Shown here: positions 1-64,000 of the stretch, piece by piece | How the letters are laid out: the number at the start of each line of letters is the position of its first letter | How positions within the stretch are numbered: position 1 is the first letter of the stretch | From: an uncultured delta proteobacterium | GTDB taxonomy: Bacteria > Desulfobacterota > Syntrophobacteria > Syntrophobacterales > Syntrophobacteraceae | NCBI GenBank assembly: GCA_963808625.1 | Contig: CAWEHK010000021.1 | Coordinates: 32,001-96,000, forward strand | Reading direction: 5' to 3' | Length of the DNA stretch: 64,000 nucleotides | Made by a program: the position numbers and the translations under genes | Notes under the pieces: model-generated | The model's input: only the letters and a program-made list of their open reading frames with translations | Database searches by the model: none | Told to the model about the DNA's origin: nothing

Positions 1-342
1 ACACCGGCCAATGATTTGATGGAAACCAAAGGCATCAAGGCCGTTTTTGGCCGGCGGGCCTATCAGATACCGGTCAGCTCGACCAAGTCCATGATCGGCC
101 ATACCCTGGGGGCCGCCGGCGCCATCGAAGGGGTGGCGGCGCTGCTGGCGATCCATCACCACTTCATTCCGCCGACGATCCACCTCGAGACACCCGACCC
201 CCAATGCGACCTGGATTTCGTTACGGACGGCGCCCGTGCGTCCGACATCAACATCGTGCTCTCCAACTCCTTTGCCTTCGGAGGCAACAACACCGTGGTG
301 GTTTTCGGCAAATTCACCGATTCGGGGTTCCCCATGCTTAGG
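1..342 (+). CDS. Beta-ketoacyl-ACP synthase (FabF-like KS), C-terminal part; 5' end lies outside the window
   Basis: Frame 1 reads TPANDLMETKGIKAVFG..STKSMIGHTLGAAGAIE..LSNSFAFGGNN, typical KS C-terminal motifs. As written it runs in frame into the next domain. One indel would end it at TAG 340-342, overlapping the next ATG. Confidence 0.85.
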
Positions 343-1554
343 CGGGTAGTGGTGACCGGTGTCGGTCTGGTCACGCCGCTCGGCGTGGGCAAGGATGTTT
401 TCACGCGGCAGCTCTTCGGCGGCCTTTCCGGCATTCGACCCATCACCCTTTTCGACACCGCCCGCTTTGATGCCAAATTGGGGGCTCAGGTCCGGGACTT
501 CACCCCGCAGGATTTCATCCGTCCCGCAACCCTGCGGCGCATGGATCGGTTGTCGCAAATGGCCACCGCAGCGGCGCGCATGGCCCTCGACGACGCCGGT
601 TTTCAAATCGGTCCGCACAACCGGGACCGGGTGGGTGTTGTGCTGGGGACCTGCTTCGGCGGTACCGATGTAGCCGCTCAATTCGGAAAGGTGCTCTTCA
701 CCGACAGCCCCAGGCGGGCCAACCCCATCCTCGTGCCAAACGTCGTGATGAACGCGCCGGCCGGACATGCGGCCATCGAACTGGGCGTCCGGGGTGTCAA
801 CACCACCGTCAACCACCGCGAGGTGTCGGCGGAGACGGCCATGGCCTATGCCGCGGCCGAGATTGGGCGGGGGCGCGCCGAGGTCATTCTCACGGGCGGC
901 GGCGAGATCATTTCGGAATTCTATTTTAACGTGCTGACCCACTTCCGCACCCTTTCTCCCCAGAAAGGCGGGCCGGAGGGGATTCGGCCCTTCGATGCCC
1001 GGCGCAACGGCACCATTGTCGGCGAGGGCGCGGGTATTGTCTGCCTCGAATCCCTGGAAAGCGCCGAAGCCCGGGGGGCCATCCCCTACTGCGAAATCGC
1101 GGGCTGGGGTCTGAGCGCCGCACCGGCCGGCCCCAACGATTGGCCGACGGACCCGGCCGGGCCGTCCCTGGCCATGACCAGGGCCCTGGCGGCCGCCCGG
1201 ATCGCTCCCGACGACATCGATTATGTCTGCGCGGCCGCCAACGGCGGGCGCCGGTCGGATCGACTCGAGGCCGAAGCCTTGGGCGCGGTTTTCGCCCAGC
1301 CGGGCCGTCAACCCCGCATCAGCGCCATCAAAGGCTCACTGGGCGAAAGTTTTTCGTCCGGCGGGATGCGCGCGGCAGCCATGGCGTTGTCCATCCAAAA
1401 TCAAACCCCGGCCCCCACCCTGGGGCTCTCCCAACCGATCTCGCCGCTGCACTTCGTCGTTAAAGCCGAAACCCGGGTTCCCATCCGTTACGGCCTGATC
1501 AACGGCATCTCGTCCGGCGGCACTTTTGCGGCGGTCATCATGAAGAATATTTGA
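334..1554 (+). CDS. Non-catalytic KS / chain-length-factor-like subunit
   Basis: KS N-terminus MLRRVVVTGVGLVTPLG. The catalytic Cys region reads NHREVS and the His motifs read CAAANGG and GESFSS, so the triad is lost. Confidence 0.8.
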   Translation: MLRRVVVTGVGLVTPLGVGKDVFTRQLFGGLSGIRPITLFDTARFDAKLGAQVRDFTPQDFIRPATLRRMDRLSQMATAAARMALDDAGFQIGPHNRDRVGVVLGTCFGGTDVAAQFGKVLFTDSPRRANPILVPNVVMNAPAGHAAIELGVRGVNTTVNHREVSAETAMAYAAAEIGRGRAEVILTGGGEIISEFYFNVLTHFRTLSPQKGGPEGIRPFDARRNGTIVGEGAGIVCLESLESAEARGAIPYCEIAGWGLSAAPAGPNDWPTDPAGPSLAMTRALAAARIAPDDIDYVCAAANGGRRSDRLEAEALGAVFAQPGRQPRISAIKGSLGESFSSGGMRAAAMALSIQNQTPAPTLGLSQPISPLHFVVKAETRVPIRYGLINGISSGGTFAAVIMKNI

Positions 1555-1729
1555 AGTCGTCATCCCCGTTGCGCTCATGCTGGGCATCGGAATTCCGGCC
1601 AACGAGATATGCCCACTCCATTGCCCGAAGAAGTCGGGGTTGGCGCTGCCGCAAGGCGCAACGCCCAGAGGCTATGCCGATAGACATTTTGAACCCGATA
1701 CCCAAAATTTTCATGAGGAAGGAAAGCGC

Positions 1730-2890
1730 ATGCAAAGCAGCCTCTCTGTTGTGGCCGTGAATGGTTCGCCGCACACCGGCGCTGGAAATACAGCGTTGAT
1801 GCTGGCGATGATCGGGGATTCCCTGGACCGGCTCGGGCTAAGACTGGAGGTCATCCATCTCGCCGACCACGTCATCGAATACTGCGTAGGATGCGGCTTT
1901 TGCATTGAAAACGGCAAATGCTGGGTGCCTGACGATCATGCGGCCATCCTCGATCGACTGCTCGCCGCCGACGCAGTCATTCTCGCATCCCCGGTTTATT
2001 TTTTTCATGTCACCGCCCAAACGAAGACGTTCCTGGATCGCAGCCTGGTTCTGGGCCATCGGCCTCGACCCACATGGAAACCGGGGCTGGCCGTATCGGT
2101 CTCGGCCGGGGCTGGTGAAACCCAAGTCGCGGATTATCTGGCTGGAATGCTCCGCGTCTACGGGGCGTTTCCCGTGGGGAGTCTGACCGCCTTGGCGACC
2201 GTGCCCGGAGGGTTCGTCGGCAAAGATGCGGTGGCGGCTCGTGCAGAGGATCTTGCAGGGGACCTGGCGCGGGCGATCAGGGAAAAGCGCCGCTATCCGG
2301 CAACGGAAATGGACCTTCGATATTACCACTTCATGTCCGCCCTCATCCGCGAAAACCGCGATGCGGTGATGAAGAACGATTTCGACTATTGGGAAGAGAC
2401 CGGATTGAATCAAGGATTTGCAGCCTATCTCCAGCAGCAGCGGGAAACGACGGCCCCCCGCGACCCGGAACTCCGCAAGGCATGGATGAAGGAATTGACG
2501 GCGGAGTACGCCAAGAAGCGTTCCCTCAGGGGAACCCCCAAGTCGAAACCGACCCCCGATGGGTCCTCGCCTGCCAAAACCTGCCGTGAACTCTTGCAGA
2601 TCATGCCCGCCATCCTTGATCGGTCGGCGGCGAAGGGGTTGCATGCCGTTTACGAATTCCAGGTGTCGGGTGAAGAAGTCTTCAGCGCTCATTTAAGAAT
2701 CGAAGATGGGACCTGCACCTATGCTGAAGGGCCGGCGGACAGCCCGGACGTGGTCATCAAGACACCGGCGAGCGTGTGGTTGGCGATATCAAGAGGTGAA
2801 CTCGACGGTCAAACGGCTTTCCTGAGCCGCAAATTCACCGTCGAGGGGAATCTGACGCTGCTCTTTAAGATGAAGACGCTGTTCCATTGA
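1730..2890 (+). CDS. Iron-sulfur flavoprotein (FMN reductase/flavodoxin-like) fused to a C-terminal SCP2 sterol/lipid-binding domain
   Basis: VNGSP, CVGCGFCIENGKC and ADAVILASPVY motifs. The C-terminal YEFQVSG..ADSPDVVIK..GELDGQTAFLSRKFTVEGNL is SCP2-like. ATG 1730 follows GAAGGAAAG. Confidence 0.85.
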   Translation: MQSSLSVVAVNGSPHTGAGNTALMLAMIGDSLDRLGLRLEVIHLADHVIEYCVGCGFCIENGKCWVPDDHAAILDRLLAADAVILASPVYFFHVTAQTKTFLDRSLVLGHRPRPTWKPGLAVSVSAGAGETQVADYLAGMLRVYGAFPVGSLTALATVPGGFVGKDAVAARAEDLAGDLARAIREKRRYPATEMDLRYYHFMSALIRENRDAVMKNDFDYWEETGLNQGFAAYLQQQRETTAPRDPELRKAWMKELTAEYAKKRSLRGTPKSKPTPDGSSPAKTCRELLQIMPAILDRSAAKGLHAVYEFQVSGEEVFSAHLRIEDGTCTYAEGPADSPDVVIKTPASVWLAISRGELDGQTAFLSRKFTVEGNLTLLFKMKTLFH

Positions 2891-3123
2891 CACCCATGCG
2901 GGGTAAAATTACCGTAATGGTATTCAAAAAATAATGATTGTGTATTGGGTTGCCCCAAGCTAATATGAATGATTGAGGTTATTTTACGCTGGTTTGGAAA
3001 GCCGGTGGGGACGGCTGTGTTAGAGAGAGCCCGGTTCGCAATCCGGCCGCTTCCCGCAGGATAAGCAACCGGTCTTCATGAAGCGGCCCGGCAATAAGAG
3101 TGGGTGCCATTGAGGAATAGAGC

Positions 3124-3546
3124 ATGCAGCAGCGAGACGTGCCCCAGGACGAAGGATTGAACCTGGGGATGCGGGAGATCACTTACGCTATCGATGAAAA
3201 CGGCCGCTACGTTGGCGTTCCGAGCCTGGGGTGGGAACCGAAGAATATCGCCAACGCCCAGGCATGGGAAGTGATTGCTGAAAATATCAAGAGCGAAGCC
3301 CGCCTGGTCAGGGATGGCAAGCGAAGCCCCCTGGCCTATCATTTGGCCAGGCATCTCATGACGGTCGGCTTGGCCGCCAGTTATGTTCGCCTGCCCCGCT
3401 GGCGCGTGAAGCGCCATCTCAAGCCCTCGGTTTTCAACCGGCTAAAACCGGAGATCATGCAGCGATACGCCGATCTATTCGGCCTTACCCTCGCGGAATT
3501 CAAGCAAATCCCCGAAGCAGACGTTAATTTACTGGACCAGGAATAG
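3124..3546 (+). CDS. Conserved hypothetical protein (VPQD N-terminus) of the kind found beside BtrH-like genes in flexirubin/resorcinol clusters
   Basis: 140-aa ORF with SD GAGGA. The family link is from recall of MxxxDVPQD..YAIDENG..GWEP. Confidence 0.6.
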   Translation: MQQRDVPQDEGLNLGMREITYAIDENGRYVGVPSLGWEPKNIANAQAWEVIAENIKSEARLVRDGKRSPLAYHLARHLMTVGLAASYVRLPRWRVKRHLKPSVFNRLKPEIMQRYADLFGLTLAEFKQIPEADVNLLDQE

Positions 3547-3553
3547 CTCTGAC

Positions 3554-4567
3554 ATGGAAATACCTTTCAACCACCGTCAATCGGCTCACTGCGAGACCGG
3601 TGTTCTTACGAATTTGCTGTACCACTACGGGTTGAACATCAGCGAGTCGATGGTTTTCGGCATTGGTTCCGGCCTCTTTTTCGGTTATTTCCCATTTATC
3701 CGCATCAATCGCCTGCCCCTTACGGCATTCAGAGTCCGCACGGGCGGCATCATGAAACGGGCCGTCAAACGCCTGGGCGTTTCGCTTGCCTGGGAAAAAT
3801 TCAGAAGCCCCGAAAAAGCGATGGCGGTTCTGGACCAGAAACTGGTCGACGCGGTCCCGGTCGGGTGCCGCACCGGAGCCTATTGGCTGAGTTACTTCCC
3901 CAGACGGTACCGGTTCCACTTCAACATGCACAACCTGGTCGTGTTCGGCAAACAAAACGGCAGCTACCTCGTCAGCGACCCGGTTTTCCCCGAACCCGTT
4001 CTCTGCCCGCATGACGACCTGATGAAGGCCCGGTTTGCCCGCGGCCCGATGCCGCCCAAAGGCCGGATGTATTATGTGACCCATGTGCCTTCGCAGCCGA
4101 ACCTCTCCGAAGCGGTCCGCCGGGGGATCAAAGAGGTTTGCCGCACCATGCTGAAGGCCCCGGGACCGTTTCTGGGGGTCAAGGGCATTCGATACCTGGC
4201 AAAAAATGTCGAATCATGGGCGCACAAGATGGAGGCGCGCGAGGCCGCGCTCCGCCTGGGGCAGGTCATCCGGATGCAGGAGGAGATCGGGACCGGCGGC
4301 GGTGGGTTTCGCTTCATCTACGCCGCCTTCTTGCAGGAGGCGGCCGGCCTCCTGAACGATGACCATCTTCAGCGGCTGTCTGACCGCATGACCGAGGTGG
4401 GGGACCTGTGGCGCGAGTTTGCGCTCATCGGGTCGCGGATTTGCAAGCAGCGCGCCGGTGAAACGGAGACTTATGCCGCGCTGGCGGCGATCCTGCGGCA
4501 ATGTGCGGACAAGGAAACCCGCCTCTATCAGGATCTCCTGGCACGCATGGACCAGGTGTCGGCATGA
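3554..4567 (+). CDS. BtrH N-terminal/DUF4872 (peptidase C39-like) protein
   Basis: HRQSAHCETG (Cys), FNMHNLVV (His), VSDP (Asp) and EEIGTGGGGFR motifs. Confidence 0.8.
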   Translation: MEIPFNHRQSAHCETGVLTNLLYHYGLNISESMVFGIGSGLFFGYFPFIRINRLPLTAFRVRTGGIMKRAVKRLGVSLAWEKFRSPEKAMAVLDQKLVDAVPVGCRTGAYWLSYFPRRYRFHFNMHNLVVFGKQNGSYLVSDPVFPEPVLCPHDDLMKARFARGPMPPKGRMYYVTHVPSQPNLSEAVRRGIKEVCRTMLKAPGPFLGVKGIRYLAKNVESWAHKMEAREAALRLGQVIRMQEEIGTGGGGFRFIYAAFLQEAAGLLNDDHLQRLSDRMTEVGDLWREFALIGSRICKQRAGETETYAALAAILRQCADKETRLYQDLLARMDQVSA

Positions 4568-4830
4568 TCGGCGGCATGACCCTCAAAGACCAGCTCAAGA
4601 AACTCATCGTGGAAGACCTGAACCTCGATCAGGTCCTGCCGGAAGAAATCGGTGACGACGAGCCGCTGTTTGGCGACCGGTACGGGCTGGACTCGATCGA
4701 CGCCGTCGAACTGGTCTTCCAGCTCAAGAAACATTTCGGGGTCGTTATCAAGAACCAGAGTGAGGGCCGCTCGATTCTTCAAAGCGTGAACACCATTTGC
4801 GCATTCATTGAAAAAAGGCAGGGGGCATGA
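4564..4830 (+). CDS. Acyl carrier protein 1
   Basis: GLDSIDAVEL phosphopantetheine motif. The ATG overlaps the upstream stop (ATGA); alternative start at 4576. Confidence 0.9.
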   Translation: MIGGMTLKDQLKKLIVEDLNLDQVLPEEIGDDEPLFGDRYGLDSIDAVELVFQLKKHFGVVIKNQSEGRSILQSVNTICAFIEKRQGA

Positions 4831-6021
4831 ACCGCCAGCGGCCTGTCTCCGTCAGCGGCATGGGCTGTATCTGCGCCGCCGGCAGGGATCTCCCTGACTG
4901 CATGGAGGCCCTTTTCAGCCGGGCCCCGATACCCGCGCCGCCGCGCTCGCTTCCCGGGGCGCAGCATCCGGTCTTTGAAGTGCCCGATCGGTTTCTGCCG
5001 GCTTCCGATTCCCCCAATCTGGCAATGGTCCGAGCCGTCCGCCTGGCCTTGACGGCAACGCATGAAGCGCTCACGGATGCCGGTCTGACCCCGGCGGCGC
5101 TGCGGAAAAAACGGGTCGGCGTCGTGATCGGCACCAATGTCGGCAGCGGCGTGAGCAACCGAGCCCTCCAGAAAGACTTGATCGGGATCGATTGCAGTTC
5201 CTTGTCGCCGGCCGAGCGTTTCCTGATCGTCAACCCGGCGCAATGGCTCACCCGTCATTTCGAGCTCTCGGGACCGCATGTCACGATCGTCAACGCGTGC
5301 TCTGCCGGGGGCGATGCCATTGGCCTGGCCGGGACCTGGATTCGCTCGGGACGATGCGATGTGGTCCTTGCCGGAGGCACGGACGCCCTCTACGAAGTCA
5401 CGTATTACGGGTTTGCGGCCCTGTTGAACAGCGACACCACCGCCTGCAAACCCTTTGATTTGCATCGCAACGGTCTGAACCTGGGCGAAGGGGCCGCGAT
5501 GATGGTGCTTGAGTCAGAGGCCATGCTGGCGAACCGGGGCAGGAAGGCCCGGGCTTTTCTCGCGGGCTACGGAACGGCGGCCGATGCCTACCACCTCACC
5601 GCGCCGCATCCGGAAGGCAGCGGGCTCCGCATTGCCGTGCAGGATGCCCTCACCGCGGCCGGTTGCTCCCCGTCGGACATCGCCTTTATCAATGCGCACG
5701 GGACCGGCACCCGCGAAAACGACCGGGTCGAATCTTTCTTTTTCCAGCAAATGTTTCCGGGGGTACCGTTCGGGTCGACCAAGGGCTATACCGGCCACAC
5801 GCTCGGGGCTGCGGGCGCCATCGAAGCGGCTTTCACGGTCGCTTCTCTTGAACAACAGAAGATCCCCGCAAACAATGGGTTTACCACTCCCGACCCCGAG
5901 TTGCCGGTCCATCCCGTCATGGAACCCACCGAGATCTAGCGGCTCCACTGCGCTTTCCCAGACCCTGGCGTTCGGGGGCAACAACAGCGTGTTGGTTTTC
6001 ACCACGGGAAGAGGCGCATGA
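4827..6021 (+). CDS. Beta-ketoacyl-ACP synthase, catalytic (frameshift near 5937)
   Basis: NACSAG, AHGTGT and GHTLGAAG give an intact triad. The terminal ALSQTLAFGGNN lies in another frame (ORF 5509-6021). Confidence 0.85.
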
Positions 6022-7056
6022 AAACTTTCATCAGGGGAGCCGGTGTCGTCGGGGGGTTCGGCTGCCGGCTGTCAAGCCTGGAAGAAGCCATTCGCAGCCA
6101 CCCCGCTCCTGATTCGGATCCCGCAGCCTCGGGTTCGAGCGCCGAAGGGTCTGCCGTCCCGGCGTTCACGGCGAGGACCGACTTGCTGGATAAGTTGGTC
6201 CCGCCCCGGACCCTGCGCCGCGTGGACCACTATGCCCGAATGGCCATTCTGGCCTGTCATCTCGCCCTCGAAGATGCGGCGATGGGTAAGCGGGTTGCCG
6301 GAAAATACCGGTCTTATCGTCGCTACCGGGATGGGGCCGACGGCAAACACCTTGGACCTGCAAGCCGCCGACGTCGCGGCAACCGACCTCGCGCTCTCGC
6401 CCATTTTGTTTTCGAATTCGGTGCAGAATGCTGCCGCAGCATACATTTCGATGCTGCTGAAGATCCGGGGGCCAAGCCTCTCGATCAACCAGTACGAGTT
6501 GTCCGTGCCGCTCGCTTTTCAAACGGCGCTCGACTGGCTCGAAGAGGGCCGCACCGAAACGGTTCTGGTCGGCAGCATCGACTGTTTTTCAAAAGCCCTC
6601 CACGAGGCCTCTCTGAACTGCCGGGATTTAAATAATGGGGACGGGGGCCAAAGGGCGGTGCCGGTCGGCGAAGGAAGCGCGTTTTTTGTTCTCACCCGGC
6701 TGGGGGCGCAAGACATCCGATGCCCCTTCGTGCATCATGTCCATATGGGGAGGGCGTGCCGAGAAGATGGGGTACTCATCCCGAACACACCGATCCTGCA
6801 TAGCGGCCATTGCAGGAACACCGACTTCATGGGGCAGATTCGCGTGCATGCGTCTTTCGCTCACCTCTACGGGACCTTCCCTACCAGCATGGGCATGGAC
6901 GTTGCCGCAGCGCTGCTCCTGCTGAGAACGGAGCAACTCCTGAGCGCATCGTTGCCGCAGTTCGAAGGCGGACGCGCGTTCCATGAAAATCCCCGGATCG
7001 CCTGCTTGAAACAAGGGGAAACCGGTGACTGGGGCATGGTCGTCATCGGCCGATAG
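6018..7056 (+). CDS. Chain-length-factor-like KS N-terminal-domain protein (frameshift near 6285)
   Basis: LRRVDHYARMA in one frame, then SPILFSNSVQNAAA..GEGSAFFVL in the next. No catalytic Cys. Confidence 0.7.
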
Positions 7057-7079
7057 ACGGGAGAAGCGGTTTCCCGCTG

Positions 7080-8224
7080 CTATGCTTCGACTGTGAGCCA
7101 GGCGAAGCCGTGGGAAAACCGCCCGCTTTCGGGGATGAAGCAAAGCAGGTTCTGGCCGGGCTGGAGCTTGTCCGAGTGAAACAACTCCTCCAGGATGATG
7201 AAAATGGCGGCGCTTCCGGTATTCCCTTTTTCCGAAAGATTCGAGACCCACTTGCTCTCGGGCACTTCAAATCCGATCCGTTTCATTTCATCGTAGAATT
7301 TCGGGCGAAAATAGGCCGACGAATAGTGGGGCAGGAACCAATCCACCTGGTCGGGATGGAGACGGTGCTTCTGAACGACTTGCGAAAGAGCATCCCCCAT
7401 GGTTCGCACAATGTTCGCATCGAGGAGCTTGATATCCTGCCGGACTGAAAAGCGATGAGGCATCGCTTCCGGTTCGAACGCTTCGGTTTGCCGCCAGCCG
7501 ACAATGCTGCCGTCCGCCCGCTTCATCCCGCCGCCGTACATGCACGTCTCCAGAACGCCAGCGTAAGAGATCACATCGACCCATGACACCTTCAGGGAAA
7601 GTCCGTCTTTCCTTTTGCCTGCGGATAAGAACACCGCACCGGCTCCGTCCGAAAGCATCCACCTCAAGAAATCGGCGTCAAAAGCGCGCACCGGCCGCGT
7701 CTCGAGGTCGGCAACCCCATCGTAAAACGGGGTCAGGAATTGCGCCCGCATGTACGAAGAGGATAGTTCGGAACCGGTGGCCACCGCGTTCGAAGTCAGG
7801 CCGGCAGCGACACTCATGCACGCATATTTAAACGCTGTAATTCCGGCAAGACAAATGCCGGCGGTCGTCACCGCCTCGCACGCAGGGATTCCCAATTCCC
7901 CCAGTACCATGAGGGCGTGGCCGGGCAACAACAGGTCCGGACTCGTGGTGCCGCAACACAGGCATTGAATGTCACCCGGGACATACCCTTCATAGGGCTG
8001 CAGCCTGCGGACCGCCTCCGCCGTGAGCTGGGCATTGGTATGGGTCAGGCGACCCGATTCGGCGTCCAGGGCGTAATATCGCGGGTGATTTGATTGCTTT
8101 TGAGCACCAGTCGTTTGGCTTTGGAGGATACCCCCCGCACTTTTCCAAGAACATCCTCGATGGCATCGTTTGTCACCGGGCTGTTGGGAAGAACGGCCGA
8201 TACATCGTTGATAAATACATCCAT
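7080..8224 (-). CDS. DarB/StlD-type beta-ketoacyl synthase III (frameshift near 8085)
   Basis: GICLAG (Cys), FLPHYSS (His) and GNTGSA (Asn), plus FLRWMLSDGAGA and PESGRFS. The N-terminus MDVFIND..LPNSPVTND is in ORF 8045-8239. Confidence 0.85.
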
Positions 8225-8235
8225 GATCTTTTCTC

Positions 8236-9536
8236 TCACTCGTGGGATATATGCTTCAGAAAACGCTTCAGCATCGCCGCATAGGCCTGGTAGAAAAGCT
8301 TGGGCTCCATGCGCGTGGGGCAGACGGCATTGGTAAAGGTATAATAGTCCAGGTCGTGGATGGTGATTTTGTGTCTCATTTCCCGGTACAACGGGGTCCC
8401 GGGCAAGGGCGTCAGAATCGACGGCAGCGGCAGGTCGATGGCATGCGACGCCACAAAGCGCTCCAAAGCTTCGAAATCCGCCTCGGTGTATTCCGGAGTC
8501 ACGATGAAATCAGCAATGACCCGGATGCCCAGGTCCTCGAGTATGCCCAAGGCCTCGAGGTTGAGGGCAACCGAGCTTCGCTTCTGCAACCGCTCCAGCC
8601 CGGCATCAGTGATCTCCTCAAAGCCGATGACGGCCGCCGTCAGCCCGGCCTGTTTCCACAACCGGAGCAAGTCAGGATGCCGGCTCACCGTCTCCGCCCG
8701 CACATCAGCGATGAGTCGCTTTTTTCAACCCTGACTCAAGAATACACTGGCCCAGTTGGAGGGCACTCTCCGGGATCACCGAACGTGTTCGCATCCACCA
8801 GGCGAATGATCGGGACCTCCTCCAGCAGCTTCATGTCACGCAGGACCGCTGCCGGCCGGTGGGTGAGGTAGCGCCCGCCGGTCAGACTCGGGATGGAACA
8901 GAAAATACATCGGTGCGTACAGCCATAGGCCGTGGCGACGAAACCAACCTTCCCGCCCAGCCCACTTATCACATAATGGTCTCTGTGTGCAGCGACCAGG
9001 TCGTAGCGGGGAGGACGGTCATCAACGAGATCCTCGTGGGAATAGGCCCGCCGGACGTAATTCAGGCTCCCGCCCGGATTGGTTTTCGCGACGCCCGCGA
9101 TCCCGGAGCTGACCGTCCGGTTGGCGATGGCGTCGACCAGTTCCCTGAAACTGAGCTTGCCCAGGCCCACGACAATGTAATCGACGGCAGCATGGTTGAA
9201 AAACATGGGATCGCACGAGGCGTGATGGCCCCCCACCACGACCAGGGCATCGCGGTTGCGCTTGACCTCTGCTGCCAATCGCAACACGGTGTTGGCTTCA
9301 CAGACCACGCCGGTGAAACCGACCAGGTCGGGTTCAAAGTCGTCGAGGGTCTCTTCCAGTATATTCGGAGTCGCTTTCAAGTCGGCTATGGCGACGTCAT
9401 GCCCGTCCAAATTCCCGGCGATGACTTCCAGTGCCATGGGCTCGCCTCTGAAAAGCATCTTGATCGTATCGATCCCGTATTCTTCTTCGGGGATGCTTCT
9501 CCCGCAGTTGGGCGGGTTCACGAGGAGAATCTTCAT
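8236..9536 (-). CDS. Cobalamin-binding radical SAM protein (two apparent indels near 8720-8775)
   Basis: MKILLVNPP start, B12-binding segment VVVGGHHAS, CTHRCIFC (CX3CX2C), and C-terminal ILTPLPGTPLY. Confidence 0.85.
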
Positions 9537-9613
9537 ACCTTTACCATGTACTCGCTTATTATTCCTGCGGCAGCTGCAATGATGCTCGTTAAGGTCCAAA
9601 TGTTTATTTTTCC

Positions 9614-9682
9614 ACCGCAGAGGACACCGAGGCCGCAGAGAGAATCTTTGGTTTTCTATGCGATCTCAGCGTGCTCTGCGGT
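9614..9682. repeat. Intergenic imperfect palindrome (ACCGCAGAG...CTCTGCGGT)
   Basis: 9-bp arms plus weaker internal pairing. A related half-copy (CACGCGGAGGCGCGGAGAACGCAGAGA) lies near 60899-60925. Confidence 0.55.
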
Positions 9683-10183
9683 TAATTCCCAAGTCTGCCA
9701 CAATGAAGGTTATCAGCCTAAACGACTATACCCACGTCTCAGGCTTCAAAGCCATGAGACCAGGCGCTCTCATCCTCGGCCCGCCCGGAGCACGGCACGA
9801 GATCGGGCCGGTGAGCGCTTAGATCCCGGCGAGGCGGCCTCTTTTGTGAACCCTGAACCCTCGCTCCCGGAGTACTCACTCAGATCAACACCAACGGTCA
9901 ACCGCAAGATTGACTCACCAAGGCTTTGAGGTTAAAGATGCACGTTAAACTGCCAGACTGCCATCAATTAAGTGGGTAATTATATGGGTTGCGCAGGGAT
10001 ATTGCAAAGTGAATTTAGGTAAAAAAATCTCGCCCAACCAGCCAGGCACAAGCGACCGCAGCGAACCCCGACCGCTTTCGGCGAACGAACCACGACTCGA
10101 GGACGGCGGGCATCGCGCCTCAGGAACCATCTCCCCATACGAGCCTCCTTTGGGCCGAGAGACTCACCAAGACGTATCCGCAT

Positions 10184-10882
10184 ATGCCAACTCCCGCTCT
10201 CGCATCCTTCAGTTTGTCCATGGGGCCCGGGGAAATCGTGGGACTGCTGGGACCCAACGGTGCGGGAAAAACAACGGCCATCTCCCTGTTGACCGGGCTT
10301 TTGGCCCCGGATTCCGGCAGCGTGCACATTTGCGGTACCGATCTTTTCAAACACCCCAGGAAAGCACGGCAATGCATTGGGTTGGTTCCGCAGCACATCG
10401 CCTTGTATCCAAGCCTGACGGCTGCTGAAAACCTGTCGTATTTCGGCAGAATGTATCGCATCAGGGGGCGCGCATTGCAGGAGCGCATCGATGCCTGCCT
10501 GGAAATTGTGGGCCTCTCAAACAGCGCTCACGGCCGCATTGACGCGTTTTCCGGAGGCATGAAACGACGGGCCAATTTGGCTGTCGCCCTGCTGCATCAA
10601 CCCCGGCTGCTCTTCCTGGACGAACCGACGGCGGGAGTCGACCCGCAATCACGCAACATGATCTTAGACCGGCTTTCTGAACTGAGCCGCTCCGGAGTCA
10701 GCATGCTCTATACCACGCACTATATCGAAGAAGCCGAGAAGATCTGCTCTCGCATCGCCGTTATCGACGAAGGCCGCATCATCGCGCAAGGCAGCCCGAA
10801 GCAACTGGCACAAGCGCATCCGGACTGCAAGGACCTTGGCCAGCTCTTTCTCCGGTTGACCGGAAAAGACCTGCGGGATTGA
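10184..10882 (+). CDS. ABC-2 type exporter ATP-binding protein (true start probably further upstream)
   Basis: Walker A GPNGAGKT, signature FSGGMKRR, Walker B LLFLDEPT. The frame is open upstream (AERLTKTY) but has no start codon. Confidence 0.9.
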   Translation: MPTPALASFSLSMGPGEIVGLLGPNGAGKTTAISLLTGLLAPDSGSVHICGTDLFKHPRKARQCIGLVPQHIALYPSLTAAENLSYFGRMYRIRGRALQERIDACLEIVGLSNSAHGRIDAFSGGMKRRANLAVALLHQPRLLFLDEPTAGVDPQSRNMILDRLSELSRSGVSMLYTTHYIEEAEKICSRIAVIDEGRIIAQGSPKQLAQAHPDCKDLGQLFLRLTGKDLRD

Positions 10883-10884
10883 GC

Positions 10885-12210
10885 ATGCAGCCTTTCCTTG
10901 CCACCCTATTCAAGGAATTGCGCCTGCTCTACCGCGACCGGGCCGGGTTGCTCGTTCTTTTTATCATGCCCACCGTGCTGGTCGTGGTGGTTTCGCTGGT
11001 CCAGGAAAACGTGCTGAAGGCGACGGGCACGCCCCACATGGACATCCTCTTCATCGATCAGGATCGCCAGGATTTCGGCAAGCTCATCCGGAAAGAACTG
11101 GAGGCCCTCGAATCCGTGACGCTGATCACGTCGCTGGACGGGCAGGCGATAGGGTCCGACCAGGCCAGGGCCCTGGTCGACAAGGGCCGGTACCAGGTCT
11201 GTATCGTCATTCCGGCAGGGCTCACGGAAGCGGTTCGCGCCCGCGCCATCGAACAAATTTCGGATGCCTTCTCCGGCCGCTCGGGAGAGGGCGCCCTGCC
11301 CCTGCCCCACGTGCCGGTTTATTTTGATCCCCTGGTCCAGGGCGCCTTTCGCTCTTCCCTCTTGAATGCTCTGAAATTGATGCTCCTGGCCATGGAAATG
11401 GAAATGAAAGCCAGGACCCTGGCGGCATCATTGCCGGCCCAGCTCGAGCAGACGCTGAGTGCCCTTGCCGACCAAATACCCCTGGACCCGGCGACCTTCC
11501 CCAAATTTCAAATGGATCCGGGCTGGGGCAACCGACGTTTGCTGGATGTCGTGGCAGCACAAAGCAGTTTGCGGAAATTGCCGACATCGGTGCAGCAAAA
11601 CGTCGCGGCATGGTCGGTATTCGGCATCTTTTTCATCGTGCTCCCCCTGGGAGGCACCATCATCCGGGAACGCAAGGACGGCACCCTCGCCCGCCTGAGA
11701 ACGCTGCCGGTTCCCTATCTCACCCTGCTGGCTGGAAAACTGGGCGCCTACGTCACCGTCTGCTGGGTGCAATTCCTGTTCATCGTCCTGATGGGAAAAA
11801 CCGGTCTGCCCCTGCTGGGGACACCTGTTCTCAGCCTTGGCTCCGACACCGCCGCCTTGGTCGTTACCGTTACGATGATCGCCCTGGCGGCATGCGGCTA
11901 TGGCCTGATGCTCGGCACCCTCGCCCACACCTTGGAGCAGGCCAACATGTTCGGAGCGGTCTCGGTGGTCTGCGCCGCCGCGCTCGGCGGCACCATGGTC
12001 CCGGTCTACGTTATGCCCCCGCTCATGCAGACGATCAGCCTGTTCTCGCCTTTAGCCTGGGGACTCAATGCACTGGTGGAGATTGCGGTGCGCGACGGCA
12101 CCCTGGGTTCGGTCCGGCACGAACTGCTCTCCCTGACCGCGTTCTTTGTGGTGACCATGGCCATCGCCTGGACCCGCTTCGGCCGTTTCGACCGCCAGGC
12201 GGAAACGTAG
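10885..12210 (+). CDS. ABC-2 type exporter permease
   Basis: KELRLLYRDR, ERKDGTLARL and LGGTMVP..MP motifs with multiple TM segments. Confidence 0.9.
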   Translation: MQPFLATLFKELRLLYRDRAGLLVLFIMPTVLVVVVSLVQENVLKATGTPHMDILFIDQDRQDFGKLIRKELEALESVTLITSLDGQAIGSDQARALVDKGRYQVCIVIPAGLTEAVRARAIEQISDAFSGRSGEGALPLPHVPVYFDPLVQGAFRSSLLNALKLMLLAMEMEMKARTLAASLPAQLEQTLSALADQIPLDPATFPKFQMDPGWGNRRLLDVVAAQSSLRKLPTSVQQNVAAWSVFGIFFIVLPLGGTIIRERKDGTLARLRTLPVPYLTLLAGKLGAYVTVCWVQFLFIVLMGKTGLPLLGTPVLSLGSDTAALVVTVTMIALAACGYGLMLGTLAHTLEQANMFGAVSVVCAAALGGTMVPVYVMPPLMQTISLFSPLAWGLNALVEIAVRDGTLGSVRHELLSLTAFFVVTMAIAWTRFGRFDRQAET

Positions 12211-12282
12211 TACATTTCGGCAGAAATCATCATTCATTTTATGCGAGAAATCGAGCAGCTACCTTCCTTCACGTGAAGAAAT

Positions 12283-12429
12283 GAATTTCAAATATCGAAC
12301 AAAGAAATCCGAATGATGAAGTCTTCCTGGATTTTGCTGTCCAGTTTTAATGCCCACCACAAATCTTCAAAGCTGGATTTCCCTCAATCCTTTGACGTTC
12401 TGCGGTTCCTTGTTCGATATTCGATATTC
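12283..12429. repeat. Long-spacer inverted repeat between convergent genes
   Basis: GAATTTCAAATATCGAACAAAGAA (12283-12306) matches the reverse complement of 12406-12429 at 21 of 24 positions. Confidence 0.7.
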
Positions 12430-12494
12430 CGCTGAATTTCGTCTTTTTGCATACCGAGGGGGAAGAACTGGGTTTGGACCTGCGCCGGTGGGTA

Positions 12495-13392
12495 CTAAGG
12501 CTGTGGATGCCCGCGGTTCGGGTCGTGATGAATTTCATCGTGGTACCCTGCTGCAGCGATCATCACCGGCCGCCTGATCAAATCCGCGAGCGGAAGGATC
12601 TCCAAGCCTTTCTCCGGGATTCCCCTTAGCACCAGGTCGACCTCAGCGACCCAGCGGGGCAGCAGAGAAGGGTGGGGCAGGTTGTCGTGCAAGAGCAAAA
12701 TGTCATTGGCGCGCACGCGTCTTAAGATATTTCGTGCCAGATTGGTTACCCGTCGATTCCCGGCATCCCAGGCCCGGCAGCTGAAATTGACGACGAACAT
12801 GCCTTCCTTGTCGCATGACCCGGCGCAATTGCGGGGAGGTGATGGCCATGGGCGGCCGGTAGGCCAGGGCGACGATGCCGAGGTCCTTCAAGGCACGCTG
12901 GGTGGCCTCAATTTCGTGCTCCATCGTTTGGGTACTTCGAAAGGCGCCCAGCATGTCGTGGTGAAAAGAATGATTGGCCAGGCTATGCCCTTGCGCGAGG
13001 ATTTCTCTGACCAGTTGAGGATACTTGACGACCCGGTGACCGATTACAAAGAACGTCGCAGTAGCCCGATGTTTTTTCAGCAGCCGCAGCAGTTCCGGTG
13101 TGGTCAGCGGATCGGGGCCGTCGTCGAAGGTGAGGGCGACGGCCTTTCGGTCGCATGTTCCCCGGCTGACCACCGGCAGGAAAAAGCTGGAAGACGGGAT
13201 GAACGGGGCCGTCATGCACAACGTCAGAAATACCCCGAGAGGGACCACCGCCAGGCGCAGGTCCACCCATGCCAGAAGTACTGCGGCCAGGAAGACGACG
13301 CATCCCGTGCGTCCCATCGGCGACTGCGGCAGGTACTTCCGGAGAGTGTTTCTGATGGCACCCGACATGTTTTCTTCGAAAACAGGCATCAC
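12495..13392 (-). CDS. Polysaccharide deacetylase (NodB-type) with N-terminal TM helices (frameshift near 12810)
   Basis: ALTFDDGP, ANHSFHH and YRPP motifs. ILLLHD continues in ORF 12495-12800. Confidence 0.85.
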
Positions 13393-16300
13393 GCTTTCCT
13401 GGCAACCACCCAGACGAGTTCTTCATCGCACCCGGACGCGAGGGACTGTTCCACCTGAAAGCCCGCCTGCATGACCATGCTTTCCAATTGATGCACGGGC
13501 CGGTAATAGGCCGGAATCCGAGACAACTGCAGCAGCAGGTTGTGGTACCACCACGCCCAGGGCAAGCGCCGCTTCGGCAGCAGCGAGGCCCGGATAAGCA
13601 GCCTCCCGCCATCGCGGGTGCGTTCCCGCAAGCGTTCGAGCGTTTCCCTGAAATCCTCGTCCGTGAGGAAATGAACCATGTCGATCATCGTGGACAAATC
13701 GACCTGATCGCTGACCTCGGGGATCTCCGGAGCCCGGCCCTGGACAATAAGACCTCGGTCGCCCACTGCCATGGCCGCGATCCTGGCCCGCTCCGGCGAT
13801 GGCTCAACCCCGTGCAGGCGCGCCCCCGTGAACCGTTCGAGAAACCAGCTGGCGGGGACGCCGTAGCCCGTGCCAATGTCTCGAATCATCTTGAGGTCGC
13901 CATCGCCTCGAAACATCTGCTCCATTTCGGGGAACATCGGGTCCTGGCGCATCTTGAACCGTGCAAAGAGCCTTGGATAGGCCTCCAGGTAGCGGTACCG
14001 GTTCAATACCCGCTCCTGGATGGTGCTTCCGGTGACCACCCGTTCTTGCCGGAGCTTTTGAATGCGAGTGAGCACGGGCGGCAGAATCAAGAACGTCCCG
14101 ATCATCGAGTAAGCGATACCCAGAAACGCGGTTGCGCCGGTGCTCTGGAGCACGGAGTGGTCGGCCCCCCACATGGCCCCGAACCCGAGCAAGGTGGTTA
14201 CCGCGGAAAGAAAGACAGCCATGCGAATCTGGCTGAAGGACGGATGATCCAGGGTGGCGTAGCGCTGAAAGGACCGCACGTAGAAGATGGAGTAGTCGAT
14301 CCCGAGCCCAAAGACGATGATCGAGAGCATCAACCCGGGGATGTCGAGCGGCCGCCCCATGATGTTCAAGGTACCCAGGGTGCCGATCATCGCAAAGATC
14401 GAGGGCAACATGCACGCCAACGTGAGTGGCCAATCCAGCAGAAAAACGGCGACGAGGACGAAAGAGCAGATGACATTGATCAGAAAGAATTTGAGAGCGG
14501 TGCTGAACAGAAGGTCCCCGATGCTTTTGGAAAAGAATTGGGGATCGAACACCTTGACGGAGGACCTGTAGGCTTCGTAAAACTGCCTGGCGTCGTAACT
14601 CGGCCCCGTGGTCACAGTAGATACGAGGACCCATTGTGACCCATCCGCATTCCTGGTAATTCCCAGGAAGCCGGGGAACTGATCGAGGAGTCGAACATTC
14701 TCGGCGGGTGGAGAGGTTTCGCTCACCAGGTGGTAAAAGGCGGCGAAGGCATCATCGGCGAATCCCATCGAAGCGGACGAGGTCTCCGATGGTGCGCTTC
14801 AAGGTGCCGATTCGTTCAGGACTCCAGAACTCTCTCCAGGCATCAAAATTCTGCTGCCGGAGCGTCGCTCCCGGGACGATCATGGAGGGCGTAAAGCCTG
14901 AAGATAAGACCCCCGAGCGCAGATCCGAACGGATCTTTTCCGTAAGTTCATCGCCCTGGTGCTGGAGTTCCTCGAGCGATTGCGCCTCCGCCAGCAGGTA
15001 AACCTTGTCGAACAGGCCGCCCCACACCTCGGTGAGCAGCTTTTCCGCCGCAATGGTTTCGGCCCCGACGGTATTCATGGCCTGCAAGCTCACATTGAAA
15101 ACCGGCCTGGCAAAAAAAACCATAACGGCGGCAAAGATGGCCGCACCCCACAACCCTGTCCGACCGGTGCCGCCGAACGCATCCGCGACCTTTTGCAGGT
15201 GAAGCGACCGCTGGCCGCCGGGGGGCAATACCGGAAAGATCCTCTGGAAAACCAGGTGCACGATGAGAAAGCAGAACCCCAGACCCATCATCGTGAACTG
15301 CCCCAACTGAACGAAGACCGGAAACTCACTGAAACACAGCACCCCAAATGCCGCAACGGTGGTCAGCACCGCCAGCAGGCTCATGTCCCAGACCTCATGG
15401 GACGCCTCTTTTCCGAACGTATTGTAGGGCCGGTCCAGGAAGAGGAGGTAGGCGATGCCCTGATCGACGGTGAAGGATATGATCGCACCCCCAAAACCAA
15501 GAACCAGGATCGAGATGGACTGGTGGAAAAGCGAAAAGACGAAATAGGCGAGCATGGTTCCGGCCATCGCCGGCAGCAGGGAAAAAAGACCGATCACCGG
15601 CCGGCAGAACGAGAAAACGAGGAGCACCGCAATGCCGACGGTGGACAGCGTCACCGCAAAGCCGATGTCTTTCTTGATGATCCGCTGATTGTCCAGGGCG
15701 GCCCGATAGGCCCCGGTCGAGGTCAGAGTGACCTGCTGGCCCCCATGGCCATAGGTGTGGTTGACCTCGTCCGCAATCCGGTTCATCCGCTCCATGATCA
15801 AACCGGCAAATTCGGTCGCCGTGCTCGAGGCAATCGGGCTGGCAATGACCAGCAGGTGCCGGCTGTCGGCCGACAGAAGCTGTCCCCGAGAGACGCGGGC
15901 ACCGGTGGTTGGAATCAGGTGCGACATTCGTCTCAGAATCAGGCTGCTCAGATTCAGAGGGTCTGCGGCAATCATGGCCTGCTGGCCGATGCTCTCCAGC
16001 CCCAGTAAACCGGTATGAATCTGTTCCAACCGGCCCTGCACTGCCCCCGGCTCCAACAGCGGCTGCACCTGGTCCCGCAACTCCTCGGCCGAAAAGAGAA
16101 CCGGCAGGTTTGCCGACACGTAGGCGAGCATATCCGGCATGAGCGCCTGCGCGTCTTCCATGCCGACACTCTTGAACAACCCGCTCTCCTTCAGCCGGGT
16201 TTCGACCAACTTGCCGCAGGCGATCAGGGCATCCAGGTCAGCGTGCTTCAGGGAGACGTCGACCACGACCTGGTTTTGCATGGGGTGATGCAACAGCAGG

Positions 16301-16464
16301 TAGGTGGCATCAGCAATGATGGGGTCCGTCTTGGGAAGCGCGCCGATGATATCCGTGTCGATCTCGAGCCGATGCAGGCCCCAGGCGAACAGACCGACCG
16401 TGACCAGGAGGGTGAGCACCAGGAAGCGCCAGTTTAAGGGCAACGATTTCAGCACTGGAAGCAA
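13389..16464 (-). CDS. MMPL/RND-family lipid exporter with a C-terminal SAM methyltransferase domain (frameshift near 14765)
   Basis: Two TM bundles (ISFTVDQGI; GLGIDYSIF) and C-terminal DIGTGYG SAM motif I. ORFs 14752-16464 and 13389-14768 abut. Confidence 0.8.
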
Positions 16465-16471
16465 CCTTCCG

Positions 16472-17206
16472 TCAATGGCCGGCGACCAGCATCAGCAAGA
16501 CCATGATTAGAAAAACGTGGACCCCTATGACCAGCCACCTGTTGCGGTGATAAAATTCGTCCATCTTCTGGATTCTTAAGAGCCCTCCCCAGAACCTTCG
16601 CCATCGGTCCACCTTCCAGAGGCGCACGTTGTCCGTGCGCGCGTTGCTCTGAAAGGCAAATGACGGGTAGGCAGCGAAATAGGCTTCGGCCCGGCCACGC
16701 AATACCACATCAAAAGGCACCTGCCGCCACGGGAGGGCGAGCAAAGTTTCGGCAAAACGACGTTGCACCACGTAGGCGTGAGCAAGGCTGCGATAACGCA
16801 CCTTCAGCACGGAGGCGTTTGCGGTTTTCCGGCTGCTCGATGTCAGGCAGCCGAAAAAGAAGACTTTCCAGTCATCGTACGTGGAAAGGAAACGGACGCA
16901 ATCCGACAGTACGCGGGCGCTGAATCGGTCAAAAACGATATCGTCTTCAAAAATGAGCATGGTCCGGGCGCCCGCCTGAATCCCTCTGCGGAAGCATTCC
17001 AGGTGAGACTCGTAGATTCCCCGCTCGATGTCAACGGGATGTTTCTTCACGATGACAAATTCGACCCGGTCCGCCAGGCCGACGGCGCGAAACTGCCTTT
17101 CTGCCTCCTGCCGACGGTCTTCGCGCTCGTCCAGCGAGATGCAGTAGGTCTTGTCGAAAAAGGCCCAGAGGGCGGAAGGTGATGAAGCTTCGGTCGTTTG
17201 TCTCAA
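16472..17206 (-). CDS. Glycosyltransferase family 25-like protein
   Basis: YCISLDEREDRR, GIYESH, LIFEDD and AHAYVV motifs with a C-terminal TM helix. Confidence 0.7.
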   Translation of the reverse strand: MRQTTEASSPSALWAFFDKTYCISLDEREDRRQEAERQFRAVGLADRVEFVIVKKHPVDIERGIYESHLECFRRGIQAGARTMLIFEDDIVFDRFSARVLSDCVRFLSTYDDWKVFFFGCLTSSSRKTANASVLKVRYRSLAHAYVVQRRFAETLLALPWRQVPFDVVLRGRAEAYFAAYPSFAFQSNARTDNVRLWKVDRWRRFWGGLLRIQKMDEFYHRNRWLVIGVHVFLIMVLLMLVAGH

Positions 17207-17426
17207 GCGAACCCAACCCTGTTCAGTTTGCCAACCGGGCAGGAAAGGCGAAATCAGGGTCGATGGGCGAGGGCCGACTCCTGAATCGCTGTCTGCACGG
17301 GGTTACGGAAAACGCGTTTGCTTAGCGCCGGATTTGCTGTATAGCATATTCTCAAGGCGCATGGCACAGGAATGCGGGTGAGCAGTTACCTTTTATCGTT
17401 GAAGACCGGGCGCCGGGAATGATTAT

Positions 17427-17786
17427 TTGAACGTGATCTCAAGAATCGCCAACAGAATCGCGAACACCCCTTACGCGCGAAAGGCCGTCGAGGAAAAGGC
17501 CGACCTGAGCGCTTTCAAGCAAAAGCCGACGGCCCGAATCCTCCTGGGGGTGTTCCTGATCGGCTTCAGCTACGTCATCGGGTGGCCGGCCATCAGCGCT
17601 TTGACCGGCCTGGCCATCTACCTTAAAGAGCCTTTAGTGGCGGTCATCGGTGCGCCGTTGGCCTACGGTCTTTCACATCTGGTTTTCATCGCGGGGATGT
17701 ATCTGTCCGGAGCCAAATATTCAGCCATTTTTCTGCGCTGGGCGACACGGGTTGCCGTTGAAAAACTGCTGACAAAACAGACGTGA
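17427..17786 (+). CDS. Small hypothetical membrane protein
   Basis: 119-aa ORF with 2-3 hydrophobic segments. Confidence 0.65.
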   Translation: MNVISRIANRIANTPYARKAVEEKADLSAFKQKPTARILLGVFLIGFSYVIGWPAISALTGLAIYLKEPLVAVIGAPLAYGLSHLVFIAGMYLSGAKYSAIFLRWATRVAVEKLLTKQT

Positions 17787-17866
17787 TCCGGATCTCGATG
17801 AGGGCACCATAGAACCAACCGCGCCGGCCTGAACGCGATCCCACGCAGCGGCCGGGGCAACGCCGG

Positions 17867-18865
17867 CTACCAGGGTATAAACCGGTAAAGCTTGGCAAAC
17901 ATTTCGTAGACTTCGATCCAGTTCTGTAAGTCCCTGGCCGATCCCATATGGGCGCGCTTGTTCACCATCACCCAGCTCATGTGGGCCGCACCGTCCTTGC
18001 AGGTGCTGCAGTCCCGGGTTTCCGAAGTGCAGCAGCGGTGCATGGTGTGGAGGTCCGACGCCCAGCGGATGAACTCGATCAGCCGCTTGGGGGCAGGGTT
18101 GCGGCGGTCGAGGGGCTGGGTGACGGAGGGACACTCGTTCCAGCCGAAGCTCCGGCCCTGCATGGTCCCGGTGGTAATGATTTCGTGGTAATATTTCGAG
18201 GAGATGACGGTGTCCGGATACCGGTCCAGCATCCCATCCATTTCAACGCGAATCGCTTCGAGCTGCGGCGGCGTCCATGAAAACCCGTTGACGCCTTCAT
18301 CGTTGGAAAGCAGTTGCATGTGAACCTTCAGGCCCACGTCCCTGATCTTGCGTACGATCCTCTCCGTCTTTCCGATCTGTCGCGGGGTAATGGTGTAGAG
18401 ATAGTAGACATGGGGGTCGCCCGCGTAATTCCGGCTCGAAATGCTGAAGGTGTCCTTGCCGCGCAAAATCGTTTCGTCCTGCTCGTCACCCCACAGGGAG
18501 ATCCCCAGCATCATGTCCGGAAACCGGTCCCGGGGGATCTTGATCAGGCCGTTGGTGGCGCAGAAGGTGGACAGGCGCTTGTAGAAGGCCTCGACCCGGT
18601 CCAGGCAAAGGGTGGGTTCTCCGCCGATCAATATGGCCAAGTTCACCCCGCGCTGCTTTTCCCGGTCGACGAACGCCTCCCATTTGCGAATATCCATTTC
18701 CTCGGGGGCGGCCTTGTCTTCGTCCGAGGAGAAGAAGAAACAGCCCTTGCAGCGCAGGTTGCACCGGTTGGTGACATCGTAGATGGAGCTTCGAATGTTG
18801 AGCTTCGAGATCCTTTTGTAGCGCTCATGCCATTCGGGGTTCAGCAACGAACTGACGGTCTGCAT
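17867..18865 (-). CDS. Radical SAM protein B (paralog of the adjacent gene)
   Basis: YDVTNRCNLRCKGCFF, GGEP, and C-terminal C..CC..CxxC. Strong SD AAGGAG. Confidence 0.9.
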   Translation of the reverse strand: MQTVSSLLNPEWHERYKRISKLNIRSSIYDVTNRCNLRCKGCFFFSSDEDKAAPEEMDIRKWEAFVDREKQRGVNLAILIGGEPTLCLDRVEAFYKRLSTFCATNGLIKIPRDRFPDMMLGISLWGDEQDETILRGKDTFSISSRNYAGDPHVYYLYTITPRQIGKTERIVRKIRDVGLKVHMQLLSNDEGVNGFSWTPPQLEAIRVEMDGMLDRYPDTVISSKYYHEIITTGTMQGRSFGWNECPSVTQPLDRRNPAPKRLIEFIRWASDLHTMHRCCTSETRDCSTCKDGAAHMSWVMVNKRAHMGSARDLQNWIEVYEMFAKLYRFIPW

Positions 18866-18912
18866 CCAAACACTCCTTAGAAATACTCCAGGTACGCCCC
18901 AGCCGGCACCTG

Positions 18913-20010
18913 TCAGAAAAGCCCGGCCCCGGGCGGAGCGATCGGGGAATCCGAAAGGTTGGGTCCTTTTTCATACCCCATGACCCAGACGGCAAGGTAA
19001 GTGTCCACATAGTCGAGCCACGCCTTGAAGGTTTCCGGATCGGCGGCGTGGCGGAACATCCGGGCCGTGACGACGGCACTCCCCGAGGCATAATGCCGGC
19101 AGTCCCGGCAATCGGTGTCCGGCACGCAGCAGGCCGCACCCCGATCCCAGGACAGGTCCGCCCGATACTGCCGGAACGACCGCCCGAGACCGATGTCGGT
19201 CGACGGGTTCATCCGCGGGTAGGAGCAGCCGAACAGGTCGTGCAACCCCAGGGTGTGCGTGTGGGCGACGGTGCTGTAGGGGGAGAAAAGGACGCTGCGC
19301 GGATATTTCCCCAAAAGGTCAATCATGGCCGTTCGACATCGCCTGAGCGAAGCGGCCGTGTGGCGCAGGCTGCCCTCGTATCCCACCGGCGCCGAGAACA
19401 TGTTGAAGGTCAACCGGCACCCTGCGGCGGCCAGGACCCGGACGACCGGCTCGGCCTGGTCGATGTTTTCCCGCGTGAAGGTGTAGACAAAAACGGCCCG
19501 GGGGTCGCCCCGGTAGTTTTCGATCTGGCGTTCGAGCATGTTCCTGGCCTTGCGGATAGCCAGGCTGGTCTCATCCGATCCCCACACGGAAATGTGAATT
19601 TTGTACTGGATGGTTTCCGGCATGGAGATCAGGCCGTTGGTGGCGATGGCCCCCAGGGGCATTTCCTGACAGCAGACCTCGCAGAGTTCGGGAACCAGCG
19701 ACGGTTCGGCGCCCGCCAACACCACGTAGGTGATTCCCCGCGCCTTCTCCGACTGCATCAGCCGGCGCCAGGCCTCGGGGTCCCGGTTTTCCCGCACAAA
19801 CTGCTTATCGCCTTCATAAAAGTAGCACCCGTCGCACCGGATGTTGCAGCGGTTGGTCATATCATAGGTGGATTCGCGCAGGAAAAACCATTTCTTGACT
19901 TTCTGCCAGCGCTCCGAAATCCGAGGATCAGCCAGGATGTCTGAAAATTTAATCCCGTTTTCGGGCACCGGGCTGCCCTCCCCACCGGATGTTGCGGTCG
20001 TGATCGCCAT
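18913..20010 (-). CDS. Radical SAM protein A (in frame with the upstream ACP as written)
   Basis: YDMTNRCNIRCDGCYF, GAEP, and C-terminal C..CC..CxxC. It has its own GGAG-N6-ATG at 20010. Confidence 0.88.
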   Translation of the reverse strand: MAITTATSGGEGSPVPENGIKFSDILADPRISERWQKVKKWFFLRESTYDMTNRCNIRCDGCYFYEGDKQFVRENRDPEAWRRLMQSEKARGITYVVLAGAEPSLVPELCEVCCQEMPLGAIATNGLISMPETIQYKIHISVWGSDETSLAIRKARNMLERQIENYRGDPRAVFVYTFTRENIDQAEPVVRVLAAAGCRLTFNMFSAPVGYEGSLRHTAASLRRCRTAMIDLLGKYPRSVLFSPYSTVAHTHTLGLHDLFGCSYPRMNPSTDIGLGRSFRQYRADLSWDRGAACCVPDTDCRDCRHYASGSAVVTARMFRHAADPETFKAWLDYVDTYLAVWVMGYEKGPNLSDSPIAPPGAGLF

Positions 20011-20316
20011 GGGTCTCTCCAGGGTCAGGCCAGCGGCCTTCTCAGCGGCCTTTTCCTGCAACTTCTTTTCGATATGCTCCGAAATCAGCTGAATCGTGGT
20101 CAACTTCGGATAGTCATCCTCATCGATTCGAATGCCGTATTGGTCCCGAATCACCAGCGCCACCGTGGCCAGATCCATACTGTCGATACCCACTTCATCC
20201 ACCAGGTCGATCCCCGGGTCAAAGGTCTCAGGCGTCACATCCGTCAGTTTCAACTCGTCAATGAGAATTTCGGCAACACGGAGAATGATTTTGTCGACGC
20301 TCTTGTTTCCGGTCAT
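20011..20316 (-). CDS. Acyl carrier protein 2 (possibly fused to radical SAM A)
   Basis: GIDSMDL phosphopantetheine motif. No in-frame stop before the radical SAM domain. Confidence 0.85.
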
Positions 20317-20340
20317 TATGTCCCACTCCTTGCTCTCAAA

Positions 20341-20709
20341 TTAAACCCCGCCAGGATTGACGGGATCGTTTCGTTTTTCCAGCGTCATCGTGCCGGTGCA
20401 CGCGATGTCGTCTCCGGCCGTGATGCGAAAGGCATAAAGACCGGGCCGGTTCTTCTGCGGCAGAACGGTAATCTTCAGGCAATCCCCCGGCCGGATCATC
20501 TTCTTGAATTTGATCCGGCTGAAACCAACAACCCTGAACCGTTCGTCCAGCGCCTTGCACGCGGCTTCATAGACCATCCCGAGTTGAGCGATCCCCGGAA
20601 GAATCGGATCTCCGGGAAAATGACCGGGAAACCAGGAGGATTCCGGAGGCAGGTGCACTTCGGTATACCACTCGCCCGTCTCGATGCGTTTCAACCGTGT
20701 TGAGGTCAT
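20341..20709 (-). CDS. FabZ/ApeI-like hotdog dehydratase
   Basis: WFPGHFPGDPILPGIAQL and IKFKKMIRPGD motifs. Confidence 0.85.
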   Translation of the reverse strand: MTSTRLKRIETGEWYTEVHLPPESSWFPGHFPGDPILPGIAQLGMVYEAACKALDERFRVVGFSRIKFKKMIRPGDCLKITVLPQKNRPGLYAFRITAGDDIACTGTMTLEKRNDPVNPGGV

Positions 20710-20753
20710 GCCACATGCAATTCACGCCTTGCGGTGTTGGAAAACCGCTTCGA

Positions 20754-21020
20754 TTATCGTATCAGTATGGGGGAGTTCTTGGAGATATAAGCAGCCAGGG
20801 TCGATAAGCTCGCAAAGACCTTTTCGCCGAGTTCGCGATTATCGATCCGCAGCCCATAATCCTTTTCGATCATGATGACCATCTCGAGCACATCGATGGA
20901 ATCCAGTCCGAGACTGCCGCCTACGAGGGGTCCGTCGACATCCACATGGATTGATGGAAGATTGGCCAGGTCCAGGATACTGACTATTTTCACCTTGAGA
21001 TCTTCGATCAGCTGTTCCAT
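20754..21020 (-). CDS. Acyl carrier protein 3
   Basis: MEQLIEDLK..GLDSIDVLEM. Confidence 0.88.
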   Translation of the reverse strand: MEQLIEDLKVKIVSILDLANLPSIHVDVDGPLVGGSLGLDSIDVLEMVIMIEKDYGLRIDNRELGEKVFASLSTLAAYISKNSPILIR

Positions 21021-21364
21021 TCGATTTTCCGCAATATAAAGTGATGACCGTGAAGCAGTTTCAATGATCGTATCGAGATATCCTGTGGGCTTTGGCACGT
21101 CTGCAGGCTTCGGAGGCGCACACCCATGATTTCTTTACAATCCCGGGAAACTATTGTATCGTTTTCGCCTCCACCATTCAAAGGCCTTGCGCGGCATCGC
21201 CGGAGGCTTTTTCATGATTCAAACGCAAAAGCGATTCTTTGGAAGGTGATTGAAATTCGATTGATTTCATCGGGATGCAAACCCATGTCACCTGTTGTCA
21301 AAGTGAGAACTTATATTGAATTTCAAGTTTCTTTTCAATCCTTTTTATTTGCATGCAGGGCCAC

Positions 21365-21802
21365 ATGAACCCGACGGATGTGAAACCCGACAGCATCCTC
21401 CCCCACCGGGAGCCCATGCTGCTGATCGAAGAGATCCTTGTGCTGGACGACAGCTGTGCCGTAACGCGGTCCGTGGCCACTGACAAATGGCCCCTCTGCG
21501 ACGGTCGGAATGTAAGCGCTATCGTTTTGATCGAGCTCGTGGCCCAAACCTCCGGGATTCACAATGGATTCATCAGGGAGAAGAGGGAAGGAGCCGCCGC
21601 GGGCACGATGGGGTGGATTGTCGGGATCAGGCAGGCGCGGTTTTTGGTGGACCCCCTGCCGGTGGGCACCGAACTCGTCACCAGGACCGAAAACCAGATG
21701 GAATTCGAAGGGTTTCGCGACATCTTCGGCAGGGTCGAAATTGCCGGAGAGATGGTGGCTGAAATCGCTCTGCAGCTGCTGCGAGCCACCCCCACGGCCT
21801 GA
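21365..21802 (+). CDS. ApeP-like hotdog dehydratase
   Basis: ILPHREPMLLI and LIELVAQT motifs. Confidence 0.8.
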   Translation: MNPTDVKPDSILPHREPMLLIEEILVLDDSCAVTRSVATDKWPLCDGRNVSAIVLIELVAQTSGIHNGFIREKREGAAAGTMGWIVGIRQARFLVDPLPVGTELVTRTENQMEFEGFRDIFGRVEIAGEMVAEIALQLLRATPTA

Positions 21803-21823
21803 CCACCAGCCGCCGGATTCAAT

Positions 21824-21857
21824 GTCACAGGCTGGGGAGGAGTCCCCAGCCTGTGAC
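21824..21857. terminator. Perfect 15-bp hairpin between convergent genes (terminator or REP-like)
   Basis: GTCACAGGCTGGGGA-GGAG-TCCCCAGCCTGTGAC followed by GTTTTAA. Confidence 0.7.
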
Positions 21858-21875
21858 GTTTTAATCATTGTTATC

Positions 21876-22494
21876 TTATTTGGGCATTGGAGAGGAATAC
21901 TGGTACCCGATCAGATTGGCTTCGAAAAGGTATGCCGTGGGATTCCAGCCAACCATCGCGCCCTTTTCGGTGTCAGTTGGGCACTGCACATCCTCTGAAA
22001 GCACCAGCCAGATCTTCGCCCCAACGGCTCCGGAGAAATCTGCAGGTTTGAAGTTTGCGTCATCCGGAACGGGCAGAGCCCGTACCGATCTCCTTTTTCC
22101 CGTGGGTCATGAGGTTGCCGGCGCGATTGGTTTTCCCTTCGCCCAGACAGATCAAATAATCTCCAGGCCATGGGTCGGAATAGTAGATCAGCGTGTAATT
22201 CTCTCGAGGCAACAGTCTTCGACCCTCAAAAGCGAACGCGAACTTTTCTCCCCACAGATTGTAATGCATTCTTCCCCAGCGGTGGTTGCCAAGGAAAATG
22301 GGCCATGGACCATTTTCGGAAAGCGGGCAGCCGAAGGCATCATACGTCTCAGGGGGGTTTAGTTTTAGACTGTCATCGCACTTCTGGTAGAGCAACAATT
22401 CCCCCAGCCTCCCCACCCCTTCGTCTCGGGCCAGTGCGACCGACGTCAGGGCGATCAACATCATAACCATCAACAGAACTGCTGTCCTTTTCAT
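21876..22494 (-). CDS. Secreted hypothetical protein (frameshift near 22075)
   Basis: Signal peptide MKRTAVLL..VALA and SD AAGGAG. Reading continues as GAKIWLVLSEDV..WNPTAYLFE in another frame. Confidence 0.65.
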
Positions 22495-22903
22495 AGCGTG
22501 CTCCTTGTTAGATGAGAATGTTCGAATTCAAGAATCCTTCCTTTGTCCTCCCTTGTGTGCCTTTGTTCCGGCAAATTCAAACCTCTCTCCCGTAGAGATA
22601 CCCCCCTTTCTTTGCTTGTTCAAAATGGCAGAGCCTCGTTAATGACTTTGGCCTCCTTCGAGCGGACCTTGCGCTCTCCCCCAAGGCCAGGATCACCGGA
22701 CACGTGTTGCTATACACGACAAACTGCCAGTGAGTCACAATAAGAGGGGAAGAAAAAGAGGCTTCGGCGAGTAAACCGCTTAAGCTGGAGCTCTATGGTG
22801 AGATAGCCAAAGGGATCACCGTGCGGCAGGATTCGGAGGTATGGATCAACGGGGAGCGATCCAAGGACTTGAACCAAATGGGAACGAGTCTTCTTCCAGG
22901 AGA

Positions 22904-23972
22904 TCACCTTGGCTTGGCGAGCAAATACTGAGAAGGCCACGGCAAGTCGACGTTGAGGGCTTTGGCGGCATGGAGCGGCCAGTAAGGCTGACGCAAGAAC
23001 TCTCGCGCCATGAGGATGGCATCCGCCTGGCCGGTAGCGATGATCTGCTCCGCCTGCACCGGATGGGTAATAAACCCGACCGCCCCCGTAGCGATTTCGG
23101 CCTGCTGCCTGACCGCCGCCGCAAAGGGGACCTGGAATCCCGGACCGGCAGGGATTTTCGCGTGAGGCAGCAAAGCCCCGCTGGAACAATCGATGAGATC
23201 CACGCCGAGGGCTTTCAGACGGCGGCACAAGGCGATGGATTGGGTCAGGTCCCACCCGCCTTCGACCCAGTCAGTACACGAGATGCGGACAAAAAGCGGC
23301 AGGTGAGCCGGCCATGTTTCGTCGGAGCGATTCCGCGACTCGCAGCGGAAGGCGCAGGCGGTTTTCGAGGGGGCCGCCGTATTCATCGGTGCGATGGTTC
23401 GATAAGGGTGAGAGGAATTCGTGCAACAGGTAGCCATGGGCCATGTGGATCTCGAGGACTTCGAAACCGGCCTCGAGGCTGCGGCGGGCCGCTGCGACAA
23501 ACTGGGAAAGAACCTCTTCGATGTCCGCCTGAGTCACTTCCCGCGGCCTCGGGGACGACTCATCGAAGGGAATGGGGCTTGGCGCCAGCGGCTGCCATCC
23601 GCCTTCTTCTGCGGTCAGCGGTTTGCCGCCGCGCCATGGGGCATCCGTGGACGCTTTTCGCCCCGCATGAGCCAGCTGGATGCCGGGCACTGCTCCCTGG
23701 CTCTTCAGAAAACTGGTAATGCGTTTGAAGGCCAGCGCATGGTCATCCGACCACATCCCGCTGTCGTTGGGGGAGATCCGGCCTTCAGGTGAGACCGCCG
23801 TGGCTTCCACCATGACCAGGGCGGCCCCCCCGACGGCGCGACTGCCAAGATGCACCAGATGCCAGTCGGTGGGCTTCCCGTCGTCGCTCGAATACTGACA
23901 CATGGGCGAGACGAAAATGCGATTCCTGAACTCAATTTCCCTGATCTTCAATGGTGAGAACAGCTTGCTCAT
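22904..23972 (-). CDS. NADH:flavin oxidoreductase, old yellow enzyme (NamA/YqjM-like), frameshifted near 23330
   Basis: NRIFVSPMCQYS, IQLAHAGRKAS, EIHMAHGYLLHEFLSP and AREFLRQPYW. Confidence 0.9.
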
Positions 23973-24181
23973 GGCGATCCGATTCCGGTCAGGTGAAACA
24001 TCCGATCATCGACGACTGAATACCTTTTTCAACCACTCACTTCTGGCTGCAGGCACATTCTACAGAGCGCACGCCCGTCATCTTGCTGTCTAATGACTCC
24101 ATCGACGATAGCCGCGTCGATGCCCAGTTCTGCATAACACTTACACAAGGGCTTGACCATGCGTGATCAGCTTTCACCTTA

Positions 24182-27100
24182 TCAACTCTTTGGAGCGTCG
24201 TCAAAGTGTCGAGTAAAGTCATTTTGAGTCATATGCCGTATCCACTCCTCCTCATCATTAGCTGCCCGCTCGCACAACAAGGGCAGCGTCTCCGGATCGT
24301 CACGATACCATTTAGCCAAGGCCGAAAGGGCCTGTCTTCGAACCCATCCATCCTCATCCTGAACTACCCGCGCGCGCAGTAAGGGCAGCGTCTCTGGAGC
24401 GTCATGATACCATTTAGCCAAGGCCAAAAGGGCCTGTGCCCGAGCCCCTCCAGCCTCATCCTGAACCACCCGCGCGCGCAGCAACCGCAGCGTCTCTGGA
24501 TCGTCACGATACCATTCAGCCAAGGCCAAAAGGGCCTGTTCCCGAGCCCCTCCAGCCTCATCCTGAACCACCCGCGCGCGCAGCAACCGCAGCATCTCTG
24601 GATCGTCACGATACCATTCAGCCAAGGCCGAAAGGGCCTGTTCGCGAGCCAATCCATCCTCATCCTGAACGGCCCGCGCGCGCAACAAGAGCAGCGTCTC
24701 TGGATCGTCACGATACCATTCAGCCAAGGCCGAAAGGGCCTGTATTCGAACCCATACATCCTCATCCTGAACTACCCGCGCGCGCAGCAAGGGCAGCGTC
24801 TCTGGATCGTCACGATACCATTCAGCCAAGGCCAAAAGGGCCTGCGTTCGAGCCCCTCCAGCCTCATCCTGAACCACCCGCGCGCGCAACAAGGGCAGCG
24901 TCTCTGGATCGTCACGATACCGCACAGCCAGGGCCGAAAGGGCCTGTGCCCGAGTCCCTCCAGCCTCATCCTGAACCACCCGCGCCCGCAGCAGGGGCAG
25001 CGTTTCTGGATCGTCACGATACCATTCAGCCAAGGCCGAAAGGACCATCCCCCGTGCCTCTCCATCCTCATCTTTAACCACTCGCTCGTGCAACAATGCC
25101 AGGGTCTGCGGATCGTGCCGATACCACTGGGCCAGGGCCGAAAGGGCCATCCCCCGTGCCCATCCATACTCATCTTGGACCGTCAGGTTGCGTAACATTG
25201 GCAGGATCTGCGGCTCGGCATGCCAAGCCTCAGCCGCGTAAGCTATCGCAAATCCACGTGCGACACCGTCGGTTGCCTTAAAGATGCTGTGTCGCAGGAG
25301 TTCCAAGTTCTCAGGATGGCCACGCCGCAGCTCGGAAAACGCGTGGACAGCAAAGCATTGGGACCCAGTAGTATCGCGGCGTGCGAGGAGCTCAAGCAAG
25401 GACTGCCGAAGTTCCGGCAAATCTGATCCTACTGCGCCTAAGAAGACCCCGCACGAATGCTGCTGAAGGTATCCGGTGAAGGAATCCAGAAAAGGCACGA
25501 TATCATTGCTCAACCAGGCACTGAGGAGTTCGTTGCCCGGCCAGTTGCGGCCTACGGATCTGGCATTGGGTGCAATCACTGTGTCGAGAAAATCTGCAAG
25601 CCGCTCTTCTTTTTCTTTGAGCATTCGAGAAAATAGCCGGCAACAGGTTTGCAGCAACTGTGCCGCGGCACCCCTAATTGCCGAAGGATTCCTCACCTCG
25701 CCAAGACACTGTACAGCCAGGGCAATATTCCACGGTGGAAGAGAACCAAACTCTTCGGGCCATGGCTGATAGACTTCTCTTATCAGATAGGTAATGATTT
25801 CCCCCACCCATTTCTGGTCAATCATCCCACAGATCAGTCGCAGCACCTCGTGCCAACTCTGATCCGCCCAATGCCTGCCGAAAACGTCCTCCTTCAGTTG
25901 CTCCAGCGACAGCTCCCGGGTCTTTTCAAACTTATGGACAAAAGCCGCGGCGCAAAAGAATTCCAGGAACGCCCGATGCACAAAGCCGTAGAGATTTGCG
26001 CCATACAGCAAAAGGATAAAATTGCGCTGGCGAAACTGGTCCATCATCCCCTTCGCAATTTTTGCGGCTTCGGCAGCCGAATACTGGTAACGTTCTCTCA
26101 AGTAGCCTTCGAACTCGGCCTGTAACTGCTCGTGATGAATATAATTGCCCGCCAGACCTCCATCGCCTCCCTGCATCTTGAAGGCGAGCCGGCGCAGCAG
26201 TTCCTTTTTGTCCTCTTCACCAATCACGTCCACATCGACACGGTCGTCCCGCAGATGTTTGTTCACATCCCAGTGCTGGATCAATACACCGGCAGCGTAG
26301 TCATAGAGTTTCCAGCGTTCCTGCGGCAATTCCTGATGCTTGCCGATAATCGCCATGATGGTAAGCAGCATGGGATTGGCCGCCAGTTGGCGGATGGATG
26401 AGGATCCTCGGAAAGAGCTCAGGATGCGCTCACGGCGCTCCCGAGCTTCGTCGGGACGATCTGTCATCGCCAACCGATACCAGCGGTCCACGAACGGCTC
26501 CACCTGGTTTTGGTCCAGGTCCTGGAGCGTGAAATGCGCAAACCCCGCATCGCTGAGGATCTTTCTCCGGTAACCGATAACGCGACTGGTGACGATGACG
26601 CGTGCTCTCGCGTAATCGGATGCGAAACCGACAATCTGCCGCGTGATGCGCTCGCGGTCTTCAGCATTAAAAATCTCATCCAGGCCGTCAAAGACCACCA
26701 CCGCGCGCCCGTCATTCTTCAGATGATGGTGGAGCGCACTCTGGGTGAGATGCCAGCCCTCGGTCTTGCCAAGGTATTCCAGGAATTCCAGGAAAGTGTG
26801 GCAGGTCCCGTCCTGGCACAACCCGGCATAACTGCGCAGTTCGATCAACAGGGGAAGATGATCCTCGAACGCGCAGCGGATTTTATCATCGCCCTCGGGG
26901 TCCATAAGGGAGAGCAGGATATAGCGGGCCAGCGTTGATTTGCCCGAACCCGGATCGCCAAGGATGATGACCTGGCGATGGCGCGCGTCGGTGAGCACGT
27001 CCAGCACCGGGTGCAAGACCTTTTCATAGTAAGTCTCCCGCACCCGGCGAAGGTCCTCGAGCGTCGTGCCTTCAGGCAAGTCCTCGGGGTGGATTTCCCT

Positions 27101-27790
27101 TTCGCGTTCGAGCCTACCCCAGACTTCTTTCGGCAATTCGATCGGGGGCGGACTTTCGCGGACGTTCTGCTCCACGAAAACGGAGCGAAGTTGCATTTGC
27201 AGGTATTCTTCCTTTTGCGGCGGAGTGAGCCCTTCCAGGGCAAGTGTTTGATAGCGCTTTTTCAGGGCGGTGAAATATGCGCTGAGGTCGAATTCGGTGG
27301 AAAACGCGCCGGGAGGGGTATAGCCGGTCTCCGTGGCCCACTTGTGAATCGCGGGCGCAACGATCGAACCGATGTCTTCCGCCGACATGAATGGTCCAGC
27401 CCCGTGCTTTTCGCTCATTTCTTCACGGAGCTTCCTGATCGGCTTCCTATCATCGTCAATGAAATCGGGTGGCCACGACGCTTTGCCGTCCAGGAGAAAA
27501 ATCAGGCATTTCTTTTCACTTTTCAATGCCTGGCGGTACTCCATCTCGGTAATGGAAAGCCGGTCTGGATTGTCTGCTGTCGGTATCCAGCCGTAGCGCC
27601 AGGCAAAAATGCCAAGATACAAATCACACCGGGCGACATCCGCCAGGCATTTGTCAACGGGGCGTTGATCTTCGGCGATGTAATACTCCATCGCCACATC
27701 TTCATGTCCCATCCTGCGGACCACCAACTCAACCTGCCTGCGGCATTCTTTCAGGTCTTCGAAGGTTGAGGAGATATAAATCCTGGCCAT
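24182..27790 (-). CDS. DUF4062 + NACHT NTPase + HEAT-repeat protein (bacterial NLR-like STAND)
   Basis: MARIYISSTFEDL..YGWIP..SITEMEY (DUF4062), Walker A GDPGSGKST, Walker B VFDGLDE, NPMLL, FVHRAFLEFF, then 34-aa C-terminal repeats. Confidence 0.9.
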   Translation of the reverse strand: MARIYISSTFEDLKECRRQVELVVRRMGHEDVAMEYYIAEDQRPVDKCLADVARCDLYLGIFAWRYGWIPTADNPDRLSITEMEYRQALKSEKKCLIFLLDGKASWPPDFIDDDRKPIRKLREEMSEKHGAGPFMSAEDIGSIVAPAIHKWATETGYTPPGAFSTEFDLSAYFTALKKRYQTLALEGLTPPQKEEYLQMQLRSVFVEQNVRESPPPIELPKEVWGRLEREREIHPEDLPEGTTLEDLRRVRETYYEKVLHPVLDVLTDARHRQVIILGDPGSGKSTLARYILLSLMDPEGDDKIRCAFEDHLPLLIELRSYAGLCQDGTCHTFLEFLEYLGKTEGWHLTQSALHHHLKNDGRAVVVFDGLDEIFNAEDRERITRQIVGFASDYARARVIVTSRVIGYRRKILSDAGFAHFTLQDLDQNQVEPFVDRWYRLAMTDRPDEARERRERILSSFRGSSSIRQLAANPMLLTIMAIIGKHQELPQERWKLYDYAAGVLIQHWDVNKHLRDDRVDVDVIGEEDKKELLRRLAFKMQGGDGGLAGNYIHHEQLQAEFEGYLRERYQYSAAEAAKIAKGMMDQFRQRNFILLLYGANLYGFVHRAFLEFFCAAAFVHKFEKTRELSLEQLKEDVFGRHWADQSWHEVLRLICGMIDQKWVGEIITYLIREVYQPWPEEFGSLPPWNIALAVQCLGEVRNPSAIRGAAAQLLQTCCRLFSRMLKEKEERLADFLDTVIAPNARSVGRNWPGNELLSAWLSNDIVPFLDSFTGYLQQHSCGVFLGAVGSDLPELRQSLLELLARRDTTGSQCFAVHAFSELRRGHPENLELLRHSIFKATDGVARGFAIAYAAEAWHAEPQILPMLRNLTVQDEYGWARGMALSALAQWYRHDPQTLALLHERVVKDEDGEARGMVLSALAEWYRDDPETLPLLRARVVQDEAGGTRAQALSALAVRYRDDPETLPLLRARVVQDEAGGARTQALLALAEWYRDDPETLPLLRARVVQDEDVWVRIQALSALAEWYRDDPETLLLLRARAVQDEDGLAREQALSALAEWYRDDPEMLRLLRARVVQDEAGGAREQALLALAEWYRDDPETLRLLRARVVQDEAGGARAQALLALAKWYHDAPETLPLLRARVVQDEDGWVRRQALSALAKWYRDDPETLPLLCERAANDEEEWIRHMTQNDFTRHFDDAPKS
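24227..25144 (-). repeat. Nine tandem 102-bp coding repeats (34-aa HEAT-like units), plus a degenerate tenth
   Basis: The unit LSALAEWYRDDPETLPLLRARVVQDExxxxRxQA recurs at exact 102-nt spacing. Confidence 0.92.
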
Positions 27791-28020
27791 GCTATTCACC
27801 CTTCCTGAGCTCAAAAAGCAGCACAATCTTCGGATCAGACGCCCATTCTGCCGCGCCTCATGCGCAAAGCAGGCAGAACCCTTGACTGGCCAGTAGAATG
27901 ACAACTTATGAGGCACTGTACAACAATTTTGTTCGCCGTCTACTGCTCGCGTTTCTGTTTGTCAAATGCTTTGTATCAGGACAATCGCGCGCAAAAGCAC
28001 AGGCAAGGACAGGCTCGCAC

Positions 28021-28130
28021 TGTAAGGTGACCATAATCATGTCGCTTCATTCCGGTGAAAACCGGAATCTAGAAAAATTCTCTGGATACCGGCTTTCGCC
28101 GGTATGACGGTCTGACTTGAGACACTTATT
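28021..28130 (+). repeat. ~110-bp palindromic REP/MITE-like element, copy 1
   Basis: CATTCCGGTGAAAACCGGAATCTAG..CTGGATACCGGCTTTCGCCGGTATGAC. An inverted copy lies at 59605-59714 and a related half-site at 28244-28275. Confidence 0.75.
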
Positions 28131-28569
28131 TGGGTGGACTTGTACCAAGTTTGTGATGCAGGCTTATGGCTACAGGCCAGGGAGTTACACCATCTGCATG
28201 TACTTTCTCAGTAAGTGTGGGTGTACGAGCGCTTCTGCAACCTCTGGATTCCCGCCAAAAGCATACGGGAATGACGATCTGAGACTCCGATACTTCCTGG
28301 TTGCCTGCGACTATTGGAAAGTTACACCTGGATGAGGAAAATCGGCTGCGATCAGTTGTGGATTGGACGCACGCTTTTGGACGGAAATCGTGATATCATT
28401 CCTGACGGGGCTGCTTGAACAGCGTCAGCACCAGGTCACGAAAGATGTGCCTGGATGTGGCGGACTGATGGCTATCCCACACCGTTGATCCGAGAAGCTG
28501 GCAGAGGATGCTGCCACAACGCTCAGCACCTGTCGGTGGGAATCCAGGCTGGTTCCTGAACAATGAGGG

Positions 28570-29274
28570 TTGATGATGCTTGGCTTTGTGAGAATGGGAT
28601 TTGTGGCGAATTTGCCGGTTGCGGTGAGTGTGGCGGCATACGGCAGTATCCTCGGGGTGCTGGCGGCGCAGAAGCAGATCACCTGGCTCCAGTTGATGGC
28701 GATGAATCTGTCCATCTTTGCCGGCGCCGCCCAGTTTGTGATGGTCGATATGTGGCTTCCGCCGCTTCCCTATGGTGGAGATCACCCTTGCCGTGCTGGC
28801 GATCAATCTGCGTTATGCGCTCATTGGGGCCTCGCTTCAGCCGATATTCCAGGGAAAATCACTGCTCCACAAGCTCCTGATGATGCATCTTGTGGCCGAT
28901 GAGAACTGGGCGGTCACCATGGCTGCGTACCGAAAGGAACGGCTTGAACCTACTTCCTGTTCGGCGGTGGCCTCTGCATTCTGCTGGCGTGGTGCCTGGG
29001 AACGCTGACGGGGCATACGCTCGGCGCCGTCGTGCAAAACCCGGAAGCCTATGCCCTGGATTTTGTGTTTGTCGCCGTGTTTACGGCCTTGCTCATGACC
29101 TTGTGGCGAGGCAGACAGGACCTCACCCCCTGGCTCATCGCCGCGATCTCGGCCGTCCTCTGCCAGCAGATGCTGCCGGGGAAATGGTATATCGTGATCG
29201 GAGGAATCAGCGGGGCACTGGTTCCGGTGTTCTATCCGTCAAGCCCGCAAGCCGATTTGGGAAAAACCTCATGA
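28570..29274 (+). CDS. azlC: AzlC-family branched-chain amino acid exporter permease (two frameshifts)
   Basis: IFAGAAQF, INLRYAL, VADENWA and YALDFVFVAVF are spread over three frames. Confidence 0.8.
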
Positions 29275-29582
29275 TGACGGCCCTCGCTTCCGATGCACCG
29301 GTGTTTTTGACGATTGGTCTCGCTGCCGTAGTGACCTATCTGTTGCGTTTTGGCGGGTTGATGCTCGGCGGGAAACTCCCCCGGTCAGGAGGCTGGAAAC
29401 GCTTTATGGATGCACTCCCCGGAACGATTCTCGTGTCCTTGATCGCTCCCGCCGTCGTCTCCGCCGGACCGTGGGGAGGAGTTGGGGCCCTGGCCACGGC
29501 ACTGTGCGCCTACAAGACCAAGAATGTGCTGTTGTCGATGGTGCTTGGCGTTGCCATTGTGGCTCTCCACCGCCAGTTTTAG
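29271..29582 (+). CDS. azlD: AzlD-family membrane protein
   Basis: VVTYLLRFGG..ALPGTILVSLIAP. Overlaps the azlC stop (ATGA). Confidence 0.8.
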   Translation: MMTALASDAPVFLTIGLAAVVTYLLRFGGLMLGGKLPRSGGWKRFMDALPGTILVSLIAPAVVSAGPWGGVGALATALCAYKTKNVLLSMVLGVAIVALHRQF

Positions 29583-29744
29583 GGCCGCTTCTATTCCTCC
29601 CTCATCTGTCGTGCAATGAACGTAACAATGCTTATTCTTTAAAGGGTGATGAACGGCGAGACGCAAGGCATCGGTGATGTTTGCCCTGGCCGGGTGAACG
29701 CCGGAAACGGTGCGGGCTGGCCTGCCTTTTGGCGAGCTCGGCAT

Positions 29745-29764
29745 GGCAGGCTGGAAAGCCTGCC
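29745..29764. repeat. REP-like palindrome GGCAGGCTGGAAAGCCTGCC
   Basis: The same 20-mer occurs at 54287-54306 and inverted at 54257-54276. Confidence 0.75.
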
Positions 29765-29816
29765 CCACAAGGCTTGGTCATTCGAAAATGATCGTGTGGT
29801 ATTGGGAGAAACGGGC

Positions 29817-30941
29817 ATGAAAGGGATATCATTCGTATTTGCGGCTGCCCTGGTGTTGGGTTTGATCCAGGCGATATGGGGTTATGCCGGTAATAAAGAA
29901 CAGGGAGAGAGAACGGTCATGAGTGGAGAATATGCGACGGCTACCTTTGCCGGTGGGTGTTTCTGGTGTGTCGAGGCTGACTTTGAAAAACTCGAGGGGG
30001 TCGTGAAAGTCATTTCCGGCTATACCGGCGGCCAGGTTGAAAATCCAACCTACGAACAGGTTTCGGCGGGAAAGACAGGGCACGTAGAGGCGATTCAGGT
30101 CATTTATGATCCGAAAAAGGTTTCCTACAAGGACGTGCTGGATTACTTCTGGAGGCACGTGGACCCGACCGACCCGGGCGGGCAGTTCGTCGACCGGGGA
30201 TATCAGTATCGCACCGCCATCTTTTATCATGACGAAGAACAAAAGCGTTTGGCGGAAGCCTCGAAGCGTGAGCTGGAGCAGTCCGGGCGATTTGCGAAGC
30301 CCATCGTGACCGAGATCATCCCCTTCGCCACCTTCTATGATGCTGAGGACTACCACCAGGATTATTATAAGAAAAACCCGTTACGGTACAAGTATTACCG
30401 GTTTGCCTCCGGCCGCGATCAGTTCCTCGAGAAGGTGCCGGGTAATCAAAAGGAGGCAAGCGGCAAGGACTTGCGCGATGCCGGGTATGTCAAACCGGGT
30501 GACGATGAGCTTCGGAAGAAGCTGACGCCTGTGCAGTATAAAGTGACTCAGCAGGAAGGCACGGAGCCGCCCTTTCAAAACGAATACTGGGACAACAAAG
30601 AGGCAGGAATATACGTGGACATAGTCTCCGGTGAGCCGCTCTTCAGCTCGCTCGACAAGTACGATTCGGGGACCGGATGGCCCAGTTTCACCAGGCCTCT
30701 CGAGCCGGGCAGCATCGTTGAGAAAGAAGATCGCGGCCTTTTCATGGTGCGCACCGAAGTGAGAAGCAAGAACGGCGATTCTCATCTCGGGCACGTTTTC
30801 CCTGATGGCCCCCCACCCACCGGACGGCGCTATTGCATGAACTCAGCCGCCCTGCGATTCATCCCCAAAGAAGATCTGGAGAAGGAGGGATACGGCAAAT
30901 ACCTGGGCATTTTCTTGCAGGGTAACGATCCTGGAAAATGA
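29817..30941 (+). CDS. msrAB: Bifunctional methionine sulfoxide reductase MsrA/MsrB with signal peptide
   Basis: FAGGCFWC and AEDYHQDYY (MsrA); GTGWPSF, HLGHVF and RYCMNS (MsrB); hydrophobic N-terminus. Confidence 0.93.
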
Positions 30942-30946
30942 TCGCT

Positions 30947-33900
30947 TTACTCGGCCATCCCCGAGCGCATCGCGTCGAGCTTTTGGGCGATGAACTGGGC
31001 GATGAGCGATTCGTATTCTTTGCCCAGATAGGTGCGATAGGAAAAGAGCTCATATTTCAAGCTGTTCCAGTAAGCTACCAGCTCCTCCGCGGAATGGAAT
31101 GCACTGATCCGCTGCTCGATTGACTCGAGGTAGCGATCACGCATTCGAAAACGATGAAATTCGAACATTTCTTTGAGCAGAAAACGCTGTTCCTCGGAAA
31201 AGCTCAACTCTGCCTGCTGCCTTTCGAGCTCCTGTTCAAGTTCACCAAATTCCGAAAAACTGCGGACCGAAGCCAGCCGTTCCTGCAGGACGGCCAGGGC
31301 CCGATCACTGATTTTCTTCTGCTGCTCCTGCAACGCCCCCTGCAAGGCATCCTCGAAGTCCTTTGCGTCAAAGGGAAGCTTTTGGCGGAGTTCCTCGACC
31401 AGCTCATGGTAGCGCCGATCCAACGCTTCCCGGTCCCAGATCGTTGCCAAGGAACCCACCATGAGATCGATCGGCACCGTATAACGGTAGTCAACCCGAA
31501 TAACCCGGTCCGTGGTATTTACCTCGAAATGGATGCCGCCCGGTTCCTGATCGGGTTTGCCGGGTGACCGCCCTGCGGCACCGTTGGACTCCGGGAACGG
31601 AGAATGGCGAAGATCCCTTTGCAGCGCCGCGTGGACCCTTTCGATCTTCCGGTTTAAAGGCCCAAAGAGGATGAGGCAGTTCTTCGCTTCCGGCCCGAAG
31701 TGCTGCTCGTACACCCGCATGGAGAGCAGGAGAAGCTTAATACTCGCTTCAAGGTCCAGAAACGCGGGCAGGGTGTGGTAATCATGAACACGCACGCCCC
31801 CGCCAAGGTGATCGAGACCGCAGAGGAGCCCGCTTTGCGCGTTGGAAGGCAGCGCCGAAATGACCTCGACCGTTTTCACCGCTTCGTGGAGCTGGGCTTC
31901 AAACGCTGCCATGCCGACGCTCTTCAGCTTCTTCTTGTAGTAGATAAAGGTGACGGGCATCTTCTTGAGAAACATTTGCAGGTCCTGAAAGTCGACCCAG
32001 GTGATTCCCAGGAGTTTCAGCAGGCGCTCAAGAGCAGCAGCCTGCCGTCCCTGCCGCAGAAAATCATGCTGGTTTTCATCGCGGCTCGTATCCCGAGCAT
32101 GATTCACCGCTGCCCCCTCTCCCATCACGCACCATTCGGGGAAGCAAAACTCGGGCATCACCGCCTTGCCTTTTTCCACCAGCGCCTCTTCCAGCCATGC
32201 CTGCCAGTTGCTTTTGGTCCGGATGAGATGATGACCGGTGGCGCGGTAATTCAGGTAGCCATCCAGCAGGTCCGCAACCAGCAGGCCTTCCCGAGCGGCG
32301 GCGGCATTCAAGACGGCCTGGAGCACAAAGGCATCCAGGATGTGCTCATCCTGGCCGGCCGTCACCCATTCCAGGGCCGGGATGGGTTCCTCTCCCCGAA
32401 GGACCCGCCCAAACAAGCCATGATAGCGCACCAGGAGAATCGCGAGGCCTCCCACCTGAGGGTCAATATGGTGCTGCTCCAAAATGTTGGTCTGTTCGAG
32501 GAACATGGCTCCCCGTTCCGCGCTGGTCCTCAGCCTATCAGATTCAGGGAGACGCGCGGCGTATTGATCAACTTCACCGATCTCCTGGAACAGCAGCGCC
32601 GCCATCAGCGCCTGCAGAAGCATGGGTCGCTGCTGCATCGATTCAACGAGATGTTCAAGAATGTCCAGTTGGAAGTGGGTTACGCCGGTGCCCTCCTCGG
32701 CGAGCGGCCCGAACTCCTCTTTCGCCAGTTGATAGAAGATGTTGCGATCCTGAAAGGCGTTGCGATCCTTCCTCACTAATGCCTGAAACTTGAGAAGACC
32801 TCGCATGACACCGTCGGCAAGGGATTCCTGGTGCGGAGCACGGCGTTCGTCCCCGAGATTTCCCAGAGCATGCAGCTCGGGCAGGACAAACCGAAAGATC
32901 TCCGGACAGTGCATGGCGAGACTGTTCACGGTATCGTAAATTTCTTCCGGGACCAAAATGTGGTTTTGCATGATCCTCTTCAGCCGGCACTCGATCTCGT
33001 CAATGCTTGATCCCGCCGTGTCCGGCCGGCCGGCCATGCCGTGAGGCCCTGCCGATGGTTCCTCCTCGCGGCCGGCATGCCGCTGAAGGTAGCGGTTGAA
33101 GCTTTCCAGTTCCGAGAAGAGCCTTTCCAATTCCTTCAGGTGCCTCAGGGAAATGGTGCTCAGTTTTTGCCGTTCGAAGTGCCCCAGCAGCCCTTCAAGT
33201 TGCTGGATATCCTCCTCCACATCCACAAAGGAGAGATCGACCGCTCGGGTCACGGCATTGTTGGTAAGGCGTAACCCCGTGCCCGGGACAAATGCCGGGA
33301 GGCCCTCGGCCAGCGTCCTTCTGATGCGATCAAGATGCGTTGGGGCAAGCTTCTCCTGAGGAATTTGCAGAAGGGTTGCCTTGATCTTGGCAATACGCGC
33401 CTCGAGACGATCTTGAGGCATCCCTGCCAGCATGGGATTGAAATTAACAAGGCGCCGCTCCGAGGCAATGACGGCGATCCAAAGCAGCAGGAACCCGGCT
33501 TTTGCTCCAAGCGCCGGAAACAGCTTGCCGGTCCCATGAAATTCAGTCTCGAGAAACTGCCGGAAAAAATTTGCTTGCCCAAACAGGTCACCGCGCAAGA
33601 ACCGGCGGTTGAAATCGGCGGCCCAACCCGAAAGCTCAAGGGCTTCTTCGAGCTGCTGGAGCTTCTCCGGTTCATAGTCGCAAGCCACCTCTCTCGCGAA
33701 CTGGTCCTTGCGCATGAGGTCCTGCCAGTCGTCGAGAAATTCAAAGAGATTGAAAAACTTCATCATCTCCCTGATGGCCATGTTCTGCACACCACCGAGC
33801 GCGCTGATCTGAAGATCGTGCAGGTTCTCCCAACCCAGCCAGGGATCAGTCGCCACCGCCACGGCGGCATTGTAGAGGTGAAACAGCTCCCGAGAGTGTT

Positions 33901-35683
33901 CCGGAGTGAATGAGTCTCTCAGGGAGGCGACGATTTCCGCGATGCTCATCAGGCGGCAGAACCGAAGCAGCTCGAGGACCTTTTGGGGCGTTCCCTCCTT
34001 TGCTTTATCGGTGATGGGCGTCAAGGTCTTTGCCGGGATCTTGCCGAAGACAACCCTGCTCATGGTTGTGTGGCCGACGACAATGAGCAGGATCTCCTGC
34101 AGTTGCTCCCGCGAAAAGTCGTAGAGAGACAGCTTCGGCAGGTTCTCCAGAACCGGAGTGGTCCGGCCTTCGATGTTTTCCGGGTTGAGAATATCCCGGA
34201 TTCTTTCAAGTTTTGGAATTTGACCGAGGAGTTGCGCGACGGTGCGGAAGCTCTCATTTTTGGTCAGGAACGGATTACTGAGGCGGGCCTGCTCCAATTC
34301 CGGCAGTTTGGTCAAGCGGTGATCGCGGATTTGGAGCAGCGCTCTCAGCACATCCAGGAGATATTGAAACGAATTGCGGTATTCGGCGACCAGCGAAAGC
34401 GCACAACCCTGCATCCCCGTCGGGTGGAGTTCCCTTTCCAGGTCCGGGACCGAGACTGCCGGCTGACGGCGCTCGCCGACGAAAACCAGGATGCTTTCGG
34501 GAAGCTCGCCTTCCAGTTCAAGGCGTTCCTTCCATTGCTCGTGGGGATGCTTGGAAACCCTGCGCCGTAAATACCTCGCCGCAAAGTAGGGCCCAAAAAG
34601 CAGTTTCCATTGCTTTTCAGGATCTTTCATCTGGGTTCGGTGCCATCTCCGGTTGAGATGAGGCAGGGCGTTGATGGCCTCGAGGGAGAGCTGATCGGGG
34701 CTCTCACGGCCGAGCAACCGCTTCCGGTGAGGTTCAAAAAGAGCAAATTTATTCAGGTAATAATGCAAGTCTGAGAGATAGATTTCAAGTTCCGGTTGTC
34801 CGGGATCTCCGTAATAGCGTTTCCTCGTTTTGAAAATGTGGGAAAACAGGAGAAAGCTCCTGAGTTCCTCGTCGGATTTGAAGCGGACGGGGCAGGGGCG
34901 GTCTTCCAGGGGATCAAAGGCGTGCGAGAGGAGCAGCAGCCGGCCGCCCGGTTTCAAGAGATCGTGGATTTTCCCTGCCAGGTAGGCTGAAAAAGCCGGC
35001 AGCCGCTGCCGATGTGCCGGTTGCCTGACCCGCCTGGGAAGCTTCTGTTCCAGGAGATATTCAAAAGGGTCCTTGGGAAGGATGACCACATCGAGCGGAA
35101 TCCGCCAGGAGCTGAGACTGTCGAGGGACTCAAACAGAAACATCCGGTGCGCCGACAGTCGCGCCGTCAGTTCATGGACCAGCAAATCGTGGCTTCTTGT
35201 GAGCAGGCCGATGTCGAGTCGCTCCGTCCGGGTTTCGAAAATGAACTGGATGATCAGCCTTTCAATCTCGTCGGCGGTGCTCGTGATCTCCCGGAGGGAT
35301 TGCGCCACCAGATTGATCGGGATGAGGTAATAGCTCTTCCCGGTGTGGCTAAAGCGGATGAGCAGCCCAAGCTTTTGAAAAATCGCGTTCAGTCTTCTGG
35401 CCTGCCGACCAACGACTTGCGCATCCTGAAGGTCCAGGCCTTCCAAAAAGGCCGTGTCAGAAGCACTCAACGCCCCCTGTTCGACCACGCCGAGGCCATA
35501 GGCGTTGCCTCCAAAACGACTGGGGAGGAAGGTGGGGTGGTCCTCAGCAGCGAAGGTCCCCATGGGCACATCCTCGGGATCGATCCCCAGGCGCGCATAG
35601 TCCTCAGGATCGAGCAACCGGAAGTTCGTTCGATGCCGGTCGAACGGCGGCCTTTGTTGAGAAAGCAACTTGTCTGGCATCAT
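30947..35683 (-). CDS. Large hypothetical protein (1578 aa)
   Basis: Uninterrupted 4.7-kb ORF. Only weak methyltransferase-like (LLKPGGRLLL) and HD-like (MAALLFQEIG..VRYHG) segments. Confidence 0.8.
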   Translation of the reverse strand: MMPDKLLSQQRPPFDRHRTNFRLLDPEDYARLGIDPEDVPMGTFAAEDHPTFLPSRFGGNAYGLGVVEQGALSASDTAFLEGLDLQDAQVVGRQARRLNAIFQKLGLLIRFSHTGKSYYLIPINLVAQSLREITSTADEIERLIIQFIFETRTERLDIGLLTRSHDLLVHELTARLSAHRMFLFESLDSLSSWRIPLDVVILPKDPFEYLLEQKLPRRVRQPAHRQRLPAFSAYLAGKIHDLLKPGGRLLLLSHAFDPLEDRPCPVRFKSDEELRSFLLFSHIFKTRKRYYGDPGQPELEIYLSDLHYYLNKFALFEPHRKRLLGRESPDQLSLEAINALPHLNRRWHRTQMKDPEKQWKLLFGPYFAARYLRRRVSKHPHEQWKERLELEGELPESILVFVGERRQPAVSVPDLERELHPTGMQGCALSLVAEYRNSFQYLLDVLRALLQIRDHRLTKLPELEQARLSNPFLTKNESFRTVAQLLGQIPKLERIRDILNPENIEGRTTPVLENLPKLSLYDFSREQLQEILLIVVGHTTMSRVVFGKIPAKTLTPITDKAKEGTPQKVLELLRFCRLMSIAEIVASLRDSFTPEHSRELFHLYNAAVAVATDPWLGWENLHDLQISALGGVQNMAIREMMKFFNLFEFLDDWQDLMRKDQFAREVACDYEPEKLQQLEEALELSGWAADFNRRFLRGDLFGQANFFRQFLETEFHGTGKLFPALGAKAGFLLLWIAVIASERRLVNFNPMLAGMPQDRLEARIAKIKATLLQIPQEKLAPTHLDRIRRTLAEGLPAFVPGTGLRLTNNAVTRAVDLSFVDVEEDIQQLEGLLGHFERQKLSTISLRHLKELERLFSELESFNRYLQRHAGREEEPSAGPHGMAGRPDTAGSSIDEIECRLKRIMQNHILVPEEIYDTVNSLAMHCPEIFRFVLPELHALGNLGDERRAPHQESLADGVMRGLLKFQALVRKDRNAFQDRNIFYQLAKEEFGPLAEEGTGVTHFQLDILEHLVESMQQRPMLLQALMAALLFQEIGEVDQYAARLPESDRLRTSAERGAMFLEQTNILEQHHIDPQVGGLAILLVRYHGLFGRVLRGEEPIPALEWVTAGQDEHILDAFVLQAVLNAAAAREGLLVADLLDGYLNYRATGHHLIRTKSNWQAWLEEALVEKGKAVMPEFCFPEWCVMGEGAAVNHARDTSRDENQHDFLRQGRQAAALERLLKLLGITWVDFQDLQMFLKKMPVTFIYYKKKLKSVGMAAFEAQLHEAVKTVEVISALPSNAQSGLLCGLDHLGGGVRVHDYHTLPAFLDLEASIKLLLLSMRVYEQHFGPEAKNCLILFGPLNRKIERVHAALQRDLRHSPFPESNGAAGRSPGKPDQEPGGIHFEVNTTDRVIRVDYRYTVPIDLMVGSLATIWDREALDRRYHELVEELRQKLPFDAKDFEDALQGALQEQQKKISDRALAVLQERLASVRSFSEFGELEQELERQQAELSFSEEQRFLLKEMFEFHRFRMRDRYLESIEQRISAFHSAEELVAYWNSLKYELFSYRTYLGKEYESLIAQFIAQKLDAMRSGMAE

Positions 35684-35739
35684 CTCAATCCAAAAAACTC
35701 TTTGGCAGAAAGCTTCTGTCAGCTTATAAGGGGAGTGCT

Positions 35740-35793
35740 GAAGTCAGAAGTCAGAAGACGGAAGTGGGAAGCCGGAGGTCTGGAAGTCGGAAG
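35740..35793 (+). repeat. Degenerate heptamer tandem repeat (GAAGTCA-type)
   Basis: GAAGTCA GAAGTCA GAAGACG GAAGTGG GAAGCCG GAGGTCTG GAAGTCG GAAG. Confidence 0.7.
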
Positions 35794-35889
35794 AACCGAT
35801 TAGCCGGGCATCCGATCCCGCCAGAGCGGGACCCGCTGATCTCTGACCCCATGTTGCACCCCATCACATCATCCAAGGAACGCTCCGTC

Positions 35890-36354
35890 ATGGCCGGCGC
35901 TTCATTCTCTTTACTTATAGCGCAACTGGGAGGATTGGGTAAGGCCCCATTTGCCCCGGGCACGGTCGCAACGATTGTTGCGGGAATCCCGTCGGCCTGC
36001 CTGTTGAGCCTGGTCAGCAAACCGTGGGCACTCCTGCTGCTGGCGCTTCTTTTCGTTTCCAGCTGCTATGCGGCAGACGCGGCGGAGCGCGAACTGCAGA
36101 AAACCGATCCGGGAGAAGTGGTTATCGATGAGCTCGTTGGGTTCCTGATTACCCTGTTCGGGTTCCCGCTCACTCCCCAGGCCCTCCTGTTGGGGATTGT
36201 GAGCTTTCGCCTGTTGGACATTTGGAAACCATGGCCCGTCAAAATTTTTCAGGAACGACTCAAAGGCGGCGTGGCCATCGTCATGGATGACGTGGCGGCG
36301 GGCATCATGGCGCACGCACTCGTCTGGGTCGGGCTCAAAATATGGGTTAGATGA
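35890..36354 (+). CDS. pgpA: Phosphatidylglycerophosphatase A
   Basis: APFAPGT, DPGEVVIDELVG, FRLLDIWKPWP and GGVAIVMDDVAAG. The start could be 35851. Confidence 0.92.
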   Translation: MAGASFSLLIAQLGGLGKAPFAPGTVATIVAGIPSACLLSLVSKPWALLLLALLFVSSCYAADAAERELQKTDPGEVVIDELVGFLITLFGFPLTPQALLLGIVSFRLLDIWKPWPVKIFQERLKGGVAIVMDDVAAGIMAHALVWVGLKIWVR

Positions 36355-36615
36355 GGCAAATGCCGATGTGGAGTATCTGCGCACAGCCGCTAGCCAGATA
36401 ACCGAAGCTAAACCCAAAAAACCACAAGAAAGAAACACCCCAAACCTTAACCAAGGAAAAACGGGGTCAGCGGGTCTGTCAGAGCTCTCCGAGTGCCTTG
36501 AAGCATAGGGAGATCCGTCTTCTGCCAAAACCATCTTCTTGCATGATAGAATGGTCTTGGTTACAAGTGGATTTTACCGGTCGGAATCGAATGATTTCAG
36601 CAATGAGGTGAATCG

Positions 36616-37704
36616 ATGCGGCAGTTGAGGAGATGGGTTTCTATTGGTTTGGTTGTCTTCCTTGGATGCAGCTTTGGGGCTGGTGCGGCCTGCGGGCTGA
36701 CCGAGGACGAGCGGAACAACATCGACATTTATCAGAAGCTGGCGCCGGGGGTGGTGAACATCACCAGCACCACGCTCGAGCATGACTTCTTTTTCAACGC
36801 CGTCCCCCGGCAAGGGGCCGGGTCCGGGTCCATCATCGACCCTCGGGGCTACATCCTGACGAATCATCATGTCATCGAAGACGCTCGCAAGCTTGAGGTG
36901 ACGCTTGCAAACGGCAAGAAATACAGTGCGAAACTGATCGGCTCCGATCCCGACACGGATGTTGCGGTCATCAAGATCGAGGCCCGCAGGGAAGACTTGA
37001 CGTTGATCCCGATGGGATCCTCCGACAATCTCAAAGTGGGACAGAAGGTCATCGCCATCGGCAATCCCTTCGGCCTGGGGCAGACCCTCACCACGGGAAT
37101 CATCAGCATGGTGGGGCGGACCCTCCGCGCCTCGAGCGGGACCCTGGTTGAAGACATGATTCAAACCGACGCTTCCATTAATCCCGGCAATTCCGGCGGG
37201 CCCCTGATCGATTCCGGCGGCAAGATGATCGGCATCAACACCGCCATTTTCAGCCCCACGGGTGCGAGTGTCGGCATTGGCTTCGCGATCCCCGTCGATG
37301 TCGCAAAACGAGTCATCAATGAACTGATCGATAAGGGCTATTACAGCTATCCGTGGCTGGGGGCCACCTTGCTGACGCTCTCTGCGAACCTTGCCGAGGC
37401 CCTCAAGCTGCCGGTGCGAGAGGGCGCCATGGTCATCGAAGTTGCCCCCCGAAGCCCCGCTGCCAAGGCCGGCCTTAAGGAAGGGACCTCACGGGCGCAG
37501 ATCGGCAACTACATTGTGATCGTCGGCGGAGATATCATTACCAAAATCGATGACCAGCCGGTTTCGGATGCCGATTCGGTGATCCGCAGGATTCGTAAGT
37601 CTCGCCCGGGGGATCGGGTGCAAATGGAAATCCTGCATTGGGAAGGCGGCCGGAGCAAGGTTACCGTGGTGCTGGGAGAACAGCCGAGGAGCGGGCGTAA
37701 GTAG
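36616..37704 (+). CDS. HtrA/DegQ-like serine protease with one PDZ domain
   Basis: LTNHHV, DVAVIK and INPGNSGGP triad; signal peptide; SD GAGGTG. Confidence 0.92.
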   Translation: MRQLRRWVSIGLVVFLGCSFGAGAACGLTEDERNNIDIYQKLAPGVVNITSTTLEHDFFFNAVPRQGAGSGSIIDPRGYILTNHHVIEDARKLEVTLANGKKYSAKLIGSDPDTDVAVIKIEARREDLTLIPMGSSDNLKVGQKVIAIGNPFGLGQTLTTGIISMVGRTLRASSGTLVEDMIQTDASINPGNSGGPLIDSGGKMIGINTAIFSPTGASVGIGFAIPVDVAKRVINELIDKGYYSYPWLGATLLTLSANLAEALKLPVREGAMVIEVAPRSPAAKAGLKEGTSRAQIGNYIVIVGGDIITKIDDQPVSDADSVIRRIRKSRPGDRVQMEILHWEGGRSKVTVVLGEQPRSGRK

Positions 37705-37893
37705 TGGCCAGTGGTGAGTGGTGAGTGATGAGTGACGAGTGGTGAGTAATCACTGGTCAGTAAAGAAAGCCGAGAATAGCAGCGAGGGAGTGTGTTCACT
37801 GATGGCGAACTGCATGCGGAGCATAGGACCGAGTCGACCTTGTGGGTTCCTGACCACTCATCACTCATTACTGACCACTGATCACTGACCACT
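37703..37893. repeat. Two complementary heptamer arrays (AGTGGTG-type at 37703-37761; CTGACCA-type at 37850-37893)
   Basis: The arrays are approximate reverse complements of each other and lie between convergent genes. Confidence 0.75.
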
Positions 37894-37915
37894 CCTCAAG
37901 ACCCACCGCGGGCCT

Positions 37916-39332
37916 TCAGCGGGCGATACCACCCGCATTTCGGTCATTCTTCAGAGTAATCAGAAGGACTTCTCCCTGGGTCCAGAAGCGGACGGGCGCC
38001 CCGGAGACGCCCGCACCGCAACTGGTGTAGCCAAGCATGCCGTCATATTTCCACGGCCCGTAGAGAAAGCGCCGAGGGGCCGAGCTGTGAGTGAAGACGG
38101 CACCCAGGAAAGGGAGCTTGAATCTGCCCCCCATGAGTGTGCCCGCAAAGATAGAGATGGGGATGGTACGGGGCAGCTTCCCGATAGATTTCGTTGGAGT
38201 GGGCGACAAAGATGCTGAACGATCCTTTCGGCACATCAGCAAAGGCCGATTCCAAGTCATGGCATTTAAAATAGTGCGGATCATCCACCCCGGCGATCCA
38301 GATCTTCTCGCCATCGCGCTCGATTGCCGTTGAATCATTAATGAGCACCGTGATCCCGAGTTTCTCGAGCGGTTCCATCATCTCGAGGCAATCGTGATTC
38401 CCCATTACCGCGACCATACCGTCCCGGGCCTGAATTTCCGGGAGCAGGCGGCGGAGTCGGGCGAGCGCTTCGGTAAAAGGTCCATGATGGTCCATCCGGA
38501 GATCGCCACCGAGAATGCAGAGGTCCACGGAGTGCCTTCGCACCAGGGCCTGCAGCCGTTCCGTGAGGCCATCCAGACCATCGAGGTGAAGGTCCGAGAG
38601 GAAGAGAATGGTATAGTTGTTAAAGCCGGCCGGCAAATCTGAGAAGTGGAAAGCGATATGTGTGGTTTTCAGCTCGAGCGCATTGCGCTTGCCCTTTTCG
38701 TAAACGCCCATCAAACGCAGAACGGTTTTCATCACCACATGGTAATAGAAGGCATCTTCGAAGTTTAGGAAGTAGCGTAAGGGCGCCGACGTGATCTGGC
38801 AGGACCGAAACTCCTTCAACCGCACCCGAGGCCGAAGCAGGCGTGGATAATTGGGGAATGGAATCGCCAGCAGGACCCGGTTCAGAAAGAGCGATCCAAA
38901 AAACGCCCCGAGACTGAATAGTAGAACCAGGACCAGGACATCAGCGGCACTCAGTGAGCAATAAGGGGCGAGCACCACGAATGGAAGCAGGCCTTCGAAG
39001 CCCTGGTCCAGGACGGGCACAATATCACCACTGGCGATCCCCAACCGCCGCTTGATGAAGCTCGAGATGAGGTCCCCGGCCATCGCCAGAAGACCTGCTC
39101 CCAAACCCAGCCACCATGGAAACCCAAAGCACAATCCTGCCAGCGCTCCGGCCCCCACCCCCCCCAAAAGGCCGCGAAAGGTTTTGTGAGATCCGAAAAG
39201 GGGTTTGCCGTCACGCAGGCGATAACCCAGATCGACAGGGGTATTCCCTTTGTCCTCGAAGAAAAAGGTCAGGAGAGGTGGGGCAAAATTAACCGCCCAC
39301 AGCAGGATCAGTATTTTCACTAAGAGCCACAT
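37916..39332 (-). CDS. CDP-archaeol synthase-like (CarS/DUF46) domain fused to a metallophosphoesterase (frameshift near 38110)
   Basis: NFAPP..PVDLG..DGKPLFGSHKTFRG..GDLISSFIKRRLG..LDQ, followed by SDLH, GGD, GNHD and GHTHGGQ. Confidence 0.82.
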
Positions 39333-39363
39333 GAACAGAAAAGGAGTGGCAGGGCGCCGGGGA

Positions 39364-40677
39364 TCACTCCATAAACGTCCTCAGGCAGGCCTGTCGGTTA
39401 GGGTTGCGGAGTTTCCTCAGAGCTTTTTTTTCAATCTGACGAATGCGCTCTTTGGAGACCTTAAAGGTCCTGCCGATCTTTTCCAGAGTTTCGGCCGGCT
39501 GCCCGTCAATACCAAAACGAGCCCGCAGGATCTTCTCTTCCCGTGGTTGGAGGGTGGACAAGAGCTCGCGAGTCAGCTCGGCAAGTTCTCTGCCGGAGCA
39601 CTCTTCAAGAGGGGATACCGCCTTTTCATCCTCGATAAAGTCCCCCAACCGCTGTTCATCATCGCCGATGGGAGTCTCGAGCGAGATGGGCTGAGCCGCC
39701 AGGGTCAATACCATCTGCACTTTTTCCAGCGGCAGGTTGGCCCGCTCGGCAATTTCCTGCGGTGTCGCTTCCCTTCCCAGCTCTTTCAGAAGCTCATAAA
39801 AGACCTTAAAGAAAAGGTTCTTCAGCTCAATAAAATGCACCGGCAACCGGATCGTGCGGGTCTTGTCATAAATCCCCCTGATAATGCTCTGTCTCACCCA
39901 CCAGGTTGCATAGGTGCTAAACCGGTTACCCTTGGTGTGGTCAAAGCGCCCCACGGCCTTGAGCAAACCCAGGTTGCCTTCCTGAATCAGGTCGTCAAAA
40001 CTCATGCCGCGGCCCCGGTAGCGCTTGGCGATGCTTAAAACCAGGCGCAGATTGGCCTTGACCATCTCCTGCTTCGCCCCATCGACGGCATTCAAGATCG
40101 CCCTGATGCGAGCCAGCAGCTGCCCATAATAGTCGTGGTCCGGCTGCTCCTGGACCGCTCGTTCCAAGGTGCGCAAAATTACCTTGAGAATCTTGTCCCT
40201 CACGCCGGGAAAGGTTTTCTCGTGACTGACCAGTTTCCTTACTTTGGACAACAGTTCTCGAATGAGTTCATCGTGGGGAGCAAATTCCTCGATGAGCTGC
40301 ACCAGTTGTTCCTGGCCTCGACGAATGGTCTGTGCCAGCACCACTTCGCGCTCTTGCGTCAAAAGCGGATAGCCGGCAACCTCTCTCAGGTAGCAGGTAA
40401 CGTGGTCCTCGTCGAAATCTTCGGCAACTGCCGGCTCGCCATTGGACACGTCGGGCTCAAAACCTTCCGCCGCTGCGGATCGCAGCCGATCCAAGACATC
40501 TTCAAATTCCGTTTGTTCCTGGTCTTCATCAAGCGGACGGCCAAGCGCCAGCTCCGTTTCCGTACAGGCCTCTTCCAAATCCTCCTCCTCGCCTGGATCT
40601 CTGTACTTTTTTCGTGATTCCCTTCGGCCAAAATGGTAATCGAAAGGAACGCACTGTTCAGATCCGTATGCCTTCAT
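39364..40677 (-). CDS. RpoD/RpoS-family sigma-70 factor (short region 1.1, probably non-primary)
   Basis: YLREV, ANLRLVLSIAK, DLIQEGNLGL, FSTYATWW, TIRLPVH and KERIRQIE. Confidence 0.9.
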   Translation of the reverse strand: MKAYGSEQCVPFDYHFGRRESRKKYRDPGEEEDLEEACTETELALGRPLDEDQEQTEFEDVLDRLRSAAAEGFEPDVSNGEPAVAEDFDEDHVTCYLREVAGYPLLTQEREVVLAQTIRRGQEQLVQLIEEFAPHDELIRELLSKVRKLVSHEKTFPGVRDKILKVILRTLERAVQEQPDHDYYGQLLARIRAILNAVDGAKQEMVKANLRLVLSIAKRYRGRGMSFDDLIQEGNLGLLKAVGRFDHTKGNRFSTYATWWVRQSIIRGIYDKTRTIRLPVHFIELKNLFFKVFYELLKELGREATPQEIAERANLPLEKVQMVLTLAAQPISLETPIGDDEQRLGDFIEDEKAVSPLEECSGRELAELTRELLSTLQPREEKILRARFGIDGQPAETLEKIGRTFKVSKERIRQIEKKALRKLRNPNRQACLRTFME

Positions 40678-41030
40678 CAGAGTTTCCTCCGGTCAGAGCC
40701 CCCATTGCGTGCCTAATGCTACGCACGGCATGAGCCCCCACCAACAAAACTTTCCCCCGATGCTCTTCAGCCAACTCGTAAAGTTTGCTAAAAAGGGTTT
40801 TTTATATCACAGTCACAACAGGAAAATAAGCATATATGTGGTCGCGGTCAATTCTTTCTACCGACTCCACCAGCAGCCCACTCCGGACACCGCTCCCACG
40901 CTGTCCTTTGCCGGGGCAGTACCCGCACAGCACCTGGCTGCGCGCCAACTGCCACGGGCGTTACCCTGCTCTCCCTATCTGCTATACTCGTTAGCCATCG
41001 AAAAGGTTACATTCTCACTGAAAAATTTCA

Positions 41031-42017
41031 TCAAATGTGCATCTCCACCACGTCGCCATCCTGGAGCAGGTAATCTTTTTGCACCATTTGACCATCAAAG
41101 ACCGATGTCCCCCAGATCTTTGCAAATTTTAGTTTGCTCACAAAATCCTTATGAATCTTGCCGGCCAATTCTTCCAGCGTTGTCCTTTTCGGTAAAACAA
41201 AGGGCGCCGCCCTGTTGGGCTCTTTACCAGGGACCTTGGTATAGACGCGAATGATTGCCGAAAGCTCGTAGAGCAATTGCAGCAAACCCTTGAGATTGCT
41301 TCCCGCACGCAAGGAGACCCCAATGCTGGGCAACGGCACGTCCGCAAGCTCCAGGAAAGCCTGGTAGTCCTCCAAATGGTTTTCGTTGTCCACTTTATTT
41401 ACCACAACGAGGACTTTCTTGATGAACGGCGGTTTCTTGAGATCTGCCGGCACCGGAAATCCTTCCGGGAAAATGCGCAATTCCTGGAGTACTGCCAGGG
41501 TTTCCTCGAGCTGCTGCAGGGGATCATCGTGGAGGTCAACCATCACCAGTAGCATATCCGCACGCCGCATCAGGTCAGCCATCCAGGGGTCCAGGTAATC
41601 CCTGGTGATGGGAGGCGTGTCCACCAGTTGGAATTGGATATTTTCATACGGTGCCATGCCGGGCGTGGGTTTCCACGTAGTATGAGGGAACTCGGCCACC
41701 TCCGGGCTGGCATTGGTCAGAGCTCTAACCAGAGCGGATTTACCCGTATTGGGCGCACCGATCACGGCGATTTGAGCCGCACCTTCTTTTTCGATCACGT
41801 AAGCGGCGTCGCGCCGCGCCCCGCCCTTCTTTTGTTGGGCCTCTTCTTTGAGCTTCGCGATACGGCGCCGGAGGTCCGCCCGCAGCTTATCCGTGCCCTT
41901 ATGTTTGGGCATGATGGTCAGCATTTCCTCCAAAGCCTCGATCTTGGATTCCGGGGTCTTCGCTTCACGAAAGCGCTTTTCAGCATCAAAATACATGGGC
42001 GGCAAATTAGCCGGCAT
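41031..42017 (-). CDS. DRG/OBG-like GTPase with C-terminal TGS domain
   Basis: MPANLPP, PKHKGT, GAPNTGKS, DTPP, NKVD and LQDGDVVEMH. Confidence 0.88.
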   Translation of the reverse strand: MPANLPPMYFDAEKRFREAKTPESKIEALEEMLTIMPKHKGTDKLRADLRRRIAKLKEEAQQKKGGARRDAAYVIEKEGAAQIAVIGAPNTGKSALVRALTNASPEVAEFPHTTWKPTPGMAPYENIQFQLVDTPPITRDYLDPWMADLMRRADMLLVMVDLHDDPLQQLEETLAVLQELRIFPEGFPVPADLKKPPFIKKVLVVVNKVDNENHLEDYQAFLELADVPLPSIGVSLRAGSNLKGLLQLLYELSAIIRVYTKVPGKEPNRAAPFVLPKRTTLEELAGKIHKDFVSKLKFAKIWGTSVFDGQMVQKDYLLQDGDVVEMHI

Positions 42018-42183
42018 CGCTTTTTCTCCCGCAGCCAAGAACCTTTACCATCAAGCTCGTACCCTTCATGAAAGATGAATGGTGTCGGAATTATTGCCAA
42101 CCATCGGCAGAACTATTATAAGGCTTTACCAGGTAAAATTTTTCAGAAAAGAAAATCACCGGGACCCAAGGGAAGAAAAATCT

Positions 42184-42354
42184 ATGAAATGTCTCCAGTG
42201 CGAGGAAGATCTGCAGCTGCTCCGGACCTGACGCGAAGTCTACTGGCACTGCCGGGCATGCAGCGCCAACTACCGGCTCAAGGACTTGTGGGAAACCCTT
42301 GGCGACGACCTGGAGGAGTCGCTCGCCCGGTGCCGGGTAGACCTTTTGGGTTAG
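42184..42354 (+). CDS. Small dual-CXXC selenoprotein (56 aa; Sec at TGA 42229-42231); absent from the ORF track
   Basis: MKCLQCEEDLQLLRT-U-REVYWHCRACSANYRLKDLWETLGDDLEESLARCRVDLLG*. A SECIS-like hairpin follows at 42244-42268. Confidence 0.8.
42244..42268 (+). promoter_or_regulatory. Putative bacterial SECIS element
   Basis: TGGC-A-CTGC [CGGGCAT] GCAG-C-GCCA. The loop starts 21 nt after the UGA and has G at position 2. Confidence 0.7.
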
Positions 42355-42602
42355 GAACCGTCGAAGACAAGTATTACAGAACCTGCGGATCATGGGCCGG
42401 CGCATAAAGGCCCACATAGTAGATATTCGAATGTTAGTGCTCGACTCCCCAGGGTGGCGTAGCGCTGACCCTGGGATAATTTATATCGAGTTCCTTCAGG
42501 GCAGTGAAGTTAGCTTGATACATATGGGGTTAAACCCCTCCCAAATGTCCAACGATTAGTTATTGGACAATTGCTTGGGAAAGCAGAGAATCTCCAGGTC
42601 TG

Positions 42603-45267
42603 TTATTGCTCAAGCCCTCGCTGCACCAGCCTCCGGGCAAGCTTCAAGGCGTCTGCAAGTTTCTCCGGGCGGGTGCCGCCGGCCTGGGCCATATCGGGCC
42701 GGCCGCCGCCGCTGCCGCCGACTTCCTTGGCGATCTCACCGATCAAACGACCGGCGTGGACTCGTTCCGTCAGGTCCGGAGTGACACCGACGAGCAAGAA
42801 TACCTTTTCTTCTCTAGCGGCGCCAAGAACGATGACACCGCTCTTCAGCCGCTCTTTGAACTGATCGTTCATCTCCCGGAGGACCTTCGGGCTGTCGGCG
42901 TCCACCTCGACAACGAGCACCTTCGCTCCGGCAATCTCTTCCGCCTGTTCCAAAAGGTCTGCCGAGCGCTTGGTCGTCAGTGAAGCCTTGAGCGCTTCGA
43001 GCTCCCGTTCGTGTTCCTTTTGCTGAGCCAGCAGTTTTTCGACCCGTTCGACGACTTCCGCAGGGGCGGCTTTGAGCAGGTTGGCGGTCTGTTGCAGGAG
43101 GCCCTGTTGTTTGCGCAGATAACTCAAGGCGTGGCGGCCCGAGAGCGCTTCGATCCGGCGCACCCCCGCCGCGACGCTGGCCTCCTGAACGATTACAAAC
43201 AAGCCAATGTCTCCGGTCCGATGGGTGTGCGTGCCGCCACACAGCTCTCGACTGAAACCCGGGATTTCGACCAACCGCACCCGATCTCCGTACTTCTCCT
43301 CAAACAGCGCCATGGCCCCGGTCTTCAGCGCCTCTTCGAGATCCATGACCCGCACCGTGAGATCGCGGTTGTTGCGAATCTCGTCATTGACCAGGCGTTC
43401 GATTTCGGCAATTTCGTCCGCGGGTCAGCCCGACAAAATGGGTAAAATCGAACCGTAACCGGTCCGGCGCCACCAGCGACCCCGCCTGCTTGACATGATC
43501 TCCCAGGACCTTGCGCAGCACCGCGTGGAGGATATGGGTTGCGGTATGGTTGAGTTGCGTATCGCGACGAAGCTCCTCATCGACCTTGAGGTGCACCGGA
43601 TCGCCGACGGTGAGCTTGCCTTCCGTCACGATACCCACATGAACAAACAGGTCTCCCGGGAGTTTCAACGTGTCCGAAACCAGCAGCTTCCCGGACGGTC
43701 CGCTGATTTCCCCGCGGTCGCCAACCTGCCCCCCTGCGGCACCATAGAGCGGCGTTTCGGCGGTGATCACCTCAACCTCGGTTCCCGCCTCCGCCCCCGT
43801 CACCAGTTCCCCCTCGCGAACCAGGGCGAGAATGGAAGAATCCGTCTCGAGGCTTTCATATCCGCGAAAAACCGTGGCAATCCCCTGGGCCGAAAGCTGC
43901 CGGTAGGCTTCCGAAATTTCCCGTTCACCGCTCCCTTTCCAGAACATCCGGGATTGCTCTCGCTGCTTGTCCATCAATTCGTTGAAACCGGGTTCATCGA
44001 CCATCAAAGTGAGGTCTCTTGCCATATCGGTGACGATATCAATGGGAAAACCGTAGGTGTCGTAGAGCTTGAAAATAAGGCTGCCCGGGATGGTTTTCGA
44101 GTTTTCATCCTGGAGGCGCTTGATTTCGTTTTGCAGGAGCTTCAGGCCAAAATCGAGGGTGTCGTTGAAGCGTTCTTCCTCGTGCAGGATCACCCGGGTG
44201 ATATAATTCCGGTTTTCCAGGAGCTCCGGGTAGGCATCCTCCATGGCATGCATCACGGCCACGGCAACTTCATTGAGGAAGGGGCGATGCAACCCCAGGA
44301 AGCGCCCATGGCGCAGCGCACGGCGAATCACCCGCCGCAGCACGTAGCCTCGCCCTTCGTTGCTGGGCAGGGCGCCGTCGCCGATCAGAAACGCCGCCGC
44401 CCGGCTGTGGTCGGCGATCACTTTGACCGAAACGTCCTTCTCGGCATGATTGCCGTAGTGGTATCCGCTCAGCTCAGCGATTTTGGCCATCATCGGCACA
44501 AACAGGTCGGTGTCGTAGTTGGACGGGACTTTTTGGATTACGGCTGCGGTCCTTTCGAGGCCCATCCCGGTATCGATGCTCGGCTTGGGCAGAGGCTCCA
44601 TCACCCCGCTCGGCTGCCGATTGAACTGCATGAACACCAGGTTCCACAGTTCGAGATAGCGGTCGCAGTCGCAGCCCGGCCGGCAATCGGGCTGCCCACA
44701 GCCCATCTCCGGCCCCTGATCGATAAGGATTTCAGAGCAAGGGCCGCAGGGGCCGGTGTCGCCCATGGCCCAGAAGTTGTCCTTGGTGGGGAATTGCAGG
44801 ATTCGGTCCGAGGGCAGATAGCGGGCCCAATAGCCTCCCGCCTCTTCATCCGGCCCCAGGTTCATGCCCGCGTCCCCTTCGTGAATGGTGGCATACAGTT
44901 TATCTTTGGGAAGCCCCATGACCTCGGTGAGGAAATCCCAGGCGTACTCGACCGCGTCCTTCTTGAAGTAGTCGCCAAAGGAGAAATTCCCCAGCATCTC
45001 GAAGAACGTGTGGTGCCTGGCGGTGCGTCCCACATTCTCGAGATCGTTATGCTTGCCGCCGGCCCGCATGCATTTTTGACTGGTCGTGGCGCGGTTGTAG
45101 GGACGCCGCTCTTCGCCCAGAAAGGTGCGCTTGAATTGGACCATCCCGGCGTTGGTGAAGAGCAGGCTGGGATCATCGTGAGGAATGACGGAGGAACTCT
45201 TCACGATGGTGTGACCGCGGTCCTGAAAGAAGTCTAAGAATGCTTTGCGGATTTCTCTGGCTTTCAT
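42603..45267 (-). CDS. alaS: Alanine--tRNA ligase (one apparent extra base near 43423)
   Basis: LLFTNAGMVQFK, HHTFFEMLGNFSFGDYFK, NHTATH, ELCGGTH and GGGRPDMAQAGG. Confidence 0.96.
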
Positions 45268-45295
45268 CAAGCAGGCCTCCTCGAGGTTCTGGAAA

Positions 45296-46333
45296 TCATG
45301 ACTCGCCCGCAACCGCTTGCCCAGAAATTGCGGCGGTTTTCAGGTCGTGAAGCTGGCGGATCTTTTGCTCAATTTCATTAAGGATTTCAGGATGCTCCCG
45401 CATGAAGGTTTTGGCATTTTCACGCCCCTGTCCCAATCTTTCGCCATTATAGGAATACCAGGTCCCGGCCTTATCCACCAGGCTGGCATCCACGGCCAGA
45501 TCCAGGACATCGCCCTCCTTTGAAATGCCGCGACCATAGACAATATCAAACTCCACTTCTCTAAACGGGGGAGCAATCTTATTCTTGACCACTTTCACGC
45601 GGGTTCGATTCCCGATGATATCCTGCCCCTCTTTGATCGGCCCGATGCGGCGAATATCCAGACGCATGGTGGCATAAAATTTGAGCGCATTCCCCCCGGT
45701 CGTGGTTTCCGGCGAGCCATACATTACCCCTATTTTCATCCGGATTTGGTTGATGAAGACGACGCAGGTTTTGGACTTGGAGATGGCGGAGACGAGCTTG
45801 CGCAAGGCCTGGCTCATCAGCCTCGCCTGGAGGCCCACATGGGGATCGCCCATTTCTCCTTCAATTTCCGCCTTCGGGACCAGGGCGGCCACCGAATCGA
45901 TCACGATGACATCAATGGCGTTGCTGCGCACCAGGATTTCGGCAATCTCGAGGGCCTGTTCGCCATAATCCGGCTGGCTGATCAGCAGGTCCTCCGCAAG
46001 CACGCCCACCTTGCGAGCGTAATTCAGATCGAGAGCGTGTTCCGCATCCACAAACGCCGCCAGGCCGCCGCGCTTCTGCGCTTCGGCGATGATATGCAGG
46101 GCGAGCGTGGTCTTCCCCGAAGACTCCGGCCCGAAAATCTCGACGATGCGCCCTCGCGCTACCCCCCCGATCCCCAACGCCAGGTCCAGAGAGAGACATC
46201 CGGTCGAAATGACCGGGATTTCTACCGGCTGGGCGCCTTCTCCCAGGCGCATGATAGCGCCTTTTCCGCACAATCGCTCAATCTGTGATACCGCTACATC
46301 GATGGCCTTTTGACGTTCATCTACGGATGCCAT
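45296..46333 (-). CDS. recA: Recombinase RecA
   Basis: [26 protein letters not shown] and [13 protein letters not shown]. Confidence 0.98.
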
Positions 46334-46380
46334 AGCTAATTTCCAATCTCTCCCGGCGACCACTAAACGGGGTGCACCGA

Positions 46381-46947
46381 TCATTCGCGGTTAAGGGTTT
46401 TCCGAAAAAGAGGAGTGTAACGGGCGCCTTCCGGTCTCAGCTCACTCTTATACAACACCAGTTCCGTGACGTCAAAAGCTTCCGCTTCGAAGGCCTGACG
46501 AGCGATAAGCAGCTCCTGCAACGACCGCAGATGCTGCCTGCCTCTTACTCGCCCTACGGTAAGATGCGGCCTGAAGGGTCGGTCCTCCCCTTTGAAACCC
46601 AGCTCAGCCATGGCCTCTTCCACAGCCTGCTGCAACTGGTTCAGTACCCCTTCATCGCTCTTCAGCCCGACCCAGATGACCCGCATCTGTTTTACCGACG
46701 GAAAGGCGCCACAGCCCGAGGGCTGGAGCTGAAAGGGCGACGCCGTCGCGGCAGCTCTGGCGAGGTTTTTCTGGATTTCAGAAATCCGTTCCGGGGCGAC
46801 ATCTCCGAGGAACTTCAGGGTAAGATGAATGCGCTCGGGTTTCACCCAGGTAACAGGGGCCTGCGCTTTTTGAAGCTCTTGTTCAAAGCTCGCCAGTGCT
46901 TCCTGGATAGCAGGCGGAAGATCTATGGCAACGAAGGTCCGAAGCAT
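46381..46947 (-). CDS. thpR: RNA 2',3'-cyclic phosphodiesterase (2H family)
   Basis: Two HxT motifs ([15 protein letters not shown]); sits between cinA and recA. Confidence 0.92.
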
Positions 46948-46948
46948 C

Positions 46949-48196
46949 TTATAAGTGCCTCCAGAGCATGATGAGCGCCGCCTGGGCAGCACGTTCCTGC
47001 ACCAGCTCACGATCTCCGGTGAAGTGATGCTTTGCGACTTCGATCCGGTTTGGGGTTGCGCAAGCGATAAAAACCGTACCCACCGGTTTTTCTTCCGTAC
47101 CGCCCGTGGGCCCGGCAATTCCGGTTATGGCCAGCGCGGTTTCGACGCCGGCCCCCTCGCGAAGGCCCCGAACCATGGCCAGCGCCACCTCTTCGCTGAC
47201 CGCCCCGAAAGCGGCGATCTGATCCGGCGGGACCTGCAGTAATTCTTCTTTAGCCGCATTGCTGTAGGTGACCAAACCCCGGTCAAAATAGTCCGAAGCC
47301 CCTGAAATGGCGGTTATTTTCCTCGCCACCAGGCCCCCGGTGCACGACTCGGCAACGGCCAGCCGCCAGCCCCTTGCCCTCAGGTTTTCACCAATGACCT
47401 TTTCCAGCGTTTCCTGGTTTCGTCCGATTACATGCTCGGGGCCAATCAGGGCGATGATTTTCGCTTCGAGCTCTGCGATGCGCGTTCGAGCTATCTGCTC
47501 ACTTTCCGCAGTGGCCAGGAACGTCAATCTGACCTCGGCATCATGAGGCAGATAGCCGATCTCGACCCCGGCACTTTCGGTCCTGAGGGCCACCAGGAGC
47601 CGGTTCAGATCAGACTCGTAATAGCCATGGAGGCGGAGGATTTGTTTTACCGCCACGAGACGTTCTGGAAACCACTTTTCCAGACCCGGAATGACCAATT
47701 CTCTGAGCAGGGTTTTCATCTCATGGGGCACGCCGGGGAGAAAATAGCAGGGCACCTTTTCATGCTCGAGGAAGTATCCGGCCATCCCAAGTCCGAGCTT
47801 AACCGCCCCCTGGGGCACCTGAGCCATTTTTGCAATGGGTTCGGTCCATGGCCGCCCCTGCTTTGCCAGGCGTTCTTTAAGCCATTGCGTATAACCGGGT
47901 TCAGGGACCAAGTTCCGCTCGAATGCGCGCGAGACAGCGGCATTGGTGCGATCATCGTCGGTCGGGCCGAGGCCCCCCGTTACGATCAGAAACTGCGACT
48001 CCCGATGGCACTGGGAGAGGGCCTTGACGATCTCCTCCTCGTCATCCCCGATGGTCAGCATCCGCTCCAGCCGGAAACCTTTTGCGCGGAGCTCGACGGC
48101 GATATGGTGGGCATTGCCGTTGGCTATGTCCCCGAAGAGAATTTCATCTCCAATCGTTACGAGTGAACCCGCAACGGTTCTCAGTCGTTCTGTCAT
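46949..48196 (-). CDS. cinA: Competence/damage-inducible protein CinA (MoCF + NMN deamidase)
   Basis: IGDEIL, TGGLGPTDDD, AESCTGG and ITGIAGPTGG. Confidence 0.93.
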   Translation of the reverse strand: MTERLRTVAGSLVTIGDEILFGDIANGNAHHIAVELRAKGFRLERMLTIGDDEEEIVKALSQCHRESQFLIVTGGLGPTDDDRTNAAVSRAFERNLVPEPGYTQWLKERLAKQGRPWTEPIAKMAQVPQGAVKLGLGMAGYFLEHEKVPCYFLPGVPHEMKTLLRELVIPGLEKWFPERLVAVKQILRLHGYYESDLNRLLVALRTESAGVEIGYLPHDAEVRLTFLATAESEQIARTRIAELEAKIIALIGPEHVIGRNQETLEKVIGENLRARGWRLAVAESCTGGLVARKITAISGASDYFDRGLVTYSNAAKEELLQVPPDQIAAFGAVSEEVALAMVRGLREGAGVETALAITGIAGPTGGTEEKPVGTVFIACATPNRIEVAKHHFTGDRELVQERAAQAALIMLWRHL

Positions 48197-48221
48197 AAGG
48201 TTTCCTCGCGGTCCTCGCTTC

Positions 48222-49388
48222 CTATGCCTGCCTCACTGAAAAGAGGATTTCCTCATATACTTTGCGAATCGGCATCCGCTGATCCCTGGCAATCCGTCGG
48301 CAGGCCTCGTACTCAGGGATCATGCGCTGCTCTCCGCCCGGCAAAGAAACGCATTTGACCTGACATGGTCCATAAGGCGTCTCGATCACCTCCAGTTTGC
48401 GGTTGAGTTCAGCGCGCCTGACCTCCTGGATGCGCACTCCCAGGGTCGTCGTTTCGCGGAAGATCAGTTCGAGCACACTCGTTTGCAGTGCCGGCTCGAT
48501 CAGGACACTAAGCAATACCCCGGGACGATTCTTTTTCATCTGAATGGACGCAAGGCTGACGTCCAACGCTCCGAGCGCGAATAATTGCTCCAGAACATAC
48601 CCGTAGAATTCCGGATTCATGTCATCGATGTTCGTTTCCAGAAAAGAGGAGGGATTTATAGCGAAAAGCATTCCCTGATCTCCCGATAAGCACTCGGAGC
48701 AGGTTCGGGGGATCTGAGGCCGGGTCGCTGCCGACGCCGTACCCTGATCCAAGGAGCGTCATTTCCGGTACGGCACCGTAGCCGTCAGCCAGGGAAGCCA
48801 GAATTGCCGCTCCCGTCGGCGTCACCAGTTCCCGTTCGAGATCAGTCCCATAAACGGGGATTGATTCCAAAAGCGCTACCGTCGCAGGAGCAGGAAGGGG
48901 AAGCAAACCGTGATGAGTCTTCACGAACCCTCGCCCGAGGGGAAGAGGCGACGCGACTATCTTGGCAATACCTAGATAGTCAAGGCCGATAACGGTGCCG
49001 GCCACATCCAGGATGGAATCGACTGCTCCTACCTCGTGAAAATGAACTTCCGCAACCGGCACGTTGTGGACGCGGGACTCCGCCCGTGGCGAGTTTCTCG
49101 AAAATGCGCAGAATTTTGTCCTGAATCTTCTCCTCCAGCTTGCTCTGCCGGATCATCTCCTGAATGTCCCCAAAATGGCGGTGGGGCTGCTCGTCGATCT
49201 CAATGACGACGCGCGTCCCGCTAATAAGCCCCCGCTGTTCTTTCGCGCTCACGGATCGTATACCCGGAAACGGGGATCTTCCTCAATTCATGCAGCAGCA
49301 CCTCACCGGGCACCCCAAGATCCAGCAAAGCTCCCAACACCATATCCCCACTGATGCCGGAAAAACAGTCAAAGTAAGCTATTTTCAT
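48222..49388 (-). CDS. larC: Nickel pincer cofactor biosynthesis protein LarC (several frameshifts)
   Basis: [48 protein letters not shown] and PEYE across successive frames. Confidence 0.88.
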
Positions 49389-49399
49389 AACTTCTTCAC

Positions 49400-50063
49400 T
49401 CATGGCCTAACCTCCAACATATCAATCAGATCCATGGGCCGACCAGTCAGGGCCCTCGCCCCACCCGCAAGGAGCTCCTCGCCAGTTCGAAAACCCCAAA
49501 GCGCTCCTGCGGGAAACATTCCCGCTGCTACAGCGGTCTTCATATCCACCGCACTATCTCCCAGATAGATGAACTCGCCAGCGGGAAGATGTAGCCGGTC
49601 GGCAATCTCCAGGGCCGCCGCCGGGTCGGGTTTTGCCGGGACCTCGTCACGCTGGCCGATAACCACATCAAATTTCCACCTCGACAGCAACTCCCTCACG
49701 GACTTCTTGGTCAGGTCATCCCGCTTGTTCGACAGGACCGCCAACTTGAGACCTCGCTCGGCAAGCGCATCCAGCATGGCGGGAACCCCCTCATACGGCT
49801 TCGTCTTTACCATCCAATTTTGCCCATAGTCACGGAGAAATGCTTCCAGGCAGGAGCGAACCGTCCCTGTCATCCCGCCGGTTTTCGGGCAACGCACGCA
49901 TCACGAGCATCAAGGACCCATTGCCGACAAAATAACGATAGGCATCCAGATCATGCGTGGGAAAATCGTTTGCCCTGAGAACGCGGTTCACGGCGTCGGC
50001 CAGGTCATCCAAAGTATTGAGCAGCGTACCATCAAGATCAAAGAGAACAGCTTTGGCGGACAT
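49400..50063 (-). CDS. HAD-IA hydrolase (phosphoglycolate phosphatase-like), frameshift near 49880
   Basis: [17 protein letters not shown] and YLGDSAVD. Confidence 0.88.
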
Positions 50064-50229
50064 GTTCGGGGTCCCTGATTGATTAAAACCGGATATGTTC
50101 CTGTCGATAGGTTGTGCACATCTTGTCGGCAAGAGCACCAGATCTTTGCAGGTGTCTCGGATTTGGTAGCTTAATGTGCGCCGACTGTTACAGTTTATCC
50201 ATAAAAAAAACAACTATTTGACATTTTTT

Positions 50230-50258
50230 TTGACATTTGAACAGGCCTTTATTATGAT
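50230..50258 (+). promoter_or_regulatory. Sigma-70 promoter of dnaN
   Basis: TTGACA-N17-TATGAT, about 60 nt upstream of the ATG. Confidence 0.8.
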
Positions 50259-50317
50259 TTTTATCTTTAATGAGAATGATCTTAATAAAACATTCCTTTC
50301 AACCAGGGACTCCGACT

Positions 50318-51427
50318 ATGAAAATCTCGGTGGAAACCGCGCTGCTCACCGGCGTACTGCAAAAAGTACTCAATATCACTGACAAAAGGACCAACATCCC
50401 GATCCTCTCGAATACCCTGATCAGGGCCACCGACCACAATGCGATCGAAGTTTTCGCAACAGACCTGGAAATCAGCCTTCGAACGGAAGTTGGCGCACAG
50501 ATAGAGTCCACGGGCACGACCACCGTTTCTGCGCGAAAGCTTTTGGAAGTGGTCCGTGAGCTGCCATACGAACGCATCATCCTCGAAGACCTTCCGGCCA
50601 GCAGGCTCCAGGTACTTGCCGGCCGTGCCCGGTTTGAGCTGCAAACCATCCCGGCCGAGGATTTCCCGCATCTGAATTTTCACGAAGGAACGGAGTTCGC
50701 CCGGTGCGATGCGTCCCTGCTGCGGAAATCCTTGAGCAAGACGCTCTATGGCGTGCCCACGGAAGAAGATCATTTCAGCGTTGCCGGTCTTTATTGGCAC
50801 TCTGTGGCGCCCAATCAACTGCGTTTTGTGTCCTGCGACGGACACCGGTTGGCCTATTTCCAGGTCCCGGAAGAATCCTTTCCCGGTCTGGAACTTACGA
50901 AGGGGATAATCATTCCTCGTAAAGGAGTTCAGGAAATCATCCGGGTCCTGGAGAAAGAAAACGACGCCGCTCTTTCCATTGACGAAAACTGCCTGATCCT
51001 TAAAACCCCCGGAACGGTCCTAAGCGTCCAGTTGCTGGATGCCGAGTTTCCAGAATATCAAGTAATCATACCCGAAGAAAGACCTTTCTCCCTGGAGCTT
51101 GATAAGGAGGCCTTTTTCTCTGCCCTCAAACGCATGGCAGTGCTGACCGATGTTCGTTGGCGTCATGTACGCTTCGGCGTTCGGGAAAACATGTTGCAGT
51201 TGGAGGCGGGAAACCCGGACATCGGTAATGCCGATGACGCACTCGATGTTGCCTATCAGGGTGAGGACTTCACGGTCGCCTTCAATGTCAGGTATGTCAT
51301 GGACAGCATGCAGAGCATCGACAGTGAGAAGATTCGTTTCGAATGGTTGGATGCCTTTCATGGAGGCGTTTTTGTCGGCCAGGATGATCCCAATTACTTC
51401 AGTTTGGTCATGCCCATGATCGTCTGA
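50318..51427 (+). CDS. dnaN: DNA polymerase III beta sliding clamp
   Basis: IPILSN, ATDLEI, DGHRLA, FPEYQ, AFNVRY and VMPM. Confidence 0.96.
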   Translation: MKISVETALLTGVLQKVLNITDKRTNIPILSNTLIRATDHNAIEVFATDLEISLRTEVGAQIESTGTTTVSARKLLEVVRELPYERIILEDLPASRLQVLAGRARFELQTIPAEDFPHLNFHEGTEFARCDASLLRKSLSKTLYGVPTEEDHFSVAGLYWHSVAPNQLRFVSCDGHRLAYFQVPEESFPGLELTKGIIIPRKGVQEIIRVLEKENDAALSIDENCLILKTPGTVLSVQLLDAEFPEYQVIIPEERPFSLELDKEAFFSALKRMAVLTDVRWRHVRFGVRENMLQLEAGNPDIGNADDALDVAYQGEDFTVAFNVRYVMDSMQSIDSEKIRFEWLDAFHGGVFVGQDDPNYFSLVMPMIV

Positions 51428-51761
51428 TCAGGCTTTTCAAAGAGTCATCTTGGTAATCCCTGATTGTTGTTTGGGTATTTTGGCCCATGGCTCCTCCCCT
51501 AAAATGCCTGTCGAAGATGATTGCGGCCGGTATCCCGTCCCCATCCCCCATCCAAAGTGGTTTTGCCAGCGCCGGTAACGGAGCTGGTTGAACAATGCTT
51601 CGGGAGAACTTGGCGAGTCGCCTGAAAAGCGATTGAAAAACCGACAAAAATAGACTATATTGGCGTTTTAAAAGACAAATTTGGAAATTTCCATGGCCGA
51701 AAGGGTCCTTCTTTTGACACCAGTTCATAACGGAAAGCCAAGTATAGTGAGTTCAGCATAG

Positions 51762-54203
<2,442 letters not shown>

Positions 54204-54252
54204 TCGCATCTCTAATAATTTTTCAGACAATAAATTTCAGAAAATTGCTCAT

Positions 54253-54310
54253 GTGTGGCAGGCTTTCCAGCCTGCCTGAGCGTAGTGGCAGGCTGGAAAG
54301 CCTGCCACAC
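54253..54310. repeat. Inverted REP doublet between gyrB and gyrA
   Basis: GTGTGGCAGGCTTTCCAGCCTGCC ... GGCAGGCTGGAAAGCCTGCCACAC. Confidence 0.8.
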
Positions 54311-54358
54311 AGATTTTGAAACTATTTTTCTGAACATCTATAACTTCCTCTGAGGAAC

Positions 54359-56794
54359 ATGGTAATGGACCAGAAAACGATCAATATCGAAGATGAGATC
54401 AAGCTTTCTTATCTCGATTACGCAATGAGCGTCATCATTGGAAGGGCTATTCCCGACGTGCGGGATGGTTTGAAACCGGTACACCGGCGCATCCTTTTTG
54501 CGATGCATGAACTGCGCAATGATTTCAATAAGCCTTACAAAAAATCCGCGCGCATCGTCGGGGATGTCATCGGTAAGTATCATCCTCATGGCGATATCGC
54601 TGTGTATGACGCTCTGGTGCGCATGGCTCAAAGTTTTTCGATGCGCTATCCCCTGATTGATGGGCAGGGGAATTTTGGGTCAGTGGACGGGGACCCTCCT
54701 GCGGCCATGCGTTACACTGAAATCCGCATGCATCGGCTCGGGCACGAATTCATGCGGGACATCGAAAAGGAAACCGTTGCTTTTCAGCCCAATTACGACA
54801 ACACTATTTTAGAACCGCTGGTGCTGCCGACAAGGGTCCCCAACCTCCTCTTGAACGGCTCTTCCGGAATCGCTGTCGGCATGGCGACCAACATTCCTCC
54901 TCACAATCTACGGGAACTGTGCGAAGGTCTTCTCGCCCTTCTCGACCAGCCCGAAATCACGATAACCGGGCTCATGCGCTACATTCTGGGACCTGACTTT
55001 CCCACCGCCGGCTTCATCTGCGGATGTGGAGGAATCAGAGACGCTTATCAGACGGGTCGTGGCATCATCAAGATGCGGGCTCGCGTTGAAGTCGAGGAAT
55101 CCGGGCGGAAAAGCCACCTGATCGTCACCGAACTTCCTTACCAGGTGAATAAAGCGAGACTTCTGGAACGCATCGCCGAGCTCGTCAAGCAGAAGAAGAT
55201 CGAAGGCATCCAGGACATTCGCGACGAATCCGACCGGGAGGGCATGAGAATCGTCCTGACCCTGCGCCAAGGGGATGAGCCCAAGGTGGTTGAGAACCAG
55301 CTTTACAAGCATACCCCATTGGAGACCAGCTTCGGGGTCATCTTGCTCGCCGTGGTGGACAACCGGCCCGAAGTTCTCAATCTCAAGGATGTGCTTCAGA
55401 AGTTTCTTGACTTCAGGCGTCAGGTGGTCGTCAAACGCACCCAGTTTGAACTCAGCCAGGCGGAAAAACGGGCGCACATTTTGGAAGGCCTGAAGCGAGC
55501 GCTGGATCATCTGGATGAAGTGATCCAGTTGATCCGTGCTGCGACAAGTCCTCAGGAAGCCAAAGCGCAACTTGTGCAACGGTTCGAATTCAGCGAAGAA
55601 CAGGCGCAAGCGATCCTGGAGATGCGTTTGCAGCGTTTGACGGGTCTCGAACGGGATAAAATCGTCGAGGAATACTACCAAATTCTAAAAGAGATCGAAC
55701 GGCTGCGCCAGATCCTGGGATCTGCAGCCATGGTGGATCAGGTCATTCGCGAGGAGATCCAGGAATTAACGGCTCAATACGGGGATGTGCGGAAGACGGA
55801 AATCATCGCGGAAGCGGAAGATATCTGTATCCAGGACCTGATTGCCAACGAAGAAATGGTTGTGACCATCTCTCAGGCAGGTTATGTGAAGCGCACCCCT
55901 CTCGTCATTTATCGCAGTCAGAAAAGAGGCGGCAGGGGAAGGAGCGGGATGAGCACCCGCGAAGAGGATGTGGTCACGACAGTTTTTACGGCTTCCGCCC
56001 ATGACTACCTGCTGGTGTTTACCAATCGAGGACAGGTCTTCTGGCTGAAAGTATATGAGATTCCCGAGGTGGGTCCGTCAGCTCTGGGAAAGGCGATCGT
56101 CAATCTGCTGGCACTGCAGCCGGGTGAAAAAGTTGAAGCAATCCTGCCGGTGAAAGATTTTACAGATGGGCAATACATCATCATGGTGACGAGAAATGGC
56201 GTCGTCAAGAAAACGGAGCTGACCGCTTATGCCAATCCACGCTCAAACGGCATTCGAGCGATTGTGCTGGATGATGACGATGAACTGATTGCGGTGCGGA
56301 TCACCGATGGGGACCGAGACCTTTTCCTGATGAGCAAGTTCGGGAAGTGCATCCGTGTTTCTGAAAAAGAATTCCGACCGCTGGGACGAGTGAGTCGCGG
56401 TATCCGTGGGATGCGCCTTGATGGCAGCGAACTGGTGGGGATGGATGTCATCGATGCCGGCAAATGCATTCTGGTTATCACCGAAAAGGGCTTTGGAAAG
56501 CGCACTCCCGAAGACGCCTACCGATGTCAAAGTCGGGGTGGGAAAGGGGTATTGAATATTCGGGTTACCGAAAGGAATGGTCACGTTGTGGGTTTTCGCC
56601 AGGTCGGCGAAGAGGAGGAGGTCCTGATTATCACCAACCGGGGCCGCCTGATCCGTATCCCCGCGGCACAGGTGAGTAAAATCGGGCGGGTTACGCAGGG
56701 TGTGAAACTGATGGGCTTGGATGAGGACGAGCAGGTAGTGGATTTGACGGTCTCAGCGGAACCCGAGGACGTGAAGGAGGAGGCCGAGAACTAA
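54359..56794 (+). CDS. gyrA: DNA gyrase subunit A
   Basis: [24 protein letters not shown] and GyrA-box QKRGGRG. Confidence 0.98.
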
Positions 56795-57813
56795 TGGAAG
56801 CGGTCGGTCCCATCGGAGTCGTCGGAGCAGGAAGCTGGGGAACCACGCTGGGTCAACTCCTGGCCGCAAACGGCTATAAGGTTGACTTATGGGTATATGA
56901 AGACGAGCTATGCCGGACTATTCGAGAAACTCGAGAAAACACGTATTATTTGCCGGGATTCCTGCTCCATGAGAACATCGTTGCCCACCACGAATTAAGA
57001 CAGGTGGTGGAAGGCCATGACCTGGTGGTGATGGTGGTTCCCTCCCATGTCTATCGCCGGACTGCCGGGCAGATGCTCCCCTTCCTGAAGCGCAACGCCG
57101 TCATTGTGAGTGCGACCAAGGGCATTGAAAACGGCACCTTGCGCATCATGTCGGAGGTCTGGAAGGACGTTTTGACCGCGCCCGATTTCGTTCACGTTCT
57201 TGCCCTGTCCGGGCCCTCCTTTGCACGTGAGGTCATCCGCCGGATCCCAACAGCCATTGTCGTTGCCGGCGAGGACCTTGAGCTCGCGCGATGGGTTCAA
57301 CGGATCTTCTCGACAAACTATTTTCGAGTCTATACGAGTTCCGACAAAAAGGGTGTGGAGCTGGCTGGGGCGCTAAAGAATGTCATTGCCATCGCGGCCG
57401 GGATCAGCGACGGTTTGAATTTTGGACACAATACCCGCGCCGCCTTGATTACCAGAGGGCTTGCTGAAATCTCCCGTCTGGGTCTTAAAATGGGGGCAAA
57501 TGTTTTGACCTTTTCAGGGCTGTCTGGTATTGGGGACCTCCTTTTGACCTGCACCGGTGATTTAAGCCGCAATCGGCAAGTCGGTCTGCAGTTGGGACAG
57601 GGCCGAAGGATTGAAGAAATTCTCGGGGAGATGCGCATGGTGGCGGAAGGAGTGAAAACGGCTCAATCCGTGCATTTCCTGGCGCAACGGATGAATGTTG
57701 AAATGCCGATTTGCGAGCAGGTTTACCAGGTGGTGCACGAAGCCAAGCCGCCGCAAAGGGCGGTGCAGGAGCTGATGGAGAGAAGTCTTAAGCACGAACT
57801 GGAAATCCCCTGA
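56794..57813 (+). CDS. gpsA: NAD(P)H-dependent glycerol-3-phosphate dehydrogenase
   Basis: GAGSWG, LSGPSFA, GALKNVIA and GDLLLTCTGDLSRN. Confidence 0.96.
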   Translation: MEAVGPIGVVGAGSWGTTLGQLLAANGYKVDLWVYEDELCRTIRETRENTYYLPGFLLHENIVAHHELRQVVEGHDLVVMVVPSHVYRRTAGQMLPFLKRNAVIVSATKGIENGTLRIMSEVWKDVLTAPDFVHVLALSGPSFAREVIRRIPTAIVVAGEDLELARWVQRIFSTNYFRVYTSSDKKGVELAGALKNVIAIAAGISDGLNFGHNTRAALITRGLAEISRLGLKMGANVLTFSGLSGIGDLLLTCTGDLSRNRQVGLQLGQGRRIEEILGEMRMVAEGVKTAQSVHFLAQRMNVEMPICEQVYQVVHEAKPPQRAVQELMERSLKHELEIP

Positions 57814-57849
57814 AAACCGGAACGTAAGGGAACTATGCCGCCACTTTTG

Positions 57850-59222
57850 ATGTCAAACATTTATGAACGGGTGAGAGAAAAAAAAGAAAGCTACCGGCGC
57901 TATAACTTCGAACGGCTTCAGGAGGAGGCGTTTGCCGCTTTTTTTGATCTCGCTCAAGAATATACCACGCATCGATTACCTCTATCAGATCTGCGTGGCG
58001 GTCCCCAAAGAGTTTTTTGGACTGGAAAGCCGGCTTTATGTGATCGATCCCAAAACGTCCCGGCTGGAAAGCGTATGCAGCAGCGAGAGCGGCTTGCTTC
58101 CGGTTGAAGAGCGCACCCATTCTGATTTGCGGCTTGCCGAAGCCATTTACGAGACGGACGAGGCGTGGGTTTTTCCCATCCGGGGAAACCAGGCCCTCAC
58201 CAAGTGGATTCCTTTCCTCGATCAAAGTCAGGTATTGGGCCTGTTCGAAGTCTCTCCGAAGGAAAAGGTGGATGAAAAAGAACACTTCTTCTTAGAGAAG
58301 TTCACCAATCGGATTGGCTACAATCTTCACCAGAAGCTTCTCATCCAGCACAACATCAACCACCTTAAATTCATCAACCAACTGGTTTCGGACATCGAAC
58401 ACAATGTTATCTCACCGAACATGTATTACAAGCTCTTCCTGCTCCGTCTGAGAAAGGCCATTTCCGAGTACCACCGAATTCAGGGAGAGATTCAAGAGGT
58501 TATCCTTGCTTCTCGAGACGCCAACGAAGCCTTGTCAGGAACAACTGAACGAAATCGCTCATGCCCTGAGTCGGAACAACGCGAACCTGGAGCAGGAAGG
58601 CACAGCTTTTTCAAAGCATTACGAACATACCAGTCTCTTTCTTGAGACCCTGCTCCGTCGAGACCATTTCCTGAAGGGCACGTATGTCCTGAGAAAACAG
58701 CCCTGCAACTTTAGAACGGAAATCATCCAACCGCTCCTGGAGCGATACTTACCACTCTTCGATAAAAAAGGAATAGTGGTGGAGAACAGCCTCGAGGACG
58801 TGCCCGACGAACAAATTACACTCTATGTTGACAAGGGGCTCATTTCGCAGGTCTTCGACAATCTTTTTTCCAATGCGTTGAAGTACACGGAGACGGTGGA
58901 GGACCAACTGGGCAACCAGATCAAACTGGTCTCCTACCATCGCCGGATCTTAAAGAACGTTTTTGGTGAGGAGATCAGCGGAGTACGGTTCAATTTCTTC
59001 ACCACGGGCAGACCCCTGTCCGAGAAAGAAGCGCGCCGGGTGTTTGATGAGGGGTACCGGGCGTCCTCGACGGCATCGGAGCAGGGCACGGGACACGGCC
59101 TTCATTTTGTCCGGAATGTGGTGGAAATTCATGGTGGTACGGTGGGGTTCGAACCCCAGCCCTATGGTAACCTGATCTACTTCATTTTGCCCCTGAAACA
59201 CGAAGAGACCATTAGTGCATGA
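57850..59222 (+). CDS. Sensor histidine kinase-like protein (two frameshifts)
   Basis: Atypical H-box SDIEHNV; HATPase motifs QVFDNLFSNALKY and GTGHGL..VEIHGG. Three abutting ORFs. Confidence 0.8.
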
Positions 59223-59355
59223 GCATCGGTGATCTACATGTCTCGCCGATAATTACGGTGATCCCTGGAAGAGAATACGGGATTCACCCCATTTCAATGA
59301 GCTCGAGAATCTCGTAGAAAACATCCTCAGAAGCCACGCCTCTCACCCTTTTTGG

Positions 59356-59397
59356 AAAGCCGGGCGGCATGAAAATGCCGCCCGGCTTTTCTTTTCT
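59356..59397 (+). terminator. Intrinsic terminator
   Basis: AAAGCCGGGCGGCAT-GAAA-ATGCCGCCCGGCTTT followed by TCTTTTCT. Confidence 0.85.
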
Positions 59398-59604
59398 GGG
59401 TGCGTCGTAAAGCGCTCTCAATTCATGCTTCAGCAAAGCATCCTGGCGCGTCCCATACGCACTCGAGAAACCAACCCGATGGTCTCATGCTGTTTCTCCT
59501 TTATCATCGAGATCAGGAAAATCTTCGCATACTGGCCTTCGGTTCGAGTAAACAGGAAATAGGCGATGGCGATTCCGATCACTGCCCCAGGTACAGCACC
59601 GCAA

Positions 59605-59714
59605 AAATATGTGTCCGAATTCAGTTCGTCATACCGGCGAAAGCCGGTATCCGGGCAGTTTTTCCAGATTCCGGTTGCCACCGGAATGAGGTGTAAGGAT
59701 CTTGATCACTTTAT
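59605..59714 (-). repeat. ~110-bp palindromic REP/MITE-like element, copy 2
   Basis: Its reverse complement closely matches 28021-28130. Confidence 0.75.
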
Positions 59715-59781
59715 TCTGCGGAGCTGTATAAAGCGTATCCAGAGCCCGGTGCAGACCGATCTTAGGATCTACCGGCAGAGC

Positions 59782-60810
59782 TCACCTTTGCCAGAACGGC
59801 CGCGCCTTTTCGGCGGTCAGCTCCGGCGCCGAGAACGTGGCCATGTCGCCCAGCATCACCTCGAAACCGGTAATATCGCTGCGCACCCAGGGAGCGTAGT
59901 TGCTGCGCACGGTGAGGACCACTCGCAGCTCCAGGTCGTCCGAGCCATCTTCCAGGAGAAGCAGCCCGAGATTGTAACCATTGCGGCCGAGGCTGCGGTA
60001 GAACTGTTGGGCGTTCAGCACGCCTTGCGCCAGGGCCTGCCAGTGATCGTCGGTAGCCTGGCGCAGGGAGGTAACTCCTGGCAGAATGCCCCAGATTTCA
60101 AAAAAGCCCTCGGGTGCAAAAGCGGCCAGCCATTGCCAGGAACCGGTAGCGCCGATGGTGCGCTGCCCTGACTGTTTTTCAGATTGCAGATAAGCGGAGA
60201 AAAGACGTACGCTGGATTGACGGTGATACTCGGCGGCACGGCCTTGCAGGAAACGTTGGAAATTGGCGGGTGTACGGTCGGCCTGCGCCTGCAGGTGGGG
60301 ATGGAGCAAAGATCCGCCGGCCGAGGGCAGGTGATTCTGGGTGATGGCCATGAAGACCGCTGCAGGATCATGGGACAAGACCCGTAAAAGATAGTCCCGG
60401 CAGTTGAGGAAACTGTCCGTGTAGGATTGCAGAGCTGCCGTGCCGATCTCCACGAAGTGGCCATCGTCGAAAAGGCTTACCGCCGAGTAGCGCCCGTAGG
60501 GAAACAGGTTGGGAAAAAGCGTGGAGGTCCCTCGGGTCATGCGACCTTGCGGACACAGCTCAGGCGGAAACTGCGGGGTGCACGTGGCGATCCGGGCACG
60601 GCAAAACGGGCACTTGTCCCGGTCAGCGGCAAAGGGCGGCGGTGCGGGCAGAGCTTCCATGCCGGGCTCGCACTCTTCGCCGCGGCTGTAAGTAATCCGG
60701 CAGGTGCGCCCCGTGATGGGATGGGTGCGGATCTCGATGGGGCGATCGGCAGGAACGCCGGTGGGCAGCACAATCCGGGAATGAAATCTTTCCTGTTTAA
60801 ACTGCAACAT
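59782..60810 (-). CDS. Galactose-1-phosphate uridylyltransferase-like (GalT/HIT) protein
   Basis: IRTHPITG, CPFC, FPNLFPY and AGGSLLHPHLQ. Confidence 0.8.
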   Translation of the reverse strand: MLQFKQERFHSRIVLPTGVPADRPIEIRTHPITGRTCRITYSRGEECEPGMEALPAPPPFAADRDKCPFCRARIATCTPQFPPELCPQGRMTRGTSTLFPNLFPYGRYSAVSLFDDGHFVEIGTAALQSYTDSFLNCRDYLLRVLSHDPAAVFMAITQNHLPSAGGSLLHPHLQAQADRTPANFQRFLQGRAAEYHRQSSVRLFSAYLQSEKQSGQRTIGATGSWQWLAAFAPEGFFEIWGILPGVTSLRQATDDHWQALAQGVLNAQQFYRSLGRNGYNLGLLLLEDGSDDLELRVVLTVRSNYAPWVRSDITGFEVMLGDMATFSAPELTAEKARPFWQR

Positions 60811-60964
60811 TGGCGTTTTCCTCTGATTCCATGCACAAAAAAACTGCCCCAGTTTTCCTGGTATACTTGTTTAGCTTGAGAAGTCACGTTCTTGGATTCA
60901 CGCGGAGGCGCGGAGAACGCAGAGAAGGCCCCTTGAGATGAATCTCCACGCGAAATGGGCTCCA

Positions 60965-61372
60965 TCACTGTGATCGCACTTCCAGCCTCAGCCCCTCGAT
61001 CTTCTCGAAATCGCGCCGGTTAGCCGTGATAACCGAATAGTCAAGGGAAATGGCCGTGGCTGCGATGATCAGGTCGTGGGCGCCGATGGTCAATCCCTTC
61101 TTTGCCAGGGAGGCCCAGATGCGTGCATAAATGCGCGCCACCGTGGTGTCGAAGGGAAAGATGGGGAATGACTCCAACACCTTTTCAACGAAGGACTGGC
61201 GCTTCAGCCGACGGGCCTCGGTATCGGCGCGTTCCACTCCATGCAGCAGTTCCGCAACGGTAACCACACTGATGCCGAATGGTTCATCCTCGCGACCAGA
61301 CACGAGGATTTGCACCTGTGCTCGGTTCCGTTCAAGGGAGATGATTTCGCTGGAATCAAAGATTACCCCCAT
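60965..61372 (-). CDS. vapC: PIN-domain (VapC-like) toxin
   Basis: IFDSS, VAELLHG, DLIIAATA and TANRRDF. Confidence 0.9.
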   Translation of the reverse strand: MGVIFDSSEIISLERNRAQVQILVSGREDEPFGISVVTVAELLHGVERADTEARRLKRQSFVEKVLESFPIFPFDTTVARIYARIWASLAKKGLTIGAHDLIIAATAISLDYSVITANRRDFEKIEGLRLEVRSQ

Positions 61373-61644
61373 ACCGTATCCTCCGGCAGAGGGGGTTGGG
61401 CTTTGACTGCCCCAAGAACGTCATCGGCAAAGTTGATGTCATCGGGATCGAGCTTCGGTAAGGTCTGAAAAATGCCTTTCAAATCGCCCATATGTCGGGG
61501 AGAACCGGCTTCATCAACCGGGACAAGGGCCGCCGCCGGTTTTCCCCCGCGAATGATCGTATAGCGGTCCCCACGGTATTTGATGTTGTTCAACAGTTCG
61601 GAAAAATGTCTGACCGCCTCGGTAGCGCTTATGTCTGGTCGCAT
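61363..61644 (-). CDS. Phd/YefM-family antitoxin
   Basis: ISATEAVRHFSELL..IIRGGKPAAALVP; overlaps the toxin start; SD GAGGAGG. Confidence 0.88.
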   Translation of the reverse strand: MRPDISATEAVRHFSELLNNIKYRGDRYTIIRGGKPAAALVPVDEAGSPRHMGDLKGIFQTLPKLDPDDINFADDVLGAVKAQPPLPEDTVWG

Positions 61645-62178
61645 GGTTTCCTCCTCGTAAAATATTATTATCATATTTTACACAAACAATGCGTGACCGG
61701 CAAGAGGACTCTGCCCCAATCGGGATAAATCGACATCGCCTCATGCAGCCCGAAGCCCCAGCCTCGACCCATCTCCAGAGTGACGTGGGAGAGCATGGCA
61801 TTGCACACGGGATTTTCAAATCACCTTTCCCATCCGCTCTGCGATAATGAGCAATACTGCAATTTCCCAGCGACCCGCGAGAGCCAGAAGAGGCAGCGCC
61901 AGGACATCGCGCACGATGCGACGCAGGGGGATAACCTGGCTGCTGACGATCAGGTTGTGACATGCCTCAGAAGAGGATTTCGCGATCTTACCTTGACTTG
62001 ATTTCTTATTCGTTGAGTACCGTGCCATTCAATGACTGTCTGACGATTTCCATTTCCACTCGAATGCTCCTTCTTCCTGTCTGGGCCGGCCCTGACCCGG
62101 AATGCTTGGTGATGGTGTTCTAAATTCTCGCGCCTTCCCACCGTAGAGCGTTTCCGTGGCGGGTCTCCAATTTGGATA

Positions 62179-62229
62179 TTGACATTCTGAATTATACGCA
62201 TATAAACGTATAGTAATATATTGCTATAC
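62179..62229 (+). promoter_or_regulatory. Promoter with overlapping palindromes (candidate ArsR operator)
   Basis: TTGACA-N16-TATAAA; TATACG-N8-CGTATA (62193-62212); GTATAGTAAT-AT-ATTGCTATAC (62208-62229). Confidence 0.65.
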
Positions 62230-62444
62230 CAATTTGGAATGTTTTAAGGCCTTGTTTGAGATCAGTCGAAAGGGCCTCAGCAGGGCTTCCAGTGACCGGA
62301 CAATAGGGAGGAGTGTCTCTGATGAAAAAGGCGAGCGCTGTCATCTTCGGAACTGCCGCAGAAGTGCCTGCCGGCTCGGCATAAAACAGGATGGATGATT
62401 GTCTATGGAAAAGCCAGCCCGAGGAAAGCCGTTAAGGGGGCTCG

Positions 62445-62807
62445 ATGGAGCAAAAGAGAAGGAGGAACATCCTGTTGCCGCGGCGCAGGAGGCAATGGTG
62501 CTGCGCGAGCGAGCACTTCCAGACCGTCGCTTTTCTTGCAAAGAGCCTATCGGATGAGAACCGGCTGCGGATCATCCTCTGCGTGAGCAACGGCAAGAAG
62601 TCCGTCTCGAGCATCGTTGAGGAACTCGGTCTTTCGCAGCCCCTGGTTTCCCATCACCTGAAGGAGCTCAAGCGATCGCTGCTGGTCAAGATCGAGCGCA
62701 ACGGCCCTTTCATCTATTACGAACTGGTTGATGCGAGAATCCTCGATGTCTTTCGGACATTGAGCACCGTGGCAACGGATTTGCTGACCGCAAGGAAAAC
62801 CTTTTGA
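62445..62807 (+). CDS. ArsR/SmtB-family transcriptional regulator
   Basis: KSLSDENRLRII..LGLSQPLVSHHLKEL..IYYEL. The N-terminal 20 aa are uncertain. Confidence 0.9.
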   Translation: MEQKRRRNILLPRRRRQWCCASEHFQTVAFLAKSLSDENRLRIILCVSNGKKSVSSIVEELGLSQPLVSHHLKELKRSLLVKIERNGPFIYYELVDARILDVFRTLSTVATDLLTARKTF

Positions 62808-62832
62808 GAGAGGCGGAGGTGATCTGATCCGT

Positions 62833-63282
62833 ATGGAAGAGATGCTGAAAATAGTTGGCCACATGGATCCGGAAGAAGCGCTCACCGAAATATCCCAAGT
62901 CCTGAAAGTGCTTTTCTCCGCTTTGGGTGAAGAGGCGCGTTCGCAATTCCTGTGGGACCTCATGGGAGAGTCCCGGGGCGACAAGGTGTCGAGCCTGGTC
63001 CATCTCTGACTGGCCGAATGCATGGGCGAAGGTGTCGACCCGACGCAAATGTGTCAGAGACTGGTGGATAAGGTTGCCCAATCCAAACAACTGATGGCGA
63101 TGACCGATCCGGATCTCCTGGTGCTGTTCGAAGACTGGTTTGAAGAACTGGAAGAGGAGATCATCTCGCTCGTCAGCGAGCATGGCCCTCTCAAAGCGGG
63201 AGAGCTTGCCGAAAAGACCGGGCTCTCCCTGCGGGGGGCAACCTTCCTCCTCTCAAAGCTCAAACGTGAGGGAAAATTGTAG
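62833..63282 (+). CDS. Putative selenoprotein (149 aa; Sec59 at TGA 63007-63009) with a C-terminal winged-helix-like segment
   Basis: SD GGAGGT then ATG 62833, 58 open codons, TGA, then an in-frame continuation LAECMGEGVDPTQMC. SECIS-like hairpin at 63024-63041. The internal ATG at 63022 has no SD. Confidence 0.75.
63024..63041 (+). promoter_or_regulatory. Putative SECIS element
   Basis: GGGCGA [AGGTG] TCG-A-CCC. The loop starts 20 nt after the UGA, with lower pairings TGC/GCA and CTGGC/GTCAG. Confidence 0.65.
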
Positions 63283-63320
63283 AACCTGAGCAGTCTTCAT
63301 TCTGCAGGAAAGGTCTTCTA

Positions 63321-64000
63321 ATGCAGAACAAGAGAACGACCTTCACAGCCCTTGTGGCGGTACTGCTTACGGTTGGGGCCCTCTGGCTTACCAATCGCGC
63401 CGTTACTCCCAAGCAGGCTGCATGGGACGATGTTTTGGCCGAAGCGACAGCCGGAGGCTACAAGATTATCACCACCGACGAGCTTTCCGAGCGCTATCAA
63501 AACGATGCCAAAAGCCTTCTCCTGGTGGACACTCGCCAGGAATGGGAGTATCGGACAGGGCATCTCCCGGGAGCGGTAAACTTTCCCATGGAGCCGACCT
63601 CATGGTCGAGATGGCGCAAGGCATCGGCACTCGAAACCTTCCTCGGGCCGGATAAGGATCGCACCATCATCTTCTACTGAGCGGGCCTCACCTGAGTCCG
63701 CAGCGACTCGGCGGCCCGTGTGGCCGTAAAGCTCGGTTATCAGAACGTCTACCGCGACCCTTATGGCTATCCTGAATGGCAGGGGAGAGGGTTGCCCGTT
63801 GCGAGCGCCCCGGCAGGCCTAGCCCAAACAAGCGAAGAGCCCAAGGCGCCGGGACCTCTTTACGGCTGGGCCATGATCTGGACCCTGTTGGGCATCTTCG
63901 CCGGTGGCATGGCCTTGAACCTCACCCCTTGCGTCTACCCCCTGATTCCTATTACCGTCTCCTACTTTGGCGGCCAGGCCACAAAGGGAGGAGAAGGCCA
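63321..64000 (+). CDS. Membrane-anchored rhodanese with two Sec (TGA 63678-80 and 63693-95) fused to a DsbD/CcdA transmembrane domain; 3' truncated
   Basis: VDTRQEWEYRTGHLPGAVN..IIFY-U-AGLT-U-VRSDSAARVAVKLGYQNVY..GYPEW..GLPV..ALNLTPCVYPLIPITVSYFGG, all in one frame. Confidence 0.88.
63711..63727 (+). promoter_or_regulatory. Putative SECIS element
   Basis: GCGGCC [CGTGT] GGCCGT. The loop starts 21 nt after the second UGA and 36 nt after the first. Confidence 0.65.

Follow-up and report, generated by a model that had tools for sequence, protein, structure and literature searches.

A Conserved Carrier Protein and Radical SAM Pair at the Core of a Lipid Cluster in Desulfobacterota and Spirochaetota

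Introduction

How strict anaerobes modify the unactivated carbons of fatty-acyl chains is a question on which two neighboring radical SAM (rSAM) genes of an uncultured delta proteobacterium bear. The genes lie in a 64,000-nucleotide stretch of DNA (GCA_963808625.1, CAWEHK010000021.1:32001-96000), referred to below as the window. A first-pass annotation, made from the sequence, had described positions 17867–21020 as an ACP–dehydratase–ACP–rSAM–rSAM sub-operon (ACP, acyl carrier protein) with two paralogous rSAM enzymes. What would two related radical enzymes do directly behind a carrier protein of their own?

A Lipid-Cluster Core with Two Radical SAM Genes

The interval 17867–21020 is a conserved lipid-cluster core, type II FAS/PKS-like, which consists of a dehydratase, an ACP (ACP2) and the two radical SAM enzymes (rSAM1 and rSAM2) and is preceded by a further ACP (ACP1). 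The minus-strand open reading frames (ORFs) and their Pfam matches confirm the proposed sub-operon. ACP1 (20754–21020, minus strand) has 88 amino acids (aa) from an ATG at 21020 and an open frame that extends up to a GTG at 21098; its counterpart in locus L001 also has 88 aa. Its phosphopantetheine serine lies in the motif LDSID, and it matches Pfam PP-binding with 32.0 bits (cutoff 20.8) and the NCBIfam phosphopantetheine-binding family PRK09184 with 61.6 bits, under that family's cutoff of 70. The hotdog 3-hydroxyacyl-ACP dehydratase (20341–20709, minus strand, 122 aa) is ApeI/FabZ-like and carries an HFPGDPILPG motif; it scores 33.7 bits for Pfam FabA and 32.7 bits for ApeI-like (cutoff 28.5) and stays under the FabZ equivalog cutoffs in NCBIfam. 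ACP2 and rSAM1 share a single ORF of 467 aa (18913–20316, minus strand) with no stop codon in between. The ACP2 domain (20032–20316, minus strand, approximately residues 1–95) carries S46 in IDSMD and matches PP-binding at residues 14–82 (32.8 bits, cutoff 20.8), and rSAM1, read from M103, has 365 aa (18913–20010, minus strand), with Radical_SAM starting at residue 153 of the ORF. The last gene, rSAM2 (17867–18865, minus strand), encodes 332 aa and carries a GGE motif. All five parts of the annotated layout are therefore present, but ACP2 and rSAM1 do not have an ORF each in the window.

This fusion, peculiar to the window, is probably an assembly indel, because it takes one extra base, the relatives are unfused and other genes nearby are frame-split. 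When the junction (20011–20037, minus strand) is aligned as DNA with L001, L002, L033 and L003, one extra base relative to L001, the closest relative, shifts an ancestral TGA (20027–20025) out of frame; a GGAG ribosome-binding site and the ATG of M103 at 20010 are kept. ACP2 is a separate gene ending in a stop codon in all 71 assessable related loci, and no ACP2–rSAM1 fusion was found in these loci or among the 120 best rSAM1 homologues, which are 341–384 aa long and have PF04055 as their only domain. At least four genes of the window are frame-split, the essential alaS among them. A real fusion would amount to Rosetta-stone evidence for direct channeling from ACP to rSAM; the window is rather a cautionary case, in which an apparent domain fusion is probably a one-base assembly error.

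Paralogy and Conserved Cysteines of the Pair

The two rSAM enzymes are paralogous, as the first-pass annotation had recognized: rSAM2 aligns with the 467-aa ORF over 329 positions at 28% identity (BLASTP, E 9e-39), a similarity far beyond chance, and the family tree places the rSAM1 and rSAM2 clades as sisters (SH-aLRT 96). Both translations contain each of the motifs that had been listed for them, namely R-x-S-x-Y-D-x-T-N-R-C-N-x-R-C-x-G-C-x-F, ATNGLI, IS-x-WG, YT[FI]T and a C...CC...C-x-x-C tail. Both belong to the radical SAM superfamily by Pfam (Radical_SAM, PF04055), with 34.4 bits for rSAM2 and 30.4 bits for rSAM1 against a gathering cutoff of 29.5. For rSAM2, 1910 homologues were retrieved, and the best 120 are 83–93% identical to it and every one 332 aa long.

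In rSAM2, the cysteines C35, C39 and C42 (CxxxCxxC) are followed by C245, C278, C279, C286 and C289; the equivalents in rSAM1, in ORF numbering, are C157, C161 and C164 (CxxxCxxC), then C364, C396, C397, C403 and C406. The C-terminal group is spaced as one cysteine, about 32 residues, CC, 5–6 residues and CxxC. Those of rSAM2 are 99–100% conserved across 79 orthologue rows (C35, C39 and C42 at 100%) and those of rSAM1 100% across 73, so the extra C-terminal motif noted earlier in both enzymes is retained by their orthologues. Across 61 diverse family members, C35, C39, C42, C278 and C289 never vary, and at least 90% retain C286. The five conserved C-terminal cysteines of each enzyme probably hold one auxiliary Fe–S cluster.

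Conservation of the Module

Synteny was assessed in the best 80 of 368 genome relatives, with the assessable loci as denominators. Desulfobacterota, Spirochaetota and one Myxococcales MAG share the dehydratase–ACP2–rSAM1–rSAM2 module, which is strongly conserved. The gene immediately before rSAM2 is rSAM1 in 73 of 74 loci (median gap 38 nt), an ACP2 orthologue is present in 66 of 67, the dehydratase lies upstream of the pair in 63 of the 67 loci having at least 2300 nt upstream, and a ketosynthase (KS) starts within 900 nt downstream of rSAM2 in 69 of 72. The ACP before the pair is a dedicated one, as had been proposed, and the suspicion that homologues of the pair might stand apart from ACP and KS genes did not materialize. 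ACP1 has a tblastn match in 42 of the 80 loci.

The genes of the cluster differ in their median identity to the window: 81% for rSAM2, 71% for rSAM1, 70% for ACP2, 55% for ACP1, 46.5% for the deacetylase, 44% for the GT25 glycosyltransferase (both described below) and 41% for the dehydratase. The three proposed to work together, rSAM2, rSAM1 and ACP2, are the most constrained, and rSAM2 is the slowest-evolving. The pattern is repeated in Spirochaetota (for instance, dehydratase 41% and rSAM2 83% in L006). The rSAM pair is the most conserved element of the cluster, which many anaerobes carry and which occurs in at least 80 species-level genomes.

More distant relatives, 31–35% identical, are borne on plasmids in 16 cases, and the three regions inspected each hold a single rSAM gene. 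An ACP is nearby in two of the three, a hotdog gene lies directly downstream in two, and a PaaI-like gene precedes the rSAM gene in two. In the Burkholderia plasmid, 6–8 kb separate the rSAM gene from the ACPs, which belong to a divergent operon, and the gene directly downstream encodes a PaaI-type thioesterase; in the Alteromonas plasmid, a MaoC dehydratase is directly downstream; in the Methylomagnum plasmid, the rSAM gene has an ACP gene two positions upstream and is immediately followed by an NRPS.

Surrounding Genes

Divergent from the core, an ApeP-like hotdog dehydratase (21353–21802, plus strand; Pfam ApeP-like 30.0 bits, cutoff 27) is the likely partner of the ApeI-like one; 32 of the 80 loci (best 80 of 368) have it ahead of ACP1, on the opposite strand. 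The downstream genes of the cluster, assigned by Pfam, span 12703–17206 on the minus strand: a GT25 glycosyltransferase (16472–17206), an MMPL/RND exporter fused to a methyltransferase (MMPL–MT) and split here (14752–16464 and 13389–14768), and a polysaccharide deacetylase (12703–13392). This order is repeated in L028, L033, L039, L044, L053 and L072, and in the isolate L044 the exporter is one ORF of 1014 aa. Between rSAM2 and GT25 lies a small membrane-like ORF of 119 aa (17427–17786, plus strand) with no Pfam family; it has tblastn matches in 20 of the 80 loci (best 80 of 368) at 39–73% identity and is on the opposite strand in all 16 matching loci where it is downstream of rSAM2. A separate, frame-split B12-rSAM gene is found at 8236–9599, and clusters of this type hold up to four rSAM genes: the pair, the B12-rSAM and a SPASM rSAM, the last found in L044. 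KS and CLF-like ORFs are found elsewhere in the window, and LolA and KR genes in L001.

Family Placement and Fold

The first-pass annotation could not place the pair in a characterized subfamily, and the curated models agree: no NCBIfam model reaches its cutoff, every match of either enzyme having at most 31.6 bits against cutoffs of 180–720 and covering the N-terminal cluster-binding stretch only. The best 25 NCBIfam matches considered per enzyme were taken from 33 and 31 families with E ≤0.01. There is no match to PF13186 (SPASM), and Fer4_12 reaches 19.9 bits, under its cutoff of 22. Confident AlphaFold2 models were obtained, with a pLDDT of 94.2 and pTM of 0.92 for rSAM2 and a pLDDT of 89.2 for rSAM1. 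The nearest solved folds are anSMEcpe, ChlB, SkfB, CteB, BlsE, SuiB and DesII (TM 0.46–0.55, E 4e-10 to 1e-6). These are auxiliary-cluster enzymes that perform two-electron oxidations or cross-links.

Like the SPASM/twitch enzymes, the pair has a partial TIM-barrel rSAM core followed by a cysteine-rich C-terminal extension ending in CxxC. Unlike them, it is only 14–20% identical, its cysteine spacing is peculiar to its own family, and its context is carrier-protein lipid synthesis instead of peptides or sugars. With TM at most 0.55 between models and solved structures, the analogy to an anSME-type oxidation is weak. The pair is an uncharacterized branch, distantly similar to SPASM/twitch enzymes, without a close curated family or solved structure.

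Two assignments were rejected. As Tes/GDGT-MAS enzymes, the pair scores 31.0 and 26.0 bits for NF045702 against a cutoff of 450, with about 65 N-terminal residues aligned; the sequence match to GDGT-MAS in the PDB (7tol, E 0.017) covers residues 29–93, and TM to 7tol/7tom is 0.42–0.45. As cobalamin-dependent (class B) rSAM enzymes, neither has a PF02310 match.

Proposed Function and Alternatives

The core described above is that of a conserved aryl-polyene-like lipid cluster, in which, with a little more confidence than doubt, the rSAM pair is assigned the oxidative radical tailoring of an enoyl or polyenoyl chain bound to ACP2. The ApeI-like dehydratase would leave such a chain on ACP2, and rSAM1 and rSAM2 would each abstract a hydrogen from it via a 5'-deoxyadenosyl radical. 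The auxiliary cluster may then take the second electron, for a net two-electron oxidation giving a new C=C or C–C bond, at two sites or in two steps. The ketosynthases would extend the chain afterwards, and the product would be glycosylated and then exported. The substrate, the auxiliary cluster and the chemistry are the parts of the model that we infer. Several observations weigh against it. The KS pair that follows rSAM2 in most related loci is absent from the window. The MMPL–MT and B12-rSAM genes are frame-split, which may point to decay or a poor assembly of this copy. In L020, ACP2 is followed directly by rSAM2 without rSAM1; either the pair is not absolutely obligatory or the L020 contig is misassembled. 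The single plasmid relatives adjoin NRPS, TauD or PaaI-like genes (three of 16), so the family is not limited to lipid pathways.

The same data bear on whether the two proteins act as one. An obligate heterodimer or complex, carrying out one reaction on the ACP2-bound chain with one subunit initiating and the other relaying electrons or holding the substrate, instead of two enzymes each with a step of its own, is a possibility to be taken seriously, though we hold it with considerable doubt. The near-constant adjacency of the genes, the constraint on both compared with the dehydratase and the sister relationship of their clades speak for such a complex. However, both enzymes retain the full CxxxCxxC and all C-terminal cysteines, with no sign that either is a degenerate partner; rSAM1 is missing from L020; and the plasmid relatives inspected are single-gene.

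It is more tentative still that the pair forges C–C bonds (ring closure) or installs non-conjugated C=C bonds in a polyenoyl chain still attached to an ACP of its own. The pair would then be the conserved half of the "ladderane-type" pathway that is not specific to anammox bacteria, with the first rSAM chemistry on FASII-type carrier-bound chains besides Jaw5, and its product would be a not yet described glycolipid that sulfate reducers, syntrophs and some spirochaetes export. The unusual lipids reported for Desulfotalea, in the published account of its cluster, are acyclic polyunsaturated hydrocarbons, and that account has reviewers calling their link to the cluster unproven (Rattray et al., 2009, PMC2649909). 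Provided that orthology holds for the Desulfotalea genes, such acyclic lipids argue against ring closure.

That the pair acts once the chain has been released from the ACP, on a membrane lipid or a free one as Tes/GDGT-MAS do, with the ACP merely building the precursor, is unlikely. Tes is among the top NCBIfam matches, GDGT-MAS appears among both the sequence and the fold matches in the PDB, and the cluster encodes an exporter and a glycosyltransferase; yet the Tes scores are far under the cutoff and confined to the N-terminal cluster motif, the GDGT-MAS folds superpose poorly by TM, and the tightest conservation and linkage are with ACP2, not with the exporter genes. Insertion of sulfur or another heteroatom into a carrier-bound acyl chain, one atom per paralogue with the C-terminal cluster as sacrificial donor, has a precedent in LipS1/LipS2, described as acting on a carrier-bound octanoyl chain (PMC9585515), and would suit the conserved additional cysteine-rich cluster site. 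It is nevertheless very improbable, given that no lipoyl synthase, biotin synthase or MiaB-type family is in the Pfam or best 25 NCBIfam matches, the M. tuberculosis lipoyl synthase comes only at rank 26 of the fold search (TM 0.40), and the cluster showed no sulfur-mobilizing genes in the window, L001 or L044. Least credible of all is that the pair are peptide (RiPP) maturases or glycyl-radical activases merely lying beside lipid genes: RiPP maturases (SkfB, CteB, SuiB and ChlB) make up most of the nearest solved folds and some homologues are automatically named "organic radical activating enzyme," but no PF13186 or RiPP-maturase model reaches its cutoff, the conserved neighbors are ACP, dehydratase and KS (63–69 of 67–72 loci), and the window, L001 and L044 showed neither a glycyl-radical enzyme nor a conserved gene for a short peptide.

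Significance

The pair is a strong candidate for a new carrier-protein-directed radical chemistry. The window adds another instance of the module, which at least one strain from a culture collection, Desulfogranum japonicum DSM 18378 (L044), also carries. It is a more tractable host than anammox bacteria, which lack genetic systems (PMC10139942).

Comparison with Known Systems

The cluster resembles aryl polyene (APE) clusters in having ApeI-like and ApeP-like dehydratases at Pfam cutoffs, KS/CLF, two small ACPs, an MMPL exporter and a glycosyltransferase, to which relatives add LolA, KR, a 4HBT thioesterase and a PlsC acyltransferase. Canonical APE clusters take as starter an aryl acid that an adenylating enzyme (ApeH-type) activates and, to our knowledge, are without radical SAM enzymes. 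No AMP-binding/adenylation domain was found among the selected ORFs scanned in the window, L001 and L044.

Two rSAM systems offer precedents for the substrate. In the published description of Jaw5/C10P, a HemN-like rSAM cyclopropanase works with an iterative PKS and modifies an alpha,beta-unsaturated carrier-bound ketoacyl chain during elongation (PMC13459092). Jaw5 is a single HemN-like enzyme described as using two SAM, whereas the rSAM enzymes of the window are a paralogous pair, with no HemN-like family in the Pfam matches or in the best 25 NCBIfam matches of each. LipS1/LipS2 of Thermococcus, as characterized in PMC9585515, are like the pair in being two paralogous rSAM enzymes, and act together on one carrier-bound acyl chain to make the lipoyl group; they differ in having no detectable sequence relationship to the pair, for which no sign of sulfur chemistry was found.

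The closest counterparts lie in the "ladderane-type" FASII clusters. The list published for Kuenenia stuttgartiensis runs FabZ (3339), ACP (3340), FabG (3341), rSAM (3342) and rSAM (3343) (Javidpour et al., 2016, PMC4790861); FabF genes come next, together with a deacetylase-like gene and a glycosyltransferase (PMC4790861; Rattray et al., 2009, PMC2649909). The Kuenenia rSAM pair gave no detectable protein in the E. coli expression reported there (PMC4790861). Kuenenia differs in having FabG between the ACP and the rSAM genes, as well as phenylacetyl-CoA ligase and phytoene-desaturase-like genes, none of which was found in the window, and in Desulfotalea the rSAM locus tags (DP1853/DP1855) are two apart. 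No anammox name appeared in the protein searches, and neither Kuenenia nor Desulfotalea is in the best 80 of 368 genome relatives. Related loci include a Desulfocapsaceae MAG (L028), whose family we take to be that of Desulfotalea as well. As with Kuste3342/Kuste3343 and DP1853/DP1855 in the published lists, two neighboring rSAM genes follow a FabZ-like dehydratase and an ACP (PMC2649909; PMC4790861). Shared by both cluster types, as far as these lists extend, are FabF paralogues, a deacetylase-like gene, one or more SAM methyltransferases, a glycosyltransferase and a membrane protein. The pair is very probably an old candidate, and not a new sighting, for a radical acyl-chain chemistry long suspected. 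Gene content and order in the window, L001, L028 and L044 match the published Kuenenia and Desulfotalea lists, and the window's pair very probably corresponds to the one already flagged in print.

Gene Content of the Module

Four co-directional ORFs, separated by short gaps, occupy 17867-21020 on the minus strand. They encode an acyl carrier protein (ACP1; 20754-21020, 88 aa from ATG, Pfam PP-binding 32.0 bits), an ApeI/FabZ-like hotdog dehydratase (20341-20709, 122 aa, Pfam FabA 33.7 bits and ApeI-like 32.7 bits), a 467-aa protein (18913-20316) whose first ~95 residues form a second carrier protein (ACP2; PP-binding at residues 14-82) and whose remainder is a radical SAM protein (rSAM1), and a second radical SAM protein (rSAM2; 17867-18865, 332 aa). 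AAGGAG-type ribosome-binding sites precede the start codons of ACP2 and rSAM2. A promoter and terminator scan gave 3 promoter-like sites against 1.8 expected, too weak a signal to delimit the transcription unit. The first-pass annotation, which described an ACP–dehydratase–ACP–radical SAM–radical SAM sub-operon here, placed it correctly and is right in outline: the module is real and its genes are present, although ACP2 and rSAM1 are not separate genes in the window, where a single frame runs through both, uninterrupted by a stop codon.

The two radical SAM proteins are true paralogues (28% identity across 329 aligned positions, E 9e-39). Both are intact, contain all the motifs that the first-pass annotation had listed, and combine a CxxxCxxC triad with a conserved extra set of five C-terminal cysteines. 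Downstream of rSAM2, on the plus strand, lies a small conserved membrane-like ORF of 119 aa with no Pfam family (17427-17786); it occurs in 20 of 80 related loci, in 16 of these downstream of rSAM2 and on the strand opposite the cluster.

The ACP2–rSAM1 Fusion

The uninterrupted frame could be read as a genuine fusion of ACP2 with rSAM1. Wherever both parts are assessable, however, a stop codon ends ACP2 before rSAM1 (71/71 loci; 9 of the 80 are not assessable), and the best 120 homologues of the 467-aa ORF are all 341–384 aa long with Radical_SAM as their sole domain. The closest of them (90% identity) has 365 aa, exactly the length counted from M103 of the window's ORF. When the junction is aligned with that of the closest related locus, the window has one extra base, which shifts an ancestral TGA (20027-20025) out of frame and so merges the two frames; both the GGAG ribosome-binding site and the M103 start codon, ATG, persist.

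At least four other genes in the window are frame-split, all on the minus strand. The alanyl-tRNA synthetase gene (42603-45312) is divided into a 642-aa ORF with the catalytic core and a 250-aa ORF with tRNA_SAD plus DHHA1 in a different frame, and because this gene is essential, its breakage points to indel errors in the assembly. The MMPL/RND exporter–methyltransferase (13389-16464) and an old-yellow-enzyme-type NADH:flavin oxidoreductase (22904-23972) are each broken into a pair of overlapping ORFs that occupy different frames; the exporter is a single 1014-aa ORF in Desulfogranum japonicum (16047-19091 of its locus). A frame change likewise splits a B12-binding radical SAM gene (8236-9599) into ORFs of 287 and 155 aa, which have only 22–29% identity to the B12-radical SAM proteins whose genes, in related loci, separate ACP1/KS from the dehydratase. 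Given the stop codons in the relatives, the unfused homologues, the single-base difference and these other split genes, the fusion is treated as a likely one-base assembly error, and on this sequence comparison it is probably not biological.

Conservation and Constraint in Related Genomes

One scan of a species-representative genome collection with a six-sequence alignment as query returned 368 relatives, the best 80 of which were analyzed; Kuenenia, Desulfotalea, Geobacter and other distant carriers are not among these 80. By record title, the best 80 comprise 68 Desulfobacterota-type loci, 11 Spirochaetota or Leptospirales MAGs and 1 Myxococcales MAG, all with 71–91% identity to rSAM2, and the Desulfobacterota-type loci derive from Desulfobacterales, Desulfobulbales (including the strain Desulfogranum japonicum DSM 18378) and Syntrophus- and Smithella-type organisms. 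The window's proteins were compared with the 80 loci by tblastn, with assessable loci as denominators. rSAM1 lies directly upstream of rSAM2 in 73/74 loci (median gap 38 nt), ACP2 is found in 66/67, the ApeI-like dehydratase in 63/67, and a ketosynthase starts within 900 nt downstream in 69/72. The pair is tightly linked to a private ACP and dehydratase, and the association with ACP and ketosynthase genes, on which the first-pass annotation had staked its reading, holds among these loci. The one related locus that departs from the rSAM1–rSAM2 order is L020 (1194-2846), where rSAM1 is absent and rSAM2 comes immediately after ACP2; natural deletion or misassembly may account for this.

The window has no downstream ketosynthase pair; its own KS and CLF-like genes lie on the other strand at 16-1554 and 4827-7056. 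Amid these genes (1577-4567, plus strand) are an FMN-reductase that carries a fused SCP2 lipid-binding domain and a BtrH_N/DUF4872 protein whose fold is that of a BtrH-like acyl-carrier acyltransferase; L022, L026, L057 and L070 likewise have BtrH-like genes near the cluster. In the closest relative (L001) and in D. japonicum (L044), the fuller cluster also includes LolA, KR, an ApeP-like dehydratase, KS–CLF, a B12-radical SAM gene, a 4HBT thioesterase, a PKS-type dehydratase, a PlsC acyltransferase, a GT25 glycosyltransferase, an MMPL-methyltransferase exporter, a polysaccharide deacetylase and PagL.

Measured as median identity to the window's proteins across loci, constraint is highest for rSAM2 (81%), rSAM1 (71%) and ACP2 (70%), which evolve very slowly and are the three proteins proposed to cooperate. 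ACP1 follows at 55%, the deacetylase at 46.5%, GT25 at 44%, the MMPL parts at 40–43% and the dehydratase at 41%. Because Spirochaetota loci have the same identity profile as Desulfobacterota loci, recent transfer alone does not explain how similar the rSAM2 proteins are, and constraint must contribute.

Family Placement and Distant Relatives

The two proteins appear to fall within the broad auxiliary-cluster (SPASM/twitch-like) portion of the radical SAM superfamily. They belong to no characterized subfamily, and the first-pass annotation had likewise been unable to place them in one. Only their first ~65 residues match Pfam, through the generic Radical_SAM model; all NCBIfam matches to the radical SAM parts score 31.6 bits or less against cutoffs of 180–720; and phmmer found 5 matches among PDB sequences (E 0.005–0.9), all confined to the N-terminal cluster motif. 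The ESM Atlas returned their own protein family alone. Confident AlphaFold2 models (pLDDT 94.2 and pTM 0.92 for rSAM2; 89.2 and 0.89 for rSAM1) find only distant relatives in the PDB by Foldseek, at TM 0.46–0.55: anSMEcpe, ChlB, SkfB, CteB, BlsE, SuiB, DesII and viperins. Complex prediction for rSAM1 with rSAM2, using a separate alignment for each, scored 0.00, a value that carries no weight either way on whether they bind.

When 1.84 billion representatives were searched exhaustively, 618 clusters matched at E ≤0.001 and 37 at ≤1e-30. rSAM2 is more than 50% identical to one full-length cluster only, and the next full-length relatives are at 37–38%. In a tree of 53 full-length members (nine truncated or motif-lacking rows dropped), rSAM1-type and rSAM2-type proteins are sister clades (14 rows, SH-aLRT 96), and a third clade, with 39 rows, branches beside them. 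Among 61 family members, C35, C39, C42, C278 and C289 (rSAM2 numbering) are invariant and C286 is at least 90% conserved, and among orthologues the nine conserved cysteines of each protein are kept at 99–100% (79 rows for rSAM2, 73 for rSAM1).

Several known activities were considered and rejected. Against a Tes/Mss-type lipid coupling enzyme, Tes scores fall far below the cutoff of 450 and come from the N-terminal motif only. A RiPP maturase is contradicted by the lack of any SPASM domain (PF13186) or RiPP-maturase model at cutoff and by neighbors that are ACP, dehydratase and KS genes. Neither protein has the B12-binding match (PF02310) of a class B methylase, and no glycyl-radical enzyme that an activase might serve is seen in the window, L001 or L044.

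Near full-length homologues at 31–35% identity also occur in 16 plasmid records, and the three inspected carry single genes, not pairs. The Burkholderia gene is flanked by those for a PaaI-like protein and a PaaI thioesterase, and a nearby divergent operon encodes ACPs, an adenylation enzyme and a halogenase; the Alteromonas gene has a PaaI-like protein on one side and a MaoC dehydratase on the other; and the Methylomagnum order is ACP, TauD dioxygenase, radical SAM, NRPS. Carrier-protein genes are nearby in two of the three, and a hotdog gene is directly downstream in two of the three. In Burkholderia (L081, 9246-11643) and Alteromonas (L082, 9174-11529), the single radical SAM protein, 33–35% identical, sits in a conserved trio with a PaaI-like protein and a hotdog thioesterase or dehydratase, which may be a separate uncharacterized system of the same family. 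Two cluster look-ups and a profile of 25–38% identical relatives gave no anammox or Desulfotalea names; the labels are Blastocatellia, Pyrinomonadaceae, Polyangiaceae, Xanthobacteraceae, Streptomyces, Bacteroidales and Deltaproteobacteria only.

Other Genes in the Window

A 1244-aa STAND-type protein (24182-27916, minus strand) combines DUF4062 (a TIR-like N-terminus), a NACHT NTPase and many HEAT repeats, almost identical to one another, in a long array. Its architecture is like that of NTPases in defence or signalling, and it has no relation to the lipid cluster. A 1578-aa ORF (30947-35683, minus strand) has no Pfam match at E ≤1e-4. With dnaN, gyrB and gyrA (50270-56794, plus strand) adjoining a dip in G+C to 0.49 at 50001-52000, the window is assigned to the chromosome, probably near its replication origin.

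Proposed Role and Comparison With Known Systems

We lean slightly toward oxidative tailoring of an ACP2-bound chain as the role of the pair, and any single chemistry is unlikely when taken by itself. The dehydratase would leave an enoyl or polyenoyl chain on ACP2, from which each radical SAM enzyme, in a heterodimer or in sequence, would take a hydrogen via a 5'-deoxyadenosyl radical; a putative auxiliary cluster could then accept the second electron to give desaturation or a C–C bond. The ketosynthases would lengthen the chain, and the product would be glycosylated and exported. Compared with aryl-polyene clusters, the L001 and L044 clusters have an aryl-polyene-like architecture with added radical SAM genes.

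Such pairs were flagged in print years ago, and the window's sole new handle on them is the probably artefactual fusion. The enzymes are genuinely uncharacterized and bear on a long-standing question: a 2026 review (PMC13459092) and Dietl et al. (2023; PMC10139942) describe the relevant radical SAM enzymes as still uncharacterized, and a literature search, which did not extend to subscription journals or bioRxiv supplements, found no paper characterizing this pair. Geller-McGrath et al. (2023; PMC9902471) place antiSMASH "ladderane" clusters, with function unknown, in Desulfobacterota, Myxococcota and other non-anammox phyla. The published extended FASII clusters of Kuenenia stuttgartiensis are described as syntenic with those of Desulfotalea psychrophila and include the radical SAM pairs Kuste3343/DP1855 and Kuste3342/DP1853 (Rattray et al., 2009; PMC2649909). 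As tabulated by Javidpour et al. (2016; PMC4790861), the genes run FabZ(3339)–ACP(3340)–FabG(3341)–rSAM(3342)–rSAM(3343), and the table also has FabF paralogues, methylases, a deacetylase-like gene (3351) and a glycosyltransferase (3335); in the E. coli expression reported there, neither radical SAM protein was detected and no new fatty acids appeared. Because gene content and order match, the two features compared, the window pair very likely belongs to the same family as Kuste3342/3343 and DP1853/1855. If the genes are orthologous and responsible for the unusual lipids reported from Desulfotalea, desaturation would be favored over ring closure, since those lipids are reported to be acyclic polyunsaturated hydrocarbons (PMC2649909).

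Follow-up and report, generated by a model that had tools for sequence, protein, structure and literature searches.

The complete tsoR-tsoA-tsoB-tsoC selenoprotein operon of an uncultured deltaproteobacterium, with four selenocysteine codons and a predicted DsbD-type relay to a Sec-Sec rhodanese

The locus at the end of the window (the whole 64,000-nt stretch of DNA analyzed here, from an uncultured deltaproteobacterium) is a complete tsoR-tsoA-tsoB-tsoC cassette, the published Tso "three selenoprotein operon," with four selenocysteine (Sec) codons. It was identified as such because a 2025 description of the operon exists and because, in a model scan of the operon proteins, all four curated NCBIfam models scored above their cutoffs: NF045707 (TsoR, 172.7 bits versus a cutoff of 115), NF045695 (TsoA, 225.8 versus 170, with a match spanning the TGA), NF045694 (TsoB, 1024.3 versus 805), and NF045708 (TsoC, 145.4 versus 45). 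A 2026 review (PMC13188914) credits "Tso (three selenoprotein operon)" to Haft & Tolstoy 2025 (mSystems 10:e0141724), and the table of that review gives the motifs LULAxC for TsoA, UxxxxU for TsoB, and GxxU for TsoC. The Sec motifs at the locus, HLULAEC (TsoA), YUAGLTUVRS (TsoB), and GGKPU (TsoC), fit them. The first-pass annotation had proposed a candidate new system; with models for all four genes and a published description, the operon is a known one. Newness is likewise not claimed for the operator palindrome, the TsoR Cys pattern, the TsoA site, or the context of the Sec-less relatives. TsoX and TsoY had no match in this genome, and control genomes gave none either.

The gene layout in the first-pass annotation was correct to the base: a promoter, arsR, a 25-nt gap, a winged helix-turn-helix (wHTH) gene, a 38-nt gap, and a rhodanese/DsbD gene, with three in-frame UGAs within 700 bp (the TGAs at 63007, 63678, and 63693 span 689 bp). 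Its expectation that the operon continues past the window edge also held. The 610-residue tsoB product ends at window-equivalent position 65153, and scanning downstream for more UGA/SECIS pairs yielded tsoC, which overlaps the end of tsoB and supplies the fourth UGA, with its own hairpin. All four genes are adjacent on one strand in the order R-A-B-C. Coordinates are collected in Table 1.

Table 1. Features of the tso locus, in window coordinates
Feature	Position	Strand	Basis or comment
-35 hexamer TTGACA	62179..62184	+	Read from sequence
-10 hexamer TATAAA (5/6), 16 nt after the -35	62201..62206	+	Within left half of conserved palindrome
Operator-like palindrome ATATAAACGTATAGTAATAT	62200..62219	.	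12/14 versus family consensus ATATAAA-N6-TTTATAT
Second, locus-specific palindrome GTATAGTAATA / TATTGCTATAC	62208..62229	.	Repeat tool, 10/11 complementary
tsoR, ArsR/SmtB-type regulator, 120 aa from ATG 62445	62445..62807	+	NF045707, Pfam HTH_5
tsoA, selenoprotein of 149 aa; HLULAEC in a helical N-domain, HTH at the C terminus	62833..63282	+	NF045695
UGA, Sec59 of TsoA	63007..63009	+	TGA in 27/27 copies
SECIS-type hairpin of tsoA, loop AGGUG	63024..63041	+	100% of cells paired
tsoB, first 226 of 610 codons in window: signal-like segment, rhodanese with FYUAGLTUVRS, start of DsbD membrane domain	63321..64000	+	NF045694
UGA, Sec120 of TsoB, rhodanese catalytic-Cys position	63678..63680	+	TGA in 30/30 copies
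UGA, Sec125 of TsoB (63693-63695), and SECIS-type hairpin 1	63693..63710	+	TGA in 30/30 copies
SECIS-type hairpin 2 of tsoB, loop CGUGU; CGGGU in most relatives	63711..63727	+	100% paired
tsoC, fourth gene, own in-frame TGA, overlapping tsoB end	window-equivalent 65092-65430 (past window edge)		NF045708

On comparative grounds, the four UGAs encode selenocysteine, because TGA is conserved in all copies, SECIS-type hairpins are present, and the genome has selA, selB, and selD. TGA was kept at every position in the aligned copies, including 29/29 for TsoC; the aligned relatives share 47 to 88% protein identity, with coding conservation on both sides of each TGA, and the examined homologues included no version of TsoA, TsoB, or TsoC with Cys in place of Sec. 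A SECIS-type hairpin, 95 to 100% paired, follows each UGA, and compensatory changes were found for three of the four. In the tsoA hairpin, pair 26-39 is AU in 14 copies, GC in 12, and GU in 1. The two tsoB UGAs lie 15 nt apart and their hairpins stand in tandem: hairpin 1, with the Sec125 codon inside its 5' arm, is 95% paired with no compensatory change, and hairpin 2 varies at pair 42-54 (GC in 21, AU in 6, CG in 3) and pair 45-51 (CG in 29, UA in 1). The tsoC hairpin has one compensatory change only, located in this very locus. The decoding genes selB (384 bits), selA (621.5 bits), and selD (372.4 bits) all scored above their cutoffs, and selD carries a TGA of its own. A tRNA-Sec was not found in the 84.6%-complete assembly, in which ARAGORN called 39 tRNAs, none of them Sec, and the best RF01852 match was a tRNA-Trp.

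If the UGAs were instead true stops, the pieces would be separate small or decayed genes. The missing tRNA-Sec would agree with this, as would the behavior of public gene callers: ordinary callers split all three tso selenoprotein genes at the UGAs. The explanation is nonetheless extremely improbable against the conservation of protein sequence across every TGA in all copies, the family models that span the TGAs, the compensatory changes in the hairpins, and the presence of selA, selB, and selD in an assembly that is itself incomplete. The original reading of the UGAs as Sec codons was therefore upheld. So was the prediction that standard annotation would fragment the genes: most of the best 120 database matches to the wHTH protein TsoA are 86-residue pieces ending at the TGA, and all 14 full-length TsoA entries that were fetched read W at this codon.

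Of 401 genomes sampled from the phylum, 26 (about 1 in 15) have a TsoB match above cutoff, and each of the 30 matches has exactly two TGAs. As the first-pass annotation had anticipated, comparison of neighborhoods gave one conserved same-strand cassette, with the order R-A-B-C in 24 of the 30 relatives' loci. TsoC lies downstream of tsoB in 24 of the 30 fetched loci, and TsoR and TsoA immediately precede tsoB in 24. The two regulators co-occur in those 24 loci and are jointly absent from the rest, with the exception of L057, where the regulator of a second pair is broken. In locus L074, an ArsR-rhodanese fusion (CRGPHC) takes the place of TsoR and TsoA; its rhodanese motif has the form CxxxxC. 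In two loci (L067 and L076), which come from one genus and are without tsoR and tsoA, the gene immediately upstream of tsoB encodes ACR3. Among the 31 Tso loci, DsrC/TusE and a GcvH-related protein each occur as sulfur-type neighbors in 3, and mer genes were seen in none. In 17 of 30 relatives, the gene after tsoC encodes a VTT/DedA-type membrane protein. ChrA was considered as a conserved partner and rejected, being present only here and, on the opposite side, in L066. Clustering of read-through ORFs on the operon strand across the 31 loci gave no further conserved selenoprotein family. This DNA is contained in none of the sequencing runs examined for transcription, where every share is ≤0.18. 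In two RNA libraries of relatives, contigs map to tsoR, tsoA, and tsoB, including one of 308 nt that spans the junction of tsoR with tsoA; this falls short of showing one transcript.

The putative promoter TTGACA-16-TATAAA, read from the sequence, matches 11 of 12 sigma-70 positions. The consensus promoter scan made no call at it because its rule accepts only T as the sixth base of the -10 hexamer. In 11 of 25 other tsoR upstream regions, TTGAC lies 13 to 16 nt ahead of the conserved palindrome. The earlier description of a promoter overlapped by palindromes was confirmed and extended: the palindrome at 62200-62219 is conserved over the -10 hexamer, and the one at 62208-62229 was also found, as was a longer inverted pair (62182-62193 with 62231-62242; repeat tool). 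Upstream of tsoR, 20 of 26 regions match the consensus ATATAAA-N6-TTTATAT at 11 or more of 14 positions, with the site overlapping the -10 hexamer; the mean best score in shuffled sequences was 8.6. Across the whole 4.8-Mb genome, 11 sites match at least 12 of 14 positions, and therefore the motif alone defines no regulon. Searched against Rfam at E values up to 1, the promoter, leader, and operon gave no hit; the leader is about 230 nt long, and no Rfam match accounts for it.

TsoR has the HTH of the ArsR/SmtB family (HTH_5, 48.7 bits; NF033788, 72.4 bits versus a cutoff of 55). The name of the TsoR model, Dbac_1936_reg, suggests a Desulfomicrobium strain as a carrier. TsoR relatives align only from residue 21 to 28 onward, and an alternative start, TTG 62475, lies behind AAGGAGG. 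Among proteins of this family, ArsR senses As(III) with three Cys residues, and SoxR, SqrR, and BigR sense sulfane sulfur with two. The first-pass annotation had taken the ArsR protein for a metal, metalloid, or persulfide sensor. TsoR does not bear this out, having no conserved sensory Cys and scoring 44.1 bits against the BigR model (cutoff, 155). The TsoR core has no Cys in 14 of 26 copies, one in 11, and two in 1; no Cys column is conserved among the 26, and the sole recurrent column holds Cys in 9. Only two His residues are invariant, both in the SHHL DNA-reading helix.

TsoA has the Sec and Cys residues that TsoR lacks. U59, C63, and C74 are invariant in 27/27 copies, forming U-x3-C-x10-C ahead of the HTH. 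The HTH_24 match (residues 105 to 147) is weak at 23.9 bits. A structure model was poor around the Sec (pLDDT 58 to 65; pTM 0.38), had an HTH without a wing, and gave no significant Foldseek match (best E value, 0.73); the last ∼45 residues alone resemble wHTH domains. Relatives of TsoA without Sec were also collected. In 31 of 45 such loci, across phyla, a TsoR-like regulator lies directly upstream, and neighbors in the 45 loci include ACR3 (10), HgcA (6), HgcB (4), and ArsC (6). At least one arsenic- or mercury-type neighbor occurs in 15 of the 45 loci and none in 30, counts in which related genomes are not independent. The Sec-less relatives have Met-rich motifs; such motifs are not arsenite ligands.

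TsoB combines Pfam domains Rhodanese (58.9 bits), DsbD_TM (1.1e-39), and Thioredoxin_7, preceded by an N-terminal hydrophobic segment (residues 6 to 24) with K and R in front. Against the DsbD model it matches over residues 184 to 578 only, at 248 bits, below the cutoff of 330. Three redox pairs are invariant in 30/30 copies: U120/U125 in the rhodanese, C204/C323 in the DsbD membrane domain, and C493-x2-C496 in the C-terminal thioredoxin domain. Sec120 aligned with the catalytic Cys of the solved rhodaneses 6mxv and 6k6r, and the active-site loop (U-A-G-L-T-U-V-R-S) is two residues longer than in either. With Sec in place of the catalytic Cys and with the longer loop, TsoB departs from the standard description of a rhodanese sulfurtransferase. 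Homology and a rough hydropathy profile are the sole basis of the predicted topology. TsoC, which has a thioredoxin fold, carries a single Sec where helix 1 begins.

These results suggest a working model, toward which we lean slightly on present sequence evidence: TsoB would relay electrons in the manner of DsbD to a Sec-Sec rhodanese in the periplasm, under regulation by TsoR and TsoA and with metal(loid)s as the slightly preferred trigger or substrate. It would have the following steps: (i) as in DsbD, a cytoplasmic reductant would feed electrons via the membrane Cys pair into the periplasmic thioredoxin domain; (ii) the TsoB thioredoxin domain would keep the periplasmic Sec-Sec rhodanese loop reduced, with the rhodanese substituting for the DsbD N-terminal domain; (iii) TsoR would act as repressor by binding the palindrome, with TsoA, which bears Sec and Cys, providing the sensing absent from TsoR; and (iv) the trigger or substrate would be a thiophilic metal(loid), such as arsenite, antimonite, or mercury. 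The relay itself is probable, because TsoB has DsbD_TM and thioredoxin domains, six invariant redox residues, and the N-terminal hydrophobic segment. The pairing of TsoR as repressor with TsoA as predicted sensing partner is proposed tentatively, because of the palindrome over the -10 hexamer and the L074 fusion that replaces both proteins. The metal(loid) trigger or substrate falls somewhat short of an even chance and is suggested because ACR3 lies beside tsoB and because ars and hgc genes adjoin the Sec-less relatives; sulfane sulfur or selenium species come close behind in likelihood. Against the metal(loid) reading, the arsenic and mercury neighbors belong to distant relatives, and the ACR3-tsoB arrangement is confined to one genus. 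A more specific version is rather improbable: U-x3-C-x10-C of TsoA would be a Sec sensor for metal(loid)s and the partner of the Cys-free TsoR, the operon would serve in envelope defense of the As/Sb/Hg type, with a DsbD-like relay holding a periplasmic diselenide rhodanese in reduced form, and a Sec-free, Met-rich form of the two-gene regulator module would control ars and hgcAB clusters in numerous phyla.

The same cassette and relay could serve chalcogen trafficking, with the Sec-Sec rhodanese carrying or reducing sulfane sulfur, polysulfide, or selenium and the regulators responding to it. DedA proteins have been linked to selenite, and the VTT/DedA-type protein after tsoC would fit, as would the rhodanese fold, in which Sec120 occupies the catalytic Cys position, the DsrC/TusE and GcvH-related neighbors, and the ArsR-rhodanese fusion. 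Passages of PMC10451225 describe the ArsR-type SoxR as a sensor of sulfane sulfur and sox clusters as encoding SoxS, a thiol-disulfide oxidoreductase of the periplasm. However, TsoR is without the two Cys that define SoxR, SqrR, and BigR, the active-site loop is longer than in sulfurtransferases, each sulfur-type neighbor is rare, and relatives of the regulatory pair adjoin arsenic and mercury genes rather than sulfur genes, so that this use seems doubtful.

Less probable still is that TsoR alone acts as sensor and repressor, with TsoA being either a redox protein unconnected with it or another DNA-binding protein that works independently. Typical ArsR/SmtB repressors, of which TsoR by its NF033788 score is one, usually act singly, and the HTH of TsoA is weakly matched and modeled without a wing; set against this are the lack of a conserved Cys in TsoR, the placement of its only invariant His residues in the DNA-reading helix, the retention of the pair across phyla, and the joint presence or absence of the two proteins in Tso loci. 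Very unlikely, finally, is a hand-over chain in which TsoB would pass soft metal(loid)s from the periplasmic Sec pair to the membrane Cys pair and on to cytoplasmic TsoC with no electron relay. MerP-MerT is an analogue for such hand-over across a membrane. Paired Sec/Cys sites on both membrane sides, the single Sec of TsoC, the hgcAB and ACR3 genes near regulatory-pair relatives, and the MerT-like selenoprotein family in the table of PMC13188914 would suit it, but the membrane and C-terminal domains match the DsbD_TM and thioredoxin models, a known electron conduit, and none of the 31 Tso loci showed mer genes.

The favored DsbD-type model concerns a cassette that places four selenocysteines in three adjacent genes, occurs in 26 of the 401 genomes, and is cut by ordinary gene callers. 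A conserved operator-like site, a Cys-free regulator with a Sec/Cys partner, and the link of this pair's relatives to arsenic and mercury-methylation genes make Tso function testable, and these three points suggest inducers to try and a DNA site to footprint. If the link to hgcAB/ars regulation is true, it would bear on the control of mercury methylation genes; if TsoA senses via Sec, it would be a Sec-based transcriptional switch.

With the published Tso operon, this locus shares the gene order R-A-B-C, the LULAxC, UxxxxU, and NEPxGxxU motifs, and four Sec codons; it differs from its relatives in having a frameshifted chromate-transporter homologue after tsoC, where 17 of 30 have the VTT/DedA-type protein. 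TsoB resembles DsbD, ScsB, and CcdA in DsbD_TM, in one invariant Cys per half, and in a C-terminal thioredoxin CxxC. Unlike DsbD, it has a two-Sec rhodanese domain in place of the DsbD N-terminal domain, and its final acceptor is probably a small molecule rather than a periplasmic protein. Single-domain rhodaneses (6mxv, 6k6r) have the same fold and catalytic residue position, whereas the TsoB loop holds a second Sec, with Sec at both positions in 30/30 copies. Passages of Gionfriddo et al. (bioRxiv 10.1101/2022.10.17.512643) link ArsR-like regulators to hgcAB and ars genes, and relatives of the TsoR/TsoA pair likewise adjoin hgcA, hgcB, ACR3, and arsC. The ND132 regulator in those passages has a four-Cys motif that is absent from TsoR-like proteins, and the passages describe no TsoA-like partner. 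With ArsR/SmtB sensors in general, TsoR shares the HTH_5 fold, the SHHL recognition helix, and an autoregulatory placement at a promoter palindrome; it differs from them in lacking a conserved Cys, be it of the ArsR triad or the SoxR-SqrR-BigR pair, and in being accompanied by a second, Sec-bearing HTH protein, TsoA.

The four encoded proteins all scored above the curated NCBIfam cutoffs for the Tso families, and the families and their motifs are tabulated in the available part of a 2026 review (PMC13188914). The cassette is therefore the Tso system, already known and named, and the proposal of a candidate new metalloid/sulfur redox system in the first-pass annotation was wrong. The coordinates, gaps (25 and 38 nt), and UGA count in that annotation were all correct. 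Sequence beyond the window edge was read as locus L003 (L003 position = window position − 60999); as anticipated, the operon continued there, with tsoB running to its stop and tsoC supplying a further UGA/hairpin pair.

Features of the tso locus and of related loci (window or window-equivalent positions unless indicated; bit scores of the Tso proteins are NCBIfam, with cutoffs in parentheses)
Feature	Position	Strand	Remarks
PIN-domain gene	60965-61372	-	53.9 bits
Phd/YefM-like antitoxin gene	61363-61674	-	26 bits, below cutoff; 10-nt overlap with PIN gene
Direct repeat CCAATTTGGA	62167-62176, 62229-62238		exact, 10 nt; 62-nt spacing
-35 TTGACA	62179-62184	+	promoter-like, read from sequence
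Palindrome	62200-62219		12/14 positions; predicted operator
-10 TATAAA	62201-62206	+	16 nt beyond TTGACA
Leader	62207-62444		~230 nt, -10 box to tsoR start
tsoR	62445-62807	+	ArsR/SmtB-type regulator, 172.7 bits (115); Pfam HTH_5
tsoR alternative start	62475		in-frame TTG preceded by AAGGAGG
tsoA	62833-63282	+	LULAXC motif selenoprotein, 225.8 bits (170); Pfam C-terminal HTH_24, weak; 25 nt after tsoR; TGA at 63007
tsoB	63321-65153	+	rhodanese/DsbD fusion-like selenoprotein, 1024.3 bits (805); Pfam Rhodanese, DsbD_TM, thioredoxin; 38 nt after tsoA; 610 residues; TGAs at 63678, 63693
tsoC	65092-65430		NEPxGxxU motif selenoprotein, 145.4 bits (45); overlaps tsoB end; 112 codons; TGA at codon 16
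Chromate-transporter homologue (CHR family)	65507-66684 (L003 4508-5685)		split across two frames near L003 4740-4780
selD (L013)	G000:C44:20727-21647		one in-frame TGA
ArsR-rhodanese fusion	L074 6272-6940		223 residues; CRGPHC loop

The TsoB model exceeded its cutoff in 26 of 401 sampled genomes of the phylum, the window's genome counted, and each of the 30 matches above the cutoff carried exactly two TGAs; weaker matches covered only the DsbD part and were TGA-free. The alignment sample comprised 30 loci from 26 other genomes (the 29 other above-cutoff matches and one split copy), and a two-piece TsoB (L084) and a two-frame TsoC (L056) were omitted from TGA counts. TGA occupied the selenocysteine (Sec) position in 27/27 aligned copies of TsoA and 29/29 of TsoC and was present in 30/30 copies at either Sec position of TsoB, with invariant flanking motifs and a hairpin downstream of every UGA. 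The earlier reading of an inducible multi-selenoprotein operon holds.

The TsoA stem (loop AGGUG) was paired in 100% of cells and included a compensatory pair (AU 14, GC 12, GU 1). The two tsoB UGAs lie 15 nt apart and the two hairpins stand in tandem: the first, with the second UGA inside its 5' arm, was 95% paired without compensatory changes, and the second was 100% paired, with compensatory changes at one pair (GC 21, AU 6, CG 3) and another (CG 29, UA 1). The TsoC hairpin (GCCCA-GGU-UGGGC) was 97.9% paired, with a single compensatory GC-to-CG swap, in the window's own locus. Sec120 of TsoB aligned with the catalytic Cys of solved rhodaneses; the TsoB loop is two residues longer and holds the second Sec. 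No Cys form of any Tso selenoprotein was seen among the aligned copies or the TsoA database matches (best 120 of 1235), which were mostly 86-residue fragments ending at the TGA; the 14 full-length TsoA entries fetched all read W at the Sec position, i.e., TGA called as Trp.

The Sec machinery genes selB, selA, and selD were found in the window's genome, a 4.8-Mb assembly of 54 contigs that includes the window as C21:32001-96000. No tRNA-Sec was found, the top candidate being a tRNA-Trp, and since this assembly is rated only 84.6% complete, absence is not shown. Given its in-frame TGA, selD is itself a selenoprotein gene.

The motif ATATAAA-N6-TTTATAT was sought upstream of 26 tsoR copies and matched at 11 or more of 14 positions in 20 of them (mean best score of shuffles, 8.6); two of the six regions without it had less than 200 nt of sequence. 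In 11 of the 25 other regions, and in the window's, TTGAC preceded the palindrome by 13 to 16 nt. The -10 box falls inside the left half-site, as is typical of repressor operators. At 12/14 the motif occurs 11 times genome-wide, and support for this predicted operator therefore comes from its conserved position, not from the match itself. The direct repeat flanks promoter and operator. The leader is unusually long and gave no Rfam match; in relatives, roughly 40 to 190 nt separate the palindrome from the conserved TsoR core, and TsoR relatives could be aligned only from residue 21 to 28 on. Just upstream of the promoter, on the opposite strand, the PIN and Phd/YefM-like genes form a type II toxin-antitoxin pair. 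None of the public runs contained the window's DNA (shares of at most 0.18). Two RNA libraries of relatives yielded contigs, 85 to 95% alike, that fell on tsoR, tsoA, and tsoB, one spanning the tsoR-tsoA junction, a weak hint of expression.

In 24 of the relatives' 30 loci, tsoR and tsoA immediately preceded tsoB on the same strand (absent from L067, L074, L076, L080, and L081; L068 is a contig end), and tsoC lay 3' of tsoB in 24 of 30 (absent from L062, L067, L076, L079, and L081; L074 is a contig end). In L074, an ArsR-rhodanese fusion replaces tsoR and tsoA, and its loop has a C-x4-C spacing equal to the U-x4-U of TsoB. Tandem duplicates occurred in L057, L058, L060, L063, L068, and L078, either as two tsoR-tsoA pairs (L057 and L058) or as two tsoC genes, the second of the type NDPCGLTU. 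Stand-alone rhodanese-only genes (G051:C23, G373:C26, G397:C53, and G325:C208) matched TsoB positions ~4 to 175 with two in-frame TGAs each (three in one of them); they are double-Sec rhodanese paralogues that stand alone in genomes carrying tsoB as well. The chromate-transporter gene after tsoC in the window's locus, which is a pseudogene with a frameshift or else a product of misassembly, was rejected as a conserved partner; a VTT/DedA-type membrane protein follows tsoC in 17 loci instead.

Six redox residues are invariant in TsoB: a Sec pair in the rhodanese domain (U120, U125) and Cys pairs in the membrane domain (C204, C323) and the thioredoxin domain (C493, C496). Only residues 184 to 578 aligned to the DsbD model, and the rhodanese domain therefore occupies the place of DsbD's periplasmic N-terminal domain. 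A hydrophobic segment (residues 6 to 24), with K and R before it, precedes the rhodanese domain. DsbD passes electrons from the cytoplasm through a membrane Cys pair to a periplasmic thioredoxin domain; by homology, TsoB would follow the same route and deliver them to the Sec-Sec loop. The confident TsoC model (pLDDT 85.9, pTM 0.74) adopted a thioredoxin-like fold and placed Sec16 where helix 1 begins, and its best structural matches were thioredoxins (E 2.5e-3, TM 0.52 to 0.55). Since TsoC has no signal-like segment, it may be a cytoplasmic partner. The TsoA model was weak (pLDDT 74.5, pTM 0.38), and no significant fold match was found for it.

Distant selenium-free relatives of TsoA turned up among 1.8 billion representative proteins searched. 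They have a Met-rich stretch (MMxMM...) in place of the LULAxC stretch and retain the NPxEMC cysteine, the TPExRxLFEEW motif, and the HTH. They matched the TsoA model only, below cutoff (57 to 74 bits), and no curated family covered them above cutoff. Neighbors within 5 kb were sampled at 45 loci (L085 to L129) from many phyla. A TsoR-like ArsR gene (best model TsoR, 86.5 bits, below cutoff) lay directly 5' on the same strand in 31. Other neighbors were ACR3 (10 loci), HgcA (6 loci; 419 bits, above cutoff), HgcB (4 loci), an ArsC-type reductase (6 loci; below the equivalog cutoff), a methyltransferase (12 loci), a permease (6 loci), and an ArsE-type thioredoxin (3 loci). Of the 45 loci, 15 had one or more arsenic- or mercury-type genes nearby and the other 30 had none, the related genomes not being independent. 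From gene context, the regulator pair appears to be a conserved unit associated with genes for thiophilic metal(loid)s, and these neighbors tip our guess for Tso function toward metal(loid) stress. At the Tso loci themselves, an ACR3 arsenite transporter lay directly 5' of tsoB in two (L067 and L076, of one genus, neither with tsoR or tsoA), and a SAM methyltransferase was present in six. Sulfur or selenium chemistry is nearly as likely: it would suit the rhodanese fold and the DsrC/TusE-family (3 loci) and GcvH-related (3 loci, between tsoB and tsoC) neighbors.

The first-pass choice of the ArsR protein as sensor was unsupported. TsoA, in which U59, C63, and C74 are invariant ahead of the HTH, may supply the sensing. 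The TsoR cores had no Cys in 14 of 26 copies, one in 11, and two in 1, none conserved, and the only invariant His are those of the SHHL DNA-reading helix. TsoR therefore lacks the Cys triad of ArsR and also the two cysteines that, in the available text of PMC10451225, make SoxR, SqrR, and BigR sulfane-sulfur sensors. Arsenic control of hgcAB through an ArsR-like regulator is described for one strain in the accessible portion of a preprint (bioRxiv 10.1101/2022.10.17.512643); that regulator has a four-cysteine motif, whereas TsoR has no conserved Cys.

Follow-up and report, generated by a model that had tools for sequence, protein, structure and literature searches.

Segment 62833–63282 (+ strand) of the window, i.e., the entire 64,000 nucleotide stretch of DNA that was analysed, is almost certainly tsoA, a gene for a 149-aa selenoprotein whose family is already catalogued, and the 58- and 86-aa open reading frames (ORFs) lying within it are one gene. 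The gene call rediscovers a family that had already been curated, and the role proposed for TsoA below is a candidate one. Beyond the identity of TsoA, we add the invariant adjacency of tsoR, a TsoR without canonical metal sites, a palindrome at the promoter, Met-rich relatives, and a short UGA/Cys relative.

Identity and frame of tsoA

The reading frame extends from the ATG at 62833 through 58 codons to a TGA at 63007–63009, and from there through 90 codons to the TAG at 63280–63282, forming a single 149-codon frame; the Shine-Dalgarno sequence GGAGGTGA (62815–62822, + strand) is situated 10 nt 5′ of the ATG. The initial annotation had proposed that the two ORFs were joined in frame through the TGA and that a good Shine-Dalgarno sequence preceded the 58-codon ORF, in full agreement with this arrangement. 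When the UGA was read as selenocysteine (Sec), the product matched the NCBIfam model NF045695, “LULAXC motif selenoprotein TsoA”, at 225.8 bits (E 2.3e-67, model positions 2–144), where the curated cut-off is 170 bits. The LULAxC motif, with its one Sec, appears as L58-U59-L-A-E-C63 (LULAEC); the motif and the Sec count match the entry in Table 1 of a 2026 review (PMC13188914), which places TsoA among the predicted selenoproteins, expands Tso as “three selenoprotein operon”, and cites Haft & Tolstoy (2025, mSystems 10:e0141724). The protein had been annotated as unrecognised and without a named family, which is not supported because it passes the TsoA cut-off and TsoA stands in the table of the review. 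TsoA is not an ArsR, as it reached 18.5 bits against the ArsR/SmtB model NF033788 (cut-off 55).

Residues H57, U59, C63, M64, M73 and C74 of TsoA are conserved, and U59, C63 and C74 constitute three near-invariant chalcogen ligands (106/107, 107/107 and 107/107 genes, respectively). Their spacing is U-x3-C-x10-C, so that the U-x3-C-x9-C motif proposed earlier was off by one in its second interval. The closest named relatives were from Syntrophobacteraceae and other Desulfobacterota-type MAGs, at no more than 95% identity. The locus shares with the TsoA family a score above the cut-off, the LULAEC motif, the single Sec, and tsoR, tsoB and tsoC in order and above their cut-offs; it differs from the known Tso operon by a one-base insertion in tsoR and a frameshifted chromate-transporter gene after tsoC, while tsoA itself shows nothing different. 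A literature search returned no functional study of TsoA and none on a selenoprotein combined with a winged helix or an ArsR, and the primary Tso paper may already cover matters such as the helix-turn-helix (HTH), the operator and the relatives. The consulted parts of PMC13188914 hold no passage on “DNA-binding” and list TsoA as predicted only.

Codon 59 is very likely read as selenocysteine

Comparison of homologous loci indicates that the in-frame TGA at codon 59 (63007–63009, + strand) is very likely read as Sec. We compared 110 loci (80, plus 30 from genomes of the phylum, the window locus included), representing 108 distinct genes after de-duplication. Codon 59 was TGA in 109 of the loci and AGA in one, and in no locus was there a Cys codon, a TAA or a TAG at this site, or a pair of halves out of frame; the case that the earlier reader had named as refuting the single gene was not seen. 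Among the distinct genes TGA was present in 107/108, always in frame and down to 44% identity. A search of 401 phylum genomes with NF045695 gave a match in 41 genomes, above the cut-off in 30; exactly one TGA was found in 34/34 places above the cut-off and in 41/46 of all match places, the remaining five being partial C-terminal matches. The absence of Cys at the Sec position applies to the 110 loci, a limited sample, and Cys homologues are not required of selenoproteins. Only one homologue (L081:2446–2898) has AGA replacing the UGA, and its hairpin is still present; in one other tsoA locus the frame is cut short by a TAA 13 codons beyond codon 59. Several copies of tsoA were found in some genomes, i.e., four in G051, arranged in two close pairs (L137 and L138), and two in G061 (L136).

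The host genome carries selA, selB and selD, all above cut-off, and its selD has a TGA of its own. A tRNA-Sec was not found in the host assembly, which is 84.6% complete, where the best Rfam match was a tRNA-Trp; pattern searches, relaxed ARAGORN candidates, and BLAST and nhmmer searches with the tRNA-Sec of two relatives gave nothing convincing. Were the TGA instead a true stop (with two genes, or a pseudogene) or a Trp codon, which we consider extremely improbable, this would fit with databases holding mostly the 58- and 86-aa fragments, with W at the Sec site in 15/15 near-full-length database proteins fetched, and with the finding of the AGA gene, the TAA gene and no Cys form; yet the TGA is kept in frame in nearly every gene under SECIS-type constraint, and the Met-rich relatives described below are single chains across both halves. 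A Trp reading is further opposed by TGA being an ordinary stop here, as it ends tsoR and also terminates many tsoA homologues; the W in the database proteins is therefore most likely a gene-caller artefact. Assembled metatranscriptomes were also considered for evidence of expression: contigs of relatives covered parts of tsoA in 4/4 runs and, among the pieces listed, bridged the UGA in two. These were not counted, since word shares were 0.05–0.09 and contigs cannot show transcription.

A conserved SECIS-like hairpin follows the UGA

The hairpin noticed after the TGA was borne out as a SECIS-like element at 63024–63041 (+ strand), 20 nt after the UGA, with a 6-bp stem, one bulged A, and the loop AGGUG. 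Bacterial SECIS elements, by the criteria in Fig. 2 of PMC13188914, have a loop of 3–9 nt, a stem of 4–16 bp, a G within the first two loop positions, and a distance of 16–37 nt from the UGA; the 5-nt loop, 6-bp stem and 20-nt spacing of the tsoA hairpin all fall within these ranges. Pairs 15–32, 16–31 and 20–26 were invariant in 108/108 genes, and two further pairs held in 107/108 and 108/108. Pair 17–30 covaried, being G-C in 90 genes and A-U in 18 (which may stem from few events), and the A-U form costs a Gly-to-Asp change. The codons beneath the hairpin were nearly frozen, with Glu66 as GAA in 108/108, Gly67 as GGT in 106/108 and Val68 as GTC in 103/104, as compared to a synonymous variation of 0.08–0.66 at the other conserved tsoA columns. 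Because of the compensatory pair and the near absence of synonymous change at codons 66–68, the conserved EGVDP probably reflects in part an RNA constraint rather than protein function.

Folding energy was rejected as a proof of the SECIS, as it was not above that of shuffled sequences (a z of −1.26 over 54 nt and of −1.48 over 21 nt). The value itself depends on the stretch folded, being −7.1 kcal/mol for 21 nt and −16.3 kcal/mol with the lower stem, where the criterion is −7.5 or lower. The hairpin is supported through its conservation.

The C-terminal tail is predicted as a helix-turn-helix

An AlphaFold model of TsoA, built on 42 homologues, was all-helical, with a pLDDT of about 94 at residues 101–149, 59–68 at residues 41–90, and a pTM of 0.41. 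The tail forms a three-helix HTH core (helices 93–117, 122–129 and 133–145) and scored 23.9 bits against Pfam HTH_24 (cut-off 21.9). The model has no strand and no beta wing, and 87/107 genes end by residue 149, so that, of the winged-helix-like tail proposed in the initial annotation, the HTH stands and the wing does not. U59 and C63 lie one turn apart along one predicted helix, within the low-confidence region of the model; the model is uncertain throughout its N-terminal half, and hence gives no basis for placing C74 near U59/C63. The structure prediction and Foldseek search that had been suggested gave this confident HTH tail and, with the TsoA model, no Foldseek match at E 0.001; the fold searches barely probed residues 1–92. 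A search of solved structures by the TsoA sequence gave none better than E 0.34.

The tail matched structurally the HTH or winged HTH of Lrp, ROK, IclR, DeoR and Z-alpha proteins (Z 6–7.6, rmsd 1–2 Å over ~50 residues); the same list includes domains from non-regulators (ESCRT-II, cullin WHB), and there was no match at Z 8. TsoA is acidic, with a net charge of −5 to −16 to which helix 93–117 contributes about −7, and residues 132–149 form a basic stretch (mean +3.6) in which K142 is present in 106/107 genes and R134 in 90/107, and in which R145 is conserved as well. The first outward position of the recognition helix, 133, varies among the genes, and an invariant Phe stands at position 138. 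The model thus predicts an HTH fold for the tail, for which DNA binding is a candidate function only.

The operon, its promoter and TsoR

The gene order at the locus is tsoR-tsoA-tsoB-tsoC, each gene being above its NCBIfam cut-off. The ArsR/SmtB-type regulator tsoR occupies 62445–62807 (+ strand; conserved core 62514–62807; NF045707, 172.7 bits vs 115). The 5′ part of tsoB, encoding a rhodanese/DsbD fusion with a UxxxxU motif (TGA at 63678 and 63693), occupies 63321–64000 (+ strand) and continues past the window, where tsoC follows; the full tsoB read beyond the window reached 1024.6 bits against NF045694 (cut-off 805), and tsoC reached 145.4 bits against NF045708 (cut-off 45). The tsoR gene was directly 5′ of tsoA in 77/77 loci with enough flank, and the downstream genes were less constant (tsoB in 60/73 loci, tsoC in 50/59). 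By ORF clustering with translation table 11, which counts selenoproteins by their fragments, the recurring neighbours of tsoA in 80 loci included VTT/DedA proteins (27 loci) and members of the fatty-acid-hydroxylase family (17 loci), as well as thioredoxin reductase (13 loci) and an ArsM-type methyltransferase (11 loci). A chromate-transporter homologue was present in only 7/59 loci; at our locus, the ChrA-type chromate-efflux gene after tsoC (L001:5508–6685, just beyond the window) is split by a frameshift near L001:5800. At L001:5067–5180 the tsoB frame extends past the end usual for its family into the start of tsoC, which may represent another indel.

Upstream of tsoR there is a putative sigma-70-like promoter at 62179–62206 (+ strand), with TTGACA at 62179–62184, a 16-nt spacer, and TATAAA at 62201–62206; in many loci the region upstream of tsoR likewise has TTGACA with this AT-rich element after it. 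An imperfect 8-6-8 palindrome (62199–62220) lies over the −10 box and is likely the TsoR operator, a putative assignment made from pattern counts. The palindrome pattern, allowing up to three mismatches, was found in 58/77 upstream regions (the same 77 from which it was derived), in 0/77 coding controls, and in shuffled sequences with a mean of 0.6 and a maximum of 3. It was also present in 20/31 loci of the short relative, which were not used to derive it.

We examined 41 TsoR proteins for metal sites as defined for ArsRs in PMC11672702. None had the alpha5 site DxHx10Hx2(H/E) and none had C(V/A)C; 15 had no Cys and five had two or more. That paper describes As(III)-sensing ArsRs as using three Cys, and some ArsRs as simply lacking inducer sites. 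The TsoR core is mildly basic, with a charge of −1 to +5, and a pI of 10.2 for TsoR was dropped as an argument because that value came from a frameshifted N-terminus. An extra base in tsoR near 62508–62509 shifts the N-terminus relative to that of its relatives, and the base at 62508/62509 was absent from contigs of relatives in 4/8 runs; it may represent an assembly error, or it could be a real lesion.

Met-rich and short relatives of TsoA

A search with the TsoA profile gave 399 representatives at E 0.001. Among the 150 matches listed of these 399, the shared motif allowed 46 non-TsoA proteins to be anchored; 42/46 kept the equivalent of Cys74, and their N-termini average 26% Met vs 7% in TsoA. 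None of the six Met-rich relatives tested matched Pfam at 1e-4. These relatives share with TsoA the P-x-x-M-C motif, the acidic helix and the HTH, and an ArsR gene is upstream of them at L130, L132, L133 and L134; unlike TsoA, most are without an in-frame stop, and a Met-rich N-terminus replaces U59/C63. Cu(I)/Ag(I) binding is a property of tracts rich in Met. A divergent TsoA-like gene (Y-U-INEC; L134:2269–2730, from G326), without the Cys74 equivalent, was found between an ArsR gene and MbdU.

A short Met-rich relative with an in-frame UGA (MMEK-U-MQM) was seen first in G203, at L131:2220–2582 (G203:C90), and then at the metagenome loci L139–L202. Its UGA is its own and, in contrast to that of TsoA, is situated about 11 residues further along. 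The 64 metagenome loci sampled gave 56 distinct genes after removing two without an anchor and six duplicates; 48 of these had TGA (47 after discounting one false anchor) and eight had a Cys codon. A 6-bp hairpin, mostly with an AGGU loop, lies 23 nt downstream of the UGA; it is kept also in the eight Cys genes, and the hairpin alone therefore does not discriminate between them. The G203 genome has selA above cut-off. Against NCBIfam, the short relative matched only TsoA, at 58 bits, and no model above its cut-off; it is not obviously named in Table 1 of PMC13188914, and the BSepDB family list may bear on this. Neither NCBIfam release 20 nor, in its consulted parts, the 2026 inventory of 119 families names a short selenoprotein of this kind. 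It is possibly an uncatalogued selenoprotein subfamily, by which the known bacterial selenoproteome may be enlarged. Neighbours in the 64 loci were ArsR (45), an ArsM-type protein (17), MbdU (13), arsenate reductase (4), and Acr3 (3).

The TsoA clade was separated from the short family in the tree (support 100/100), and a common clade was not rejected (p-AU 0.283). Two independent origins of Sec, in TsoA and in the short relative, are not established by the tree and are suggested only by the differing positions, because the joint clade was not rejected.

A possible role for TsoA as the sensor for TsoR

Family membership, conservation of the UGA and the hairpin, gene order, and the HTH fold in the model are established. 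We tentatively propose, at somewhat short of an even chance, that TsoA is the signal-binding partner of TsoR for a soft metal or metalloid, where each step past family membership is one that we infer. SelB would read the hairpin and insert Sec59. U59, C63 and C74, along with nearby Met and His, may then bind a soft metal or metalloid, for example As(III), Cu(I) or Hg(II). TsoR, without a canonical metal site, would repress the promoter via the palindrome, and the acidic helix and HTH of loaded TsoA would make contact with either TsoR or the operator complex and so alter this repression, turning on the downstream thiol-redox and detoxification genes.

A sensor role is plausible given the constancy of tsoR (77/77), the ArsR gene beside the short relative (45/64), the ligand-free TsoR, the three near-invariant ligands, the Met-rich relatives, the acidic TsoA, the selA, selB and selD of the host, and the neighbouring genes (ArsM-type methyltransferases, MbdU, arsenate reductase, Acr3). 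Counted against it are the pLDDT of 59–68 over residues 41–90 with a pTM of 0.41, and commonest downstream genes that serve thiol redox (tsoB, tsoC, thioredoxin reductase) and not efflux. Charge complementarity between TsoA and TsoR is weak, given the mild basicity of the TsoR core. ArsRs without inducer sites exist, as noted in PMC11672702; the basic residues 132–149 fit with nucleic-acid binding, and tRNA-Sec was missing from the incomplete host assembly.

The initial annotation favoured a Sec-based sensor that may bind DNA; in this reading TsoA would itself act as a transcription factor on DNA, and its Sec/Cys site would turn the HTH on or off. The HTH_24 score, the fold matches to Lrp, ROK, IclR, DeoR and Z-alpha proteins, and a basic last helix with conserved R134, K142 and R145 all agree with this reading, but it appears unlikely to us: the wing is absent, the protein is strongly acidic overall, an ArsR repressor is always adjacent, position 133 is variable and 138 an invariant Phe, the fold list includes ESCRT-II and cullin WHB with nothing at Z 8 or E 0.001, and the single conserved upstream palindrome seen is explicable by TsoR. 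Also improbable is that TsoA serves, without binding metal, as a redox sensor or relay with TsoB and TsoC, through a U59–C63 selenenyl-sulfide or persulfide carriage. TsoA lacks a thioredoxin fold and the CxxU/UxxC spacing, tsoB is absent downstream in 13/73 loci where tsoR is never absent, and the Sec-free relatives keep one Cys only, plus many Met; the placing of U59 and C63 one turn apart on a predicted helix would nevertheless suit such a relay, as would the neighbouring rhodanese-DsbD fusion, TsoC and frequent thioredoxin reductase, and, according to PMC13188914, a redox function is to be expected for most of the selenoproteins that are uncharacterised. It is quite doubtful that TsoA, outside any regulation, only chaperones or buffers metal(loid)s in the manner of ArsD or of a copper sponge rich in Met; the Met-rich relatives and the ArsM, ArsC and Acr3 neighbours agree with such a function, which leaves unexplained the retained HTH and the fixed place behind an ArsR gene in both subfamilies.

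The proposal of TsoA as the partner of TsoR may be extended to a split metalloregulator, in which a ligand-free repressor works with a separate family of soft-metal(loid) sensors using Met tracts, Cys, or Sec at two positions; this is possible, though on the unlikely side. If it is true, a selenoprotein acts in transcriptional control. The operator candidate, a TsoR free of ligand sites and the Met-rich relatives offer a handle on whether a selenoprotein does so. SdpR of Bacillus subtilis is an ArsR-family repressor controlled via a partner protein, SdpI, a membrane protein that senses a peptide toxin. An ArsR-type repressor controlled through a partner protein would be shared with the Tso system; SdpI is membrane-bound, whereas TsoA is predicted to be soluble. 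The likeness in working to As(III)-sensing ArsR repressors, as described in PMC11672702, would be in the three soft ligands and the ArsR-controlled promoter; in those the ligands are on the repressor, whereas TsoR lacks such ligands, and it is the separate TsoA that carries the candidates for this role.

Genes upstream of the operon

A Phd/YefM-type antitoxin gene and a PIN/VapC toxin gene, a type II pair, lie upstream of the operon at 60965–61674 (− strand). The region 59782–60810 (− strand) encodes a GalT-like protein, a weak match (E 4e-5) far below the cut-off.

Follow-up and report, generated by a model that had tools for sequence, protein, structure and literature searches.

Two in-frame TGA codons, almost certainly read as selenocysteine, in a rhodanese/DsbD fusion-like gene of the tsoR-tsoA-tsoB-tsoC type

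The window analysed here, that is, the whole stretch of 64,000 nucleotides, spans positions 32001-96000 of contig C21 of this genome (G000). At its downstream end, and continuing past it on the contig, four genes (tsoR, tsoA, tsoB and tsoC) lie in that order on the same strand (+), with four selenocysteine (Sec) codons in total. The tsoR gene (62445..62807, +) encodes a 120-aa ArsR/SmtB-type metalloregulator recognised by NCBIfam model NF045707 (172.7 bits; cut-off 115). TsoR contains three Cys residues (a CC pair at positions 19-20, and C46 in ILCVS), and the BigR model gives 44.1 bits on it. The tsoA gene (62833..63282, +) encodes a 149-aa selenoprotein with the LULAxC motif (NF045695 seleno_TsoA, 225.8 bits; cut-off 170), in which the in-frame TGA at 63007-63009 becomes U59 when TGA is read as U. 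TsoA also shows a U-x3-C motif and a weak ArsR-like winged-helix match (18.5 bits). The tsoB gene starts at 63321 (+), and the window holds only its 5' 680 nt (63321..64000) out of 1833 nt. Reading of the contig placed its 3' end at the equivalent of window position 65153 (G000:C21:97153; the gene is 1322-3154 of locus L003). The 3' end of tsoB is overlapped by 62 nt by tsoC (+), which encodes a selenoprotein with the NEPxGxxU motif and one TGA (NF045708, 145.4 bits against 45).

The structural model of TsoC (pLDDT 86.1) has a thioredoxin fold in which helix 1 carries the Sec residue at its N-terminal end, and its best Foldseek matches in the PDB were generic thioredoxins (E ~2e-3, TM ~0.5). 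The possibility that TsoC is an ArsD-like metallochaperone was considered and discarded; no Pfam match was obtained, ArsD did not appear among the Foldseek matches listed, and only the thioredoxin fold is supported. A chromate-transporter-family gene, chrA (TIGR00937, 234.5 bits), lies after tsoC. It was rejected as a conserved functional neighbour, since no more than 2 of the 26 loci, viewed with flanks of 1.5 kb, have it next to the cluster.

Direct reading of the DNA from position 63669 gives ATC TTC TAC TGA GCG GGC CTC ACC TGA GTC CGC AGC. The two TGA codons, at 63678-63680 (residue 120) and 63693-63695 (residue 125), are 15 nt apart. Under translation table 11 an ORF spanning 63321-63680 is terminated by the first of them and a second frame opens in the same phase at a GTG at position 63720, which confirmed that gene callers split tsoB at the first TGA. 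When TGA is translated as U, the frame reads ...TIIFYUAGLTUVRSDSAARVAVKLGYQNVYRDPYGYPEWQGRGLPV...LNLTPCVYPLIPITVSYFGG... with no further stop before the end of the window, and this read-through product contains FYUAGLTUVRS, LGYQNVY, GYPEW, GLP and LNLTPCVYPLIP. The preliminary description of a frame running through two TGA codons five residues apart was thus borne out both by direct reading and by the TGA=U translation. On the contig, past the window, the frame reaches 610 aa and is terminated by a third TGA.

The 610-aa product was compared with the NCBIfam model NF045694 (seleno_TsoB), which it matched with 1024.3 bits (cut-off 805) over model positions 2-571 of 572; in a six-frame search the same gene obtained 1012.4 bits. 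In the review PMC13188914, TsoB appears with the motif UxxxxU and two Sec residues, credited to Haft & Tolstoy 2025, who also named the "three selenoprotein operon". The TsoB family, its UxxxxU motif and the operon are already known, in print and in the NCBI annotation models, and therefore this gene is of a known kind. It had been suspected that such fusions might already be catalogued by HMM, and the NF045694 model, together with the entry in that review, proves this correct. A limited literature search found no functional study of TsoB. On the evidence of the protein models and the gene neighbourhood, we are highly confident that the gene is tsoB, encoding the rhodanese/DsbD fusion-like selenoprotein of the tsoR-tsoA-tsoB-tsoC cluster, and that its two in-frame UGA codons are each decoded as Sec.

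Four parts follow one another along TsoB: an N-terminal membrane helix, a rhodanese domain, a DsbD-type membrane core and a C-terminal thioredoxin domain. The hydrophobic helix (residues 7-24; 63339..63392, +) is preceded by K4 and R5 and may be a signal anchor or a signal peptide. Pfam matches lie on both sides of the TGA codons: Rhodanese at residues 52-154 (63474..63782, +; PF00581, 58.9 bits, cut-off 22.2), DsbD_TM at residues 186-402 (PF02683, 136.4 bits) and Thioredoxin_7 (PF13899) at residues 465-551. The part of the membrane core that lies in the window (63876..64000, +) includes its first Cys, C204, within LNLTPCVYP (codon 63930-63932, +). The TGA=U translation and the Pfam domains thus agree with the earlier proposal that the frame completes the rhodanese fold and then enters a DsbD-type core. 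The sequence beyond position 64000, where that proposal had expected the remainder of the DsbD domain, provided the rest of the core plus the C-terminal thioredoxin domain, previously out of sight.

The full-length AF2 model of TsoB has a helix at residues 4-25 and eight further membrane helices, with a pLDDT of 67.6 overall and of 75-93 in the rhodanese domain. Its pTM is 0.41, and for this reason contacts between domains are not readable from it. Lys and Arg residues were counted in the loops, giving 11 in those predicted to be cytoplasmic and 0 in the three short loops predicted to be periplasmic. By the positive-inside rule this count puts the N-terminus on the cytoplasmic side of the membrane and the rhodanese and thioredoxin domains on the periplasmic side, a predicted orientation that agrees with the periplasm-facing protein initially proposed.

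Alignment with solved rhodaneses situates the first UGA (Sec120; 63678..63680, +) at the canonical catalytic Cys position (6mxv: FYCGGG--FRS), and the second (Sec125; 63693..63695, +) in a stretch of two residues inserted into the active-site loop relative to those structures. A search with the rhodanese domain alone returned many stand-alone relatives free of TGA, with 37-48% identity. Of these, L084, L085 and a paralogue that this genome carries on contig C16 were inspected; each of the three reads FYCGFT[KQ]C[TA]RS, so that Cys occupies the positions of both Sec residues. The expected pairing of TGA with Cys in homologues was thus found in 3/3 of the TGA-free relatives inspected. The related statement that both TGA codons sit at Cys positions holds for this subfamily, but for rhodaneses in general only U120 is at a canonical position.

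The single-domain and tandem rhodaneses (PF00581; 6mxv, 1uar and RDL2, 6k6r) share with TsoB the fold family, a chalcogen at the catalytic position and the Arg-Ser that closes the loop. TsoB differs from them in that its rhodanese domain is membrane-tethered and fused to a presumed reductant, and in that its loop is of the C-x6-R-S type, with a second chalcogen residue, whereas that of 6mxv is C-x4-R-S. Because the loop at the active site exceeds the canonical one by two residues, sulfurtransferase chemistry cannot simply be assumed for TsoB. The stand-alone periplasmic CxxxxCxRS rhodaneses of the same phylum (L084, L085 and the protein on G000:C16) have 42-48% domain identity with TsoB and a loop of equal length, but they lack Sec and the DsbD fusion, and have a signal peptide of their own. 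Stand-alone rhodaneses with two Sec residues also exist, namely L083 and four rhodanese-only TsoB-like matches.

NF045694 was run in all six frames against 401 sampled genomes of the phylum, this genome included. TsoB was found over the cut-off in 26 of the 401 genomes, with 30 matches, each containing exactly two in-frame TGA codons. Loci were compared using one per genome, i.e. 26 of the 30 matches. The motif FYUAGL[TA]UVRSD[SA]AARV, with both TGA codons, is present in 26/26 loci, while the four codons that separate them (Ala, Gly, Leu and Thr/Ala) show synonymous variation. U120, U125, C204, C323, C493 and C496 are invariant in all 26 proteins. Within 1.5-kb flanks, TsoR and TsoA are encoded upstream in 22/26 loci and TsoC downstream in 22/26. 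As for the remaining loci, contig ends truncate the flanks of L038 and L044, no tso neighbour lies on either side of L046, L050 lacks the upstream TsoR/TsoA pair, and L033 and L049 lack TsoC. The TGA codons of the neighbours are kept as well: in TsoA within [LFR]ULAxC (22/22 of the copies beside TsoB), and in the TsoC-like sequences in 25/25, from 21 loci.

The RNA downstream of the UGA codons was analysed in a 99-nt alignment from the 26 loci. Hairpin 1 (GAGUC-CGCAGC-GACUC; 63694..63709, +), the candidate SECIS for the first UGA, begins 13 nt after it, and its stem includes the G and A of the second UGA. Its five pairs are formed in 98.5% of the cells of the alignment, and four of the pairs are invariant. 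The 4-fold Val site of GUC and the 2-fold Asp site of GAC at this hairpin are likewise invariant in 26/26 loci. As hairpin 1 is invariant, covariation neither supports nor rejects it. Hairpin 2 (GCGGCC-CGUGU-GGCCGU; 63711..63727, +), the candidate SECIS for the second UGA, begins 15 nt after it. All six of its pairs are formed in the 26 sequences (100%), compared with 23-63% of cells in slid controls. The pair between alignment positions 45 and 57, both synonymous third positions, is GC in 19 sequences, AU in 5 and CG in 2; the pair 48-54 is CG in 25 and UA in 1. The covariation score of hairpin 2 was reached by 0 of 500 shuffles. These compensatory changes probably represent perhaps two or three independent events, since the variant sequences cluster in few clades. 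Single-sequence RNA folds after the four UGA codons were no more stable than shuffles (z from -0.63 to +0.26). Judging from the alignment, each UGA appears to have a short candidate SECIS hairpin of its own, 13 and 15 nt downstream.

The preliminary description had tied its reading to the sel genes. Three of these, selA (621.5 bits), selB (384 bits) and selD (372.4 bits), score over their cut-offs in this genome, and selD itself carries one in-frame TGA, but selC was not found in the assembly, which is 84.6% complete. An Rfam search of the assembly detected no tRNA-Sec, the sole match over the cut-off being tRNA-Trp according to Aragorn, and the Rfam analysis of the surroundings of selA, selB, selD and the tso locus did not reveal it either. 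With default settings Aragorn reported 39 tRNAs in the assembly, none of them SeC. Three tRNA-Sec candidates obtained with relaxed Aragorn settings (90% threshold) were rejected, as all of them fail Rfam. The genes for tRNA-Ile and tRNA-Tyr are missing too, and tRNA-Sec was present in 4/4 of the other TsoB genomes checked (75-77 bits). We read its absence as assembly incompleteness, though it is still a gap. Contigs from two DNA and two RNA runs were compared with the stretch, and no variant at either TGA appeared among the differences listed. These contigs, which pile up on the conserved segment 63666-63734, lend the TGA codons weak support, since they are contigs and not reads and come mostly from relatives; the best run shares 0.33 of the sampled words.

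It may be asked whether the two codons are genuine stops or errors, so that the locus would contain a short secreted rhodanese fragment and a separate DsbD-like gene, a pseudogene or an assembly error. The split of the frame under table 11 would fit such a reading, as would the failure to find selC and the apparent frameshifts elsewhere in the assembly (affecting chrA and the C16 rhodanese paralogue). However, a protein ending at residue 119 would be deprived of the active-site loop and half of the rhodanese fold, a single HMM covers both sides of the TGA codons with 1024 bits, relatives have Cys at both positions, and the run contigs list no variant there. Above all, the preservation of both codons in 26/26 loci and 30/30 matches, amid synonymous sites that vary, has effectively refuted the idea already, and we give it hardly any credence. 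The missing tRNA-Sec could also suggest that a suppressor tRNA or an altered genetic code makes TGA stand for Trp, Gly or Cys. Against this, TGA closes 35 of the 55 open frames of at least 250 codons in the window (gyrB, gpsA and tsoR are examples), and it is also the stop codon of tsoB, both in this genome and at 9 further loci. As it is otherwise the commonest terminator in the window, a global reassignment of TGA is excluded. The presence of selA, selB and selD, Cys at the homologous positions, the SECIS-like hairpins at the usual spacing and the tRNA-Sec of the other four TsoB genomes also argue against a different amino acid, which is extremely improbable. The two in-frame TGA codons almost certainly encode, as judged from the sequence comparisons, two selenocysteines in one membrane redox protein.

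With regard to the membrane part of the protein, residues 184-578 of TsoB are collinear with positions 167-572 (of 574) of the DsbD model NF001419, with 248 bits (cut-off 330). TsoB and DsbD have in common one Cys in each of two core helices, a C-terminal periplasmic thioredoxin-like domain with a CxxC motif, and a third, N-terminal periplasmic domain carrying a closely spaced chalcogen pair. The nearest DsbD relatives free of TGA have at their N-terminus a DsbD-alpha-like domain with YQACxxxxCxPPE (C-x4-C), where TsoB has its rhodanese. Since the NF001419 score (248 vs 330) is below the cut-off and a rhodanese replaces the immunoglobulin-like alpha domain, TsoB is not a DsbD, though it would be like one in its working. 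The terminal pair is Sec/Sec in TsoB and Cys/Cys in DsbD.

By analogy with DsbD, electrons from the cytoplasm, presumably from thioredoxin, would be passed to the membrane Cys pair C204/C323, from there to C493-x-x-C496 in the periplasmic C-terminal thioredoxin domain, and from C493/C496 to the periplasmic rhodanese domain, which would stand in place of the DsbD alpha domain. The loop U120-AGLT-U125-V-R-S would then form and resolve a selenenyl-selenide. The reduced Sec pair, in the anion-binding rhodanese loop, might act outside the cytoplasm, as a reductant or carrier of a small species containing sulfur, selenium or a metalloid. TsoA and TsoC, with one Sec each, would probably be the partners of TsoB in this, under the control of TsoR as an ArsR/SmtB-type sensor. 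That TsoB works like DsbD, with a relay ending in a periplasmic Sec pair, is a proposal in which we have modest confidence, slightly better than even, and the identity of the gene as tsoB and this mechanism, taken together, are likewise held with just over even confidence. It can reasonably be supposed that the diselenide would be recycled by TsoB's own fused conduit, as initially suggested. Against the relay, a diselenide resists reduction far more than a disulfide does, and its reduction by a CxxC domain would therefore be thermodynamically uphill.

A more far-reaching version of this proposal, which we put forward only tentatively and consider rather doubtful, is that TsoB would be the first DsbD-type relay to end in a diselenide, that its UGA codons would be decoded by means of two tandem mini-SECIS elements, and that TsoR would sense a chalcogen or metalloid. 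TsoB would then be a periplasmic Sec-Sec reductase or carrier, supplied through the membrane and dedicated to one particular species, of which polysulfide, selenite, tellurite or arsenic are possible examples. Given that the stem of hairpin 1 contains the second UGA, this hairpin would have to melt before the insertion of the second Sec if the two elements act in tandem.

The ArsR/SmtB regulator and the downstream chromate-transporter-family gene prompted a different explanation of the Sec pair, in which U-x4-U would mainly bind soft metals or metalloids (Hg, Cd, As(III)) or Se/Te species, as a periplasmic carrier or for detoxification, and the DsbD-type module would serve just to maintain the selenols in reduced form instead of driving catalytic turnover. 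Several features are consistent with it, such as the three Cys residues of TsoR and its assignment to a metalloregulator model, the ArsR-like winged-helix match and U-x3-C motif of TsoA, and the Sec or Cys pairs present in all three Tso proteins; furthermore, PMC13188914 draws on the same source for other proteins termed "metal-binding double selenoproteins". The chrA gene also fits, but it is adjacent in so few loci (2/26) that it adds little, and apart from it no metal-handling gene was seen beside the tso operon here. Relatives of ArsR/SmtB also sense persulfide or sulfite, and TsoR is matched by the BigR model. Moreover, the complete and invariant DsbD-type cascade of three pairs is a signature of catalytic electron delivery. 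We regard a role chiefly as metal ligand as possible but unlikely, and prefer the DsbD-like relay ending in the Sec pair.

As one more member of a family that NCBI names automatically, this gene is by itself of little weight. In the tso family as a whole, the conserved operon encodes three selenoproteins with four selenocysteines between them, and a DsbD-like conduit would feed these. A cultured tso carrier would allow direct tests of periplasmic diselenide redox chemistry, and of the decoding by SelB of two UGA codons located five codons apart. The copy described here agrees with known TsoB (NF045694) in its HMM score over the cut-off, the UxxxxU motif, the three-domain architecture and the TsoR, TsoA and TsoC neighbours, and apart from the chromate-transporter-family gene behind tsoC only details set it apart. 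It has 610 aa, compared with 577-588 aa in most of the 26 TsoB proteins, and its C-terminal tail exceeds theirs by about 27 aa and extends into the beginning of tsoC.

When the in-frame TGA of tsoA (window positions 62833-63282, + strand; TGA at 63007-63009) is read through, a 149-aa selenoprotein with the motif LULAEC is obtained. Under translation table 11 the same gene appears as two ORFs, one at 62833-63009 and the other at 63022-63282. The C-terminus of TsoA weakly matches an ArsR-like winged helix (18.5 bits).

The TsoB protein of the source genome has 610 aa, most of the 26 homologues examined having 577-588 aa. Its frame, which runs from window position 63321 onward, lacks the usual stop after the residues MAELKK and enters tsoC by about 27 codons (positions 3070-3154 of L003, the stretch of the contig that reaches past the window end). 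The start of tsoC (L003 3093-3431, or G000:C21:97092-97430, just outside the window) lies 62 nt ahead of the tsoB end. In another genome of the phylum (G360:C14:444866-446519, + strand) TsoB was matched in two overlapping pieces, covering model positions 4-291 and 278-554, with an extra TGA within the second piece; this copy may be frameshifted.

TsoC is a protein of 112 aa with U16 in the motif NEPGGKPU, and a thioredoxin fold is present in its AF2 model. Four of the TsoB loci (L031, L034, L038 and L048) contain a second, shorter TsoC paralogue in tandem, with the motif N[ED]PCGLTU, the GLTU of which resembles the AGLTU of TsoB.

Immediately 3' of tsoC and outside the window, a ChrA chromate-efflux-family gene (TIGR00937; L003 3508-4685, + strand) is spread over two frames, one covering model positions 1-69 and the other 69-365; either a frameshift or an assembly error accounts for the break near L003 3780. 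On the other side, a VapC-like PIN toxin gene (window 60965-61674, - strand; NF047863, 85.6 bits, under the cut-off of 140) is preceded, with a 10-nt overlap, by a 103-aa ORF that is probably its antitoxin. Both are flanked on one side by the tso operon and on the other by an ORF of 342 aa (window 59782-60810, - strand) for which NCBIfam gives no match.

Stand-alone rhodaneses without the DsbD fusion carry two in-frame TGA codons in the same loop as TsoB at G160:C12 (locus L083, loop FYUDGPSUVRS), G051:C23:38466-38939, G397:C53:6958-7428, G325:C208:89-547 and G373:C26:13491-14006, the last match containing three TGA codons in the six-frame NF045694 search of 401 genomes. The source genome also encodes, on contig C16 (L004, about 4041-4524, - strand), a paralogous periplasmic single-domain rhodanese of the Cys/Cys type (FYCGFTKCARS), which, judged against intact homologues in L084 and L085, appears to be frameshifted near GPDK. 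The selD gene of this genome (G000:C44:20727-21647, - strand) carries one in-frame TGA, and SelD is therefore itself a selenoprotein.
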